NCBI GenBank assembly: GCA_041483855.1
Contig: JBGPGM010000001.1
Span: 1 to 26,069 of the forward strand
Direction: 5' to 3'
DNA from: Phycisphaerae bacterium
Lineage (GTDB): Bacteria; Planctomycetota; Phycisphaerae; Phycisphaerales; UBA1924
Length of the DNA: 26,069 nt
Part shown: in pieces, positions 1 through 26,069 of the stretch
How the letters are laid out: the number at the start of each line of letters is the position of its first letter
Numbering within the stretch: position 1 is the first letter of the stretch
Program-made: the position numbers and the translations under genes
The notes under the pieces: model-generated
Databases searched by the model: none
What the model was told of the DNA's origin: nothing
What the model saw: only the letters and a program-made list of their open reading frames with translations

Positions 1-2
1 AG

Positions 3-1475
3 CAGGCCGCCGCCGGCTCGACCGTCGAACTCGGCGAGTTCGAGGCGCTCCTCAAGAAGGAGTTCAAGCCCAAGTCCGACCACGCCAAGTCCGCCATCGC
101 GACCGCGGTCAAGACCCTGGCCGAGCAGGCGCTCGTCGGCACGCAACTGATCTCCAACGACGCCGTCAAGACCATCGAGTCAATCGTCGCCGAACTGGAC
201 CGCAAGCTCACCGAGCAGATCAACCTCATCATGCACCACCCGGAGTTCCAGGCCCTCGAGGGCACCTGGCGCGGCCTCTCGCACCTGGTCAACAACACCG
301 AGACGGACGAGACGCTCAAGATCCGCGTGCTCAACATCTCCAAGAAGGACCTGGGCAAGACTCTCAAGAAGTTCAAGGGCACCGCCTGGGACCAGAGCCC
401 GCTGTTCAAGCGGCTCTACGAGGATGAATACGGCTCCCCCGGCGGCTCCCCCTACGGCTGCCTCATGGGCGACTACCACTTCGACCACAGCCCGCCCGAC
501 GTGGAGATCCTGGCCGGCATGGCCCAGATCGCCGCTGCGGGGCACGCCCCCTTCATTTCTGCCGCAGGCCCGAGCCTGATGAACATGGAGTCGTGGCAGG
601 AACTCTCCAACCCGCGCGACCTGACGAAGATCTTCGGCACGGCCGAATACGCCGCTTGGCGGTCGCTCCGCGACTCCGATGACGCCAAGTACATTGGCCT
701 GACCTGCCCGCGGTTCCTAGCCCGGCTGCCCTACGGCGCCAAGACCAACCCGGTCGAGGACTTCGCATTCGAGGAGGACACCGAAGGCGCGGACCACAAT
801 AAGTTCACCTGGGCTAACTCCGCCTACGCCATGGCCACCAACATCAACAAGGCCTTCAAGTTGTACGGTTGGTGTACGCGTATCCGCGGCGTCGAAAGCG
901 GCGGCATGGTCGAGGGTCTCCCCGTACACACCTTCCCCACGGACGACGGCGGCGTGGACATGAAATGTCCCACCGAGATCGCCATCACCGACCGTCGCGA
1001 GGCCGAACTGGCCAAGAACGGCATGATGCCCCTGTCCCACTGGAAGAACACCGACTACGCCGTGTTCGTCGGCGCCCAGTCGCTGCATAAGCCCGCCGAG
1101 TACGACGATCCCGACGCCACCGCCAACGCCAATCTCGGCGCACGCCTCCCCTACCTCTTCTCCACGTGCCGCTTCGCCCACTACCTCAAGTGCATCGTCC
1201 GCGACAAGATCGGCTCCTTCAAGGAGCGCGGCGACATGGAGAAGTGGCTCAATAACTGGATCATGAAATACGTCGAGCCCGACCCGGCCAACGCCACCGA
1301 GGAGGCCAAGGCCCGGCGGCCCTTGGCCGCAGCCGAGGTGGTCGTCGAGGAGATCGAGGGCAACCCCGGCTATTACTCGTCCAAGATCTTCCTGCGTCCG
1401 CACTACCAGCTGGAGGGCCTGACGGTTTCGCTGCGCCTGGTCTCGAAACTGCCTTCGGCCAAGGGCGGCGGATAA
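3..1475 (+). CDS. tssC: T6SS contractile sheath large subunit TssC/VipB (5'-truncated by window edge)
   Basis: Frame is open from base 3 (QAAAGSTVELGEFEALLKKEFKPK...LDRKLTEQINLIMHHPEFQALEGTWRGL), so the ATG at 231 is internal. Motifs HHPEFQxLEgtWRGL, WDQSPLFKRLYEDEYG, CPTEIAITDRREAEL and LRPHYQLEGL are typical of TssC. Confidence 0.97.
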   Translation, partial: QAAAGSTVELGEFEALLKKEFKPKSDHAKSAIATAVKTLAEQALVGTQLISNDAVKTIESIVAELDRKLTEQINLIMHHPEFQALEGTWRGLSHLVNNTETDETLKIRVLNISKKDLGKTLKKFKGTAWDQSPLFKRLYEDEYGSPGGSPYGCLMGDYHFDHSPPDVEILAGMAQIAAAGHAPFISAAGPSLMNMESWQELSNPRDLTKIFGTAEYAAWRSLRDSDDAKYIGLTCPRFLARLPYGAKTNPVEDFAFEEDTEGADHNKFTWANSAYAMATNINKAFKLYGWCTRIRGVESGGMVEGLPVHTFPTDDGGVDMKCPTEIAITDRREAELAKNGMMPLSHWKNTDYAVFVGAQSLHKPAEYDDPDATANANLGARLPYLFSTCRFAHYLKCIVRDKIGSFKERGDMEKWLNNWIMKYVEPDPANATEEAKARRPLAAAEVVVEEIEGNPGYYSSKIFLRPHYQLEGLTVSLRLVSKLPSAKGGG

Positions 1476-1589
1476 CGCTTATCTCAATGGCCGGCCCGTG
1501 TGGGACGGCGACCGGACAAGGGCCTGGCCCGGCGCGGATCAGGCGGTCGGATGGTTGGACCCGGACACTACGCATAGGGAGACGCGACG

Positions 1590-2090
1590 ATGTCAGTGGA
1601 CATGTTCATCAAGATCGACGGGATCAAGGGCGACAGCACGGACAGCAAGCACAAGGACTGGATCGAAGTGCTGTCGTACCGGCACGAGATCGGGCAGGCC
1701 ACCGGCGGCTCCGCCAGCGCCCAGGGCACCCTGGCCGGCGGACGCGCCGACCACGGCGACTTCACCTTCACCAAGCGACTGGACAGCGCCTCGCCGGTGC
1801 TCTACCTCTACGTCTGCACGGCCAAGCCCATTCCCAACATCGAGTTCCAGCTCTGCCGCGCCATGGGCGACAAGACCACCTTCATGATCTACACCTTCCA
1901 GGACTCCATCATCGCCGGCGCCCTCCCCAAGGGCGAGGCCGAGGGCGACGACATCATTCCCCTTGAGGAGGTCCGCATCCGCTACGGCGCCATCAAGTGG
2001 TCCTACACCCCGACGGACCCCAAGAGCGGCGGCAAGACGGGCGCGGCGGTCCAGGCCGGCTGGAGCACGCTCGAGAACAAGACCCTGTAA
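1590..2090 (+). CDS. hcp: T6SS tube protein Hcp/TssD
   Basis: MFIKIDGIKGDSTDSKHKDWIEVLSY, FTFTKRLDSASPVL and EEVRIRYGAIKWSY match Hcp. SD-like GGGAG lies upstream of the ATG; gene follows tssC. Confidence 0.97.
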   Translation: MSVDMFIKIDGIKGDSTDSKHKDWIEVLSYRHEIGQATGGSASAQGTLAGGRADHGDFTFTKRLDSASPVLYLYVCTAKPIPNIEFQLCRAMGDKTTFMIYTFQDSIIAGALPKGEAEGDDIIPLEEVRIRYGAIKWSYTPTDPKSGGKTGAAVQAGWSTLENKTL

Positions 2091-2169
2091 GCGCCGGATC
2101 GGGTTCGCAGCGGTCGCGTGAGTTTCCTTGACGGACGTTCGGCCCACGCCGACCGTGCCGTCTTTCGTT

Positions 2170-2208
2170 TGTGTGCGTGTGTGTGTGGAGCTGCGCGGCG
2201 CGGGGGGG
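2170..2208. repeat. Short (GT)n-like tract plus G7 run in the hcp-tagJ spacer
   Basis: tgtgtgcgtgtgtgtgtg at 2170-2187 and ggggggg at 2202-2208, read directly from the sequence. Confidence 0.6.
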
Positions 2209-2254
2209 ACCGTTGATCGGCGCCATGCCCGCGATCGCGTGCAGGAGTTTCCCG

Positions 2255-3118
2255 ATGCGAGCCGAGGAGTGCCTGAAGAACGGGCAGATCGACGAGGCGA
2301 TCGGCGAGCTCCAGCAGGCCGTGCGTGCCAAGCCCGCGGATGCAAAGCTCCGCGTGTTCCTGTTCCAGCTCCTGTGCGTCATGGGCCGCTGGGAAAAAGC
2401 GATGACGCAGCTCAACGTGGCCGCGGAGATGGACCCCACGAACCTGCTCATGGCCCAGGTCTGCCGGCCGGCGCTCAACTGCGAGGCCCTGCGTGCCGAG
2501 ATCTTCGCCGGCAAGCGCCTTCCGCTGGTCATGGGGGAGCCCGAGGAGTGGGTCGGCCTGCTCGTCCAGGCCGCGCAGATGGCGGCGCAGGACCGGTTCG
2601 AGGACTCGGCCGCGCTGCGGGACCGGGCCCTGGAGGCCGCGCCGGCCATCGCCGGGACGATCGACGGCCAGCCCTTCGACTGGATCGCCGACGCGGACAA
2701 TCGGCTCGGGCCGCTCCTGGAGGCGATCGTGGACGGGCGGTACTACTGGATCCCGTTCACGAAGATCGCGCAGATCCAGATCGACCCGCCGCAGGACTTG
2801 CGCGACGTGGTGTGGCTGCCGGCGCACCTGACGCTCACCAACGGCGGCCGGGTGATCGCGCTGCTCCCGGCTCGGTATCCGGGCTCCGAGTCCCACGCCG
2901 ATCCCGCCATCCGCCTGGCCCGCAAGACCGAATGGACGGAGCGCCCGGGGGGCCTGTTCGTAGGTGCCGGCCAGCGGCTGCTGGCCACCAACGAGGGCGA
3001 GCACCCGTTGCTCCAGACGCGCCTGGTTGTCCTGGACCAGCCCGGTGGCCGGGTTGCGGAGGAGGGTGCACCGGCCGCCGACGCGCCCGCGCCAGCACCG
3101 GAGGGTGACCATGGCTGA
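2255..3118 (+). CDS. tagJ: T6SS accessory protein TagJ (ImpE/SciE/HsiE family)
   Basis: Start moved to ATG 2255, which has AGGAG at 2243-2247. TPR-like N-terminus (RVFLFQLLCVMGRWEKA), then WIADADNRLGPLLE, YYWIPF and RDVVWLPA, typical of ImpE/TagJ. Sits between hcp and tssE. Confidence 0.9.
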   Translation: MRAEECLKNGQIDEAIGELQQAVRAKPADAKLRVFLFQLLCVMGRWEKAMTQLNVAAEMDPTNLLMAQVCRPALNCEALRAEIFAGKRLPLVMGEPEEWVGLLVQAAQMAAQDRFEDSAALRDRALEAAPAIAGTIDGQPFDWIADADNRLGPLLEAIVDGRYYWIPFTKIAQIQIDPPQDLRDVVWLPAHLTLTNGGRVIALLPARYPGSESHADPAIRLARKTEWTERPGGLFVGAGQRLLATNEGEHPLLQTRLVVLDQPGGRVAEEGAPAADAPAPAPEGDHG

Positions 3119-3617
3119 ACTGACCACGCGCGAGCGTCGCCAGCCATGCCTGCTTGACCGCCTGACGGACGATGAATCCAACGTCCAGCAAGAGAGCCGG
3201 GAGCGCCGCGTCATCTCCCTGGCGCAGCTGCGTAAGAGCGTCCTGCGCGACCTGTCCTGGCTGCTCAACACCAGCGCCCGTGCCGACGCCGAGGCCATCA
3301 ACGACTTCCCCCAGGTCGCCACGTCCGTGCTGAACTTCGGGATCCCCGACATGTGCGGGCTGACCGTGTCGAGCATCAGCGCCGTGGACGTCGAGCGGAT
3401 GGTGCTCGAGGCCATCCACCGCTTCGAGCCGCGCATCCTCCGCAAGAGCCTGACCGTCCGCGCCGTGTCCGACCACGAGAAGATGGCGGGCAACGCCGTG
3501 GCCTTCGAGATCAGCGGCATGCTCTGGGCCCAGCCTTTGCCCGAGCAGCTGTACGTCAAGACGGAAGTGGACCTGGAGACCGGCCAGTGCACCGTGGCGG
3601 AGCGCCCCAATGGATAG
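3111..3617 (+). CDS. tssE: T6SS baseplate subunit TssE (gp25-like)
   Basis: Start at ATG 3111 (GGAGGG upstream; 8-bp overlap with tagJ). Motifs PCLLDRLTDD, VLRDLSWLLNT, VLNFGIPD and IHRFEPRI. Confidence 0.95.
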   Translation: MAELTTRERRQPCLLDRLTDDESNVQQESRERRVISLAQLRKSVLRDLSWLLNTSARADAEAINDFPQVATSVLNFGIPDMCGLTVSSISAVDVERMVLEAIHRFEPRILRKSLTVRAVSDHEKMAGNAVAFEISGMLWAQPLPEQLYVKTEVDLETGQCTVAERPNG

Positions 3618-5490
3618 GCGGCTGCTCAGGTACTACAACCGCGAACTGCAGCACATCCGCGAGACCGCCGGCGAGTTCGCCAAGGAGTTCCCCAAGATCG
3701 CCGGCCGGCTCGGCATGGACGGCATGGAGTGCGCCGACCCGTACGTCGAGCGCCTGCTCGAGGGCTTCGCGTTTCTGGCCGCGCGCGTCCAGCTGAAGCT
3801 CGACGCCGAGTTCCCCCGGTTCACGCAGAGCCTGCTCGAGACCGTCTACCCGCACTACCTGGCCCCCACGCCCTCCATGGCCATCGCCCAGTTCAAGCCC
3901 GACCTGGCCGAGGGCAGCCTGGCCGAGGGGTTCGTGCTCAAGCGCGGCCGGGCCCTGCGGAGCACCATCGGCAAGGGCGACCTGACCGCCTGCGACTACC
4001 GTACCGCCCACGATGTCACCATGTTCCCGATCGAGGTGGCGTCCGCCGAGTACCACACCCGCGGGTTGGCCGCGCTGCAGGTCCCCGACATCCCCGGCGT
4101 CAAGGCCGGCATACGGCTGCGCCTCAAGAGCACGGCGGGCCTGACATTCGACAAGATCAAGATGGACCGGCTGGCCTTCTACCTGCACGGCACGGACGAG
4201 ACGCCGATGCGCGTCTATGAGCAGCTGGTGGCCCACACCCGCGCCGTCGTCGTCCAGCCCGTGCGCACCCCCGTCACCTGGCACGAGGTGGCCCCGGGGG
4301 AGGGGGGGGCCGTGCGCCGCCTGGGCTTCCGTGACGACGAGGCGATGCTGCCCTTCGGCGCCCGCTCCTTCCAGGGCTACCGCCTCCTGCACGAGTACTT
4401 CACGCTCCCCCAGCGCTTCCTGTTCGTGGAACTGACCGGCCTGTCCCGCGGCGCCCAGCGCTGCAAGGACACCGAACTGGACATCGTGATCCTGCTCAAG
4501 GAGGCCAACCTGGACCTGGAGAGCGGCTTCGGGCCCTCCATCTTCGTCCCGTTCTGCACGCCCGCCATCAACCTCTTCCACAAGCGCACCGACCGCATCC
4601 ACGTCACCGACCGCTTCAGCGAGTACCAGGTCATCGCGGACCGCACGCGCCCGCTCGACTTCGAGATCTACCAGGTCCTCAACGTCACCGGCTACGGCGA
4701 GGACTCCGAGACCATGCAGGAGTTCCTGCCGTTCTACGCGGCGCGAGACGTGGACCGAGACGGCAGCGGCAGCGGCGCGTACTTCGCCGTCAACCGCGTC
4801 CCCCGCACCCCGTCCAGCCGCGAGGTCCAGCAGGGCCGCCGCTCGTCGTACCCCGGCAGCGAGCTGTACGTCTCCCTGGTGGACGCCGCGGCCGCGCCGT
4901 TCCGCACCGACCTCCGCCAGTTGGGCGTCGAGGCGCTGTGCACGAACCGCGATCTGCCGCTGCGCATGCCGGTCGCGCGCGGGCGCACGGATTTCACCAT
5001 GGAGGAAGGCGCGCCGGTCGAGTCCGTCAAGTGCCTCTCCGGTCCCACGGTCCCGACGCCCTCGTACGCCGAGGGCGAGACCGCCTGGCGCGTCGTGAGC
5101 CACCTGGCCCTGAACTACCACTCGCTCATCGACGCCGACGCCGGGCAGGGCGCCACCGCACTCCGCGACATCCTCAAACTCTATGGCGACTCCGGTGAGG
5201 CCCACATCCGCAAGCAGATCGAAGGCACCAAGTCCATCTCGCACAAGCCCATCACCCGGCGCGCCGCCACGCCGGGCCCCATCGCCTTCGCGCGCGGCCT
5301 GGAGGTCACCGTGACCTTCGACGAGGCCGCCTTCGAGGGCACGGGCGTCTTCGTCCTTGGCGCTGTCCTCGAACAGTTCTTCGCCAAGTACGTGTCCCTC
5401 AACTCGTTCACCGAGACCGTCGTCCGCACGCTCGGTCGCGGGGAGATCATGCGATGGCCGGCGAGAGTGGGTCAGCGTCACATTATCTGA
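3610..5490 (+). CDS. tssF: T6SS baseplate subunit TssF
   Basis: LLRYYNRELQHIRE...EFAKEFPKIAGRL, DPYVERLLEGFAFL, YRLLHEYFTLPQRFLF and CTPAINLF. 626 aa; overlaps tssE and tssG. Confidence 0.97.
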   Translation: MDRRLLRYYNRELQHIRETAGEFAKEFPKIAGRLGMDGMECADPYVERLLEGFAFLAARVQLKLDAEFPRFTQSLLETVYPHYLAPTPSMAIAQFKPDLAEGSLAEGFVLKRGRALRSTIGKGDLTACDYRTAHDVTMFPIEVASAEYHTRGLAALQVPDIPGVKAGIRLRLKSTAGLTFDKIKMDRLAFYLHGTDETPMRVYEQLVAHTRAVVVQPVRTPVTWHEVAPGEGGAVRRLGFRDDEAMLPFGARSFQGYRLLHEYFTLPQRFLFVELTGLSRGAQRCKDTELDIVILLKEANLDLESGFGPSIFVPFCTPAINLFHKRTDRIHVTDRFSEYQVIADRTRPLDFEIYQVLNVTGYGEDSETMQEFLPFYAARDVDRDGSGSGAYFAVNRVPRTPSSREVQQGRRSSYPGSELYVSLVDAAAAPFRTDLRQLGVEALCTNRDLPLRMPVARGRTDFTMEEGAPVESVKCLSGPTVPTPSYAEGETAWRVVSHLALNYHSLIDADAGQGATALRDILKLYGDSGEAHIRKQIEGTKSISHKPITRRAATPGPIAFARGLEVTVTFDEAAFEGTGVFVLGAVLEQFFAKYVSLNSFTETVVRTLGRGEIMRWPARVGQRHII

Positions 5491-6530
5491 CGCAGGACCT
5501 CATCCAGAGACTCCACCAGTCTCCCTTCAGTTTCAACTTCTTCCAGGCCGTGCGCCGGCTCGAGTGCGCGGCCCCGGAGCGCCCGCGCGTCGGCTTCTCC
5601 CAGCGGCTGGCCGACGATCCCGTGCGTTTCTGCCAGGAGCCTTCGCTGGCATTCGCTCCCTCCACGATCTCCGCCGTCCGCCCGGCGGAGGGGGAGGTCG
5701 CGGCCCGGATGTTCGTCCAGTTCATGGGCATGCTGGGCCCCAACGGCCCCCTGCCCCTGCACCTGACCGAGTACATCCGCGACCGCGAGCGCAACCACGC
5801 CGACCCGACCCTCGCCCGCTTCCTGGACGTCTTCAACCACCGGATGGTCAGCCTCTTCTACCGCGCCTGGGCCGCCAGCCAGCAGGCCGTCAACTTCGAG
5901 CGTGGGCCCGCCGACCGCTTCGGCGTCTACTTCGCCAGCCTCTTCGGCTTGGGCATGGATTCCCTGCTCAAGCGCGACTCCGTCGCCGACGTGGCCAAGA
6001 TCCATTACTCCGGCCGGCTCGTCTGCCAGACGCGCCACGCCGAGGGCCTGCGCAGCATCATCCAGGACTACTTCGGCATCCCCACCGACATCCGCGAGTT
6101 CGTCGGTCAGTGGCTCGACTTGCCCTACGACTCCCGGTGCCGCCTGGCCGAAGGCCGCGCCACCGGCCTGATCGGCTTCACCGCCATCGTCGGTCAGCGC
6201 GTCTGGGACTGCCAGCAGAAGTTCAGGCTCACCCTCGGACCCATGCCCTACGCCGACTATGAACGCCTGCTCCCCGGCGGCGGGAGCATCCGGCGCCTGG
6301 CCGACTGGGTCGGCGACTATATTGGCCGCGAAATGGCCTGGGACCTGCACCTGATCCTCAAGGCCGACGAGGTGCCCGCCGTGAGTCTTGGTAGACTCGG
6401 CAGGCTCGGCTGGTCCACCTGGCTCAAGGCCGACCCCGCTCGGCCCTTCGCCAGGGACGCCGACGACCTGGTCCTTAGCCCCGGCTCCATCCAGCGGGCC
6501 GCACAAGCAGCAGTAAGCAGCAAGCAGTAA
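5454..6530 (+). CDS. tssG: T6SS baseplate subunit TssG
   Basis: FNFFQAVRRLE, PSLAFAPS, GMLGPNGPLPLHLTE, FLDVFNHRMVSLFYRAW and RFGVYFASLFGLG. Overlaps the tssF end as usual; exact start codon uncertain. Confidence 0.95.
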   Translation: MAGESGSASHYLTQDLIQRLHQSPFSFNFFQAVRRLECAAPERPRVGFSQRLADDPVRFCQEPSLAFAPSTISAVRPAEGEVAARMFVQFMGMLGPNGPLPLHLTEYIRDRERNHADPTLARFLDVFNHRMVSLFYRAWAASQQAVNFERGPADRFGVYFASLFGLGMDSLLKRDSVADVAKIHYSGRLVCQTRHAEGLRSIIQDYFGIPTDIREFVGQWLDLPYDSRCRLAEGRATGLIGFTAIVGQRVWDCQQKFRLTLGPMPYADYERLLPGGGSIRRLADWVGDYIGREMAWDLHLILKADEVPAVSLGRLGRLGWSTWLKADPARPFARDADDLVLSPGSIQRAAQAAVSSKQ

Positions 6531-6563
6531 GCACCGCCCACTCTCCGCTGCTCACTGCCTCCT
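6512..6563. repeat. Heptamer array (AGYAAGC x3) followed by degenerate complementary heptamers
   Basis: AGTAAGC-AGCAAGC-AGTAAGC at 6512-6532, then GCCCACT-CTCCGCT-GCTCACT-GCCTCCT at 6536-6563. The tssG stop codon lies inside the array. Confidence 0.55.
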
Positions 6564-6582
6564 CTTCCTTCCGGAGCACGCC

Positions 6583-9324
6583 ATGAGCGAGATCAGCCGT
6601 GTCAAACTGTTCGGCAAACTCAACAGCCTCGGGTACAGGTCCGTCGAGGGGGCGACGGTCTTCTGCAAGCTCCGCGGCAACCCGTACGTCGAGCTCGTGC
6701 ACGTTCTGCACCAGATCCTGCAAGTGCAGGAGTCCGACTTCCATCGCATCATCCGCCACTTCGAGTTGGACCCGGCCCGGCTCGCCGCGGACTTCACCGC
6801 GGCCCTGGACCGCCTGCCGCGCGGTGCCACGTCGATCTCCGACCTGTCGCCGCACCTGGAGGACTCGGTGGAGCGCGGCTGGGTCTACGGCTCGCTGATG
6901 TACGGCGACTCGCAGGTCCGGACCGGTCACCTCGTCCTGGGCATTCTCAAGACGCCGCCGCTCAAGCACGTCCTGCTGGGGATCTCCGGCCAGTTCGCCA
7001 AGATCAAGGAGGACGAACTGGCCGACGATTTCCACAAGATCGTCGCCGGCTCGCCGGAAGACGCTCTGCGGGCCACCGACGGCTCGATGGTTGGCGGCGG
7101 TGCCGGGGCCGCCCCCGGCGAGGCCAGCGGCGCCATGGCCCCCGCCCAGATGGGCAAGCAGGAGGCGCTGGGCAAGTACACGGTGGACCTGACGGACAAG
7201 GCCCGCAAGGGCGAGATCGACCCCATCGTTGGCCGCGACGAGGAGATCCGCCAGGCCGTTGACATCCTCATGCGCCGCCGCCAGAACAACCCCATCCTCA
7301 CCGGCGAGGCGGGCGTGGGCAAGACGGCCGTGGTCGAGGGCTTTGCCCTGCGCCTGGTCGCCGGCGACGTGCCCCCGGCCCTCAAGGACGTCGCTCTCAA
7401 GACCCTCGATCTGGGCTTGCTCCAGGCCGGCGCCAGCATGAAGGGCGAGTTCGAGAATCGCTTGCGCCAGGTCATCGAGGAGGTCCAGGCCTCCCCCAAG
7501 CCCATCATCCTCTTCATAGACGAGGCCCACCAGCTCATCGGCGCCGGCGGCGCCGCCGGCCAGGGCGATGCCGCCAACCTCCTCAAGCCCGCGCTGGCCC
7601 GCGGCACCCTGCGGACCATCGCCGCCACCACCGCCGCCGAATACCGCAAGTACTTCGAGAAGGACCCGGCCCTGACCCGCCGCTTCCAGGTCATCAAGAT
7701 CGACGAGCCCAGCGAGGCCAAGGCCCTGCTGATGATGCGCGGCATGGCCAGCACGCTCGAAAAGCACCATCGCGTGCAGATCCTGGACGAGGGCCTCGAG
7801 GCCGCGGTCAAACTCTCCCACCGCTACATCCCCGCGCGCCAACTGCCCGACAAGGCCGTCAGCCTGATCGACACCGCCTGCGCCCGCGTTGCCATCGGCC
7901 AGCACGCCGTCCCCGCCGAGGTGGACGACTGCCGCCGGCTCATCCAGGCCTTGCAGACGGAACTGGAGATCATCGACCGCGAGCAGGCCGTCGGCGTGGA
8001 CCACAACGCACGCCGGACCGAGACGATCGCCAGGCTTGACACCGAGCGCGCCCGCCTCAAGGACCTCGAACAGCACTGGGGCGACGAGAAGGAACTGGTC
8101 GCCAAGATCCTGGACATCCGCGCCAAGCTCCGCGGCGCGATCTCCCCGGTAGAGGGCACCGGCAGCAAGACCGAGGCCGCGGCCAAGGGTGAGGCCCCCC
8201 CGCCCGCCAAGATCGTGGAGCTGTCCGAGTCCCAGCGGGCGGCGTGCCTGGCGGAACTCAAGACGCTCCAGGGAAAGCTGACCCAGATGCAGGGCGACCG
8301 CCCGCTCATCCTCCCCAGCGTGGACGCCAGCGCGGTCTCCTCGGTCGTGGCGGACTGGACGGGCATCCCGGTGGGCCGGATGGTCAAGAACGAGGTCGAG
8401 TCGGTGCTGCAGCTGGCCGACACGCTCGAGAAGCGGATCATCGGCCAGCGTCACGCCCTGGACGCCATCGCCAAGCGCATCCGCACCAGCCGCGCAGGCC
8501 TGGACAACCCCGGCAAGCCCATCGGCGTGTTCATGTTCGCCGGCACGAGCGGCACGGGCAAGACGGAGACCGCCCTGGCCCTGGCCGAAACGCTCTACGG
8601 CGGCGAGCACAACGTCATCACCATCAACATGTCCGAATACCAGGAGGCGCACAAGGTCGCCACGCTCATGGGCTCGCCGCCGGGCTACGTCGGCTACGGC
8701 GATGGCGGCGTACTGACCGAGGCGGTGCGGCGCCGCCCCTACTCGGTCGTCCTGCTCGACGAGGTGGAGAAGGCCCACCCCGACGTGCACGAGATCTTCT
8801 TCCAGGTCTTCGACAAGGGGTTCATGAAGGACTCCGAAGGGCGCGACATCAACTTCAAGAACACGATCATCCTCCTGACCACCAACGCCGGGTCGGACCT
8901 GATCATGAACATGTGCAAGGACCCCGACCTCATGCCCGACCCGGACGGGATCGCCAAGGCCCTGCGCGAGCCCCTTCTCAAGATCTTCCCCGCCGCGCTG
9001 CTGGGCCGACTGGTCGTCATCCCGTTCTACCCCCTCAGCGACGACATGCTCAAGAACATCATCCGGCTCCAGCTGGGGCGGATCCAGAGGCGGGTCAAGC
9101 AGAACCAGAAGGTGCCCTTCACCTACGACGATGAGGTGGTCAAGCTGATCCTGAGCCGATGTACCGAGCGGGAGAGCGGCGGGCGCATGGTGGACGCCAT
9201 CCTCACGCACACGCTCCTGCCGGCCATCAGCACCGAGTACCTCAACCGCCTGCTCCAGGGCGGCCGGATCAACCGGGTCCACATCAGCGTCCACGACAGC
9301 GACTTCGCCTACGCCTTCGACTGA
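6583..9324 (+). CDS. clpV: T6SS AAA+ ATPase ClpV/TssH
   Basis: ClpV-type N-terminus (KLFGKLN...CKLRGNPYVELVH). Walker A GEAGVGKT and GTSGTGKT, Walker B LFIDEAH and LLDEVEKAH. C-terminal ESGGRMVDAILTHTLLP. Confidence 0.97.
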   Translation: MSEISRVKLFGKLNSLGYRSVEGATVFCKLRGNPYVELVHVLHQILQVQESDFHRIIRHFELDPARLAADFTAALDRLPRGATSISDLSPHLEDSVERGWVYGSLMYGDSQVRTGHLVLGILKTPPLKHVLLGISGQFAKIKEDELADDFHKIVAGSPEDALRATDGSMVGGGAGAAPGEASGAMAPAQMGKQEALGKYTVDLTDKARKGEIDPIVGRDEEIRQAVDILMRRRQNNPILTGEAGVGKTAVVEGFALRLVAGDVPPALKDVALKTLDLGLLQAGASMKGEFENRLRQVIEEVQASPKPIILFIDEAHQLIGAGGAAGQGDAANLLKPALARGTLRTIAATTAAEYRKYFEKDPALTRRFQVIKIDEPSEAKALLMMRGMASTLEKHHRVQILDEGLEAAVKLSHRYIPARQLPDKAVSLIDTACARVAIGQHAVPAEVDDCRRLIQALQTELEIIDREQAVGVDHNARRTETIARLDTERARLKDLEQHWGDEKELVAKILDIRAKLRGAISPVEGTGSKTEAAAKGEAPPPAKIVELSESQRAACLAELKTLQGKLTQMQGDRPLILPSVDASAVSSVVADWTGIPVGRMVKNEVESVLQLADTLEKRIIGQRHALDAIAKRIRTSRAGLDNPGKPIGVFMFAGTSGTGKTETALALAETLYGGEHNVITINMSEYQEAHKVATLMGSPPGYVGYGDGGVLTEAVRRRPYSVVLLDEVEKAHPDVHEIFFQVFDKGFMKDSEGRDINFKNTIILLTTNAGSDLIMNMCKDPDLMPDPDGIAKALREPLLKIFPAALLGRLVVIPFYPLSDDMLKNIIRLQLGRIQRRVKQNQKVPFTYDDEVVKLILSRCTERESGGRMVDAILTHTLLPAISTEYLNRLLQGGRINRVHISVHDSDFAYAFD

Positions 9325-9345
9325 TCGCGGGCCGGGCGTGCCGCC

Positions 9346-9373
9346 CCGCCCGGGCCCGGGACGGCCCGGGCGG
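9346..9373. terminator. Perfect 11-bp GC stem-loop after clpV (no U-tract; terminator or RNA-stability hairpin)
   Basis: ccgcccgggcc (9346-9356), loop cgggac, ggcccgggcgg (9363-9373). No poly-T follows directly, so intrinsic termination is uncertain. Confidence 0.4.
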
Positions 9374-9428
9374 CGCCGGGCGTGCTCCCCCGCCGCCGCT
9401 GCGCCCGCCGGGCGTTTCTGTCGCTTTC

Positions 9429-9437
9429 TGGTATAGT
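9429..9437 (+). promoter_or_regulatory. Extended -10 promoter candidate upstream of vgrG (TG-G-TATAGT)
   Basis: tggtatagt at 9429-9437, 27 bp before the vgrG ATG, with SD-like GGGAGAG at 9452-9458. An AT-rich patch in otherwise very GC-rich DNA. Confidence 0.55.
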
Positions 9438-9464
9438 GATCGGGCACCGCCGGGAGAGTCGCCA

Positions 9465-11570
9465 ATGCCCAGGACCCAGGAACACCGCGCTATCGCCATC
9501 GCGACGCCTCTCGACGACGACGTGCTCCTGCTGCGGAGCATGACCGCCCACGAGCAGCTCAGCCGCCTCTTCACGATCGAACTGGACCTGCTCAGCGAGG
9601 ACCACGAGATCAAGTTCGACGACCTGCTCGGCCAGAACTGCACCGTCCGGGTCCAGCAGCAGGGCGGCGGCACGCGCTTCTTCAACGGCTTCATCAGCCG
9701 CTTCGTCCAGACCACCAAGGGCGGCGGCATGGCCCTCTACCGCGCCACGCTCGTCCCCTGGCTGTGGATGCTGACCCGCAACGCCGACTGCCGCATCTTC
9801 CAGGAGATGACCGTCCCCGACATCATCAAGCAGGTCTTCCGCGACCACGGATTCTCCGACTTCGACGACACGCTGCAGGAGACCTACCGCAAGTGGGTCT
9901 ACTGCGTGCAGTACCGCGAGACGGACTTCAACTTCGTCAGCCGCCTGATGGAACAGGAGGGGATCTACTACTACTTTCGGCACGAGGACGGCAAGCACGT
10001 GATGGTGCTGTGCGACTCCTCCAGCAAGCACAAGGCCGCGCCCGGCTATGACAAGATTATCTACCGGCAGCCGGACAAGGTCCTCACCGACCGCGAGTTC
10101 ATCCACGACTGGTCCCACGAGCAGCAGGTCCGCACCGGCACCTACGTCCACCGCGACTTCAACTTCACCACCCCCAAGCAGAGCCTGGAGGCCAAGTCCA
10201 AGATCGACCGCAAGCACGCCGCGGCCTCCTTCGAGGTCTACGACTACCCGGGCGAGTACGACGTGGTCGCCGACGGCGAGAAAGCCGCCAAGGTCCGCAT
10301 CGAGGAGTTGCACACACAGTTCATCCAGGTGCGCGGCGAATCCGACTCGCGGGGTATCTCGGTTGGCTCCACCTTCCGGCTGGATCGGTACCCGCGCGCC
10401 GACCAGTGCGAGGTCGATTGGCTCGTGACGTCCACGGTCTGCCGGGCCCGCTCGGACGAGTTCGAGTCGCACGCCGCGGTGGGCGACTCGGCCCCGCGCT
10501 TCCTCTGTTCGTTCACCGTAATGGACAACAAGGAACAGTTCCGCCCCGCCCGCATCACACCCAAGCCCGTGATCTACGGCCCCCAGACCGCCTTTGTGGT
10601 CGGCAAGTCCGGCGAGGAGATCTGGACCGACGAGCACAGCCGCGTCAAGGTGCAGTTCCACTGGGACCGCGACGGCGAGGCCAACGAGAAGTCCTCGTGT
10701 TGGATCCGGGTCTCGCAGGCCTGGGCGGGCAAGAAGTGGGGGGCGATCTTCATCCCGAGGATCGGACACGAGGTGATCGTCGAGTTCCTCGAGGGCGACC
10801 CGGACCGGCCGATCATCACCGGCCGAGTCTACAACGCCGACACCAAGCCCCCCTACGACCTGCCCGCCCACGCGACGATGTCCACCCTCAAGTCGCTTAC
10901 GAGCAAGGGCGGCGGCGGTTTCAACGAGTTCCGCTTCGAGGACAAGAAGGGCGAGGAGCAGGTCTTCCTGCACGGCGAGAGGAACCTGGACATCCGCGTC
11001 AAGGCCGACCGCTTCGAGAACATCGGGCACGACCGCCACCTGGTCGTCGAGAACAAGAAGTTCGAGCACGTCAAGGTGGACCGGCACGAGAAGGTGGACA
11101 ACGACCACGTCGAGGTGATCGGCAACGACCGCAACCTCCAGGTCAAGGGCAAGGAAGCGATCGAGATCTCGGGCAGCCATTCCAACACCGTCGGCGGCGA
11201 CGTGATCGAGATCTTCAAGGCCAAGCACCACGAGGCGACAACCGCCGACTACTACCTCGTGGCGGACAACGTGGCCATCGAGGGCAAGACCAACATCACC
11301 CTGTACGTCGGCGACTCCTACATCGCCATCAACGCCGACGGCATCAAGATCGCCACGACCGGCAAGATCGTGCTCCAGTCCTCGGACGACACGTCGATCA
11401 AGTCCGACATGAACTTCAAGACCGAGTCCGGCATGGAGACCTCGGTGAAGGCCGGGACGGACCTGAAGCTCGAGGGCGGCGTCACCGCGGAGATGAAGTC
11501 CCCCAACACCACCGTCAAGGCGGACGCGACGCTCACGCTTAAGGGCAGCGCCTCCGTGATGATCAACTGA
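9465..11570 (+). CDS. vgrG: T6SS spike protein VgrG/TssI (gp27-gp5 core plus long beta-helix; no fused toxin domain)
   Basis: Start moved to ATG 9465. Motifs YCVQYRETDFNFVSRLMEQEGIYYYF, EIWTDEHSRVKVQFHWDR, CWIRVSQAWAG, IPRIGHEVIVEFLEGDPDRPIITGRVYN and NEFRFEDKKGEEQVFLHGERN. Ends in a repetitive beta-strand needle (...KGSASVMIN). Confidence 0.97.
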   Translation: MPRTQEHRAIAIATPLDDDVLLLRSMTAHEQLSRLFTIELDLLSEDHEIKFDDLLGQNCTVRVQQQGGGTRFFNGFISRFVQTTKGGGMALYRATLVPWLWMLTRNADCRIFQEMTVPDIIKQVFRDHGFSDFDDTLQETYRKWVYCVQYRETDFNFVSRLMEQEGIYYYFRHEDGKHVMVLCDSSSKHKAAPGYDKIIYRQPDKVLTDREFIHDWSHEQQVRTGTYVHRDFNFTTPKQSLEAKSKIDRKHAAASFEVYDYPGEYDVVADGEKAAKVRIEELHTQFIQVRGESDSRGISVGSTFRLDRYPRADQCEVDWLVTSTVCRARSDEFESHAAVGDSAPRFLCSFTVMDNKEQFRPARITPKPVIYGPQTAFVVGKSGEEIWTDEHSRVKVQFHWDRDGEANEKSSCWIRVSQAWAGKKWGAIFIPRIGHEVIVEFLEGDPDRPIITGRVYNADTKPPYDLPAHATMSTLKSLTSKGGGGFNEFRFEDKKGEEQVFLHGERNLDIRVKADRFENIGHDRHLVVENKKFEHVKVDRHEKVDNDHVEVIGNDRNLQVKGKEAIEISGSHSNTVGGDVIEIFKAKHHEATTADYYLVADNVAIEGKTNITLYVGDSYIAINADGIKIATTGKIVLQSSDDTSIKSDMNFKTESGMETSVKAGTDLKLEGGVTAEMKSPNTTVKADATLTLKGSASVMIN

Positions 11571-11590
11571 CCGTCGAGGATCCGCGACCC

Positions 11591-11980
11591 ATGGAGAAGA
11601 AGCCCGGAACAGCCCTGACCGCCGTCGCCCCCGCCGCGGTCACCGATGCGCTGGACGCCGACTCGGCCGACCCCGGCGAGGTGGCCGAGGTCAAGGCCGA
11701 GCAGCGCAAGAAGCAATCGGGCAAGTACGGCTCCAAGCAGGTCCCCGCCTACAAGCCGCCGGAGGACAAGGAAAAGAAGACGACGTGGATCGAGATCGAA
11801 CTGGTAGACCGCGACGGCAACCCGATCCCGAGCGAGCCCTACCGCATCGAGGACCCCGAGGGCCGCATCGTGGACGGAACGCTCGACGAGAAGGGATTCG
11901 CCCACCGGGACTGGATCGTCCCCGGCACCTGCAAGATCAGTTTCCCGAGGCTCGACCAGGACGCCTGGGCCAAGGCCTGA
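11591..11980 (+). CDS. Small vgrG-linked protein with C-terminal transthyretin/prealbumin-like beta domain (putative adaptor)
   Basis: SD GAGGA at 11576-11580; 20 bp after the vgrG stop; strong C/G-ending codons. Ala/Pro/Lys linker, then WIEIELVDRDGNPIPSEPYRIEDPEGRIVDGTLDEKG..GTCKISFP, the pattern of TTR-like/carboxypeptidase-regulatory-like domains. Confidence 0.75.
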   Translation: MEKKPGTALTAVAPAAVTDALDADSADPGEVAEVKAEQRKKQSGKYGSKQVPAYKPPEDKEKKTTWIEIELVDRDGNPIPSEPYRIEDPEGRIVDGTLDEKGFAHRDWIVPGTCKISFPRLDQDAWAKA

Positions 11981-12103
11981 TCCGGCCCGCCCGCGTCCGG
12001 GGACGCCCGACGATCGCGCCGCACCGCATCGGCGAACCCCGACCCTCTGCCGCGACGGGCTCGCTCCCCGGCGAGCCAGCCACCCTCAACGGACGCCCAA
12101 CCC

Positions 12104-12847
12104 ATGGCCGAGACCAAGAAGCCCAAGGACGACGTCAACAACAGCCCCGTCAACACGGGCATCGAGAACGACCTCGCCGACGAGAACGGGGAGTTCTACT
12201 ACTCCGCGCACGTGGTCAGCCAGGGCGAGTGCCTCATCCGGGTGTCCGCCGAGAACGGCTACTGGTGGGAGACTCTGTGGAACCACGCGGACAACGCCGA
12301 GCTGAAGAAGGGCCGGAAGAACCCCAACGTCCTGCTCCCGGAGGACCGCATCCGCGTGCCCAAGGTCCGGCTCAAGACCGAGGACGGCGCCACGGAACAG
12401 AAGCACAAGTTCAAGTGCAAGATCGAGCCGTCGATCCTGCGGCTGCGCGTCAGCGTCTTCGATGAGCCGCTCGCCAACAAGCCGTACAAGCTCGAGGTCG
12501 AGGGCAAACTGTACACCGGTACCACCAACGGCGACGGCCAGATCGAGCAGAAGGTCCCCTGCCGCGCCCGCGCCGGCCACCTGGTCGTCGGCGAGCCCCC
12601 CGAGGAGCGAGAGTACGACCTGCAGATCGGCGACCTGGACCCGCTCGACACGATCGCAGGCATCAAGGAGCGCCTCAACAACCTCGGCTACGCGGCCGGG
12701 CCCATCTGCGATTGGGACTATTTCAACAACTGGCCGGTCCCCGCCTTCCGCAAGGCCCTCCGCAAGTTCCAGCTCAACCACGACCTCAAGATCACCGGCA
12801 TCGTCGACAAGATGACCAAGGACGCCCTCCTCAAGACCGGCATCTGA
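12104..12847 (+). CDS. LysM-like + TTR-like + peptidoglycan-binding (PG_binding_1-like) protein, no signal peptide
   Basis: LysM-like HVVSQGECLIRVSAENG...LWNHADNAELKKGRKNPNVLLPEDRIRVP (about 12209-12361). Beta domain LRLRV..DEPLANKPYKLEVEG...GTTNGDG (about 12434-12625). PGBD-like IKERLNNLGY...ALRKFQLNHDLKITGIVDKMT (about 12638-12835). Confidence 0.8.
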   Translation: MAETKKPKDDVNNSPVNTGIENDLADENGEFYYSAHVVSQGECLIRVSAENGYWWETLWNHADNAELKKGRKNPNVLLPEDRIRVPKVRLKTEDGATEQKHKFKCKIEPSILRLRVSVFDEPLANKPYKLEVEGKLYTGTTNGDGQIEQKVPCRARAGHLVVGEPPEEREYDLQIGDLDPLDTIAGIKERLNNLGYAAGPICDWDYFNNWPVPAFRKALRKFQLNHDLKITGIVDKMTKDALLKTGI

Positions 12848-12890
12848 GCCGGTGCCCGTCCCCTCCCCTCCCTGTCCGCGGAGCCCCTGT

Positions 12891-15752
12891 ATGCTCGCAC
12901 GCGTTGCCAAGAACGACTACGACAACGAGAACGGCAAGACGTTCACTCCCCTGGACCGGCAGAGCTACCTGCCGATCGTGGATGCGCACTGCCACGTCTT
13001 CGGCCAGAGCCTCTCCGTCGGCGACAAGATCCGGGACGACTCCGACGCGACCCACGTGACGTTCATCAAGGGCGGCTCGGGCGGCTCGGTCAAGAAGCTC
13101 TTCAAGCCCACTGTCCTGATCAAGAAGCCCCCGACCCAGGTCCAGAGCCTCGTCGGCGACGCCAAGTCCCTGGCGGACAAGGCCCCGCCCGGCCTCATGG
13201 ACAAGGCCAAGGGCGCCGCGTCTTCTTTCCTCTCCTCCGCCGGCAAGGCGATGCCCAGCGTGAAGAAGGAGGACCTCGAGAAGGCGCAGAGCGTCGCCAA
13301 GGAGTTCGCCGACCGTCAGATCGGCGAGGTCCTCCAGAAGGTATACGCCCGCGGCGTCATCGAACTCCCACCGTCGGAGTGGCCGCCGCAGGCCACCACC
13401 ACGCTGGTCGGCGACCGCGTGTTCTTCGTCGTGATGCTCTCGGAACGCGCCAAGATCCATTCCTACGGGATCGGCTCCGAGAAGGCGGACCTCACCGAGA
13501 TCGCCTGGCTGGTCGGCCACATGGAGGCCGGGTTCGCCAAGTTCATCAAGTACTTCTTCGGTGATGACGGCGAGAACGCCGGCATCGTCCTCAACGGCGT
13601 GCCCAAGGAGGGAGGGACCGCCGTCGTCCCCCTCCTCCTGGACATGGGCTACACGCCGCTGGACGTCCCGCTGCCGCTGTTGGGCACGCTGGCCGCGTGG
13701 CTCGTCGGCCTGCCCAAGCCCGCGCCGGACCCGGACGGCTACTACAAGGCCGGCAAGGAGTTCCTCTGGTTCGACCGCAAGGGGCTCCAGTACACCTACG
13801 AGACGCTGGCCGACGTCGCCAGTCAGTACCCCTACCAGATCTGGCCGATGGTCCCCTTTGACCCGCGCCGGCCCGACGCGCTGAGCCACGTGAAGAAGGC
13901 TGTCAACGAGTTCGCCTTCCCCGGCGTCAAGCTCTACTCCCGCTGCGGCTGGGCACCCTACAACAACGCCGACGTCCACGGCCCCACGCACGGGCCCAAG
14001 CTCGATCAGCGCCTCGACGCCTTCTATGCCTACGCCGTTCAGGAAGACCTGCCCGTTCTCAACCACACCAGCCCGACGGGTTTCCCGCCCAACGCGGCCC
14101 TGGCCCTGCCCAAGGGCTATGACGGAGCGGATATGTACCACAGCCGCCTGCTCTACCCCGGGCGCGTCGGGATCGGACCGCTGCCGCTGGGGGCTCTGGA
14201 GGGGATCCTCAAGGACGTCGGGCAAGGAATGCTCGATGTCGCCGGGCTCCCGCCTCCCGAGGAACTGCTCAAGCAGGCCAAGGCCACGGGCTCGAAGATG
14301 CTCCAGGACGTGGGCGACCTGGCCAACCAGGCCAAGGATTTGAGCCAGGAGCACTTCGACTCCCTCGTGAGCGCGCTGGACAAGGCCCGGGCCAAGGGGC
14401 CGGCCGAGATCGAGCGACTCACCAGCCTCGCCGATCCCTCCAAACTCTCCGTGCAGGCCGTCCGCGACCAGCTCTCCGAGTACATTGCTCCCGAAACGCT
14501 CAGCAAGATCGCCGACAAGTTCAACCCCAAGCAGTTTTTCGGCCTCGCGTCCTGCATCAAGGGCCCGGACTTCCATCCCGTCAAGAACATGATCGACCCG
14601 CAGAAGCAGAAGGAGAACGCCGCCATCAACGCCGAGCAGCGCCGCAGCCCGCTCAAGGTCCTCTTCGACGCCTGCTGCAAGATCCTGGCCTTGATGTCGT
14701 GCTACGACGCGGCCAAGTACTGCCACTACGTCCAGCACACCGTCTCGCCCTACGCCTGGGAACCCGTCCTCAAGAAGTACCCCAAGCTCCGCCTCGACCT
14801 GGCCCACTGCGGGTCCGAGAAGAGCGTGATCACCCACTATGGCCTGGACAAGGACGAGCACGAAATCGGCAAGAATCCTACCGCCGCGGCCAAGAAGACG
14901 TGCGACGTCCTCAAGGATCAGATCAAGGACCTGCACGCGAACCCGTTCGTCGCCACCGGCGCACGCTTCAAGGACTACCTTTTCGCCCAGTGCGCCAAGG
15001 AACGCGGCATCATCGCCCTCTTCCAATACTTCGTTACCAGCGAGGCCACCATCGACCCCGCCAAGAAGGCCGCGGATAAGGTCACCGAGATGCTCATGAA
15101 GGTCCTGCCCGCGGTCTTCGCCAAGGTGCTCAAGCAGTTCACTCTCCAGCAGATCTACGATGGCGTGCGGGTCCAGGTGCCGGAGGTCCTCAAGGAAGAG
15201 CTGTGGCAGCAGTGGCTGGAGGACTGGGCCGACAAGTTCCCCAAGGACTGGATCACCAAGATCAAGGAACTGTGCGGCAAGTACGACAACGTCTATACGG
15301 ACATCTCCTACCTGACGGGCACCAGCAACGATGTCCACAAGCTACTGCTCGCCAAGATCGCCGACGATGCTTGCCCCGACACGCATCGGCGCGAGGGGTC
15401 CGACGCCGGCGTGGAAGACGAGAGCACCGACGGCTCCACCAAGGAGACCATCTTCGCCGAGCGACTCATGATCGGCACCGACTGGTACATGACCGCCATG
15501 GACAATGTCGGCCCCGACACTTTCTGGGAGCGCACCAAGTCCGTCGTCAACACCGACCACCCGCTCTGGGAGCGCTGGGCCAGCCGCAACTGCATCAACT
15601 TCATGAATCTCGGCAAGCGGATGGACGCGATGGAGAAGTGGTACAAGACCCGCAACATCCCTGACTCCAGCCGTCCCTCCTGGTGGCCAGCCGTCAAGCA
15701 CTACTACAAGGTCAAGGAGGAGAAGGGCGCCGCGGCCGCGGCCAAGGTTTGA
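12891..15752 (+). CDS. Very large amidohydrolase-superfamily (Amidohydro_2-like) protein with multiple insertions; putative T6SS cargo effector
   Basis: Start moved to ATG 12891 (GGAG upstream). Motifs in canonical order: IVDAHCH (HxH at 12987-12995), PFDPRR, GVKLY (13923), PVLNH (H at 14064), KYPKLRLDLAHCG (H at 14805), NVYTDISY (15288) and LMIGTDWY (D at 15480). 953 aa. The effector role is inferred from position only. Confidence 0.8.
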   Translation: MLARVAKNDYDNENGKTFTPLDRQSYLPIVDAHCHVFGQSLSVGDKIRDDSDATHVTFIKGGSGGSVKKLFKPTVLIKKPPTQVQSLVGDAKSLADKAPPGLMDKAKGAASSFLSSAGKAMPSVKKEDLEKAQSVAKEFADRQIGEVLQKVYARGVIELPPSEWPPQATTTLVGDRVFFVVMLSERAKIHSYGIGSEKADLTEIAWLVGHMEAGFAKFIKYFFGDDGENAGIVLNGVPKEGGTAVVPLLLDMGYTPLDVPLPLLGTLAAWLVGLPKPAPDPDGYYKAGKEFLWFDRKGLQYTYETLADVASQYPYQIWPMVPFDPRRPDALSHVKKAVNEFAFPGVKLYSRCGWAPYNNADVHGPTHGPKLDQRLDAFYAYAVQEDLPVLNHTSPTGFPPNAALALPKGYDGADMYHSRLLYPGRVGIGPLPLGALEGILKDVGQGMLDVAGLPPPEELLKQAKATGSKMLQDVGDLANQAKDLSQEHFDSLVSALDKARAKGPAEIERLTSLADPSKLSVQAVRDQLSEYIAPETLSKIADKFNPKQFFGLASCIKGPDFHPVKNMIDPQKQKENAAINAEQRRSPLKVLFDACCKILALMSCYDAAKYCHYVQHTVSPYAWEPVLKKYPKLRLDLAHCGSEKSVITHYGLDKDEHEIGKNPTAAAKKTCDVLKDQIKDLHANPFVATGARFKDYLFAQCAKERGIIALFQYFVTSEATIDPAKKAADKVTEMLMKVLPAVFAKVLKQFTLQQIYDGVRVQVPEVLKEELWQQWLEDWADKFPKDWITKIKELCGKYDNVYTDISYLTGTSNDVHKLLLAKIADDACPDTHRREGSDAGVEDESTDGSTKETIFAERLMIGTDWYMTAMDNVGPDTFWERTKSVVNTDHPLWERWASRNCINFMNLGKRMDAMEKWYKTRNIPDSSRPSWWPAVKHYYKVKEEKGAAAAAKV

Positions 15753-15755
15753 TCG

Positions 15756-15828
15756 CTCGGGCGAGCCCCGCCGCCGAGCAGACGCGGGCATCCGCCGACC
15801 CCCATGGCGGACGCCTTCCGGGTACCAT
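15756..15828 (+). promoter_or_regulatory. Two hairpins plus a TAnnnT -10 candidate separating the T6SS block from downstream genes
   Basis: gctcgg/ccgagc stem (15755-15779), tccgcc/ggcgga stem (15791-15811) and TACCAT at 15823-15828. Confidence 0.3.
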
Positions 15829-15874
15829 TGTCTGTTGCCCGGCATCCCCGCGATCGGTCCAGCGGAGCCGCCCC

Positions 15875-16636
15875 ATGCCACCCTCACCCGTCCCCATCGC
15901 CGCCCCACGACCTGCCACCAGGCTCTACGACGGCGACGCCGACCTGCTCGTGCGCTCCGAGCAGTTCCCCGACCGTATCAGCCTGCTCAGTGCCGGGCCC
16001 GCCGGCGCGGGCGCCGCCTCCAGCACGCCCGGCGCCGAACGAATCCGCATCCTCTGGGGCCAGGACATGCTGCGCGACATCCTCGATGGGCGCTACCGGT
16101 CCGTCGTGTGCGGCGTTAACGACGCCGACAACTCCCACGGCGTTATCGCCCAACTCGTCAGCCTTGTTCCCACCAGCCAGTGGTCCGCGCGGGCGGTCAC
16201 CTCGTTCGCCAGGATGTTCCAGGAATCGGTGGCCGTGCACGCCGCGCACGACCGCGAGCCGTATGTCCTGAAATACGATCTCGATAGCCTGCTGATCCTG
16301 GCGCTGCTGCGCCCCAAGGGGCGGGACCATTTCACGATCGAGGATCTGTCGCGCGGTTTCGCCACGATCAGCCGGATGCTGGCGGACCGGCGCGAGCGGC
16401 TCCCCGTCGCGAGCGTTTCCTTCCTCAACGCCCGCGCCAACCGCCTTCTCGCCTCCGAGCCCGGCAAGCAGGCCGCCGAGCCTTCCTTCGAATCCGTCCT
16501 CCGCACCATGTACGACGCCGGGTTCCGCGGCGACGTCTACGCGGCCCCTGCCATGTGGCAGTTCGCCCACGTCGGTGTCTTCCCCTCCTACCCCTTCCCC
16601 GAGGGACTGGAACGGATGCGCAGCGGCAGTTCCTGA
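15875..16636 (+). CDS. Hypothetical protein, possible divergent macrodomain (DarG/TARG1-like) fold
   Basis: Start at ATG 15875 (GGAG 7 nt upstream). RIRILWGQDML...VVCGVNDADNSHGVIAQL and ...LPVASVSFLNARANRL follow the strand/loop pattern of macrodomains. The CDS is well supported; the fold is tentative. Confidence 0.6.
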   Translation: MPPSPVPIAAPRPATRLYDGDADLLVRSEQFPDRISLLSAGPAGAGAASSTPGAERIRILWGQDMLRDILDGRYRSVVCGVNDADNSHGVIAQLVSLVPTSQWSARAVTSFARMFQESVAVHAAHDREPYVLKYDLDSLLILALLRPKGRDHFTIEDLSRGFATISRMLADRRERLPVASVSFLNARANRLLASEPGKQAAEPSFESVLRTMYDAGFRGDVYAAPAMWQFAHVGVFPSYPFPEGLERMRSGSS

Positions 16637-16643
16637 ACGCCCG

Positions 16644-17201
16644 GTGCGCCCTGGATCGCGACCCTCTCGGAGCCGTCCCACGATCAACGCCCAACGACTC
16701 ATCGATCGCCTGAACTACTTCGGCCCAGCGCTGGGCCGCGTGGTCGCGTGCGTGACGCCCGAGGAGGCGCGGTTCAAACCGCCCACCGGGGCCTGGTCGA
16801 TCCTCGAGATCATCAACCACCTGGCCGACGAGGAGGTCGACGACTTCCGCCGTCGGCTGGAGTTGATCCTGCGCGACCCGGCGCTGCCATGGCCGCCGAT
16901 CGATCCCGAGGGCGTCGCCGCCGCGCGTCAGTACAACCAGCAGGACCTGGACGAGTCGGTGGACCGCTTCATGCGCCAGCGGGCCGAGTCGGTGCGCTGG
17001 CTGCGCTCGCTCGGCCGAGTCGATTGGGCCGCGGAGCACGCGCACCCGACGGCGGGCCCGATCTCGACGGGCGATCTGCTGGCGTCCTGGGCCGCCCACG
17101 ACGCGCTGCACCTGCGCCAGATCGCCAAGCGCCTGCACGAACTGGCGGGGCGCGACGCGCCGGGATTCCAGACCGCGTACGCGGGCCAGTGGGGGCCTTG
17201 A
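16644..17201 (+). CDS. DinB/DUF664-superfamily four-helix metalloprotein (DinB_2-like; not DNA polymerase IV)
   Basis: WSILEIINHLADEE and AAHDALHLRQI give the His triad. Start uncertain: GTG 16644 or ATC 16683. Confidence 0.85.
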   Translation: MRPGSRPSRSRPTINAQRLIDRLNYFGPALGRVVACVTPEEARFKPPTGAWSILEIINHLADEEVDDFRRRLELILRDPALPWPPIDPEGVAAARQYNQQDLDESVDRFMRQRAESVRWLRSLGRVDWAAEHAHPTAGPISTGDLLASWAAHDALHLRQIAKRLHELAGRDAPGFQTAYAGQWGP

Positions 17202-17340
17202 GGGCGCGGGGCGGCGCGCACCCGGCCGGCGCATCGACCGGACCAAGCGACGACGCACGCGGAAGAGGAGCCTCCCGCGTGCGTCACCACGGATTTCGAT
17301 GTCGAACGCCCCAGCCCGCCCGGTCCGTGTCTACCCCCGA

Positions 17341-17955
17341 TCAGTACTTGCGCAAGACGCTGCGGACGATGCCCTGGATGCGGCAGTCCTTCACGTAGAT
17401 CGGCTTGAACTCGGGGTTGGCGGGTTGCAGCCGGACACGGTCCGCCTCGCGGAAGAACGTCTTGAGCGTCGTCTCGCCGTTGGGCAGCAGGGCGACGACC
17501 CGGTCGCCGTTGGCGGCCACGTCCGTGCGCTCCACGAGGATGTAGTCGCCGTCAAGGATCCCCTCGTCGCGCATCGATTCGCCGGTCACGCGCAGAGCGA
17601 AGATGGCGCCGGGGCGACCGGGGCGCGGGCCGACGATGTCGAGCAGGTCCAGTTCGTCGTGGTCCTCGACCTTCTCGATCGGGTAGCCCGCCGCGATCTT
17701 GCCCACCAGCGGGAAGTGCATCGGCCGCGACTCGTCCGGCACGGCCACGCCGTCAGCAATCGACAAAGAGCGCGCCTTGTTGGGCTCGCGCACGAGCGCG
17801 CCCTTCTTGATGAGCGCCTCGACGTGCTCGAAGACGGTCACCTTGCTCACGCCGATCTCGTCGGCGAGTTCCTGCATGGTTGGCGAGTAGCCACGCCGCA
17901 CGCGGCAATCCCGGATAAGCCGCAGGATCTTCAACTGCTTGGGGGTCAGGTTCAT
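17341..17955 (-). CDS. lexA: SOS repressor LexA
   Basis: Winged HTH (LTPKQLKIL...GYSPTMQELAD), cleavage site GKIAAG-YP, catalytic Ser (GESM) and Lys (TTLK). SD GGAGG 9 nt upstream. Confidence 0.96.
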   Translation of the reverse strand: MNLTPKQLKILRLIRDCRVRRGYSPTMQELADEIGVSKVTVFEHVEALIKKGALVREPNKARSLSIADGVAVPDESRPMHFPLVGKIAAGYPIEKVEDHDELDLLDIVGPRPGRPGAIFALRVTGESMRDEGILDGDYILVERTDVAANGDRVVALLPNGETTLKTFFREADRVRLQPANPEFKPIYVKDCRIQGIVRSVLRKY

Positions 17956-18544
17956 CGTGTGTTCCCTCCGTGTGGGTAATGGTTCGTGCCGGGGTCATGG
18001 CCCCTCGAATCTCGTCCGTCCTGTCAGGGCCGGCGCTGCGCATCGCTCGCGCCAGGCCCAGCGTCCGTCGCAGTGCACCCGCCTGGTCCGCTTGCAGACG
18101 CTCCGCCGCGAGCAGGGCGCCGGCACGCGCGGCTAACTGCGAGACCTCAAGGGTGTCAACCGTCGACCCCCCTGTAAACCCTCCGTTCACCCTGATTTTG
18201 TTTGCATCCGTACTTGTCGCGGACACGGCCGATGTTTGGACCGCACGAAGAGCCCCCGCCGAAATCTCGGCTCGGTCGAAGCGCCCGCCCATCGTCCGGC
18301 TGTCGGCGACCCGTTCATAACCCAAATCATCCGTGGTCCCCTGACCGCCTCGCCGCATGTCCCTCTGACCGGTGCCGGGCCCTTCCGACGATGCCCAGCC
18401 TGCCGTCCCATTCTTATCCTGACCGCCGGACGCAGAAGTCGGCGCACCGGCCGCTCCGCGAGCGATCTTGCCATCCGGCATCACGTCGTAGGTCGTCACG
18501 AAGTCACCGCCCGGACCGAGTTTGATGAGCGTTTGGGTCAGCAT
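17753..18544 (-). CDS. Hypothetical protein upstream of and overlapping lexA (MLTQTLIKLGPGGDFVTTYDV...)
   Basis: ATG 18544 has GGAGG 11 nt upstream. First ~27 codons and a later helical segment (LAARAGALLAAERLQADQAGALRRTLGLARAMR) are GC3-rich. The frame has no stop before lexA and overlaps it by 203 bp, so the true 3' end is doubtful. Confidence 0.4.
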   Translation of the reverse strand: MLTQTLIKLGPGGDFVTTYDVMPDGKIARGAAGAPTSASGGQDKNGTAGWASSEGPGTGQRDMRRGGQGTTDDLGYERVADSRTMGGRFDRAEISAGALRAVQTSAVSATSTDANKIRVNGGFTGGSTVDTLEVSQLAARAGALLAAERLQADQAGALRRTLGLARAMRSAGPDRTDEIRGAMTPARTITHTEGTHDEPDPQAVEDPAAYPGLPRAAWLLANHAGTRRRDRREQGDRLRARRGAHQEGRARARAQQGALFVDC

Positions 18545-18564
18545 GGGTCGTGGCGCCTCCCGGG

Positions 18565-18582
18565 TGTTCCTAAGGCTGTACG
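18565..18582. repeat. Direct repeat copy 1, TGTTC(C)TAAGGCT(G/A)TACG
   Basis: tgttcctaaggctgtacg, immediately 5' (minus strand) of the SD of ORF 18544. Second copy at 18830-18846. Confidence 0.55.
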
Positions 18583-18750
18583 AACAGCCTCGGACGCGCC
18601 GCACACGCGGCCATCCTTGGTCCTCGGGTTCCACCCCTTGTGGTAGCATCCTGTCGGTCCACGACAGGTTGAGCCTGCGTCGGCTTGGGGTTGTTGATCG
18701 ACCAGCACTTCGGTAGTCCCGCACTTTCAGTGGATCCATCTGTTTGGATT

Positions 18751-18779
18751 AAGATAGCCGATCATCGTCCACACGGCAA
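18751..18779 (-). promoter_or_regulatory. Sigma70-type promoter candidate TTGCCG-N17-TATCTT
   Basis: Minus strand: -35 TTGCCG at 18779-18774, 17-bp spacer, -10 TATCTT at 18756-18751. Lies in an AT-rich patch and points toward ORF 18544 and lexA. Confidence 0.55.
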
Positions 18780-18829
18780 GTCAATGAACTCTTTTTTTCA
18801 ACAGAATTTTGTCAGACCTCGATCTCCCC

Positions 18830-18846
18830 TGTTCTAAGGCTATACG
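18830..18846. repeat. Direct repeat copy 2, TGTTCTAAGGCTATACG
   Basis: Differs from copy 1 by a 1-nt indel and one substitution. Confidence 0.55.
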
Positions 18847-18862
18847 GTAGGCGGGCGGGCGC

Positions 18863-18900
18863 TGTTCGTGCGAATCCTCAGCCCGTCGTTCGATCGAGCA
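18863..18900. promoter_or_regulatory. Two imperfect TGTTC-N4-GAACA-like palindromes (candidate LexA boxes)
   Basis: TGTTC-gtgc-GAATC (18863-18876) and CGTTC-gatc-GAGCA (18887-18900), each matching 8 of 10 consensus positions. Confidence 0.35.
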
Positions 18901-18924
18901 TCGGTCATATCTCATTACACCACA

Positions 18925-20142
18925 TCAAGTTACGCGCGAGAGCCGCGTCCCGTGCCGCTGTATTCGCCGCTTGATCTCCAGCACCGTCACCTCCGCTCTC
19001 ACCGATGCCGGCTCGCTCCCGACCTCGCGTGCCAGCTCGTCCATCGTGCGCGGCTCGTCCAACGCGGCCAGGATGGCCCGTTGGCTGGGCGTCAGGGATC
19101 CGTCCCGAACTGCGCGATCCCCCTCGGCCACCTGGTCCGGCGTCGCCGCCGGTCCCCTGTCGGCGGCGAAGAGGCTCTCGGGCTGGCGCGACGGGTCGGT
19201 TGTCACCGCCGCGTGCGTGCCGTCGAAATGGTGGCGCGCGGGCGATTCCAGCGTATCGATGATGTCGGCCGGGTGAGTCACCAGCAAGGCCCCACCCCTC
19301 TTGATCAGGTCCAGCGAGCCCTCGGCGCTGGGCGAATCCACGCGGGCGGGGAGAGCGAAGACCTCGCGCCCGTGATCCTCCGCGGCCAGGCGCGCTGTGA
19401 TCAGCGCCCCCGACCGTCGCCCCGCCTCGACGACCAGAACGCCCAGGCACAGACCGGAGATGATGCGGTTGCGGGCGGGGAAGTTCTCGGCCACGGGCGC
19501 CGTCCGCAGGGGCAGTTCGGAAATCACCGCGCCGGCGCCGGCGCAGATCTGCGCGAATAGCGGCTCGTTCTCGGGCGGGTAGCTCATGGCCAGACCGCAG
19601 CCGAGGACGGCGACGGTCCGCCCCTGGGCCCGCAGCGCCCTGCGGTGCGCGCCCGTGTCGATGCCGCGGGCGCCGCCTGAGACCACGCACAGGCCCGCCT
19701 GGGCCAGGTGGAGGCCGAACCGCTCGGCCTGCTCTCGCCCGTAGTGGGAACAGGATCGCGAGCCGACAACGGCGATCGGGTACCGATCCGCCCCCGGGGC
19801 GTCGAGCGCCCCCTTTGTGTACAGCACCGGCGGCGGGTCCGGGATCTGCGCCAGCAGCGCCGGATACTGCGGCTGACCCAAACCGATGAGCGCTACCCCC
19901 AGCGAGTCCGCTAGGGCAATCTCGGCGTCGGCCAGCGCCTCGGAGGCCTGGATCCCGTCGCGGATCTCCTGGGCCTTGTCGCGCCCAATGCCGCGCAGTT
20001 CCTTCAACTGCGCGCCGGGTGCTTCCAGCACGGCCCTGGCCGATCCGAACGCGGTCACCGCGCGCCCGATGAGTACCGGCCCGAGACCGGGCGTGAGCGT
20101 GAGCCGCAACAGATCACGTGTACTGGGATCGATGTTGGGCAT
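18925..20142 (-). CDS. dprA: DNA-processing protein DprA (Smf)
   Basis: LTLTPGLGP, YPALLAQIPDPPPVLY, IAVVGSR, VVSGGARGIDTGAH, FPARNRIISGL and VVEAGRRSGALITA, plus a C-terminal winged helix. Start moved to ATG 20142 because the longer ORF would overlap the divergent deaminase. Confidence 0.96.
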   Translation of the reverse strand: MPNIDPSTRDLLRLTLTPGLGPVLIGRAVTAFGSARAVLEAPGAQLKELRGIGRDKAQEIRDGIQASEALADAEIALADSLGVALIGLGQPQYPALLAQIPDPPPVLYTKGALDAPGADRYPIAVVGSRSCSHYGREQAERFGLHLAQAGLCVVSGGARGIDTGAHRRALRAQGRTVAVLGCGLAMSYPPENEPLFAQICAGAGAVISELPLRTAPVAENFPARNRIISGLCLGVLVVEAGRRSGALITARLAAEDHGREVFALPARVDSPSAEGSLDLIKRGGALLVTHPADIIDTLESPARHHFDGTHAAVTTDPSRQPESLFAADRGPAATPDQVAEGDRAVRDGSLTPSQRAILAALDEPRTMDELAREVGSEPASVRAEVTVLEIKRRIQRHGTRLSRVT

Positions 20143-20150
20143 CTGGTAGG

Positions 20151-20159
20151 AGTCTATCA
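20151..20159 (-). promoter_or_regulatory. Extended -10 (TG-A-TAGACT) 8 nt before the dprA ATG; probable leaderless transcript
   Basis: Minus strand gtgatagactcctaccagATG; no SD present. Confidence 0.45.
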
Positions 20160-20198
20160 CGGTTCGGGTGGACGGGCGAGGCGTGGCATAACGCTCGC

Positions 20199-20669
20199 AT
20201 GGATCAAGAGGCAATGGACCGGCTGGCCCTTGAGGCCGCGTTCGGCCAGGCGCTCAAGTCCGAGCTGGAGGGGGGGATTCCGATCGGATCAGCGTTGGTG
20301 AGCCCGCACGGGCTGGTGGTGGCGCTCGGGCACAACCAGCGGGTGCAGTCCGGCGACCCGACCGCCCACGCCGAAATGGTGTGCATCCGCAACGCGGGCC
20401 GGCGGCGCGACTGGCATACGCTCATCCTGGCCTCGACGCTCAGCCCGTGCGCCATGTGCTCAGGAACGGCGGTGCTGCACCGGATTCGGCGCGTGGTGAT
20501 CGGCGAGAGCCGGACGTTCCAGGGGCGCGAGGATTGGTTGCACGAGTCGGGGGCCGACGTGCGGGTGCTGGATGACCCGCGCTGCGTGCAAGTGATGGAG
20601 CGATTCATCCGGGCGCACCCGGACCTGTGGGACGAGGACATCGGCGCGCCGCCCGTGGACCGAGGTTGA
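20199..20669 (+). CDS. Zinc-dependent nucleoside/cytosine deaminase (Fcy1-like)
   Basis: HAE and TLSPCAMC zinc motifs, EGGIPIGS, RVVIGESRTF and WDEDIG resemble fungal-type cytosine deaminases. Start at ATG 20199. Confidence 0.88.
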   Translation: MDQEAMDRLALEAAFGQALKSELEGGIPIGSALVSPHGLVVALGHNQRVQSGDPTAHAEMVCIRNAGRRRDWHTLILASTLSPCAMCSGTAVLHRIRRVVIGESRTFQGREDWLHESGADVRVLDDPRCVQVMERFIRAHPDLWDEDIGAPPVDRG

Positions 20670-20739
20670 TCAGGCCGGCGGGACGGCGCCGAAAGTGTGG
20701 ATGGCCGGGCGGAACGCGCCCGATGAACTGGACGTGCTC

Positions 20740-22197
20740 ATGCGAGATTGGTTGCGTGTTCTGGAACAGAGGCCGTCCTACCTGGCGTGGAGCGCCGTCG
20801 GGCTGTTCCTGGCCGTGACCGCCCTGCTCTGCGTCTCGCTGGTATCGTGCCGGACGGGTGACAAGGGCGGCTCCCGCGGCGCGTCCGGCGCGCCGGCCAC
20901 GCCAAGGCCGCCGGCGGTCGTCTTCGCGCTCAGCGGCATCGCGGGCGAGCCGATCATGCGGGTTCGCGTCGGCGCGGCGGTGGACACGGCGGTATTCACC
21001 GGCCCCAGCGAGCTCACCATCAGCCCCGCCTCGGGCGATTCCGCCGCGCCGCCAGCCGTCGCGTCAATCCCGCCGCTGACCGTCACGCTGGGGGCCGACG
21101 GCTGGCACGTCAAGGACGGCACCGGCGCAGTCACGACTTGGGCGCGCGCCGGCGACCTCCAGGTGGGCGTCGAGATCGCTCCGGGCGACCGGACCCTCGA
21201 CACCGAACTGGTCGGGTACAACGGCGTGCGGTACCCCGGACAGATGAGGCTTAGCGCTCGCTCGGATGTCAATGATCGCGCCTACGACGTGATCGAATAC
21301 CTGCCGCTGGAGGACTACCTGCCGGGGGTCGTCTCCAAGGAAATGTACAAGGACTGGCCGCAGACGGCCTACGAGGCGCAGGCCGTGTGCGCCCGCACCT
21401 ATGCGTTGCACGAGCGGCTGCGGGCGATCGGGGCGCGCCGGCCGTTCGACGTCGAGGCCACGACCCAGGACCAGGCTTACGGCGGAGTGAACCACAACGG
21501 GGTCGTGGGCGCGGCGGTGGCGGCGACCCGCGGCATGGTGCTCGTCTTCCGCGGCCAGGTGTTGCGGGCGTACTACTCGAGCACGTGCGGGGGGCGTGCC
21601 GGTTCGGCGCGGGATACGTGGCCGATCACCCCCGGGTACGAGTTCAACCTGGCCGAGCCGATCCAGGCGCACGAGCGAGACCATTTTTGCCAGTCCTCGC
21701 CGAACTACCGCTGGAGCGTGGTGCGCGACCGATCGGAACTCGTCAAGCGCCTGCGGGCCTACGCCGAGAAGAACGGGCTGATGGTGCGCCAGGTCAAGGA
21801 CCTCCAGACGATCGAGATGAGCCAGGCGAACTCCGTCGGCCGGCCGATCGAGTACCGGGTGACCGAGCCGGGGGGACGGTGGTTCAGCGTGAAAGCGGAG
21901 GACCTGCGCCTGGCGTGCAACCAGCACGTGGATGGGTTGGCGGATGTGACGAACAAGACCCGCGTGCGGAGTGGGGACATCGAGTTTGCGATCGAGCCGC
22001 CGAAGGCCGCGCCGGCCGGCAAGCCGCGCAGGTCGGGCGTGGGCGGTGGGGGAGCGGTGACGATCAGCGGGCGCGGGTCCGGGCACGGGGTGGGGATGTG
22101 CCAGTTCTGCACCAAGACAATGGCCGACGGCGGGCGCGATTGGCGGACCATCGTGCGGTCGTTCTACCCCGGTGCCGACCTCGTCCGGGCCTACTGA
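20740..22197 (+). CDS. SpoIID/LytB-domain protein (membrane-anchored or lipoprotein lytic transglycosylase)
   Basis: Hydrophobic N-terminus ending LVSC. EDYLPGVVSKEM (catalytic Glu), AYEAQAVCARTYA, DQAYGG, YYSSTCGG and GHGVGMCQ...FYPG. Start could instead be 20701. Confidence 0.9.
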   Translation: MRDWLRVLEQRPSYLAWSAVGLFLAVTALLCVSLVSCRTGDKGGSRGASGAPATPRPPAVVFALSGIAGEPIMRVRVGAAVDTAVFTGPSELTISPASGDSAAPPAVASIPPLTVTLGADGWHVKDGTGAVTTWARAGDLQVGVEIAPGDRTLDTELVGYNGVRYPGQMRLSARSDVNDRAYDVIEYLPLEDYLPGVVSKEMYKDWPQTAYEAQAVCARTYALHERLRAIGARRPFDVEATTQDQAYGGVNHNGVVGAAVAATRGMVLVFRGQVLRAYYSSTCGGRAGSARDTWPITPGYEFNLAEPIQAHERDHFCQSSPNYRWSVVRDRSELVKRLRAYAEKNGLMVRQVKDLQTIEMSQANSVGRPIEYRVTEPGGRWFSVKAEDLRLACNQHVDGLADVTNKTRVRSGDIEFAIEPPKAAPAGKPRRSGVGGGGAVTISGRGSGHGVGMCQFCTKTMADGGRDWRTIVRSFYPGADLVRAY

Positions 22198-22235
22198 GTC
22201 GGCCGCCGCGCTCCCTTCAATCCTCCCACCGCCGG

Positions 22236-22451
22236 CCCCGGCCGCCAGACGGGCAACGCGAGTTCCAGCGTGTCCTCATGCACGTCGGTCAGGTGGATGG
22301 ACAGGTCCACCATCTGCGTCTGCGGCGCGGATAGCGAGACCGTGTACCCGACGGGAGCGGGCGCTGTGGGCGGGGCAGGAGTTGGGGCGTTCATCGCTTC
22401 CTCGGCATGGGCGATGGGTGCGGCAGCGACACAGGCGCACAGAAGGACCAT
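22236..22451 (-). pseudogene. Remnant of a secreted M61 (glycyl aminopeptidase)-like gene: signal peptide plus first ~50 residues only
   Basis: MVLLCACVAAAPIAHA (signal peptide-like), then VGYTVSLSAPQTQMVDLSI...LELALPVWRPG, the N-terminal pattern of M61 peptidases. It breaks into unrelated sequence and stops 14 codons later. Confidence 0.6.
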
Positions 22452-22454
22452 CAG

Positions 22455-22874
22455 CCCCGTCATTTGCCTGATGAGCCGGTCCAAGGCATCGGGCACGGGC
22501 ATCACACTCAATCGCGGCAGGCGGAGCAGATCGAAGCCGGCAAACCGGCGATCCGCCTTGAGGGTGGCCAGTGACAGCGGGCGCGGCGCGCCCTTGCACG
22601 GGACGATGTCAACGACGGCGAACCTGGGTTCGCCCTTGGCGTTGAGCCCGGGCTGGGCCGGGTCCTGGTATGGGTTGCCGGTGACGGCGGCCAGGCCCAC
22701 GATGGCCCGCTCATCGCCGGTGTGGTAGATCAGGGCTTCATCGCCCTCGCGCATGCGCCGCAGGTGCATCAGCGCGGTGTTGTTCGTGACGCCGGTCCAC
22801 GCGGCCCGCTTCTCGCGGACGAGGTCGGCGAAGGCGTACTCGCCGGGTTCGGTCTTGAGCAGGACTGTCGCCAT
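22455..22874 (-). CDS. EVE-domain protein (PUA-like); reading frame runs on without a stop to 22191
   Basis: LLKTEP.EYAFADL, WTGVTNNTALMHLRRMREGDEALIYHTG and LLRLPRLSVMPV match EVE. The expected C-terminus (...IRQMTG) has no in-frame stop. Confidence 0.88.
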
Positions 22875-22977
22875 GGGGTAGATCGGGGCCCCGGCGGCGC
22901 CCCCCGGCTGCGCCGCCGAGTTCATGATAGAGGATGAGCCCTATAGGCGGGCCGTGTCAAGGGTGCGAGTCCATCGC

Positions 22978-23922
22978 TCACGAGGCCTCGACGATGAACT
23001 CGCAGCGGGTTTCCAACGATTGACCAGGGTCCAACACGACGGTCCCGGTGCCGCTCTGTCCCTGTTCGTGCAAGTTGAACCCGTCGTTGACCTGGCTCAC
23101 CGGTTCGACGGCGAACCACGGCAGTGGCCCGTCTCGCCCGTCAGCGGCGGGCGCACGCGGCGCGTACACCACCACGTGCCCCAGGTTGGCCGAGCAGTCG
23201 GTCCGCAGGCGCACCCCGCTGGCGGGCCAGTGGATCTCGGCGCGCCCATCCCAGCCGGCGAACACAGCGTCGATCGGTTCATCGGGGAGCGCCCCGCCCG
23301 CGCTCAAGCGCCGGCTGAGCGCGTCGAGCGCCGCCGGCCCTACTGGAAGCTGGTTCTTCGCAGGATATCGCCCCGTGCAGCGGCACCGGACCTCCGCGCC
23401 GTCCAGATCGTTCCACAAGCGGCGCATGAGGTACGGGTGCATCCCGCAGCCGGCAGGCATGGCTTGATGCCCCGCGTTGGCGACACTGACCTGCACGACC
23501 AGCCGGTCGGCGTGCAGTTCATACCGCGCCCCACAGGTGAAGGGAAAGGGGTAGTTCACGGGCTGGTCTGCGGGCGCTCGCCGGCTGTCGAACTCCAGCC
23601 GGGCGCTAATGGGCGTGCGGTCGAGAATCGTCCACGGGCGGCCGCGGACATCCCCGTGAATCGCCGTGCCGTCGCCGGAGGAAGGCCGCAGCCGGTGCTC
23701 GCGCCCGCGGAACCGGAACGCCGCGCCCGCGATGCGGTTGGTCCACGGCGCCATGATGAAGCAGGCCATGGCGCCGGGGGCTTCCTCAGTTCCGGCGGCG
23801 CGGCGCATGATCGGGTAGGCCCAGCGGTTCGGGCCGGTGATCGAAAAGTCGGCAATCGCCGCGCCCAGCCCAGGGTCGATCTCAACGCGCAGCCGTCCGG
23901 CCTGCATGGCGATCCGTCCCAT
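22978..23922 (-). CDS. Aldose 1-epimerase / galactose mutarotase-like protein
   Basis: PWTNRI, AIHG, YPFPF, GCGMHPY and WFAVEP motifs. Start at 23922 or 23907. Confidence 0.88.
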   Translation of the reverse strand: MGRIAMQAGRLRVEIDPGLGAAIADFSITGPNRWAYPIMRRAAGTEEAPGAMACFIMAPWTNRIAGAAFRFRGREHRLRPSSGDGTAIHGDVRGRPWTILDRTPISARLEFDSRRAPADQPVNYPFPFTCGARYELHADRLVVQVSVANAGHQAMPAGCGMHPYLMRRLWNDLDGAEVRCRCTGRYPAKNQLPVGPAALDALSRRLSAGGALPDEPIDAVFAGWDGRAEIHWPASGVRLRTDCSANLGHVVVYAPRAPAADGRDGPLPWFAVEPVSQVNDGFNLHEQGQSGTGTVVLDPGQSLETRCEFIVEAS

Positions 23923-24166
23923 CGCGCACACGATACGGCGTGGGCGGCGCGCCGGTGCGTCGGCGGCGAGCGGTTATCGGTCGTGCATTGGCCGGCTTGC
24001 GGCCGCTGGTCCGGTGGTCCCCTCGTCCGCCCAGGAATGGTCGTCGAGCCATGGACGCCCGTTCAGCACGCCCCCCGAAGGACCGATACATCGACGTGGT
24101 TCCCGGTCCGGTCGGCCACGGCGATGGTGGCCGCGGCGCGGGTCCACAGGACAACGCGGATACGTC

Positions 24167-25855
24167 ATGAGTCCCGACACCACCGATCAAGGCGGCACAT
24201 CTCCGCGCGATCCGGCGCCCGGCGACCCCATGCCGGGCTCGCCGTCGGCCGAGCCGGGTTCGTCGCCCAACGGCGGCGACCGCCCGCACGCGCAGATCCT
24301 GCGGACCATCGAGGAACTGCAGTCCCGGTTCGAAGACCTGCGCCGCATGCACGCCGAGGCCACGCAGCGCGAGACGCAACTGCGCCTCCAGGCCGCGCAG
24401 CTGACCCAGCGCGACGAGACCGTGGCCGCCAACGCCAGGGCGATCGAGCAGGAGCGGGCCCGGCTCACCGAGCGTGCGGAAGGCCTCGGCGCGCGGGAGC
24501 AGGAACTGGAGGCGCGCCGCGTCGCCCTGGAGCACGAGAACGAGAACCTGCGCGGCGCGTTGGCCGCGGCCCAGCAGGCCCGAACGGAACTGGAGCGGTC
24601 CCGGGCGCAGTCGGTGCAGTCGGGCGCGGCCCTGGAAGCCCAGGCGGCCCGCGTGAGCGAACTGGAGGCGCGCCTGACGGAACTGACCTCCGCCCGCCTG
24701 TCGCTGGAAGCGCGTCTCACGACGCAGCAGGCGAGCCTCGACGCCGCCCAGCGAGCCTTGGAGGAAGCGGCAGCGCGCCAGCAGGCCAACCCGCCGGTCG
24801 CCGCGCCCGAATCCGAAGAACTCGCCCTGCGGAACCGGGCGATCCAGGTGCTGGCCGAGCGGCTCGAGCGCGCCCAGAAGGACAAGCAGGACCTGCAGAG
24901 GCAACTGGACGACGCCATGGCGGGGGCCGCGCCCGTTCCCGCCGCCGGCACGCCCAACGCCCTGCGACGACAACGGCTGGTCCGGTACAAGACCCTGCTG
25001 CGGGCCCAGGCCCGCAAGATCATGCAGGCCCAGGTGGCGCTCCAAAAGCGGCAGGCCGAGTGCGAGGCCCTGCTGGCCCAGCGGGCCCGGCTGGCCGCGG
25101 CCGCCGCCGACCTGACCCGGCGCGAACAAAGGGTCAGCGTGGCCCGCACGAAGACCACCGCCGCCACGATTGTCTTCTATCTGGTCGGAATCACGACCAT
25201 CCTGGGGGCGCTGTCGTGGGGGTTGGCGAGCTTGGTGGCTCCGCAGACGTACGTGGCCAAGGCGGTGCTGGAGGTGGACCCGCGCGGGCGGACCATGACC
25301 GAACAGGAACTGGCGTCCTGGCAGCAGTACCACCAGGGGTTGGTCTCGGACCCGGTCATGATGGAGGTGGCGGCGGAGCGCATGGCGCGCCGGGGGCTCG
25401 CGACGTTGGGCACTGCGCCGGACCTTGGAGCACGGCTGCACAAGGACCTCTTCACGCAGTCCGAGCGCCCCGGCATGCTGACGCTGGAACTGACCGGCCA
25501 GGGCGCCGAACGCACGGAGCGGGAACTGAGCACGTTCGTGGCGGCCATGGTCGCGCAGGCCAACGGCTCACGGGACCAGCGGACCGACGGGGGCGCCACG
25601 CTGCTGACCCAGGACGCCAAGGCCGGCGCCGAGCCGATCAAGGACCCTCGGTTGCCATACGCGGGCGCGTTCCTGGCCGGCTCCCTGGTGGCGGTGCTGT
25701 GCTTCGGCCTGGTCATCTGGGCGCGCCTGGCGCGGGCCAAGCAGCGGATCGACCGCGAGGACCTGGCCGCCGCGACGTTCGAGGACCCGGCATGGGCCGC
25801 GGCCGAGCGGGCGTTGCCTCCGCGGACGCTGGCCCAGGGCCAGGCCCGGCCGTAG
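24167..25855 (+). CDS. Membrane protein: Pro-rich N-terminus, long coiled coil, two TM helices flanking an extracytoplasmic domain
   Basis: Start at ATG 24167. Heptad-rich E/Q/R/L/A region of about 300 aa, TM1 IVFYLVGITTILGALSWGLASLVA, a soluble domain starting TYVAKAVLEV, then TM2 YAGAFLAGSLVAVLCFGLVIW. Confidence 0.8.
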   Translation: MSPDTTDQGGTSPRDPAPGDPMPGSPSAEPGSSPNGGDRPHAQILRTIEELQSRFEDLRRMHAEATQRETQLRLQAAQLTQRDETVAANARAIEQERARLTERAEGLGAREQELEARRVALEHENENLRGALAAAQQARTELERSRAQSVQSGAALEAQAARVSELEARLTELTSARLSLEARLTTQQASLDAAQRALEEAAARQQANPPVAAPESEELALRNRAIQVLAERLERAQKDKQDLQRQLDDAMAGAAPVPAAGTPNALRRQRLVRYKTLLRAQARKIMQAQVALQKRQAECEALLAQRARLAAAAADLTRREQRVSVARTKTTAATIVFYLVGITTILGALSWGLASLVAPQTYVAKAVLEVDPRGRTMTEQELASWQQYHQGLVSDPVMMEVAAERMARRGLATLGTAPDLGARLHKDLFTQSERPGMLTLELTGQGAERTERELSTFVAAMVAQANGSRDQRTDGGATLLTQDAKAGAEPIKDPRLPYAGAFLAGSLVAVLCFGLVIWARLARAKQRIDREDLAAATFEDPAWAAAERALPPRTLAQGQARP

Positions 25856-25906
25856 CCGTGGCGCGATGGCCGGACCGCGCGCCAGGGCACGCGGGACGCG
25901 TATCGA

Positions 25907-26069
25907 TCAGATCTTGTTGCTCTTGAGCAGGGGCGTGGGCTTGGCGCCGTGGTCGCTGGCGATCAAGGCCAAGCCGAGGCCCTCGGTCACGCTCAGGTTG
26001 ATCTTCTGGTGGAACTTGGAACTGGTGGAACGGATGGTCAGGACCGCCTGGCCCACGTTGCCCTTCTCG
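25907..26069 (-). CDS. 3' end of an unidentified gene running off the window
   Basis: Minus frame EKGNVGQAVLTIRSTSSKFHQKINLSVTEGLGLALIASDHGAKPTPLLKSNKI-stop (TGA at 25909-25907), with strong C/G-ending codons. Confidence 0.65.
   Translation of the reverse strand, partial: EKGNVGQAVLTIRSTSSKFHQKINLSVTEGLGLALIASDHGAKPTPLLKSNKI

Follow-up and report, generated by a model that had tools for sequence, protein, structure and literature searches.

A VgrG-linked gene block in a Phycisphaerales genome as a candidate T6SS cargo module with a putative Amidohydro_2 effector

The question raised by this locus is whether four neighboring genes behind a T6SS core block act together as one cargo module, and what the payload might be. 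We analyzed a window of 26,069 nucleotides from a Phycisphaerales MAG (59% complete; GCA_041483855.1 JBGPGM010000001.1:1-26069), in which vgrG is followed on the same strand by genes for proteins of 129, 247 and 953 aa (Table 1). An earlier note, made from the DNA sequence with no database searches, had proposed a new T6SS cargo module composed of VgrG, a detached TTR-like adaptor, a LysM/PG_binding_1 partner and a giant amidohydrolase. We consider it probable, with real room for doubt, that the block is a VgrG-linked T6SS cargo module made of a split tip domain, a cargo-specific connector and an Amidohydro_2 effector.

Gene content and the VgrG tip

Upstream of the module, Pfam and NCBIfam matches identify tssC-hcp-tagJ-tssE-tssF-tssG-clpV, in this order. 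The four co-oriented genes described in the earlier note are borne out by their coordinates and Pfam matches. The extended -10 placed ahead of them is present as the string TGgTATAGT, some 25 nt upstream of the vgrG start codon (ATG). A sigma-70 promoter scan of positions 9200–16000, which required a -35 element, found no promoter, so the string counts as a sequence match only.

The description of the four genes as Lys-rich and free of signal peptides also holds. K/(K+R) is 0.51–0.73 in the module genes versus 0.08–0.25 in the flanking DinB, DprA, SpoIID and 253-aa genes, and GC is 0.64–0.67 versus 0.69–0.71. The Lys-rich style is also common to TssC and Hcp. By a Kyte-Doolittle heuristic, no 19-residue window in the four proteins, N-terminal or internal, reaches the hydrophobicity expected of a signal peptide or membrane helix (N-terminal maxima at most 0.89). 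No PAAR gene was found in the incomplete MAG, and no NCBIfam model matches any of the three proteins downstream of VgrG.

Table 1. Features of the window, in order along the contig
Feature	Coordinates	Strand	Basis or remark
tssC	3-1475	+	Pfam/NCBIfam; 5' end cut by contig
hcp	1590-2090	+	Pfam/NCBIfam
tagJ/impE	2171-3118	+	Pfam/NCBIfam
tssE	about 3144-3617	+	Pfam/NCBIfam
tssF	3610-5490	+	Pfam/NCBIfam
tssG	5454-6530	+	Pfam/NCBIfam
clpV	6583-9324	+	Pfam/NCBIfam
T6SS core block as a whole	3-9324	+	Context upstream of module
Extended -10-like string TGgTATAGT	9429-9437	+	Read directly; sequence match only
vgrG	9462-11570	+	702 aa; TIGR03361, Phage_GPD, Phage_base_V, Gp5_trimer_C
129-aa gene	11591-11980	+	Detached VgrG C-terminal extension
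247-aa connector gene	12104-12847	+	LysM-like / TTR-like / PG_binding_1
953-aa hydrolase gene	12891-15752	+	Amidohydro_2; putative effector
Spacer and downstream gene	15753-16636	+	253-aa gene at 15875-16636; outside module

VgrG scores 668 bits against TIGR03361 and E = 2e-106 against Phage_GPD, and is the sole VgrG found in the MAG. It lacks a C-terminal extension, stopping just past the gp5-like beta-helix and a partial DUF2345. The 129-aa gene starts 20 nt past the vgrG stop, and its family is kept directly 3' of vgrG in Phycisphaerae and Hydrogenedentota. The arrangement is polymorphic between split and fused forms: the 129-aa sequence continues the VgrG reading frame in L043 (834 aa), L044 (792 aa) and L048 (760 aa), and three genomes (G024, G022 and G305) carry a VgrG fusion of this type. 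With the same sequence fused to VgrG in three relatives, the 129-aa protein is, by sequence, a split-off VgrG C-terminal tip domain, in line with the detached adaptor proposed earlier.

In the 129-aa protein, a flexible linker and a conserved ADPGE...GKYGS motif precede a C-terminal beta-sandwich (residues about 64–129) that we tentatively call TTR-like. The family profile weakly matches the TTR domain of EAEC VgrG1 in the PDB (6sjl residues 783–832, E = 0.07), and it also matches CnaB/SdrD-type sandwiches.

The connector and the hydrolase

Three domains make up the 247-aa protein: LysM-like (residues about 33–86), a TTR-like sandwich (about 108–175) and PG_binding_1 (about 183–245; Pfam E = 2.3e-7). 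The best PDB fold match of its AF2 model (pLDDT 77) is the transthyretin-family enzyme 3qva, which matches the middle domain (probability 0.99, E = 8.7e-3); other matches are PG_binding_1 domains (6tci, 4c2c) and LysM (2mpw). A TTR-like module common to both middle proteins, as the earlier note had it, is moderately supported. BLASTP found nothing between the two, whereas a profile-profile comparison with hhalign aligned 41 columns (E = 4.5e-5, probability 69%), alongside the 3qva match.

Connector and hydrolase are obligately paired. The connector gene is directly upstream of the hydrolase gene in 22/22 unfused loci, and otherwise the two are fused, with both LysM::hydrolase (P0042/P0158, P0056) and hydrolase::PG_binding_1 (P0008, P0052) forms. 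The connector family is multi-copy, and its members pair with different large effectors. In G003, G009, G020 and G024 the small gene and the connector precede other large proteins. One large protein in this position carries Peptidase_M23, and overall the three-domain architecture pairs with an M23 peptidase, with the hydrolase and with at least three further families.

Connectors have co-diversified with their cargoes. Among the 27 connectors placed in a tree, a branch with support 79/79 has those linked to the hydrolase on one side, none of 500 shuffles gave a value as low as that observed, and paralogs inside one locus separate by cargo. As judged from these sequences, the connector tree follows cargo. 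Adjacency, fusions and this tree support the LysM/PG_binding_1 protein as the cognate partner of the hydrolase, which is the role first suggested for it. The tree is also indirect evidence that the 247-aa protein may mediate binding between VgrG and the effector.

For the 953-aa protein, the ATG at 12891 agrees with the starts of homologs better than the GTG at 12852. It matches Amidohydro_2 (PF04909) with 28.6 bits (cut-off 26.4), as do all 12 hydrolase family members compared (12/12; best E = 1.3e-12). A TatD-like nuclease, suggested by motif resemblance, was rejected because Amidohydro_2 alone is matched by all family members. Six conserved motifs of catalytic type (DxHCH, GVKLYxRCGW, NHTSPxG, LRLxxAH, NxYxD and GTDWxM) are present in 19–20 of 20 aligned sequences, and the motif residues are H33/H35 (12987–12995), K347, H392 (14064–14066), H639 (14805–14807), D804 and D864 (15480–15482). 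H33/H35, H392, H639 and D864 vary little or not at all across the 20 sequences and follow the order HxH, His, His, Asp; by analogy, they would sit on barrel strands 1, 5, 6 and 8. We regard the protein as a putative metal-dependent hydrolase of the Amidohydro_2 type and a candidate effector.

Its predicted fold is a (beta/alpha)8 barrel broken by large, mostly helical insertions. These amount to about 600 residues in a protein three times as long as Amidohydro_2 enzymes, and they vary in type: L001 and L003 have apolipoprotein-like helices, and L006-type members have beta-rich repeats. The AF2 model has pLDDT 64 and is poor over the N-terminal 300 residues, with strand 1 falling in the unmodeled N-terminus. 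The best fold matches, LigI, ACMSD and COG3618 enzymes, are not significant (E = 0.4–2), so we name no substrate. Single-sequence and profile searches of the PDB found no relative, only spurious coiled-coil or PII matches. The earlier note recognized no characterized T6SS effector of this architecture, and neither do we: our searches found neither a solved structure nor a described T6SS effector that resembles the protein, and in the literature no description of an amidohydrolase or TIM-barrel T6SS effector or of T6SS in Phycisphaerae.

Proposed delivery and site of action

The hydrolase family comprises about 58 clusters, almost all from Planctomycetota and Hydrogenedentota, and is present in 12 of 185,579 species genomes, every one from these two phyla. 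Of the 23 distinct hydrolase loci, 15 have T6SS genes (VgrG, PAAR, TssK/L/M and others) less than 10 kb away, and TssF is present in 8 of 9 carrier genomes checked. The earlier note held that homologs occurring mostly without T6SS genes would speak against its proposal; the distribution found here goes the other way. Together with the T6SS genes upstream and the cognate connector pairing, it agrees with a VgrG-linked cargo block.

In the explanation we favor, vgrG would have lost its C-terminal tip domain to the separate 129-aa gene, and the 247-aa protein would be a connector specific to its cargo, acting as an adaptor or secreted along with it as a co-effector. The connector would bind the 953-aa hydrolase and, with the tip domain, mount it on the VgrG trimer. 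Sheath contraction would then fire the complex into a neighboring cell, where it may be toxic. The payload would be a divalent-metal-dependent hydrolase from the Amidohydro_2 branch of the amidohydrolase superfamily, with large helical inserts in its barrel. Because its partner has wall-binding folds and sister cassettes carry a wall peptidase, the most likely site of action would be a cell-envelope substrate in the target periplasm.

No candidate immunity protein was found: in no lineage is there a conserved gene 3' of the hydrolase, or 5' of it other than the connector, and the downstream neighbors differ in every lineage. An antibacterial T6SS toxin would usually come with an immunity gene. 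Two candidates were considered and rejected. The 253-aa gene downstream, which has no Pfam match, is not conserved beside homologs, lacks a signal peptide and differs in composition (K/(K+R) 0.11). The 112-aa gene facing the hydrolase in Hydrogenedentota also lacks a signal peptide and appears to be a tssM-operon member. More speculatively, the 953-aa protein may found a new T6SS toxin class, in which an amidohydrolase barrel with lipid-binding-type helical inserts is held at the wall by its LysM/PG_binding_1 partner and cleaves an envelope component that the producers lack or modify. Such a component, absent or altered in Planctomycetota and Hydrogenedentota, would explain why an immunity protein is not needed.

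The module could also deliver T6SS cargo to a target other than the envelope, such as a cytoplasmic metabolite or eukaryotic cells, with the LysM and PG_binding_1 folds as mere protein-protein adaptors. We think this unlikely, although several observations fit it. LysM has a purely adaptor role in Wang et al. (2023, Commun Biol 6:1195; PMC10673891). The best fold matches are LigI, ACMSD and lactonases, characterized Amidohydro_2 enzymes act on small molecules, and no immunity gene was found. However, sister cassettes carry the M23 wall peptidase, and PG_binding_1 is fused to the enzyme itself in some homologs. In G010, an HExxH effector is followed by a HEAT protein with a signal peptide, which points to periplasmic action.

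T6SSs have wall-remodeling helpers, such as TagX and MltE, and the hydrolase might be an apparatus accessory of this sort rather than a toxin, for example by remodeling the producer's own envelope for T6SS assembly or firing. No immunity gene was found, and in eight Hydrogenedentota species the pair has a fixed place where the T6SS cluster ends, beside tssM. This role is nonetheless improbable given how the gene is distributed: among 36 genomes of the window's own family, TssF marks a T6SS in 17 but the hydrolase occurs in only one. The hydrolase also shares its cassette slot with other, different large proteins, and neither a signal peptide nor a membrane anchor is there to take it to the producer's periplasm. 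Its rarity among T6SS genomes, the other occupants of the slot and the HExxH protein of G010 support an accessory, swappable cargo.

There is little chance that the connector-hydrolase pair works independently of T6SS, leaving the cell by lysis or other export and lying near vgrG through co-transfer of an island. Composition does suggest horizontally acquired DNA. No T6SS structural gene lies within the flanks fetched for L001, L009 and L022, and the pairs in L009 and L022 count as orphans. A distant LysM::hydrolase fusion adjoins an AAA+ ATPase gene in a genome that is complete (7.19 Mb) but yielded no TssF. Against this, the 15 T6SS-linked loci span two phyla and three different gene arrangements, and the genome of the L022 orphan has a T6SS elsewhere. 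G305 carries a compact island of a VgrG::tip fusion, connector, hydrolase and PAAR.

Immunity proteins are normally fold-specific to one toxin family. That the 247-aa protein is the hydrolase's immunity protein, with pairing and co-diversification reflecting toxin-antitoxin matching, is very unlikely: adjacency in every locus, the cargo-following tree and the lack of any other immunity candidate would fit, but the same architecture pairs with unrelated effectors (an M23 peptidase, the hydrolase and the three or more others), and covalent fusions of a LysM or PG_binding_1 domain to the hydrolase occur. Wall-binding folds would work in the periplasm, yet the 247-aa protein has no signal peptide; its middle domain is similar to the tip domain of VgrG, and a bridging role has experimental precedent (PMC10673891).

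We therefore return to the cargo module as the preferred reading, with one correction to the earlier note, which called the module new. The logic of delivery had already been described in 2023, including stand-alone LysM, PG_binding_1 and VgrG C-terminal domains that recruit effectors (PMC10673891), and in relatives the same small and connector pair carries other effectors, such as the M23 peptidase. The loading parts are known; the new part is the hydrolase family, which is undescribed as a secreted toxin. If the reading is correct, an Amidohydro_2 TIM barrel is added to the list of T6SS payloads. To our knowledge, the T6SSs of Planctomycetota and Hydrogenedentota are almost unstudied, and the module would be their first concrete effector candidate. 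The missing immunity gene raises the question of how the producer protects itself, or what the real target is. The relatives lend themselves to studying how cargo is loaded: one scaffold of VgrG tip domain and connector serves exchangeable cargoes, occurs both split and fused, and has connectors that co-diversify with cargo, which makes the rules of cargo selection testable.

Comparison with known systems

The C-terminal TTR domain of EAEC VgrG1 binds the phospholipase Tle1 (PDB 6sjl, 6sk0, 6ski). The 129-aa protein is similar in its predicted small beta-sandwich for the distal end of VgrG, in its weak profile alignment to the EAEC domain and in that sequence of its type forms the VgrG C-terminus in three relatives; cargo recruitment is a feature of the EAEC domain and a candidate function here. 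Unlike in EAEC VgrG1, the TTR-like domain has a gene of its own in the window, recurs in relatives at the start of every cargo cassette and is preceded by the ADPGE...GKYGS motif.

For Amidohydro_2, the relevant structures are the LigI lactonase (4d8l), the ACMSD decarboxylase (4eri) and the COG3618 lactonase (4do7). The hydrolase resembles these enzymes in its above-cut-off Pfam match, its motif order and its best, non-significant fold matches. It differs in its insertions, in having no sequence similarity to any solved structure and in occupying a secretion-system cargo slot instead of a catabolic operon.

The closest precedent for the connector is the set of stand-alone LysM and PG_binding_1 effector-recruitment proteins in vgrG loci described by Wang et al. 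(PMC10673891), for example Kalk_10460 of Ketobacter alkanivorans. Co-immunoprecipitation in that study showed a stand-alone LysM protein bridging VgrG and the downstream effector. The likeness lies in a signal-less LysM/PG_binding_1 gene between vgrG and a large effector, in the fusion of the same domains to the toxin and in the specificity for the downstream toxin that we infer. There, PG_binding_1 forms were reported in gamma-proteobacteria only, and the cargo is a Lyz-like, NlpD or NlpC/P60 enzyme; here the hosts are Planctomycetota and Hydrogenedentota, the cargo is an Amidohydro_2 enzyme, and no immunity gene follows the effector. The present connector also combines LysM, a TTR-like sandwich and PG_binding_1 in one protein, as known from sequence and model. 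The same study found DUF2345 and other VgrG C-terminal domains split off or stand-alone, and our locus is alike in that a distal VgrG domain is either fused to VgrG or encoded directly downstream. In contrast to the split DUF2345, the detached piece here is a linker with a TTR-like domain, and VgrG retains its partial DUF2345.

The cargo module and its setting in the window

The vgrG gene of the window and the three genes downstream of it form a real and well-linked T6SS cargo module; what an earlier note on this DNA observed there is confirmed, and its reading holds in part. That note also proposed the module as new, but its delivery logic is already known; the undescribed part is the family of its payload, the 953-aa hydrolase. 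The window is a single contig of a MAG that is 59% complete, and the relatives found in a genome scan were Phycisphaerales and Planctomycetota.

Genes of the window, in order along the T6SS cluster and module
Feature	Position	Strand	Remark
tssC		+	cut by contig start
hcp		+	
tagJ/impE	2171–3118	+	
tssE		+	
tssF		+	
tssG		+	
clpV		+	
vgrG	9462–11570	+	702 aa
129-aa gene	11591–11980	+	tip
247-aa gene	12104–12847	+	connector
953-aa gene	12891–15752	+	hydrolase
253-aa unknown			3′ of module, unrelated
DinB_2 protein			3′ of module, unrelated
lexA			3′ of module, unrelated
dprA			3′ of module, unrelated
deaminase			3′ of module, unrelated
spoIID			3′ of module, unrelated

As the earlier note stated, the four genes of the module are Lys-rich; they are also lower in GC, and the flanking housekeeping genes show neither trait. 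All four proteins lack the hydrophobic N-terminus of a signal peptide. Of the extended −10 that it placed ahead of vgrG, the string TGgTATAGT is present at 9429–9437, but the full promoter consensus was not found.

TssC, Hcp, VgrG and the three cargo genes (3–2090 and 9462–15752) have a K/(K+R) of 0.5–0.7 and GC near 0.64–0.67; TssE/F/G and the flanking housekeeping genes (comparison region 15875–22197) are Arg-rich with GC of 0.67–0.71. VgrG is ~50% identical between Planctomycetota and Hydrogenedentota. Such mosaic composition inside one T6SS cluster, together with this identity across phyla, suggests horizontal exchange. The longest ORFs in 2128–3108 and 22924–25926 are out-of-frame artefacts (GC3 0.50–0.61, pI about 12), and tagJ is the true gene of the first one. 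Two genes downstream of the cluster, at 20118–20669 and 22191–22925 (−), encode a cytidine/deoxycytidylate-type deaminase, which also matches MafB19-like deaminase (E 6e-9), and a protein with an EVE domain; nothing ties either to the T6SS.

Tip, connector and hydrolase families

The sequence of the 129-aa protein marks it as a detached VgrG tip. Homologues lie directly 3′ of vgrG in Phycisphaerae (loci L002, L006 and L024–L026) and also within the T6SS cluster of the Hydrogenedentota genome G061. Fused forms exist as well: in G024 (L043, 834-aa frame), G022 (L044, 792 aa) and G305 (L048, 760 aa) VgrG itself ends, in frame, with this sequence, which begins immediately past the last beta-helix strands. 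The family conserves an N-terminal ADPGE...GKYGS motif and has a C-terminal module of ~65 residues. Against the PDB, its profile weakly matches the TTR domain of EAEC VgrG1, which binds phospholipase Tle1 (6sjl 783–832; E 0.21 for a profile of 5 sequences, 0.07 for one of 17), and CnaB/SdrD/Bap-type sandwiches.

The 247-aa protein is a three-domain protein that would act as a connector. Pfam recognises PG_binding_1 in it, and an AF2 model (pLDDT 77, 19 homologues in the alignment) has three parts: an alpha/beta domain resembling LysM, a sandwich of seven strands and, at the C-terminus, a helical domain. The top PDB fold match is 5-hydroxyisourate hydrolase, of the transthyretin family (3qva, probability 0.99), with further matches to the PG-binding domains of SleB and CtpB and to intimin LysM. 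The TTR-like module that the earlier note had tip and connector share finds moderate support in hhalign (sandwich versus 129-aa module, E 4.5e-5, probability 69%), but BLASTP detects no similarity.

Pairing of connector and hydrolase is obligate: the connector gene stands immediately 5′ of the hydrolase gene in all unfused loci (22/22), and in P0042/P0158, P0056, P0008 and P0052 LysM or PG_binding_1 is fused to the hydrolase. These fusions are Rosetta-stone evidence that connector and hydrolase act together.

The 953-aa protein itself is a putative enzyme of Amidohydro_2 type with huge inserts. It passes PF04909 narrowly (28.6 bits, cut-off 26.4), and 12 of 12 first-round homologues match this family (best E 1.3e-12). 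The catalytic motifs DxHCH, GVKLYxRCGW, NHTSPxG, LRLxxAH, NxYxD and GTDWxM are kept in 19–20 of 20 hydrolase sequences from two phyla. Amidohydrolase-superfamily barrels carry metal ligands on strands 1, 5, 6 and 8, and by analogy the order of the motifs agrees with these ligands in the metal-dependent barrels. No related solved structure is detectable by sequence search. An AF2 model of the hydrolase reaches a moderate pLDDT of 64 and is poor over residues 1–300; its top fold matches, all with non-significant E-values, are the Amidohydro_2 enzymes LigI (4d8l), ACMSD (4eri) and COG3618 (4do7). Inserts vary by subtype: L001 and L003 have ~300 inserted residues with significant apolipoprotein/ApoLp-III matches, and L006-type hydrolases have beta-rich repeats.

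Linkage to T6SS genes and exchange of cargo

A word-indexed search returned 12 hydrolase clusters and an exhaustive HMM search 58 at E ≤ 1e-30, the latter with a large halo of ordinary 300–600-aa Amidohydro_2 proteins. Carriers make up 12 of 185,579 species genomes, all Planctomycetota or Hydrogenedentota, and 4 of 401 Phycisphaerae genomes. In keeping with the T6SS association that the earlier note had drawn, 15 of 23 distinct loci have a T6SS gene within 10 kb. The order vgrG-tip-(PAAR)-connector-hydrolase occurs in the window, L002, L006, L025 and L048, and with a second cargo cassette interposed in G010/L024 and L026; in eight Hydrogenedentota loci connector-hydrolase is convergent on tssK-L-M, and vgrG-tip is at the opposite side of the cluster. 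The other eight loci include three truncated contigs, L023, which is syntenic with G010, and L001, in which the tip gene is retained. L009 and L022 are orphan connector-hydrolase loci, with a T6SS elsewhere in the genome holding L022.

L047, the last of the eight, is a distant fusion, and TssF was not found in its complete 7,189,892-bp genome. Here (G249:C1, 10027–18421) a 1109-aa frame encodes a LysM::Amidohydro_2 fusion (WP_206293260.1-like); next come a 662-aa double AAA+ ATPase resembling ClpB/ClpV and a protein of 1000 aa with no match in Pfam. The Hydrogenedentota T6SS cluster (L041, G061:C1 246–13470; L008 12167–13489) reads tssA?-tssB-tssC-hcp-tssE-tssF-tssG-vgrG-tip-x-tssK-tssL-tssM-Big_12 protein-112-aa protein. 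No clpV was seen from tssG to vgrG, and the Big_12 and 112-aa genes are kept in eight species.

The scaffold of tip and connector is generic and its cargo swappable. Within the window's family, 17 of 36 genomes have TssF and only 1 of 36 has the hydrolase; the tip family is present in 8 of 24 genomes, and connectors, with ≤5 copies per genome, in 7 of 24. Tandem cassettes of tip, connector and large protein occur in G003, G009 and G020, their large proteins belonging to several unrelated families. The connector phylogeny is cargo-specific. In a tree of 27 connectors, which left out near-identical duplicates (L004, L005, L007, L011, L013, L021) and loci with unclear connector start, a branch (79/79; 0 of 500 label shuffles as low) has all 18 hydrolase-linked ones on the same side. 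Since cargo labels are common to related sequences, this means that connectors group by cargo, and it does not stand for independent events. Connector paralogues of one locus split by cargo, and connectors with the same alternative effector pair together (100/99 support).

The tandem arrays (L042, G003:C16 6134–13460; L045, G009:C54 3680–9917; L046, G020:C17 2726–10050) encode large effectors of 700–975 aa, one with Peptidase_M23. The others, of 708/750, 534 and 974 aa and, in L043, of 647 aa, match no Pfam family and may represent additional effector families not yet described. A second cargo cassette (L021, G010:C49 9388–11945; also L023 3–1402) has vgrG on one side and the hydrolase pair on the other. 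It encodes a TTR/PG_binding_1 protein of 175 aa that lacks LysM, a protein of 386 aa with an HEVGH zinc-protease motif (HExxH) and no Pfam match, and after this an immunity-like HEAT-repeat protein of 290 aa that carries a signal peptide; the last two resemble an effector and its immunity protein with a periplasmic site of action. Between clpV and vgrG, two Phycisphaerae T6SS clusters (L006 5453–6271; L025 5854–6669) have a gene for a 272-aa CHAP-domain protein, possibly an additional wall-amidase effector or accessory protein.

Proposed delivery and known loading schemes

We propose that the connector would bind the hydrolase, that the tip domain, free or fused, would dock the complex on the VgrG trimer, and that the complex would be shot into a neighbouring cell, where the hydrolase would attack an envelope component. 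The only pointers to an envelope target are the wall-binding folds of the partner, PG_binding_1 fused to some homologues, M23/HExxH sister cargoes and lipid-binding-type inserts. No conserved immunity gene was found beside the hydrolase. Possibly the substrate is absent or modified in producers, or immunity is encoded elsewhere; equally, the target may be non-bacterial, or the enzyme may be no toxin.

LysM, PG_binding_1 and DUF2345 are among the domains of vgrG loci described by Wang et al. (2023; PMC10673891), as independent genes, VgrG C-terminal fusions or toxin N-terminal fusions. In that study, co-immunoprecipitation of VgrG and effector requires the stand-alone LysM protein, and PG_binding_1 forms are found only in gamma-proteobacteria. 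The window's module matches this scheme, and its loading parts are therefore already known in kind. Full-text literature searches found neither a T6SS effector of amidohydrolase/TIM-barrel type nor any study on the T6SSs of Phycisphaerae. The module differs from the published scheme in its three-domain connector, in the detached TTR-type tip, one per cassette, in the phyla that carry it, and in its cargo.

What the first reader, a model, noticed from the sequence alone, without database searches (positions are those of the whole stretch)
9429..15752. Candidate new T6SS cargo module: VgrG + detached TTR-like adaptor + LysM/PGBD partner + giant amidohydrolase
Seen: four co-oriented genes behind an internal extended -10. 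None has a signal peptide, all are Lys-rich with similar codon style, and the two middle genes share a TTR-like beta module. Established: TTR-like domains at VgrG C-termini recruit cargo effectors (e.g. EAEC VgrG1-Tle1), and genes just downstream of vgrG are often effectors. Inference: the block encodes a multi-part payload in which a metal-dependent hydrolase is loaded on the spike via stand-alone TTR-like proteins, possibly with a cell-wall-binding subunit positioning it. I do not recognise a characterised T6SS effector of this architecture.
Basis: partly seen in the sequence, partly recalled or inferred. Interest (0 to 1): 0.85.

Follow-up and report, generated by a model that had tools for sequence, protein, structure and literature searches.

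The report
Split T6SS spike-adaptor-amidohydrolase cargo module
The four genes form a type VI secretion payload unit: a spike protein, its detached effector-docking domain, a LysM/peptidoglycan-binding loading protein and a metal-dependent hydrolase toxin. Each part has a published precedent, so this is a new variant of a known design, not a new kind of system.

Summary
At 9465-15752 (+), directly after TssC-Hcp-TagJ-TssE-TssF-TssG-ClpV, lie four genes:
- VgrG.
- A 129-aa protein (g2).
- A 247-aa LysM-like/beta-module/PG_binding_1 protein (g3).
- A 953-aa Amidohydro_2 protein (g4).

All are Lys-rich, and none shows a signal-peptide-like or transmembrane hydrophobic segment by hydropathy.

g2 is the transthyretin-like (TTR) effector-docking domain of VgrG. 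It is fused to the VgrG C-terminus in 48 of 80 related loci, and its best sequence and fold match is the TTR domain of EAEC VgrG1, which binds Tle1. g3 carries the same beta module (hhalign 94.6%). It sits right after VgrG in 55 of 71 assessable loci and is followed by varied enzymes, as an adaptor would be.

The novelty claim fails on two counts:
- g4 is a remote homologue, with all metal-site motifs, of a Myxococcus LysM-amidohydrolase with the gene order and architecture published for TsxE, a genetically proven T6SS toxin.
- Stand-alone LysM proteins have been shown to bridge VgrG and effector.

What is new is the three-way split, the wide spread of the g3 family, and the lack of an adjacent immunity gene. 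Substrate and secretion are untested.

Interest is about 0.38.

The parts
3..1475 (+). TssC (sheath large subunit); 5' end runs off the contig
   Evidence: Pfam VipB 4e-133 and VipB_2 1e-44
1590..2090 (+). Hcp tube protein
   Evidence: Pfam T6SS_HCP 9e-35. The overlapping ORF 1487-1966 has no match.
2171..3118 (+). ImpE/TagJ-like TPR accessory protein
   Evidence: Pfam ImpE 1e-45 and TPR_19
2964..3617 (+). TssE (gp25-like baseplate wedge); true start probably lies further downstream in this ORF
   Evidence: Pfam GPW_gp25 1e-20 on residues 88-191
3610..5490 (+). TssF
   Evidence: Pfam T6SS_TssF 1e-232
5454..6530 (+). TssG
   Evidence: Pfam T6SS_TssG 1e-106
6583..9324 (+). ClpV (TssH) AAA+ disassembly ATPase
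   Evidence: Pfam AAA_2, AAA_lid_9, AAA, ClpB_D2-small and Clp_N
9429..9437 (+). Extended -10-like motif TGGTATAGT in the 140-nt clpV-vgrG gap
   Evidence: Only match to TGNTATANT in the window; expected 0.10, and 10 of 100 shuffles have at least one. No -35/-10 pair found. Function untested.
9465..11570 (+). VgrG/TssI spike, 701 aa, without a C-terminal TTR domain
   Evidence: Phage_GPD, Phage_base_V and Gp5_trimer_C. TIGR03361 668 bits. The TTR profile A5 hits only the g2 ORF in the window.
11591..11980 (+). g2: stand-alone VgrG C-terminal extension. It has a conserved linker motif (residues ~14-58) and a TTR-like beta-sandwich (residues ~62-120, nt ~11774-11950).
   Evidence: Fused to VgrG in 48 of 80 loci and detached in 7 of them, plus L001, L003, L023, L096, L097 and L109. 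PDB profile hit to the EAEC VgrG1 TTR, E 4.7e-4. AF2 beta part has pLDDT ~94. Top Foldseek hit 6sjl_A, probability 0.99.
12104..12847 (+). g3: LysM-like domain (residues ~36-88), TTR-like beta module (~108-150) and PG_binding_1 (187-242). Proposed loading adaptor or co-effector.
   Evidence: PG_binding_1 2e-7. Pfam LysM is recorded for 11 listed homologues. The family profile hits LysM and PGBD structures. hhalign to g2 gives 94.6%. It lies right after VgrG in 55 of 71 assessable loci.
12891..15752 (+). g4: 953-aa Amidohydro_2-type metal-dependent hydrolase with large variable insertions. Proposed cargo effector, TsxE-like. An alternative GTG start lies at 12852.
   Evidence: Amidohydro_2 28.6 bits. 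Motifs DAHCH31-35, GVKLY345, NHTSP391, LAHC637, YTDIS802 and GTDW862 are conserved across the family and in the TsxE-like P0208. BLASTP to P0208 gives three collinear blocks. Foldseek gives local hits to ACMSD, LigW and LigJ.
15875..16636 (+). Boundary marker, not part of the module: a conserved hypothetical protein found across Phycisphaerae
   Evidence: More than 1100 homologous clusters at 65-78% identity, many labelled Phycisphaerae. Lys 1.2%. No homologue next to any other module.

Best explanation
Genes 9465-15752 form the cargo end of a T6SS cluster in a Phycisphaerae metagenome-assembled genome (MAG).

**Proposed parts**
- VgrG forms the spike.
- g2 is the transthyretin-like (TTR) effector-docking domain that most related VgrGs carry at their C-terminus. 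Here it is a separate 129-aa protein that keeps the conserved linker segment.
- g3 (LysM-like + TTR-like + PG_binding_1) is a loading adaptor or co-effector. It links the spike/TTR to whatever enzyme is encoded next.
- g4 is that enzyme: a metal-dependent hydrolase of the Amidohydro_2 type, remotely homologous to the Myxococcus TsxE-type toxin. It would be carried on the spike and fired into neighbouring cells.

**Shown here**
- Domain identities and the T6SS context.
- Fusion and fission relationships: g2 with the VgrG C-terminus, the g3-type LysM with the effector N-terminus, and PG_binding_1 with an effector C-terminus.
- A polymorphic cargo slot.
- Conserved metal-site motifs.

**Inferred**
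- The physical chain VgrG-g2-g3-g4, and secretion.
- The target, most likely the peptidoglycan layer or its precursors. I put this at about 0.4. It rests on the PG_binding_1 and LysM partners and on the cell rounding reported for TsxE.
For: **1. T6SS context.** TssC, Hcp, TagJ, TssE, TssF, TssG and ClpV lie directly upstream.

**2. g2 is a detached VgrG TTR.**
- The full g2 profile maps to the last ~130 residues of VgrG in 48 of 80 loci. It is a separate ORF in 7 more and in L001, L003, L096, L097 and L109.
- The profile hits the EAEC VgrG1 TTR at residues 783-832, E 4.7e-4, and the VgrG2b TTR region.
- The AF2 model's top Foldseek hit is 6sjl_A (VgrG1-Tle1), probability 0.99.
- VgrG1 truncated at residue 778 is the construct used as the TTR deletion, and Tle1 docks on the TTR by fold complementation (PMC10715212).

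**3. g3 behaves as an adaptor.**
- 215 species genomes encode it.
- In 55 of 71 assessable loci it directly follows VgrG/TTR.
- The next gene varies: a Pfam-less ~670-aa family in 39 of 72 loci, otherwise Metallophos, M10/M12/M43-like peptidases, a metallo-beta-lactamase fold, Het-C+PGBD, or the amidohydrolase.
- In the window's own taxonomic family, the slot between VgrG-TTR-g3 and glnA-III holds the amidohydrolase in G455 and an M43-like protein in G459.
- Experimental precedent: the stand-alone LysM protein Kalk_10460 is required for VgrG-effector co-immunoprecipitation (PMC10673891).

**4. Rosetta-stone links between g3 and g4.**
- The g3-type LysM is fused to the N-terminus of 8 amidohydrolase relatives. 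PG_binding_1 is fused to the C-terminus of P0008.
- A g3 gene precedes the amidohydrolase in all 9 loci of the window's close relatives.

**5. g4 resembles TsxE.**
- The A1 profile finds the Myxococcus hansupus protein P0208 at 5e-26. BLASTP gives three collinear blocks at E 6e-10, 1e-8 and 4e-7.
- All six motifs are shared.
- P0208 sits in a VgrG-[LysM-AH2]-393-aa arrangement, as published for vgrG2-tsxE-tsxI. That VgrG also ends in a TTR-like module.

**6. Sporadic distribution, as expected of accessory cargo.** The amidohydrolase was found in 1 of 400 other sampled genomes of the phylum.
Against: - No interaction, secretion or toxicity data exist for any of these four proteins.
- The Amidohydro_2 call on g4 alone is marginal (28.6 against 26.4 bits, one stretch).
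- The g4 AF2 model is poor (mean pLDDT 63.7; residues 1-300 mostly below 50). Foldseek gave only local ~100-column matches at E 0.3-1.
- No immunity gene lies next to g4. The next gene is a conserved Phycisphaerae housekeeping-type protein. The same lack is seen in L002, L003/L109 and L008.
- No PAAR gene is in the window or the assembled genome, but the MAG is only 59% complete.
- Two family contexts lack T6SS genes: three tandem paralogues behind an AraC regulator, and the Humisphaera locus.
- How a detached TTR would attach to VgrG is unknown.
- Identity of P0208 to MXAN_5572 itself was not checked.
Confidence: 0.72

Rival explanations
1. g3 is mainly a delivered targeting subunit. It would travel with g4 into the prey periplasm and hold the enzyme on peptidoglycan through LysM and PG_binding_1, with no part in loading the spike. 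This is compatible with the best explanation, since a co-effector could do both.
For: PG_binding_1 is significant, and a second copy is fused to the amidohydrolase itself in P0008. Several alternative cargo proteins are peptidase-like or carry their own PG_binding_1. TsxE-intoxicated cells round up.
Against: g3 also carries the TTR-like module shared with the VgrG C-terminus. It precedes cargo with no obvious cell-wall link, such as Metallophos, a metallo-beta-lactamase fold, and the helical ~670-aa family. A LysM domain was shown to mediate VgrG binding.
Confidence: 0.35
2. g3 and g4 are not weapons. They would be a housekeeping cell-wall remodelling pair that opens the producer's own peptidoglycan for T6SS assembly, like TagX or MltE in other systems.
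For: They carry peptidoglycan-binding domains, lie inside a T6SS cluster, and have no adjacent immunity gene.
Against: None of the proteins has a signal-peptide-like or membrane segment, so they have no route to the producer's periplasm. The slot after g3 is polymorphic between close relatives. The amidohydrolase is absent from most T6SS clusters that have g3: none of the 80 loci has it. The homologous TsxE-type protein is a proven toxin.
Confidence: 0.06
3. g4 acts on a soluble cytoplasmic or non-bacterial target, for example a nucleotide, a cofactor or a cell-wall precursor, or on a eukaryotic or other target that the producer lacks. LysM and PG_binding_1 would then serve only for loading. 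This would explain the missing immunity gene.
For: No immunity gene is seen in at least four independent loci. Characterised Amidohydro_2 enzymes act on small molecules such as ACMSD, LigW, LigJ and LigI substrates, and these are the only fold matches. Some homologues carry apolipoprotein-like helical inserts.
Against: PG_binding_1 is fused directly to one amidohydrolase. TsxE has a cognate immunity protein and causes cell rounding. Immunity genes may simply lie elsewhere in an incomplete MAG.
Confidence: 0.25

Closest known systems
TsxE/TsxI of Myxococcus xanthus (MXAN_5572/5571), downstream of orphan vgrG2 (Troselj et al. 2018, PMC5801462)
   Same: It is an amidohydrolase-2 effector encoded just after a vgrG and is associated with a LysM domain. 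g4 shares all metal-site motifs and three collinear similarity blocks with the M. hansupus protein P0208, which has the published TsxE gene order and architecture. That VgrG also ends in a TTR-like module.
   Different: In TsxE the LysM is fused to the enzyme; here it lies in a separate protein that also has TTR-like and PG_binding_1 domains. g4 is larger (953 against 672 aa) with big insertions, and is only ~28% identical in the conserved blocks. No TsxI-like gene follows g4.
Stand-alone LysM loading protein of Ketobacter alkanivorans GI5 (Kalk_10460), and the LysM and PG_binding_1 vgrG-locus domain families (Wang et al. 2023, PMC10673891)
   Same: A non-toxic LysM protein is encoded between vgrG and the effector and is needed for VgrG-effector binding. 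The same domains occur stand-alone, fused to the VgrG C-terminus, or fused to the toxin N-terminus. This is the pattern found here.
   Different: g3 combines LysM, a TTR-like module and PG_binding_1 in one protein. That paper reported PG_binding_1 only in gammaproteobacterial families, whereas g3 is common in Acidobacteriota, Planctomycetota, Desulfobacterota and Myxococcota. Homology of g3 to Kalk_10460 was not tested.
C-terminal TTR domain of EAEC VgrG1, which docks Tle1 (PDB 6SJL/6SK0), and the TTR-like region of P. aeruginosa VgrG2b (6H56)
   Same: These are the best sequence-profile and fold matches of g2. The domain hangs on a flexible linker after the gp5 needle and binds cargo.
   Different: In the window the domain is a separate polypeptide, so it must bind VgrG non-covalently. 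The downstream cargo is not a Tle1-type lipase.
Classical T6SS adaptors/chaperones (DUF4123/Tap-1/TEC, DUF1795/Eag, DUF2169)
   Same: They are small genes placed between vgrG and a variable effector, and one accessory family pairs with many effector types.
   Different: There is no sequence relationship; none of these Pfam families was detected in the window. g3 is built from LysM, TTR and PGBD domains.

Membership tests
VgrG/TssI spike | gp27-like hub, OB-fold and gp5-like beta-helix domains | tested here: met
   Phage_GPD 2e-106, Phage_base_V 1e-15, Gp5_trimer_C 1e-31; TIGR03361 668 bits against a cut-off of 186
VgrG/TssI spike | Encoded with T6SS core genes | tested here: met
   TssC, Hcp, TssE, TssF, TssG and ClpV lie directly upstream on the same strand
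VgrG C-terminal TTR (transthyretin-like) cargo-docking domain | Sequence relationship to a TTR domain of a characterised VgrG | tested here: met
   Profile A5 hits 6sjl_A residues 783-832, E 4.7e-4, and 6h56_A, E 3.8e-3. The TTR begins after residue 778.
VgrG C-terminal TTR (transthyretin-like) cargo-docking domain | Small beta-sandwich fold | tested here: met
   In the AF2 model, residues 62-120 form five strands at pLDDT ~94. Top Foldseek hit is 6sjl_A, probability 0.99, E 7.7e-3, followed by CnaB and macroglobulin-type sandwiches.
VgrG C-terminal TTR (transthyretin-like) cargo-docking domain | Covalently attached to the VgrG C-terminus | tested here: not met
   In the window it is a separate ORF with its own ATG, 20 nt after the vgrG stop and in another frame. 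It is fused in 48 of 80 homologous loci.
VgrG C-terminal TTR (transthyretin-like) cargo-docking domain | Binds the effector or adaptor | not testable with these tools
   No multimer prediction or binding assay was available
T6SS LysM-type loading protein/co-effector (Wang et al. 2023) | Contains a LysM domain | tested here: inconclusive
   The window protein has no Pfam LysM hit at E <= 0.1. Pfam LysM is recorded for 11 listed homologues. The family profile hits LysM structures only weakly: 9g8s_T 4.7e-3, with LytE, SafA and MltD at 0.04-0.2.
T6SS LysM-type loading protein/co-effector (Wang et al. 2023) | Encoded between vgrG and a variable effector | tested here: met
   55 of 71 assessable loci. 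Downstream genes fall into 24 clusters.
T6SS LysM-type loading protein/co-effector (Wang et al. 2023) | The same domain also occurs fused to the effector N-terminus | tested here: met
   The g3 LysM profile hits the N-termini of P0162, P0171, P0173, P0175, P0176, P0180, P0208 and P0251, and of the L096 613-aa protein
T6SS LysM-type loading protein/co-effector (Wang et al. 2023) | Required for VgrG-effector binding; homologous to Kalk_10460 | not tested
PG_binding_1 domain proteins | Pfam PF01471 above its gathering score | tested here: met
   31.3 bits against a cut-off of 23 on residues 187-242. PDB profile hits to the PGBDs of CtpB, SleB and an L,D-transpeptidase.
Amidohydrolase superfamily, Amidohydro_2 (PF04909) | Pfam match above its gathering score | tested here: met
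   28.6 bits against 26.4, so marginal, with one stretch at residues 317-413. PF04909 is precomputed for 10 of 12 homologues.
Amidohydrolase superfamily, Amidohydro_2 (PF04909) | Metal ligands: HxH on strand 1, His on strands 5 and 6, Asp on strand 8 | tested here: met
   DAHCH31-35, H392, H639 and D864 are conserved across the 12-member family. A DxHxH motif is present in all 12, although MAFFT misaligned it in four. Assignment to particular strands is inferred.
Amidohydrolase superfamily, Amidohydro_2 (PF04909) | (beta/alpha)8 barrel fold | tested here: inconclusive
   The AF2 model has mean pLDDT 63.7. Foldseek finds only ~100-130-column local matches to ACMSD, LigW, LigJ and LigI (probability 0.8-0.99, E 0.3-1).
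TsxE-type T6SS amidohydrolase effector | Homologous to TsxE | tested here: met
   Against the TsxE-like M. hansupus protein P0208: profile E 5e-26 and BLASTP blocks at 6e-10, 1e-8 and 4e-7. MXAN_5572 itself was not compared.
TsxE-type T6SS amidohydrolase effector | LysM fused to the enzyme | tested here: not met
   g4 has no LysM; the LysM lies in the separate g3
TsxE-type T6SS amidohydrolase effector | Cognate immunity gene immediately downstream | tested here: not met
   The next gene is a core-like protein conserved across Phycisphaerae. No TsxI-like sequence is in the window.
TsxE-type T6SS amidohydrolase effector | T6SS-dependent killing | not testable with these tools
   Needs competition assays
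DUF4123 / DUF1795 / DUF2169 adaptors | Pfam match to one of these families | tested here: not met
   No such hit for g2, g3 or g4 at E <= 0.1

The most novel reading that the evidence does not exclude
The TTR module (fused or detached) plus the LysM-TTR-PG_binding_1 protein may form a widespread, so far undescribed modular loading system for T6SSs outside the Proteobacteria. It would accept many unrelated cargo enzymes. Within it, the giant amidohydrolases would be a toxin family with a new cell-envelope chemistry that needs no adjacent immunity gene, for instance because the producers lack the target bond.
Probability: 0.25. Interest if true: 0.6.

Novelty: new variant of a known kind. Interest (0 to 1): 0.38.

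Why it matters
**Scope of a known mechanism.** LysM-assisted effector loading has been shown in two proteobacteria. Here the same logic appears in at least 215 species genomes, including Acidobacteriota, Planctomycetota, Desulfobacterota, Myxococcota and Verrucomicrobiota. The VgrG TTR docking domain can also work as a separate gene.

**A practical handle.** 'VgrG (+TTR) then g3' marks the next gene as probable cargo. This flags:
- a Pfam-less ~670-aa family that is the commonest partner;
- several metallo-enzyme families.

**An open biochemical question.** TsxE-type amidohydrolases are proven toxins with unknown chemistry. The 12 close relatives of g4 aligned here pin down the conserved metal-site residues to mutate. 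The repeated absence of an immunity gene is a concrete puzzle about their target.

Tried and rejected
**1. Downstream ORF 15683/15875-16636 as the immunity gene: rejected.**
- It has no Pfam or NCBIfam match.
- It has no homologue near any other module.
- It belongs to a family of more than 1100 clusters at 65-78% identity across Phycisphaerae.

**2. PAAR, DUF6931, a TsxI-like protein and the Hydrogenedentes 112-aa protein: none found in the window**. PF05488 was also not found in the 59%-complete genome.

**3. Sequence search of the g4 profile against PDB:** only noise.

**4. Whole-protein fold search of g4:** only local amidohydrolase matches, because the model is poor.

**5. First attempt to scan genomes with the 24-sequence g3 alignment:** failed for lack of a conserved stretch. 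It worked with a tighter 10-sequence alignment.

**6. Homology between the commonest cargo family after g3 (~670 aa) and g4:** none detected in either direction by hmmsearch.

**7. The vgrG/g2 split as a frameshift artefact: rejected.**
- g2 has its own ATG, preceded by GAGGA.
- The split recurs in at least 12 independent loci.

**8. Horizontal-transfer signal from composition:** GC3 of the four genes matches the neighbouring genes. The lower GC comes from Lys, Asp and Glu content, so no claim is made.

Full report
**1. What is in the window**

The window is a whole 26,069-bp contig of a 59%-complete metagenome-assembled genome (MAG). The gene after the module is 65-78% identical to proteins mostly labelled Phycisphaerae, so the organism is probably a member of that class of Planctomycetota.

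The left half is a T6SS cluster on the + strand:

| Gene | Coordinates |
|---|---|
| TssC | 3-1475 |
| Hcp | 1590-2090 |
| ImpE/TagJ-like | 2171-3118 |
| TssE | within 2964-3617 |
| TssF | 3610-5490 |
| TssG | 5454-6530 |
| ClpV | 6583-9324 |

The four genes of the finding follow:

| Gene | Coordinates | Length | Main call |
|---|---|---|---|
| VgrG | 9465-11570 | 701 aa | TIGR03361, 668 bits |
| g2 | 11591-11980 | 129 aa | no Pfam family |
| g3 | 12104-12847 | 247 aa | PG_binding_1 at residues 187-242 |
| g4 | 12891-15752 | 953 aa | Amidohydro_2, 28.6 bits against a cut-off of 26.4 |

**2. Check of the stated observations**

- All four genes are co-oriented.
- The TGGTATAGT motif at 9429-9437 is real and unique in the window. 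It is only weakly above chance (expected 0.10; 10 of 100 shuffles have at least one). No -35/-10 pair was found.
- Lys content is 9-11% in g2-g4 and 6.6% in VgrG, against 1-3% in TssF, TssG, DinB and the next gene. GC3 is uniformly high.
- No N-terminal or internal hydrophobic segment was found. A dedicated signal-peptide predictor was not available.
- The shared beta module of g2 and g3 is supported by profile-profile comparison: 94.6% probability, E 7e-8.

**3. g2 is a detached VgrG TTR domain**

A profile of g2 and its homologues maps to the last ~130 residues of the VgrG ORF in 48 of the 80 best g3-containing loci from species-representative genomes. It is a separate ORF right after vgrG in 7 of them. 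It is also separate in other loci that carry the amidohydrolase (L001, L003, L096, L097, L109).

The 50-sequence profile hits the C-terminal residues 783-832 of EAEC VgrG1 (6sjl_A, E 4.7e-4) and the TTR-like region of VgrG2b. The AlphaFold model has a confident five-strand sandwich at pLDDT ~94. Its top Foldseek match is the VgrG1-Tle1 complex, probability 0.99.

In EAEC the TTR begins after residue 778, hangs on a flexible linker, and binds the Tle1 N-terminal strand by fold complementation (PMC10715212). g2 keeps the conserved linker segment that precedes the sandwich (invariant P14, A23, D24, D27-G29 and others). I infer that this segment is what ties it to the needle.

**4. g3 behaves like an adaptor or co-effector, not an effector or immunity protein**

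The g3 family has an N-terminal LysM-like domain, a TTR-like module and a C-terminal PG_binding_1. It is encoded in 215 of the ~185,000 species genomes scanned. These are mostly Acidobacteriota, Planctomycetota, Desulfobacterota and Myxococcota, with some Gammaproteobacteria and Verrucomicrobiota.

Of 71 loci with enough upstream sequence, 55 have VgrG (with fused or detached TTR) immediately upstream. Five more lie in a T6SS context.

The gene after g3 is not conserved. The downstream genes fall into 24 clusters:
- 39 of 72 belong to one Pfam-less, helix-rich ~670-aa family.
- The rest include Metallophos, M10/M12/M43-like metallopeptidases, a metallo-beta-lactamase fold and a Het-C+PG_binding_1 protein.
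- A PAAR gene often follows.

Within the window's own taxonomic family the cargo slot differs between genomes:
- G455 has VgrG-TTR-g3-amidohydrolase-glnA(III).
- G459 has VgrG-TTR-g3, a short LysM protein, an M43-like protein and a 314-aa ORF, then glnA(III).
- G463 has a fused TTR and a reprolysin-like cargo.

One accessory gene paired with a polymorphic slot is the signature of a loading factor.

**5. g4 and its family**

A word-seeded search found only 12 clusters. An exhaustive profile search found 58 representatives at E <= 1e-30 and 1269 at E <= 1e-10.

The 12 close relatives share six motifs. Positions are those of the 953-aa protein:
- DxHxH (D31, H33, H35)
- GVKLY (K347)
- NHTSP (H392)
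- LAHC (H639)
- YTDIS (D804)
- GTDW (D864)

This is the ligand pattern of the amidohydrolase superfamily. Assigning each motif to a barrel strand is my inference. Between the motifs lie large, lineage-specific insertions. Some are apolipoprotein-like helices of about 500 residues, and others are beta-rich repeats.

The structure model is poor over the first 300 residues. It gives only local matches to ACMSD, LigW, LigJ and LigI. The barrel is therefore inferred, not shown.

**6.

| Context | Loci |
|---|---|
| VgrG-TTR-[PAAR]-g3-amidohydrolase | window, L001, L003/4 (=L109 type), L096, L097 |
| g3-amidohydrolase beside TssK/TssL/TssM | two Hydrogenedentes lineages |
| VgrG-[LysM-amidohydrolase]-393 aa | Myxococcus hansupus |
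| TTR-g3-amidohydrolase, no T6SS gene in the available flank | L002, L008 |
| g3-amidohydrolase on a short contig | one (L011/L012) |
| No T6SS link | three tandem paralogues behind an AraC gene; Humisphaera borealis |

The refutation criterion, that homologues mostly occur without T6SS genes, is therefore not met. The sample is small.

A g3 gene precedes the amidohydrolase in all nine loci of the close subfamily. The g3-type LysM is fused to the N-terminus of eight more distant relatives, and PG_binding_1 is fused to the C-terminus of one.

**7. Comparison with what is known**

- Troselj et al. 2018 showed that M. xanthus TsxE (LysM + amidohydrolase 2), encoded after orphan vgrG2, kills siblings lacking TsxI in a T6SS-dependent way. 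Targets round up.
- P0208, the M. hansupus protein with the gene order and architecture published for TsxE, is detectably homologous to g4 and shares every motif.
- Wang et al. 2023 catalogued LysM and PG_binding_1 among six domain families in vgrG loci. These occur stand-alone, fused to the VgrG C-terminus, or fused to toxin N-termini. They showed that a stand-alone LysM protein is needed for VgrG-effector co-immunoprecipitation.

The window holds a split version of a known design.

**8. What remains new or unexplained**

- The TTR domain occurs as a free-standing gene, and recurrently so.
- The LysM-TTR-PG_binding_1 combination is unusual and abundant outside the Proteobacteria. The 2023 survey reported PG_binding_1 only in gammaproteobacterial families.
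- No immunity gene lies next to g4 here, nor in L002, L003/L109 or L008.
- The substrate is unknown.
- Some loci carry tandem 'TTR + LysM-effector' modules (L015, L019, L096).

**9. Verdict**

The novelty is overstated: this is a new variant of a known kind, of moderate interest.

Noticed in passing
L016:10520-12481, L031:8423-10441, L039:10631-12622 and 36 other loci: The commonest gene after g3 (39 of 72 loci, mostly Acidobacteriota) is a ~650-700-aa, helix-rich, Lys/Ala-rich protein. It has one hydrophobic stretch and no Pfam match, and a PAAR gene usually follows it. It may be an undescribed T6SS cargo family.
   Followed up: partly
window 15875-16636 (+): A 253-aa protein with no Pfam or NCBIfam match has more than 1100 homologous clusters at 65-78% identity, many labelled Phycisphaerae. 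It looks like a conserved core gene of unknown function.
   Followed up: partly
ENA ERZ23498364 contig holding P0287 (no DNA available): Three tandem amidohydrolase paralogues (858, 859 and 845 aa) lie behind an AraC-type regulator. No T6SS gene and no g3 gene is nearby.
   Followed up: no
L098:10001-15200 (Humisphaera borealis CP063458.1): A 1052-aa LysM-amidohydrolase is followed by a ClpV-like AAA+ protein and six Pfam-less genes, with no canonical T6SS genes in 23 kb. This may be a different delivery context.
   Followed up: no
L096:12762-16470; L015:5436-5834; L019:12947-13348: A second stand-alone TTR gene follows the first cargo gene. In L096 it heads a second module: TTR, a 613-aa protein with an N-terminal LysM, a 328-aa protein, then PAAR. 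Cargo modules can therefore be stacked in tandem.
   Followed up: partly
L051:1840-2568; L073:964-1509 (-); L082:6116-6673 (-): Some proteins carry two or three TTR-like modules in tandem. In two Polyangiales loci they are encoded divergently from g3.
   Followed up: no
L001:6820-7784; L097:8270-9383: A DUF6931 gene followed by a PAAR gene sits directly after the amidohydrolase in two loci. This suggests that DUF6931 is a PAAR-associated accessory protein.
   Followed up: no
L005:12167-12505 (-); L006:3381-3719 (-): In the Hydrogenedentes loci a conserved 112-aa gene (69% identity between lineages) is encoded convergently, right after the amidohydrolase. It is the only recurrent candidate for an immunity gene seen in this subfamily.
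   Followed up: partly
window 22924-25926 (+): A 1000-aa ORF has no Pfam match at E <= 1. It lies downstream of a SpoIID-domain gene (20695-22197).
   Followed up: no
window 1487-2090: Two overlapping ORFs are present. Only the second (1590-2090) is Hcp. The first (1487-1966) has no match and is probably spurious.
   Followed up: yes

Follow-up and report, generated by a model that had tools for sequence, protein, structure and literature searches.

A reading frame of 129 aa follows the spike gene vgrG in the stretch of DNA analysed here (26,069 nucleotides of a Phycisphaerae genome, referred to as the window), and the question it raises is whether the C-terminal extension of a VgrG protein can exist as a gene of its own. 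The TTR-like tails of VgrG proteins decide which effector a spike carries; they confer effector specificity, and cargo has been redirected in experiments by exchanging them (PMC6684961). The original prediction regarded the reading frame as such a tail, detached by gene fission, and the data presented below indicate that a separate, swappable protein probably provides the cargo-holding end of this spike.

The vgrG gene and its junction with the tail gene

The gene vgrG (9459..11570, + strand), coding for a T6SS spike protein of 703 aa, was recognized by TIGR03361 (E 5.7e-201) and by Phage_GPD, Phage_base_V and Gp5_trimer_C. Read from the ATG at 9459, it ends with ...GSASVMIN and a TGA codon at 11568-11570, without a C-terminal extension. 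The needle, counted from the GRVYN motif onwards, comprises 249 aa and exceeds that of relatives in which the tail is fused to VgrG, the lengths being 168-194 aa in fused VgrGs versus 185-266 aa in split ones, where the tail is a separate gene. Direct reading of the 20-nt spacer (11571..11590, + strand) revealed a GAGGA Shine-Dalgarno (SD) sequence at 11576-11580, at a distance of 10 nt from the ATG of the tail gene at 11591. The tail reading frame (11591-11980) encodes 129 aa beginning with MEKKPGTALTAVAPAAVTDALDADSADPGEV and is in frame -1 with respect to vgrG (9459 mod 3 = 0, 11591 mod 3 = 2). The layout originally described, namely a vgrG ending in ...VMIN and, 20 bp later, a gene in another frame with its own SD, was confirmed by this reading.

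A single fused protein could still be produced by programmed -1 frameshifting or by stop-codon readthrough at the end of vgrG; the tail frame has the -1 phase and is open upstream of its ATG, though for just 16 codons, back to a TAA at 11540-11542, which gives a 25-nt overlap with vgrG, and about 20 split entries have a tail in frame behind a single stop. This very improbable route was rejected because no slippery heptamer occurs in the overlap region 11543-11570 and because frames and spacers vary among the split loci, with offsets of 0, 1 and 2 all represented and spacers of 8-369 nt, so that the earlier exclusion of readthrough holds. Moreover, an AGGA/GGAG-type SD stands in a short spacer before an ATG at 14 of the 17 printed split junctions, the window included, and orphan tails were found kilobases away from any vgrG. 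An indel introduced by the assembly, or a broken vgrG trailing a non-functional tail fragment, might be suspected in a fragmented metagenome-assembled genome (MAG) of 502 contigs and 59% completeness, the more so as the vgrG of a related MAG (L005) is broken into 512 + 222 aa. The contigs from three other sediment-metagenome runs which cover the junction (11317-11723, 11562-11797 and 11511-11661), low-depth Logan contigs rather than raw reads, are identical to the window, with 0 differences and 0 gaps, and an assembly indel was accordingly rejected. The tail gene possesses an SD and an ATG of its own, and hundreds of intact homologues of about 130 aa, 50-63% identical and with invariant residues in both halves, stand against a decaying remnant, as does a median dN/dS of 0.40 (0.45 for the N-terminal and 0.33 for the C-terminal half), which is an upper bound telling only that the ratio is below 1, because dS was saturated in most pairs. 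Since the same split is shared by about 40 distinct loci elsewhere, it represents neither a chance reading frame nor an assembly indel, and the artefact explanation as a whole may be considered negligible. These loci, with the order vgrG then tail, belong to Planctomycetota, Verrucomicrobiota, Thermodesulfobacteriota, Nitrospirota and Gammaproteobacteria, and include that of an isolate, Desulfospira joergensenii DSM 10085.

Relationship of the tail family to VgrG C-termini

The scan of the 129-aa protein against Pfam and NCBIfam gave nothing above threshold, and the ESM Atlas entries for the family consist only of clusters named 'hypothetical protein'. The family includes 524 stand-alone homologues of 127-135 aa from at least six phyla, and its profile matches 5084 representatives. 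Positions 3-133 of the 133 profile positions align to the final ~130 aa of proteins of 770-800 aa, with E values from 1e-34 to 1e-49; these longer proteins form at least 11 clusters, and all ten that were tested (10/10) proved to be complete VgrGs. Among the best 150 representatives of the profile search, fused proteins accounted for at least 11 clusters and stand-alone ones for about 30. Of the related loci, 30 carry the module in fused and about 40 distinct ones in split form.

The fused junction reads ...IN-SGPGSPAGSGSAGS.V.P...ADxADPGE and the split junction ...IN-stop-SD-M.PKSG.AGS.V.P...ADxADPGE. The two align residue for residue, and the cut therefore falls exactly at the end of the spike. 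Homology of the 129-aa reading frame, over its full length, to the C-terminal extension borne covalently by many VgrGs of the same clade is strongly supported by these sequence comparisons, as had been predicted. The tail gene is thus a real, widespread and unnamed gene, separately translated with its own SD and ATG.

Structure of the tail protein

The N-terminal half (aa 1-64; 11591..11782, + strand) corresponds in the alignment to the Gly/Ser/Pro/Ala linker found in fused VgrGs; three motifs are conserved in it, KSG.AG..V.P..P, AD.ADPGE and KAEQ...GKYGS. Modelled alone with AF2, this half gave low pLDDT values of 53-60 and a helix at residues 28-41; it is proposed as the segment docking on the spike. 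The KAEQ...GKYGS motif is conserved in the free tails and not in the fused ones, although the weaker conservation of the linker in the fused set may simply reflect its wider phylogenetic spread. Comparison of tail paralogues within a locus showed 71.5% identity over residues 1-50 versus 58.3% over the TTR domain, the N-terminus being the more similar part in 8/8 pairs from 6/6 loci. Between loci the values were 53.1% and 59.1%, respectively, and the N-terminal part was the more similar one in 23% of pairs. The within-locus pattern, observed in six loci, could also originate from gene conversion or from recent partial duplication.

The C-terminal half (aa 65-129 plus the stop codon; 11783..11980, + strand) is a prealbumin/TTR-like beta-sandwich according to AF2 (pLDDT 85-90 for residues 65-129) and Foldseek, and is proposed to bind the cargo or an adaptor. 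The best PDB match of the tail in Foldseek was 6sjl_A, the VgrG spike of EAEC with Tle1 (E 2e-3), followed by CnaB/SpaA-type and pilin folds; the structural alignment with 6sjl_A has 25% identity over 67 columns, and the tail profile searched against PDB reached the same chain weakly, at residues 783-833 (E 0.17). The TTR-like domain of the original prediction was therefore borne out by both the predicted fold and its best structural match. Tail relatives bearing repeats match the CarboxypepD_reg and SpaA prealbumin-like models. The beta module was also found on phage-tail hub-like proteins whose N-terminal part is DNA_circ_N or Dit-like.

The cassette downstream of the tail gene

The tail gene of the window is located between vgrG and the gene of a putative effector, and is followed directly by a partner gene (12104..12847, + strand) encoding a protein of 247 aa with a LysM-like domain, a TTR-like beta-sandwich and PG_binding_1 (PF01471, E 2.3e-7). 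In the AF2 model a beta-alpha-alpha-beta unit occupies residues 33-86, the sandwich residues 110-174 and a helical domain residues 184-245, and hhalign pairs this sandwich with that of the tail at 81% probability. In 67 of 95 cases the tail, whether fused or free, has a homologue of the LysM/TTR/PG_binding_1 protein directly 3' of it. The remaining tails (28/95) have no LysM gene after them, some being followed by DUF4280 and DUF6931 genes and some by nothing, and the partner is therefore not universal. The third gene (12852..15752, + strand) encodes a large, variable protein of 966 aa when read from the first GTG, its start being uncertain. Its match to Amidohydro_2 (PF04909, E 1.5e-6) is weak and limited to residues 317-413; the protein is a putative cargo effector. 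In other cassettes the equivalent third position is taken by proteins of unrelated size, 362-799 aa.

The recurring order is thus tail, LysM/TTR/PG_binding_1 protein and large variable protein. Cassettes with free tails occur in arrays of two to three (loci L010, L012, L013, L027, L044 and L057, and the relatives G003 and G009). Loci with several tails amounted to 0/30 among the fused and 6/48 among the split ones, a trend that is not significant (p = 0.077). A Rosetta-stone search for natural fusions of tail and LysM protein found none: the candidate P0212 (339 aa) was discarded on account of its different C-terminal domain, which has no similarity to the LysM protein, and in P0150, P0168 and P0186 the additional part is only a Gly-rich low-complexity tail. 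The source MAG contains one VgrG, no match to PAAR_motif and one DUF4280 on another contig, and, the genome being 59% complete, the lack of a second VgrG or of PAAR is no proof of absence.

Comparison with known spike adaptors

The nearest likeness is found in the 'internal adaptor' TTR tails of EAEC VgrG1-Tle1 (PDB 6SJL/6SK0), P. aeruginosa VgrG4b-PldA and VgrG5-PldB. As in the EAEC VgrG1 type, the tail comes at about residue 650, right behind a gp5-like needle, it consists of a linker and a prealbumin/TTR-like sandwich of ~65 aa, and close homologues of it are found in covalent fusion with VgrG. Unlike that type, the window tail is a separate gene, divided from vgrG by a stop codon, a spacer and a change of frame, and in sequence it resembles the EAEC tail only marginally. 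Apart from a partial match below threshold, DUF2345 is missing between needle and tail in the window, and the next gene encodes the LysM/PG_binding_1 protein instead of an effector.

Further domains of the fused-or-independent kind are known at vgrG loci, MIX being one of them. A survey in Commun Biol 2023 (PMC10673891) describes six domain families at vgrG loci (DUF2345, FIX-like, LysM, gp5, PG_binding_1 and PHA00368) that are fused to the C-terminus of VgrG or the N-terminus of a toxin, or form independent genes, and reports a stand-alone LysM protein that bridges VgrG and its effector. The concept of a VgrG adaptor which is either fused or stand-alone has already been published and is less new than was first implied. 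The tail family conforms to it as one module, fused or free, between vgrG and a downstream putative toxin, and the neighbouring gene in the window carries two of the six families, LysM and PG_binding_1. The tail itself is not among the six families named there, and arrays of tail-LysM-cargo cassettes are not mentioned in the accessible part of that text; having no Pfam, CDD or NCBIfam model, the family is invisible to a domain-based scan. The adaptors DUF4123 (Tap/Tec), DUF1795 (Eag) and DUF2169 (TvpA; PMC13373197) are likewise encoded by small genes between vgrG and cargo, with a proposed role in linking cargo and spike. The tail is unrelated to them in sequence or fold, and the DUF4123, DUF1795, DUF2169 and PAAR profiles of Pfam/NCBIfam gave no match above threshold in the 129-aa protein. 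Being derived from, or interchangeable with, a part of VgrG, the tail would be expected to travel with the spike, unlike these non-secreted adaptors.

Proposed role of the stand-alone tail

It is proposed that three copies of the tail attach non-covalently near the tip of the VgrG trimer through their conserved N-terminal ~50 residues, and that their TTR-like domains bind the LysM-type adaptor, through which the large effector would be held. With the tail separated from VgrG, one spike could serve several cassettes, each bringing a tail of its own. Non-covalent docking and exchangeability are indirectly suggested by the cassette arrays and by the likeness of the N-termini within a locus. The explanation as a whole, that is a genuine stand-alone VgrG tail derived by fission, docking non-covalently and heading a cassette, appears fairly probable. 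It is tempting to speculate further, although we would rather doubt than assert it, that the N-terminal ~50 residues are a portable docking tag by which tail-LysM-effector cassettes compete for the three positions of one VgrG trimer, and that one spike gene could consequently fire mixed or alternating cargo, a modular way of loading that would depart from the rule of 'one VgrG per effector'.

The free tail might instead act away from the spike, as a cytosolic chaperone or co-adaptor that keeps either the LysM protein or the effector stable until loading, while the LysM protein contacts VgrG. In Ketobacter the LysM protein was by itself sufficient to bridge VgrG and effector in co-IP (PMC10673891), the TTR tails of VgrG4b and VgrG5 have been described as chaperones of their effectors (PMC6684961), and the related TTR-like modules of tail and LysM protein could pair with each other. 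Such a role is nevertheless unlikely, as the fused relatives necessarily carry this module on the spike, the free form retains, and conserves more strongly, a linker that a soluble chaperone would not need, and the N-termini follow the locus and not the cargo. A structural function at the tip, as a PAAR-associated cap or a spike-stabilising element and not a cargo adaptor, would agree with the tails that precede PAAR-like DUF4280 and DUF6931 genes in place of LysM cassettes, and with the presence of the beta module on phage-tail hub-like proteins; it seems distinctly improbable when set against the divergent tail paralogues of a locus, each before a different large gene, which fit cargo selection better, and against the TTR tails characterised so far, which bind effectors (PMC6684961).

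The tail family thus appears as a natural counterpart, in trans, of the experimental tail swaps: an unannotated protein of ~130 aa supplies the tail separately, often in several copies, each before its own LysM-adaptor/effector cassette. If non-covalent docking is true, it would provide a new spike-adaptor interface, explain how cargo diversifies in organisms with a single vgrG, such as the source of this MAG, and offer a small tag for loading engineered cargo. In the annotation of Planctomycetota, Verrucomicrobiota and Acidobacteriota, three phyla in which we know of no functionally characterised T6SS, the family could also serve as a marker of T6SS cargo islands.

Direction of the change between fused and split forms

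Fission of a fused ancestor is the most likely origin of the split state, with fission and re-fusion recurring. In a tree rooted with tail-less VgrGs, and sampled with a bias to tail-bearing loci, the tail-bearing VgrGs group in a single clade (support 94), with mainly fused forms in its basal lineages. The opposite course, which would lead from an ancestral stand-alone gene to fused VgrGs by repeated gene fusion, is doubtful without being far-fetched: the state changed at least five times on well-supported branches and up to nine times in all, L019 and L043, both fused, sit on short branches within a split clade, and the split L025, L053 and L024 branch early in the fused-dominated clade. The polarity of the tree is soft, its basal forks being open and two early branches of the fused-dominated clade being split. 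Against an ancestral stand-alone gene, two of the four basal lineages consist of fused forms only, the split-dominated group begins with a fused subclade, and fused C-terminal extensions of VgrG are the general rule elsewhere (PMC6684961). The gene fission originally claimed is consequently favoured by the rooted tree, though its direction is not proven and the state has flipped repeatedly. The VgrG of the window falls in the split-dominated clade.

The vgrG/tail junction

The T6SS gene cluster of the window comprises tssC (3-1475), tssF (3610-5490), tssG (5454-6530), clpV (6583-9324) and vgrG (ATG 9459, TGA 11568-11570), whose 703-aa product matches TIGR03361 (E 5.7e-201), Phage_GPD, Phage_base_V and Gp5_trimer_C and ends in ...GSASVMIN. 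After a spacer of 20 nt containing the Shine-Dalgarno sequence GAGGA (11576-11580), a 129-aa open reading frame, the tail gene (ATG 11591, end 11980), follows in the -1 frame relative to vgrG. All elements of the original prediction, a separate ORF with its own Shine-Dalgarno sequence in another frame behind the ...VMIN stop, were thus present. The junction was covered by Logan contigs from three further sediment metagenome runs with 0 differences and 0 gaps, and these revealed no assembly indel.

A word-indexed search yielded 524 tail homologues at E <= 1e-3; among the matches listed nearly all had 123-137 aa (one 170 aa), all were 53-63% identical to the window tail, and the labelled ones came from MAGs of Verrucomicrobiota, Planctomycetota and Thermodesulfobacteriota. 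Alignment A1, built from 30 of these homologues, contains invariant residues in both the N-terminal half (G6, P14, the A-D-x-A-D-P-G block, Y46-G47) and the C-terminal half (W66, E68, G96, L98, G102, G112, F118, W126). The tail dN/dS was below 1, with dS largely saturated. The Pfam and NCBIfam scan of the 129-aa protein gave no model above threshold, and its ESM Atlas neighbours were all labelled 'hypothetical protein'. Judged by this conservation, the tail ORF is a real, conserved gene.

Homology to VgrG C-termini

The profile of A1, searched against 1.84 billion representatives, matched 5084 proteins. The best 150 matches included about 30 stand-alone clusters and at least 11 clusters of 769-801-aa proteins, the last ~130 residues of which align to profile positions 3-133 (E 1e-34 to 1e-49); each of the ten scanned was a complete VgrG, and the anticipated similarity to the C-terminal ~130 aa of full-length VgrGs was therefore found. 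When 79 loci from species-representative genomes were sorted by script, the tail lay inside the vgrG reading frame (fused) in 30 loci and formed its own ORF just behind vgrG (split) in 47 entries, corresponding to about 40 distinct loci after removal of duplicates, so that the split of the window is shared by relatives; 18 entries were orphan tails, farther off or with no vgrG in reach.

The fused junction reads ...V-x-I-N-S-G-P-G-S-P-A-G-S-G-S-A-G-S-x-V-x-P...A-D-x-A-D-P-G-E and the split one ...V-x-I-N-stop, spacer, M-(P/G/N)-(S/K)-(P/K)-K-S-G-x-A-G-S-x-V-x-P...A-D-x-A-D-P-G-E, the spacer being mostly 8-20 nt long; of the 17 junctions displayed, 14 have an AGGA/GGAG-type Shine-Dalgarno sequence in it. 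Both correspond exactly, and therefore the cut lies at the needle end, within the Gly/Ser/Pro linker of the fused form. The homology of the tail gene to the VgrG C-terminal extension is strongly supported by these sequence comparisons.

A fused product made from split genes by frameshifting or readthrough was rejected, since split loci show frame offsets of 0, 1 and 2 with spacers of 8-369 nt, and some tails sit kilobases from any vgrG. The 25-nt vgrG/tail frame overlap of the window contained no slippery heptamer.

Direction of evolution and distribution

A first VgrG-core tree of 58 complete proteins required 7 changes between the fused and split states, of which 4 or more fall on branches with good support. 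In a second tree, to which VgrGs of the window's own order were added with three tail-less ones as outgroup, the tail-bearing VgrGs formed one clade (support 94), with two purely fused lineages and two mixed clades at its base, one dominated by fused forms (18 fused, 4 split) and one, containing the window, by split forms (31 split, 5 fused); the state changes amounted to 5-9 in all. Parsimony on this tree favours a fused ancestor with repeated fission, so that the proposed gene fission is likely, although the basal forks are weakly resolved and the sampling is tail-biased. L019 and L043, loci on short branches inside a split clade, are probable re-fusions.

The tail occurred in 8 of 24 genomes of the window's taxonomic family, fused in two, where the open frames span 834 and 811 aa, and free in the rest. 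T6SS is patchy in the order: of 81 genomes searched (the window's MAG and 80 others), only 8 gave a VgrG match. The window's MAG, 59% complete, contains one vgrG and one DUF4280 gene (contig C239), and PAAR_motif gave no match at this completeness. In a Thermodesulfobacteriota MAG (L005/L015 3682-5987, GCA_049323655.1) vgrG was called as two ORFs of 512 and 222 aa; on Logan contigs L006 and L007 an identical tail accompanies an intact vgrG of 692 aa, so the break is probably a MAG frameshift error. A vgrG with a free tail in a 'Promethearchaeota archaeon' bin (L046, JAIWHJ010000086.1, 6.8 kb, coverage 0.37) most likely reflects contamination of the bin, not an archaeal T6SS.

Fold of the tail

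AF2 with A1 modelled residues 65-129 confidently as a beta-sandwich (pLDDT 85-90) and, at low confidence, the N-terminal 60 residues with one helix (28-41). The top PDB match by Foldseek was 6sjl_A (E 2e-3, 25% identity, 67 columns), the enteroaggregative E. coli VgrG spike in complex with Tle1, followed by CnaB/SpyCatcher/pilin prealbumin-like domains; independently, the sequence profile hit residues 783-833 of 6sjl_A, near the C-terminus of the chain, with a weak E of 0.17. Tandem-repeat carriers of the tail module match CarboxypepD_reg and the SpaA 'prealbumin-like fold'. The predicted TTR-like domain is therefore justified as a statement of fold, moderately supported; the E. coli VgrG tail resembles the window tail in fold and may be a direct homologue.

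On its own, the ~65-aa beta module is also repeated in tandem as many as 19 times in proteins that reach 3562 aa (P0121-P0132, P0183, P0207, P0250), several of which start with DNA_circ_N (Mu gp43-like), Dit-like or Phage_tube domains and so resemble phage-tail or contractile-system hubs.

Putative docking and the cargo cassette

Paralogous tails within one locus share a mean identity of 71.5% in residues 1-50 vs 58.3% in the TTR domain (N-terminus higher in 8/8 pairs, 6/6 loci), the reverse of tails from different loci (53.1% vs 59.1%), of which only 23% of pairs have the higher N-terminal value and 1.9% reach the within-locus excess. A shared locus-specific partner, e.g. the single VgrG, would produce such likeness; gene conversion could do so too. 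The motif K-A-E-Q...G-K-Y-G-S is kept at >=80% in free tails and not in fused ones, a difference which the broader phylogenetic spread of the fused set could also cause. Counted from the GRVYN motif to the C-terminus, the needle has a median of 232 aa (185-266) in split vs 186 aa (168-194) in fused VgrGs, and measures 249 aa in the window; needles of detached-tail VgrGs exceed those of fused-tail VgrGs by ~25-70 residues, and the extra rungs might offer a docking surface. That the free tail is an exchangeable adaptor docking non-covalently, putatively via its N-terminus, is a well-motivated hypothesis.

Directly behind the window tail, a 247-aa protein (12104-12847) combines a LysM-like beta-alpha-alpha-beta unit, a beta-sandwich related to that of the tail (hhalign probability 81%, E 1.2e-5) and PG_binding_1. 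A homologue lies directly 3' of the tail in 67 of 95 cases (free 50/65, fused 17/30). The third cassette gene is large and variable: its products measure 362-799 aa in other cassettes, and that of the window has 966 aa and matches Amidohydro_2 weakly and in part. The whole unit or the tail alone is present 2-3 times behind one vgrG in L010, L012, L013, L027, L044 and L057. Most array tails precede a LysM/PG_binding_1 gene and a large gene that differs from tail to tail; in L010 two tail genes (3172-3576 and 3580-3975) lie in direct tandem, and L057 comes from the MAG Phycisphaerae HBSAPP03. Repeated tails behind one vgrG also occur in the related genomes G003 (three tails ~3.5 kb apart, C16 80136-87423) and G009. 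In some loci (L003/L004 6458-7624) DUF4280 (PAAR-like) and DUF6931 genes replace the LysM cassette after the free tail, which is therefore tied closer to vgrG than to any single cargo type.

Specificity for PldA and PldB resides in the swappable TTR-like C-termini of VgrG4b and VgrG5 (PMC6684961). In PMC10673891, co-IP showed that VgrG-effector binding in Ketobacter needs a stand-alone LysM protein, and six domain families, including LysM and PG_binding_1, are reported either as fusions with VgrG or the toxin or as genes of their own. These findings fit a tail-LysM-cargo arrangement. The tail family is not one of the six families, and lacks a domain model, so that a domain scan as described there could not detect it. 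VgrG-associated adaptor modules existing fused or stand-alone are a known kind, to which the tail family, widespread and unannotated, adds a new member and arrays of tail-headed cargo cassettes.

The window's genome also encodes, on contig C14 (L002 700-1962, minus strand), a 420-aa protein in which a single tail-like beta module (E 3e-5) precedes a LysM-like stretch and the C-terminus is acidic; its N-terminus is cut off by the contig end. Some free tails are 'evolved' by additions: P0212 (339 aa) carries a ~200-aa unannotated C-terminal domain, possibly a toxin, after the TTR module, and P0150, P0168 and P0186 carry long Gly/Ser/Tyr-rich low-complexity tails.

What the first reader, a model, noticed from the sequence alone, without database searches (positions are those of the whole stretch)
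12104..12847. Cytoplasmically made protein with two cell-wall-binding-type modules and no catalytic domain or export signal
Seen: an acidic N-terminal tail, then LysM-like, TTR-like and PGBD-like domains, with no hydrophobic signal. Established: LysM and PG_binding_1 bind peptidoglycan, but LysM-like folds are also structural baseplate parts in contractile injection systems (T4 gp53, P2 gpX). Inference: either a T6SS-delivered targeting subunit that tethers the amidohydrolase to prey cell wall, or an extra spike/baseplate component. Either would be unusual for a T6SS.
Basis: partly seen in the sequence, partly recalled or inferred. Interest (0 to 1): 0.65.

Follow-up and report, generated by a model that had tools for sequence, protein, structure and literature searches.

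The report
LysM/PG-binding cargo partner of T6SS spike
The 247-residue gene is real and belongs to a large unnamed family of signal-less LysM + beta-sandwich + peptidoglycan-binding proteins that sit between a type VI secretion spike (VgrG) and a changing set of big toxin-like proteins, a loading or co-delivered partner role that has already been shown for LysM proteins in other bacteria.

Summary
ORF 12104-12847(+) encodes a 247-aa protein with:
- a disordered acidic tail (aa 1-33, net charge -5);
- a LysM fold (aa 34-85);
- a conserved linker;
- a six-strand beta-sandwich homologous to the TTR/CarboxypepD_reg-like domain of the neighbouring 129-aa gene;
- a PG_binding_1 domain (Pfam E 2e-7).
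It has no hydrophobic segment.

It belongs to a large unnamed family found in several phyla (4,473 representatives at E<=1e-30, including some peptidoglycan-binding repeat proteins).

Family members typically follow a VgrG, or another protein, that ends in the same TTR-like domain. They precede large, mutually unrelated, signal-less proteins. Natural fusions exist of LysM to cargo, of the whole protein to cargo, and of TTR carrier to sandwich-PGB. All 7 loci with a homologue of the amidohydrolase have this family directly upstream. In the phylum sample, 16 of 18 genomes with a full-length member have TssC, against 96 of 401 overall.

Wang et al. 2023 (PMC10673891) showed that a stand-alone LysM protein bridges VgrG and its effector, and listed PG_binding_1 in vgrG loci. 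Myxococcus TsxE is a LysM + amidohydrolase-2 T6SS effector (PMC5801462).

Verdict: a split, TsxE-like cargo module, a new variant of a known kind. All earlier scan notes come from this same window.

The parts
9462..11570 (+). vgrG (702 aa from the ATG at 9462): gp27/gp5-type spike. It ends right after the needle, with no C-terminal extension.
   Evidence: Phage_GPD E 2e-106, Gp5_trimer_C, Phage_base_V; TIGR03361 E 6e-201.
11591..11980 (+). 129-aa gene: a detached VgrG C-terminal extension (Ala/Pro/acidic linker plus a TTR/CarboxypepD_reg-like beta domain at about aa 64-129).
   Evidence: It aligns end to end with the C-termini of longer VgrGs in L003, L005, L039, L052, L053, L059, L060 and L062, and with stand-alone 126-142-aa genes in L001, L007, L040, L077, L078 and L080.
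12104..12202 (+). Acidic, disordered N-terminal tail (aa 1-33). It is seen in the four closest homologues (P0001, P0003, P0004, P0006), all of which pair with an amidohydrolase.
   Evidence: pLDDT 45-53; net charge -5; alignment A2; contexts.
12203..12358 (+). LysM-fold domain (aa 34-85), with an extra helix and a conserved N-P-N motif before the last strand.
   Evidence: AF2 secondary structure; Foldseek hits to LysM domains; Pfam LysM in 32 of 85 members; PDB profile hit to phage phiCD508 gp61 tail tube initiator LysM, E 3e-7.
12359..12427 (+). Conserved linker (aa 86-108) with invariant H101 and F103 and near-invariant T97. It travels with the LysM domain in fusion proteins.
   Evidence: Alignments A1/A2/A3; pLDDT about 85 without regular secondary structure.
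12428..12631 (+). Six-strand beta-sandwich (aa 109-176), homologous to the beta domain of the 129-aa gene.
   Evidence: AF2 strands at 110-174, pLDDT >90; hhalign A5 against A4, 90.9%, E 1e-6; generic Ig/MG-like Foldseek hits.
12650..12844 (+). PG_binding_1 three-helix domain (aa 183-247).
   Evidence: Pfam PF01471 E 2.3e-7; 85 of 85 members hit it; PDB profile hits to SleB, CtpB and L,D-transpeptidase PG-binding domains.
12891..15752 (+). Giant Amidohydro_2-type protein (953 aa from ATG 12891; the ORF is open from 12852). It is the presumed cargo effector.
   Evidence: Pfam PF04909 E 1.5e-6. Homologues are 41-48% identical, and their N-termini align from the methionine at 12891. All 7 homologue loci have the LysM/PGB family gene directly upstream.

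Best explanation
The gene encodes a co-delivered loading partner (adaptor or co-effector) of a T6SS cargo module that is split into four genes: VgrG, its detached TTR-like C-terminal domain (129 aa), this LysM-sandwich-PGB protein, and a TsxE-like amidohydrolase.

Inferred mechanism: the LysM domain plus its conserved linker docks non-covalently on the TTR-like domain that ends the spike. The sandwich and PG_binding_1 part, and in this subclade the acidic tail, hold the amidohydrolase. The whole stack is fired with the spike. Once in the prey periplasm, the PG-binding modules probably keep the enzyme on the sacculus.

Shown here: the domain architecture, the conserved gene order, the variety of partner proteins, the natural fusions, and genome-level co-occurrence with T6SS.
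Shown by others for other LysM proteins: LysM-dependent binding of an effector to VgrG.
Inferred only: which domain binds what, secretion of this protein, and peptidoglycan binding.
For: 1. Synteny. VgrG, then a 126-142-aa TTR gene (or the same domain fused to the VgrG C-terminus), then a family member, then a large protein. This is seen in L001/L002, L003, L005, L007, L078 and L080, and in 8 of 29 full-length matches of the phylum sample.
2. A more general rule. In 22 of those 29 matches the neighbour carries a p129-like or CarboxypepD_reg domain, whether or not it is a VgrG.
3. The partners are polymorphic. At least 7 mutually unrelated downstream families occur, including Amidohydro_2, TIG+PLD, beta-lactamase-like and OmpA-like proteins. 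None of the N-termini inspected shows a signal peptide.
4. Rosetta-stone fusions:
- LysM+linker alone sits at the N-terminus of 648- and 625-aa proteins just after a VgrG-TTR in L005.
- The whole family protein is fused to the N-terminus of a 976-aa protein in L057. Homologues of that protein's remainder are separate genes in VgrG loci L059, L060 and L062.
- LysM-less forms have a TTR carrier domain fused directly to sandwich-PGB (L063-L068). This is the arrangement expected if LysM is the TTR-docking joint.
5. The amidohydrolase family is preceded by the family in 7 of 7 loci. Two homologues also carry their own C-terminal PG_binding_1.
6. TssC is present in 16 of 18 genomes with a full-length member, against 96 of 401 in the sample.
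7. Literature. The stand-alone LysM protein Kalk_10460 is required for co-immunoprecipitation of VgrG with its effector, and deleting the LysM domain of BRPE_05220 abolishes VgrG binding (PMC10673891). TsxE, a LysM+AH2 protein, is a T6SS effector whose victims round up (PMC5801462).
Against: - No experiment exists on this family, and no multimer model could be run.
- 21 of the 29 full-length matches in the phylum sample are not next to a VgrG. Two genomes with full-length members (G054 at 92% and G165 at 93% completeness) showed no TssC. A T6SS-independent role for part of the family is therefore not excluded.
- The domain-to-partner assignment rests only on fusion logic, largely from related genomes of one family (f27).
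- No immunity gene was recognised next to the amidohydrolase.
- The window comes from a 59% complete MAG.
Confidence: 0.6

Rival explanations
1. It is purely a targeting subunit. It is delivered with the amidohydrolase and binds prey peptidoglycan, but it is not needed to load the enzyme on VgrG; the enzyme or the TTR domain does that.
For: The protein has two domains of peptidoglycan-binding families. Partner proteins often carry their own PG-binding modules (OmpA-like in L001; PG_binding_1 at the C-terminus of P0138 and P0139; hemopexin/OmpA/PG_binding_3 in L071 and L074). Victims of TsxE round up. In EAEC, a TTR domain at the VgrG C-terminus binds its effector directly (discussed in PMC10673891).
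Against: LysM+linker alone is fused to the cargo N-terminus right after VgrG-TTR. LysM is lost exactly where the TTR carrier is fused covalently. LysM proteins were shown to be needed for VgrG binding.
Confidence: 0.17
2. It is a non-secreted cytoplasmic adaptor or chaperone, like DUF4123, DUF1795 or DUF2169 proteins. It stabilises and loads the effector but stays behind.
For: It has the typical adaptor position between vgrG and the effector, and it pairs with many effector families.
Against: The whole protein, or its LysM part, is found fused to the N-terminus of cargo proteins, so in those cases it must travel with the cargo. PG-binding modules have no obvious ligand in the producer cytoplasm. 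No Pfam match to known adaptor families.
Confidence: 0.1
3. It is a structural spike or baseplate protein of this T6SS, the counterpart of LysM proteins such as P2 gpX, T4 gp53 or the eCIS LysM protein.
For: The best full-domain PDB sequence match of the LysM profile is a phage tail tube initiator, phiCD508 gp61, E 3e-7. Baseplate LysM proteins of phages and of several contractile injection systems appear among the fold hits at ranks 29-50.
Against: Canonical cell-wall and chitin LysM domains rank higher by fold. There are up to 7 matches per genome. The family occurs in orphan vgrG islands, has polymorphic partners, and is missing from most T6SS-positive genomes of the phylum sample. Wang et al. 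place T6SS-linked LysM domains apart from eCIS and phage ones in a tree.
Confidence: 0.05
4. It has a function unrelated to T6SS (for example a cell-wall-associated complex with TTR-repeat proteins exported by another route), and the vgrG linkage is secondary.
For: 21 of 29 full-length matches in the phylum sample are not adjacent to vgrG. Many lie beside TTR-repeat proteins with a Cys-rich N-terminal motif. Two genomes with full-length members had no TssC hit.
Against: No signal peptide was seen on the family members, nor on the partner and TTR-repeat carrier N-termini inspected, except the L038 neighbour, which has a hydrophobic N-terminus. 16 of 18 genomes with a full-length member have T6SS. 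In the window itself the gene lies inside a complete tssC-to-vgrG cluster.
Confidence: 0.08

Closest known systems
Stand-alone LysM proteins of vgrG loci (e.g. Kalk_10460 of Ketobacter alkanivorans) and the LysM and PG_binding_1 'conserved domain families' of Wang et al. 2023, Commun Biol (PMC10673891)
   Same: Both are encoded between vgrG and a toxin. Both occur as a separate gene or fused to the toxin N-terminus. Both contain a LysM domain and lack a signal peptide and a catalytic domain. The proposed role is the same: linking the effector to VgrG.
   Different: This protein combines LysM, a TTR-like sandwich and PG_binding_1 in one small protein. It follows a detached VgrG TTR domain. It lies in a non-proteobacterial context (named homologues are from Planctomycetota, Acidobacteriota and Desulfuromonadales), whereas that paper found vgrG-linked PG_binding_1 only in gamma-proteobacteria. 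Its partners are mostly proteins of unknown family rather than Lyz-like, NlpD or NlpC/P60. Sequence homology to Kalk_10460 was not tested.
TsxE (MXAN_5572) of Myxococcus xanthus, a T6SS effector with LysM and amidohydrolase-2 domains encoded after vgrG2 (PMC5801462)
   Same: The same pair of modules (LysM and Amidohydro_2) lies directly downstream of a vgrG. The cell wall is the suggested target.
   Different: In the window the modules are two genes, and the LysM protein also has a sandwich and PG_binding_1. The amidohydrolase is about 950 aa. No TsxI-like immunity gene was recognised. Direct homology to TsxE was not tested.
VgrG C-terminal TTR 'internal adaptor' (EAEC VgrG1-Tle1, PDB 6sjl/6sk0)
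   Same: A TTR-like beta domain at the end of the spike recruits cargo. The 129-aa gene is that kind of extension, split off.
   Different: Here the TTR-like domain is a separate gene, and a LysM protein is interposed between it and the cargo. The 6sjl hit in the fold search is not significant (rank 42, rmsd 15.8).
Baseplate LysM proteins of contractile tails and eCIS (P2 gpX, phiCD508 gp61, PVC/AlgoCIS/Anabaena CIS LysM subunits)
   Same: A LysM fold is used inside the producer as a protein-protein module next to a gp27/gp5-type hub-spike. The profile hit to gp61 has E 3e-7.
   Different: Those are single-copy structural parts tied to the tube initiator and hub. This family is multi-copy, linked to cargo, and carries an added sandwich and PGB.

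Membership tests
PG_binding_1 (PF01471) | Match to the Pfam model above the gathering score | tested here: met
   31.3 bits against a cut-off of 23, aa 187-242; 85 of 85 family members match; three-helix model at pLDDT about 90.
LysM (PF01476) | Match to the Pfam model | tested here: inconclusive
   The window protein has no hit at E<=1. However, 32 of 85 aligned homologues hit it (best 7e-9), and the family profile hits PDB LysM chains at E 3e-7 to 1e-5.
LysM (PF01476) | beta-alpha-alpha-beta fold | tested here: met
   AF2 elements E35-37, H44-51, H55-59, H62-70, E82-84. The domain-only model retrieves LysM domains almost exclusively (TM to target up to 0.79). It has one extra helix.
LysM (PF01476) | Binds peptidoglycan or chitin glycan | not testable with these tools
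   Needs a sacculus or oligosaccharide binding assay.
TTR-like / CarboxypepD_reg (PF13620) beta-sandwich | Sequence or fold match to the family | tested here: inconclusive
   The window protein has no Pfam hit. Foldseek gives generic Ig/MG/invasin hits at E about 1e-2 and one phage CarboxypepD_reg protein. hhalign to the p129 family gives 90.9%, and p129-like repeats hit PF13620.
vgrG-locus LysM adaptor/co-effector (Wang et al. 2023) | Encoded in a vgrG locus upstream of a toxin, occurring both stand-alone and fused | tested here: met
   Window order is vgrG, 129-aa gene, this gene, amidohydrolase. Fused forms occur in L005, L001 and L057.
vgrG-locus LysM adaptor/co-effector (Wang et al. 2023) | Required for the VgrG-effector interaction | not testable with these tools
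   Needs co-immunoprecipitation or a multimer model. Only fusion logic is available.
vgrG-locus LysM adaptor/co-effector (Wang et al. 2023) | Sequence homology to the tested proteins (Kalk_10460, BRPE_05220) | not tested
TsxE-type LysM + amidohydrolase-2 T6SS effector | LysM and Amidohydro_2 modules directly downstream of vgrG | tested here: met
   Both modules are present, but on two adjacent genes. The pairing is conserved in 7 of 7 loci.
TsxE-type LysM + amidohydrolase-2 T6SS effector | Adjacent immunity gene and T6SS-dependent killing | not testable with these tools
   The downstream 317-aa ORF has no family hit.
Classical T6SS adaptors (DUF4123, DUF1795, DUF2169) | Pfam match | tested here: not met
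   No such hit at E<=1.
Baseplate LysM subunit (gpX / gp53 / eCIS LysM) | Single-copy structural gene that co-occurs with every system | tested here: not met
   1-7 matches per genome. Only 22 of 401 genomes have the family, while 96 of 401 have TssC. Partners are polymorphic.

The most novel reading that the evidence does not exclude
The TTR-like domain and the LysM-sandwich-PGB protein may form a general plug-and-socket joint that is not restricted to VgrG. Three observations point this way.
- Carriers made of a Cys-rich (zinc-ribbon-like) N-terminal motif plus 1-6 TTR repeats could present several sockets.
- Some cargo proteins themselves end in a TTR domain followed by a second family gene (G214 loci L046 and L048).
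- LysM-less forms fuse the carrier directly to sandwich-PGB.
Together these would allow chained or multivalent loading of several effectors on one T6SS shot, and would define a new class of non-VgrG cargo carriers.
Probability: 0.2. Interest if true: 0.65.

Novelty: new variant of a known kind. Interest (0 to 1): 0.4.

Why it matters
The gene gives a concrete annotation to a very large family that databases label 'hypothetical', 'peptidoglycan-binding protein' or, wrongly, 'N-acetylmuramoyl-L-alanine amidase'. The family can serve as a marker for T6SS cargo in phyla where effectors are almost unknown: Planctomycetota, Acidobacteriota, Myxococcota and others. Genes directly downstream of a family member are candidate effectors, and most of them belong to no known family. 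The natural split and fused forms also suggest which domain docks on the spike and which holds the cargo, which can be tested directly. For the window itself, the result is mostly a placement into known biology.

Tried and rejected
- The search for related loci with alignments A1 and A2 failed because no stretch was conserved enough. With the single protein it returned only one Pyrinomonadaceae contig.
- Foldseek with the whole model, against PDB and against the viral library, gave only weak generic beta-sandwich hits and no protein with the same three-domain architecture.
- Cluster look-ups gave no informative names or taxa.
- The phiCD508 paper text does not discuss the gp61 LysM domain.
- Rejected: immunity protein. 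The gene lies upstream of the effector, is conserved across unrelated effectors and is fused to effector N-termini.
- Rejected: exported cell-wall protein of the producer. No signal peptide is present in the window protein or across the family.
- Rejected: enzyme. There is no catalytic domain, and the 'amidase' names given by one source are not supported by Pfam.
- My crude GC3-based gene caller miscalls some genes; for example, it missed the window's vgrG. Neighbour counts therefore rest on the HMM and phmmer hits, not on its gene boundaries.

Full report
**The observation.** ORF 12104-12847(+) is a 247-aa ATG-started frame. It has the same high third-position GC as its neighbours (0.96). It has 144 homologues at E<=1e-3, the best non-self hit at 9e-79, so it is a real gene.

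Pfam finds PG_binding_1 at aa 187-242 (E 2.3e-7, above the cut-off) and nothing else. NCBIfam adds only a sub-threshold SleB match over the same domain.

An AlphaFold2 model built on 85 homologues (pLDDT 84, pTM 0.73) shows:
- a disordered segment at aa 1-30;
- a beta-alpha-alpha-alpha-beta unit at aa 35-84;
- a confident but irregular linker;
- a six-strand sandwich at aa 110-174;
- a three-helix bundle at aa 184-246.

The N-terminal unit is a LysM fold. 32 of 85 members hit Pfam LysM (best 7e-9). The family profile hits LysM chains in the PDB. A model of aa 28-108 alone retrieves almost only LysM domains.

The sandwich has only generic Ig/MG-like structural neighbours. It is, however, homologous to the beta domain of the adjacent 129-aa gene (hhalign 90.9%, E 1e-6). 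Repeats of that domain in related loci match Pfam CarboxypepD_reg. 'TTR-like' is therefore acceptable as a loose label.

The tail (aa 1-33) has net charge -5. No 15-residue window exceeds a Kyte-Doolittle mean of 0.71. Most homologues start 2-6 residues before the first LysM strand, so the family as a whole has no signal peptide.

**Surroundings in the window.** The gene lies at the end of a tssC ... tagJ(ImpE)-tssF-tssG-clpV-vgrG cluster. The VgrG (9462-11570) stops right after its needle.

The 129-aa gene (11591-11980) aligns end to end with the C-terminal extensions of longer VgrGs from eight other loci, and with stand-alone 126-142-aa genes in six loci. It is therefore a split-off VgrG C-terminal linker plus TTR-like domain, as another note on this window had guessed.

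Downstream, 44 bp after the stop, starts an Amidohydro_2-type protein of about 953 aa. The ATG at 12891 matches the N-termini of its homologues.

**Related loci.** In independent metagenome and MAG contigs the same order recurs: VgrG, then the TTR gene (or VgrG with that domain fused), then a family member, then a large protein. This is seen in L001/L002, L003, L005 (an orphan vgrG island), L007, L078 and L080.

In a sample of 401 genomes of the window's phylum, 22 have a match to the family and 18 have a full-length one. None of the genomes sampled from the window's own family, order or class has a match. TssC is present in 96 of 401 genomes overall, but in 16 of the 18 with a full-length member. 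These genomes are related to each other, so this is not a statistical test.

Of the 29 full-length matches:
- 8 lie directly after a VgrG that carries the TTR-like end;
- 14 more lie beside a non-VgrG protein with p129-like or CarboxypepD_reg domains;
- 7 are uninformative or cut by contig ends.

The constant neighbour is therefore the TTR-like domain rather than VgrG as such.

The large downstream proteins fall into at least seven mutually unrelated families. These include Amidohydro_2, a TIG-repeat protein with a PLD domain, a beta-lactamase-like protein and an OmpA-like protein; most have no Pfam match at all. None of the N-termini inspected has a signal peptide.

Conversely, every locus found with a homologue of the window's amidohydrolase has a family member directly upstream. 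That is 7 of 7: the window, L007, L077, L078, L080, L081 and L082. The last of these lies beside tssM/tssL/tssK in a Hydrogenedentes MAG.

**Natural fusions.** Three kinds were found.
- LysM+linker alone forms the N-terminus of 648- and 625-aa proteins immediately after a VgrG-TTR in L005, and of a 249-aa protein ahead of a 760-aa toxin-like protein in L001.
- The whole three-domain protein is fused to the N-terminus of a 976-aa protein in L057. The rest of that protein is homologous to separately encoded proteins in VgrG-plus-family loci L059, L060 and L062.
- LysM-less proteins (L063-L068) consist of a Cys-rich N-terminal motif, a p129-like TTR domain, the family's sandwich and PG_binding_1.

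Two amidohydrolase homologues carry PG_binding_1 at their own C-terminus and are still preceded by a family gene.

By Rosetta-stone reasoning, LysM+linker is the part that connects to the TTR-ended carrier: it is kept when only a connection is needed, and dropped when the carrier is fused covalently. The sandwich-PGB part goes with the cargo or its target. Because the protein, or parts of it, is covalently attached to cargo in some genomes, it most likely travels with the cargo.

**Comparison with what is known.** Wang et al. 2023 (PMC10673891) screened 130,825 vgrG loci. They reported six domain families, among them LysM and PG_binding_1, that occur as stand-alone genes, at VgrG C-termini or at toxin N-termini. 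They showed that the stand-alone LysM protein Kalk_10460 is needed for co-immunoprecipitation of its VgrG with the downstream toxin, and that deleting the LysM domain of BRPE_05220 abolishes VgrG binding. They also noted that eCIS have a LysM core component that canonical T6SS lack, and that T6SS-linked LysM domains form branches separate from eCIS and phage ones.

Troselj et al. 2018 (PMC5801462) showed that M. xanthus TsxE is a T6SS-dependent toxin with an immunity partner, and that its victims round up. TsxE is encoded after vgrG2 and is predicted to contain LysM and amidohydrolase-2 domains.

What I did not find described:
- the specific three-domain family. A profile search finds 4,473 representatives at E<=1e-30, some of which are PG_binding_1 repeat proteins. 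The protein atlas places look-alike clusters in Myxococcota, Pseudomonadota and Acidobacteriota;
- its regular pairing with a TTR-like domain;
- its occurrence outside Proteobacteria, where the 2023 survey saw no vgrG-linked PG_binding_1.

**Mechanism and rivals.** I put about 0.6 on a co-delivered loading partner. In this model LysM+linker docks on the (here detached) TTR end of VgrG. The sandwich, PGB and tail hold the amidohydrolase. The peptidoglycan-binding modules then act in the prey periplasm.

The rivals are:
- a pure targeting subunit that is not needed for loading (0.17);
- a non-secreted adaptor (0.10);
- a T6SS-independent role for the family (0.08);
- a structural baseplate or spike part (0.05).

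The structural reading is disfavoured for four reasons: the family is multi-copy, it occurs in orphan islands, it pairs with polymorphic partners, and it is missing from most T6SS-positive genomes in the sample. This holds even though the single best full-domain PDB sequence match of the LysM profile is a phage tail tube initiator.

Untested here: any physical interaction, secretion, peptidoglycan binding, and direct homology to Kalk_10460 or TsxE.

**Verdict.** I rate it a new variant of a known kind, of moderate interest, mainly as a marker for finding T6SS cargo in poorly studied phyla. A more speculative lead is that TTR-to-LysM joints may chain several cargos or use non-VgrG carriers. All earlier notes returned by the scan's index come from this same window; nothing shows the family was noted before on other DNA.

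Noticed in passing
L044:8792-10288(-), L046:7301-8026(+), L058:1513-2409(+), L061:3618-4433(-), L063:7619-8446(+), L066:7069-7950(-), L067:1773-2600(+), L068:7434-8444(+): Non-VgrG neighbours and LysM-less relatives of the family share an N-terminal Cys-rich motif (P-W-x2-C ... C-P-x-C-G ... W-T ... T-R-x-F). It is followed by 1-6 p129-like TTR repeats. The one carrier scanned (L044) and the LysM-less proteins scanned give no Pfam hit over the motif. It may be a zinc-ribbon carrier domain.
   Followed up: partly
L046:7301-14870 and L048:7299-17830 (both genome G214): The units recur in series: TTR protein, then a family member, then a protein of about 1,800 aa ending in a p129-like TTR domain, then a second family member, then (in L048) a 1,014-aa protein. 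This suggests chained cargo modules.
   Followed up: partly
window 11591-11980: The 129-aa gene is a detached VgrG C-terminal extension. It aligns with the last 130 residues of longer VgrGs in eight loci, including the acidic 'A-D-x-A-D-P-G-E-V' linker in L053.
   Followed up: yes
window 12852-12891: The 966-aa ORF is listed from a GTG at 12852, but homologue N-termini align from the ATG at 12891 (953 aa).
   Followed up: yes
P0138, P0139 (L081:1419-4334): Some amidohydrolase homologues carry their own C-terminal PG_binding_1 and are still preceded by a family gene. The enzyme therefore probably acts at the cell wall.
   Followed up: partly
L047:3960-8003(-) and L051:8713-10377(+): One partner family combines nine TIG repeats with a PLD-like phospholipase domain, which suggests a lipase-type T6SS cargo.
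   Followed up: no
window 15683-16636 and genome G000: No immunity-like gene was recognised after the amidohydrolase; the next ORF (317 aa) has no Pfam or NCBIfam hit. In the six same-family genomes sampled, the LysM/PGB family was found in none and TssC in one. The island may therefore be acquired, or the contig mis-binned; the MAG is 59% complete. A second, divergent TssC-like gene lies on G000:C78:3203-4108.
   Followed up: no
L007:7429-8394, L078:6820-7784: In the two closest loci, the amidohydrolase is followed by DUF6931 and PAAR genes. These are absent at the corresponding place in the window.
   Followed up: no
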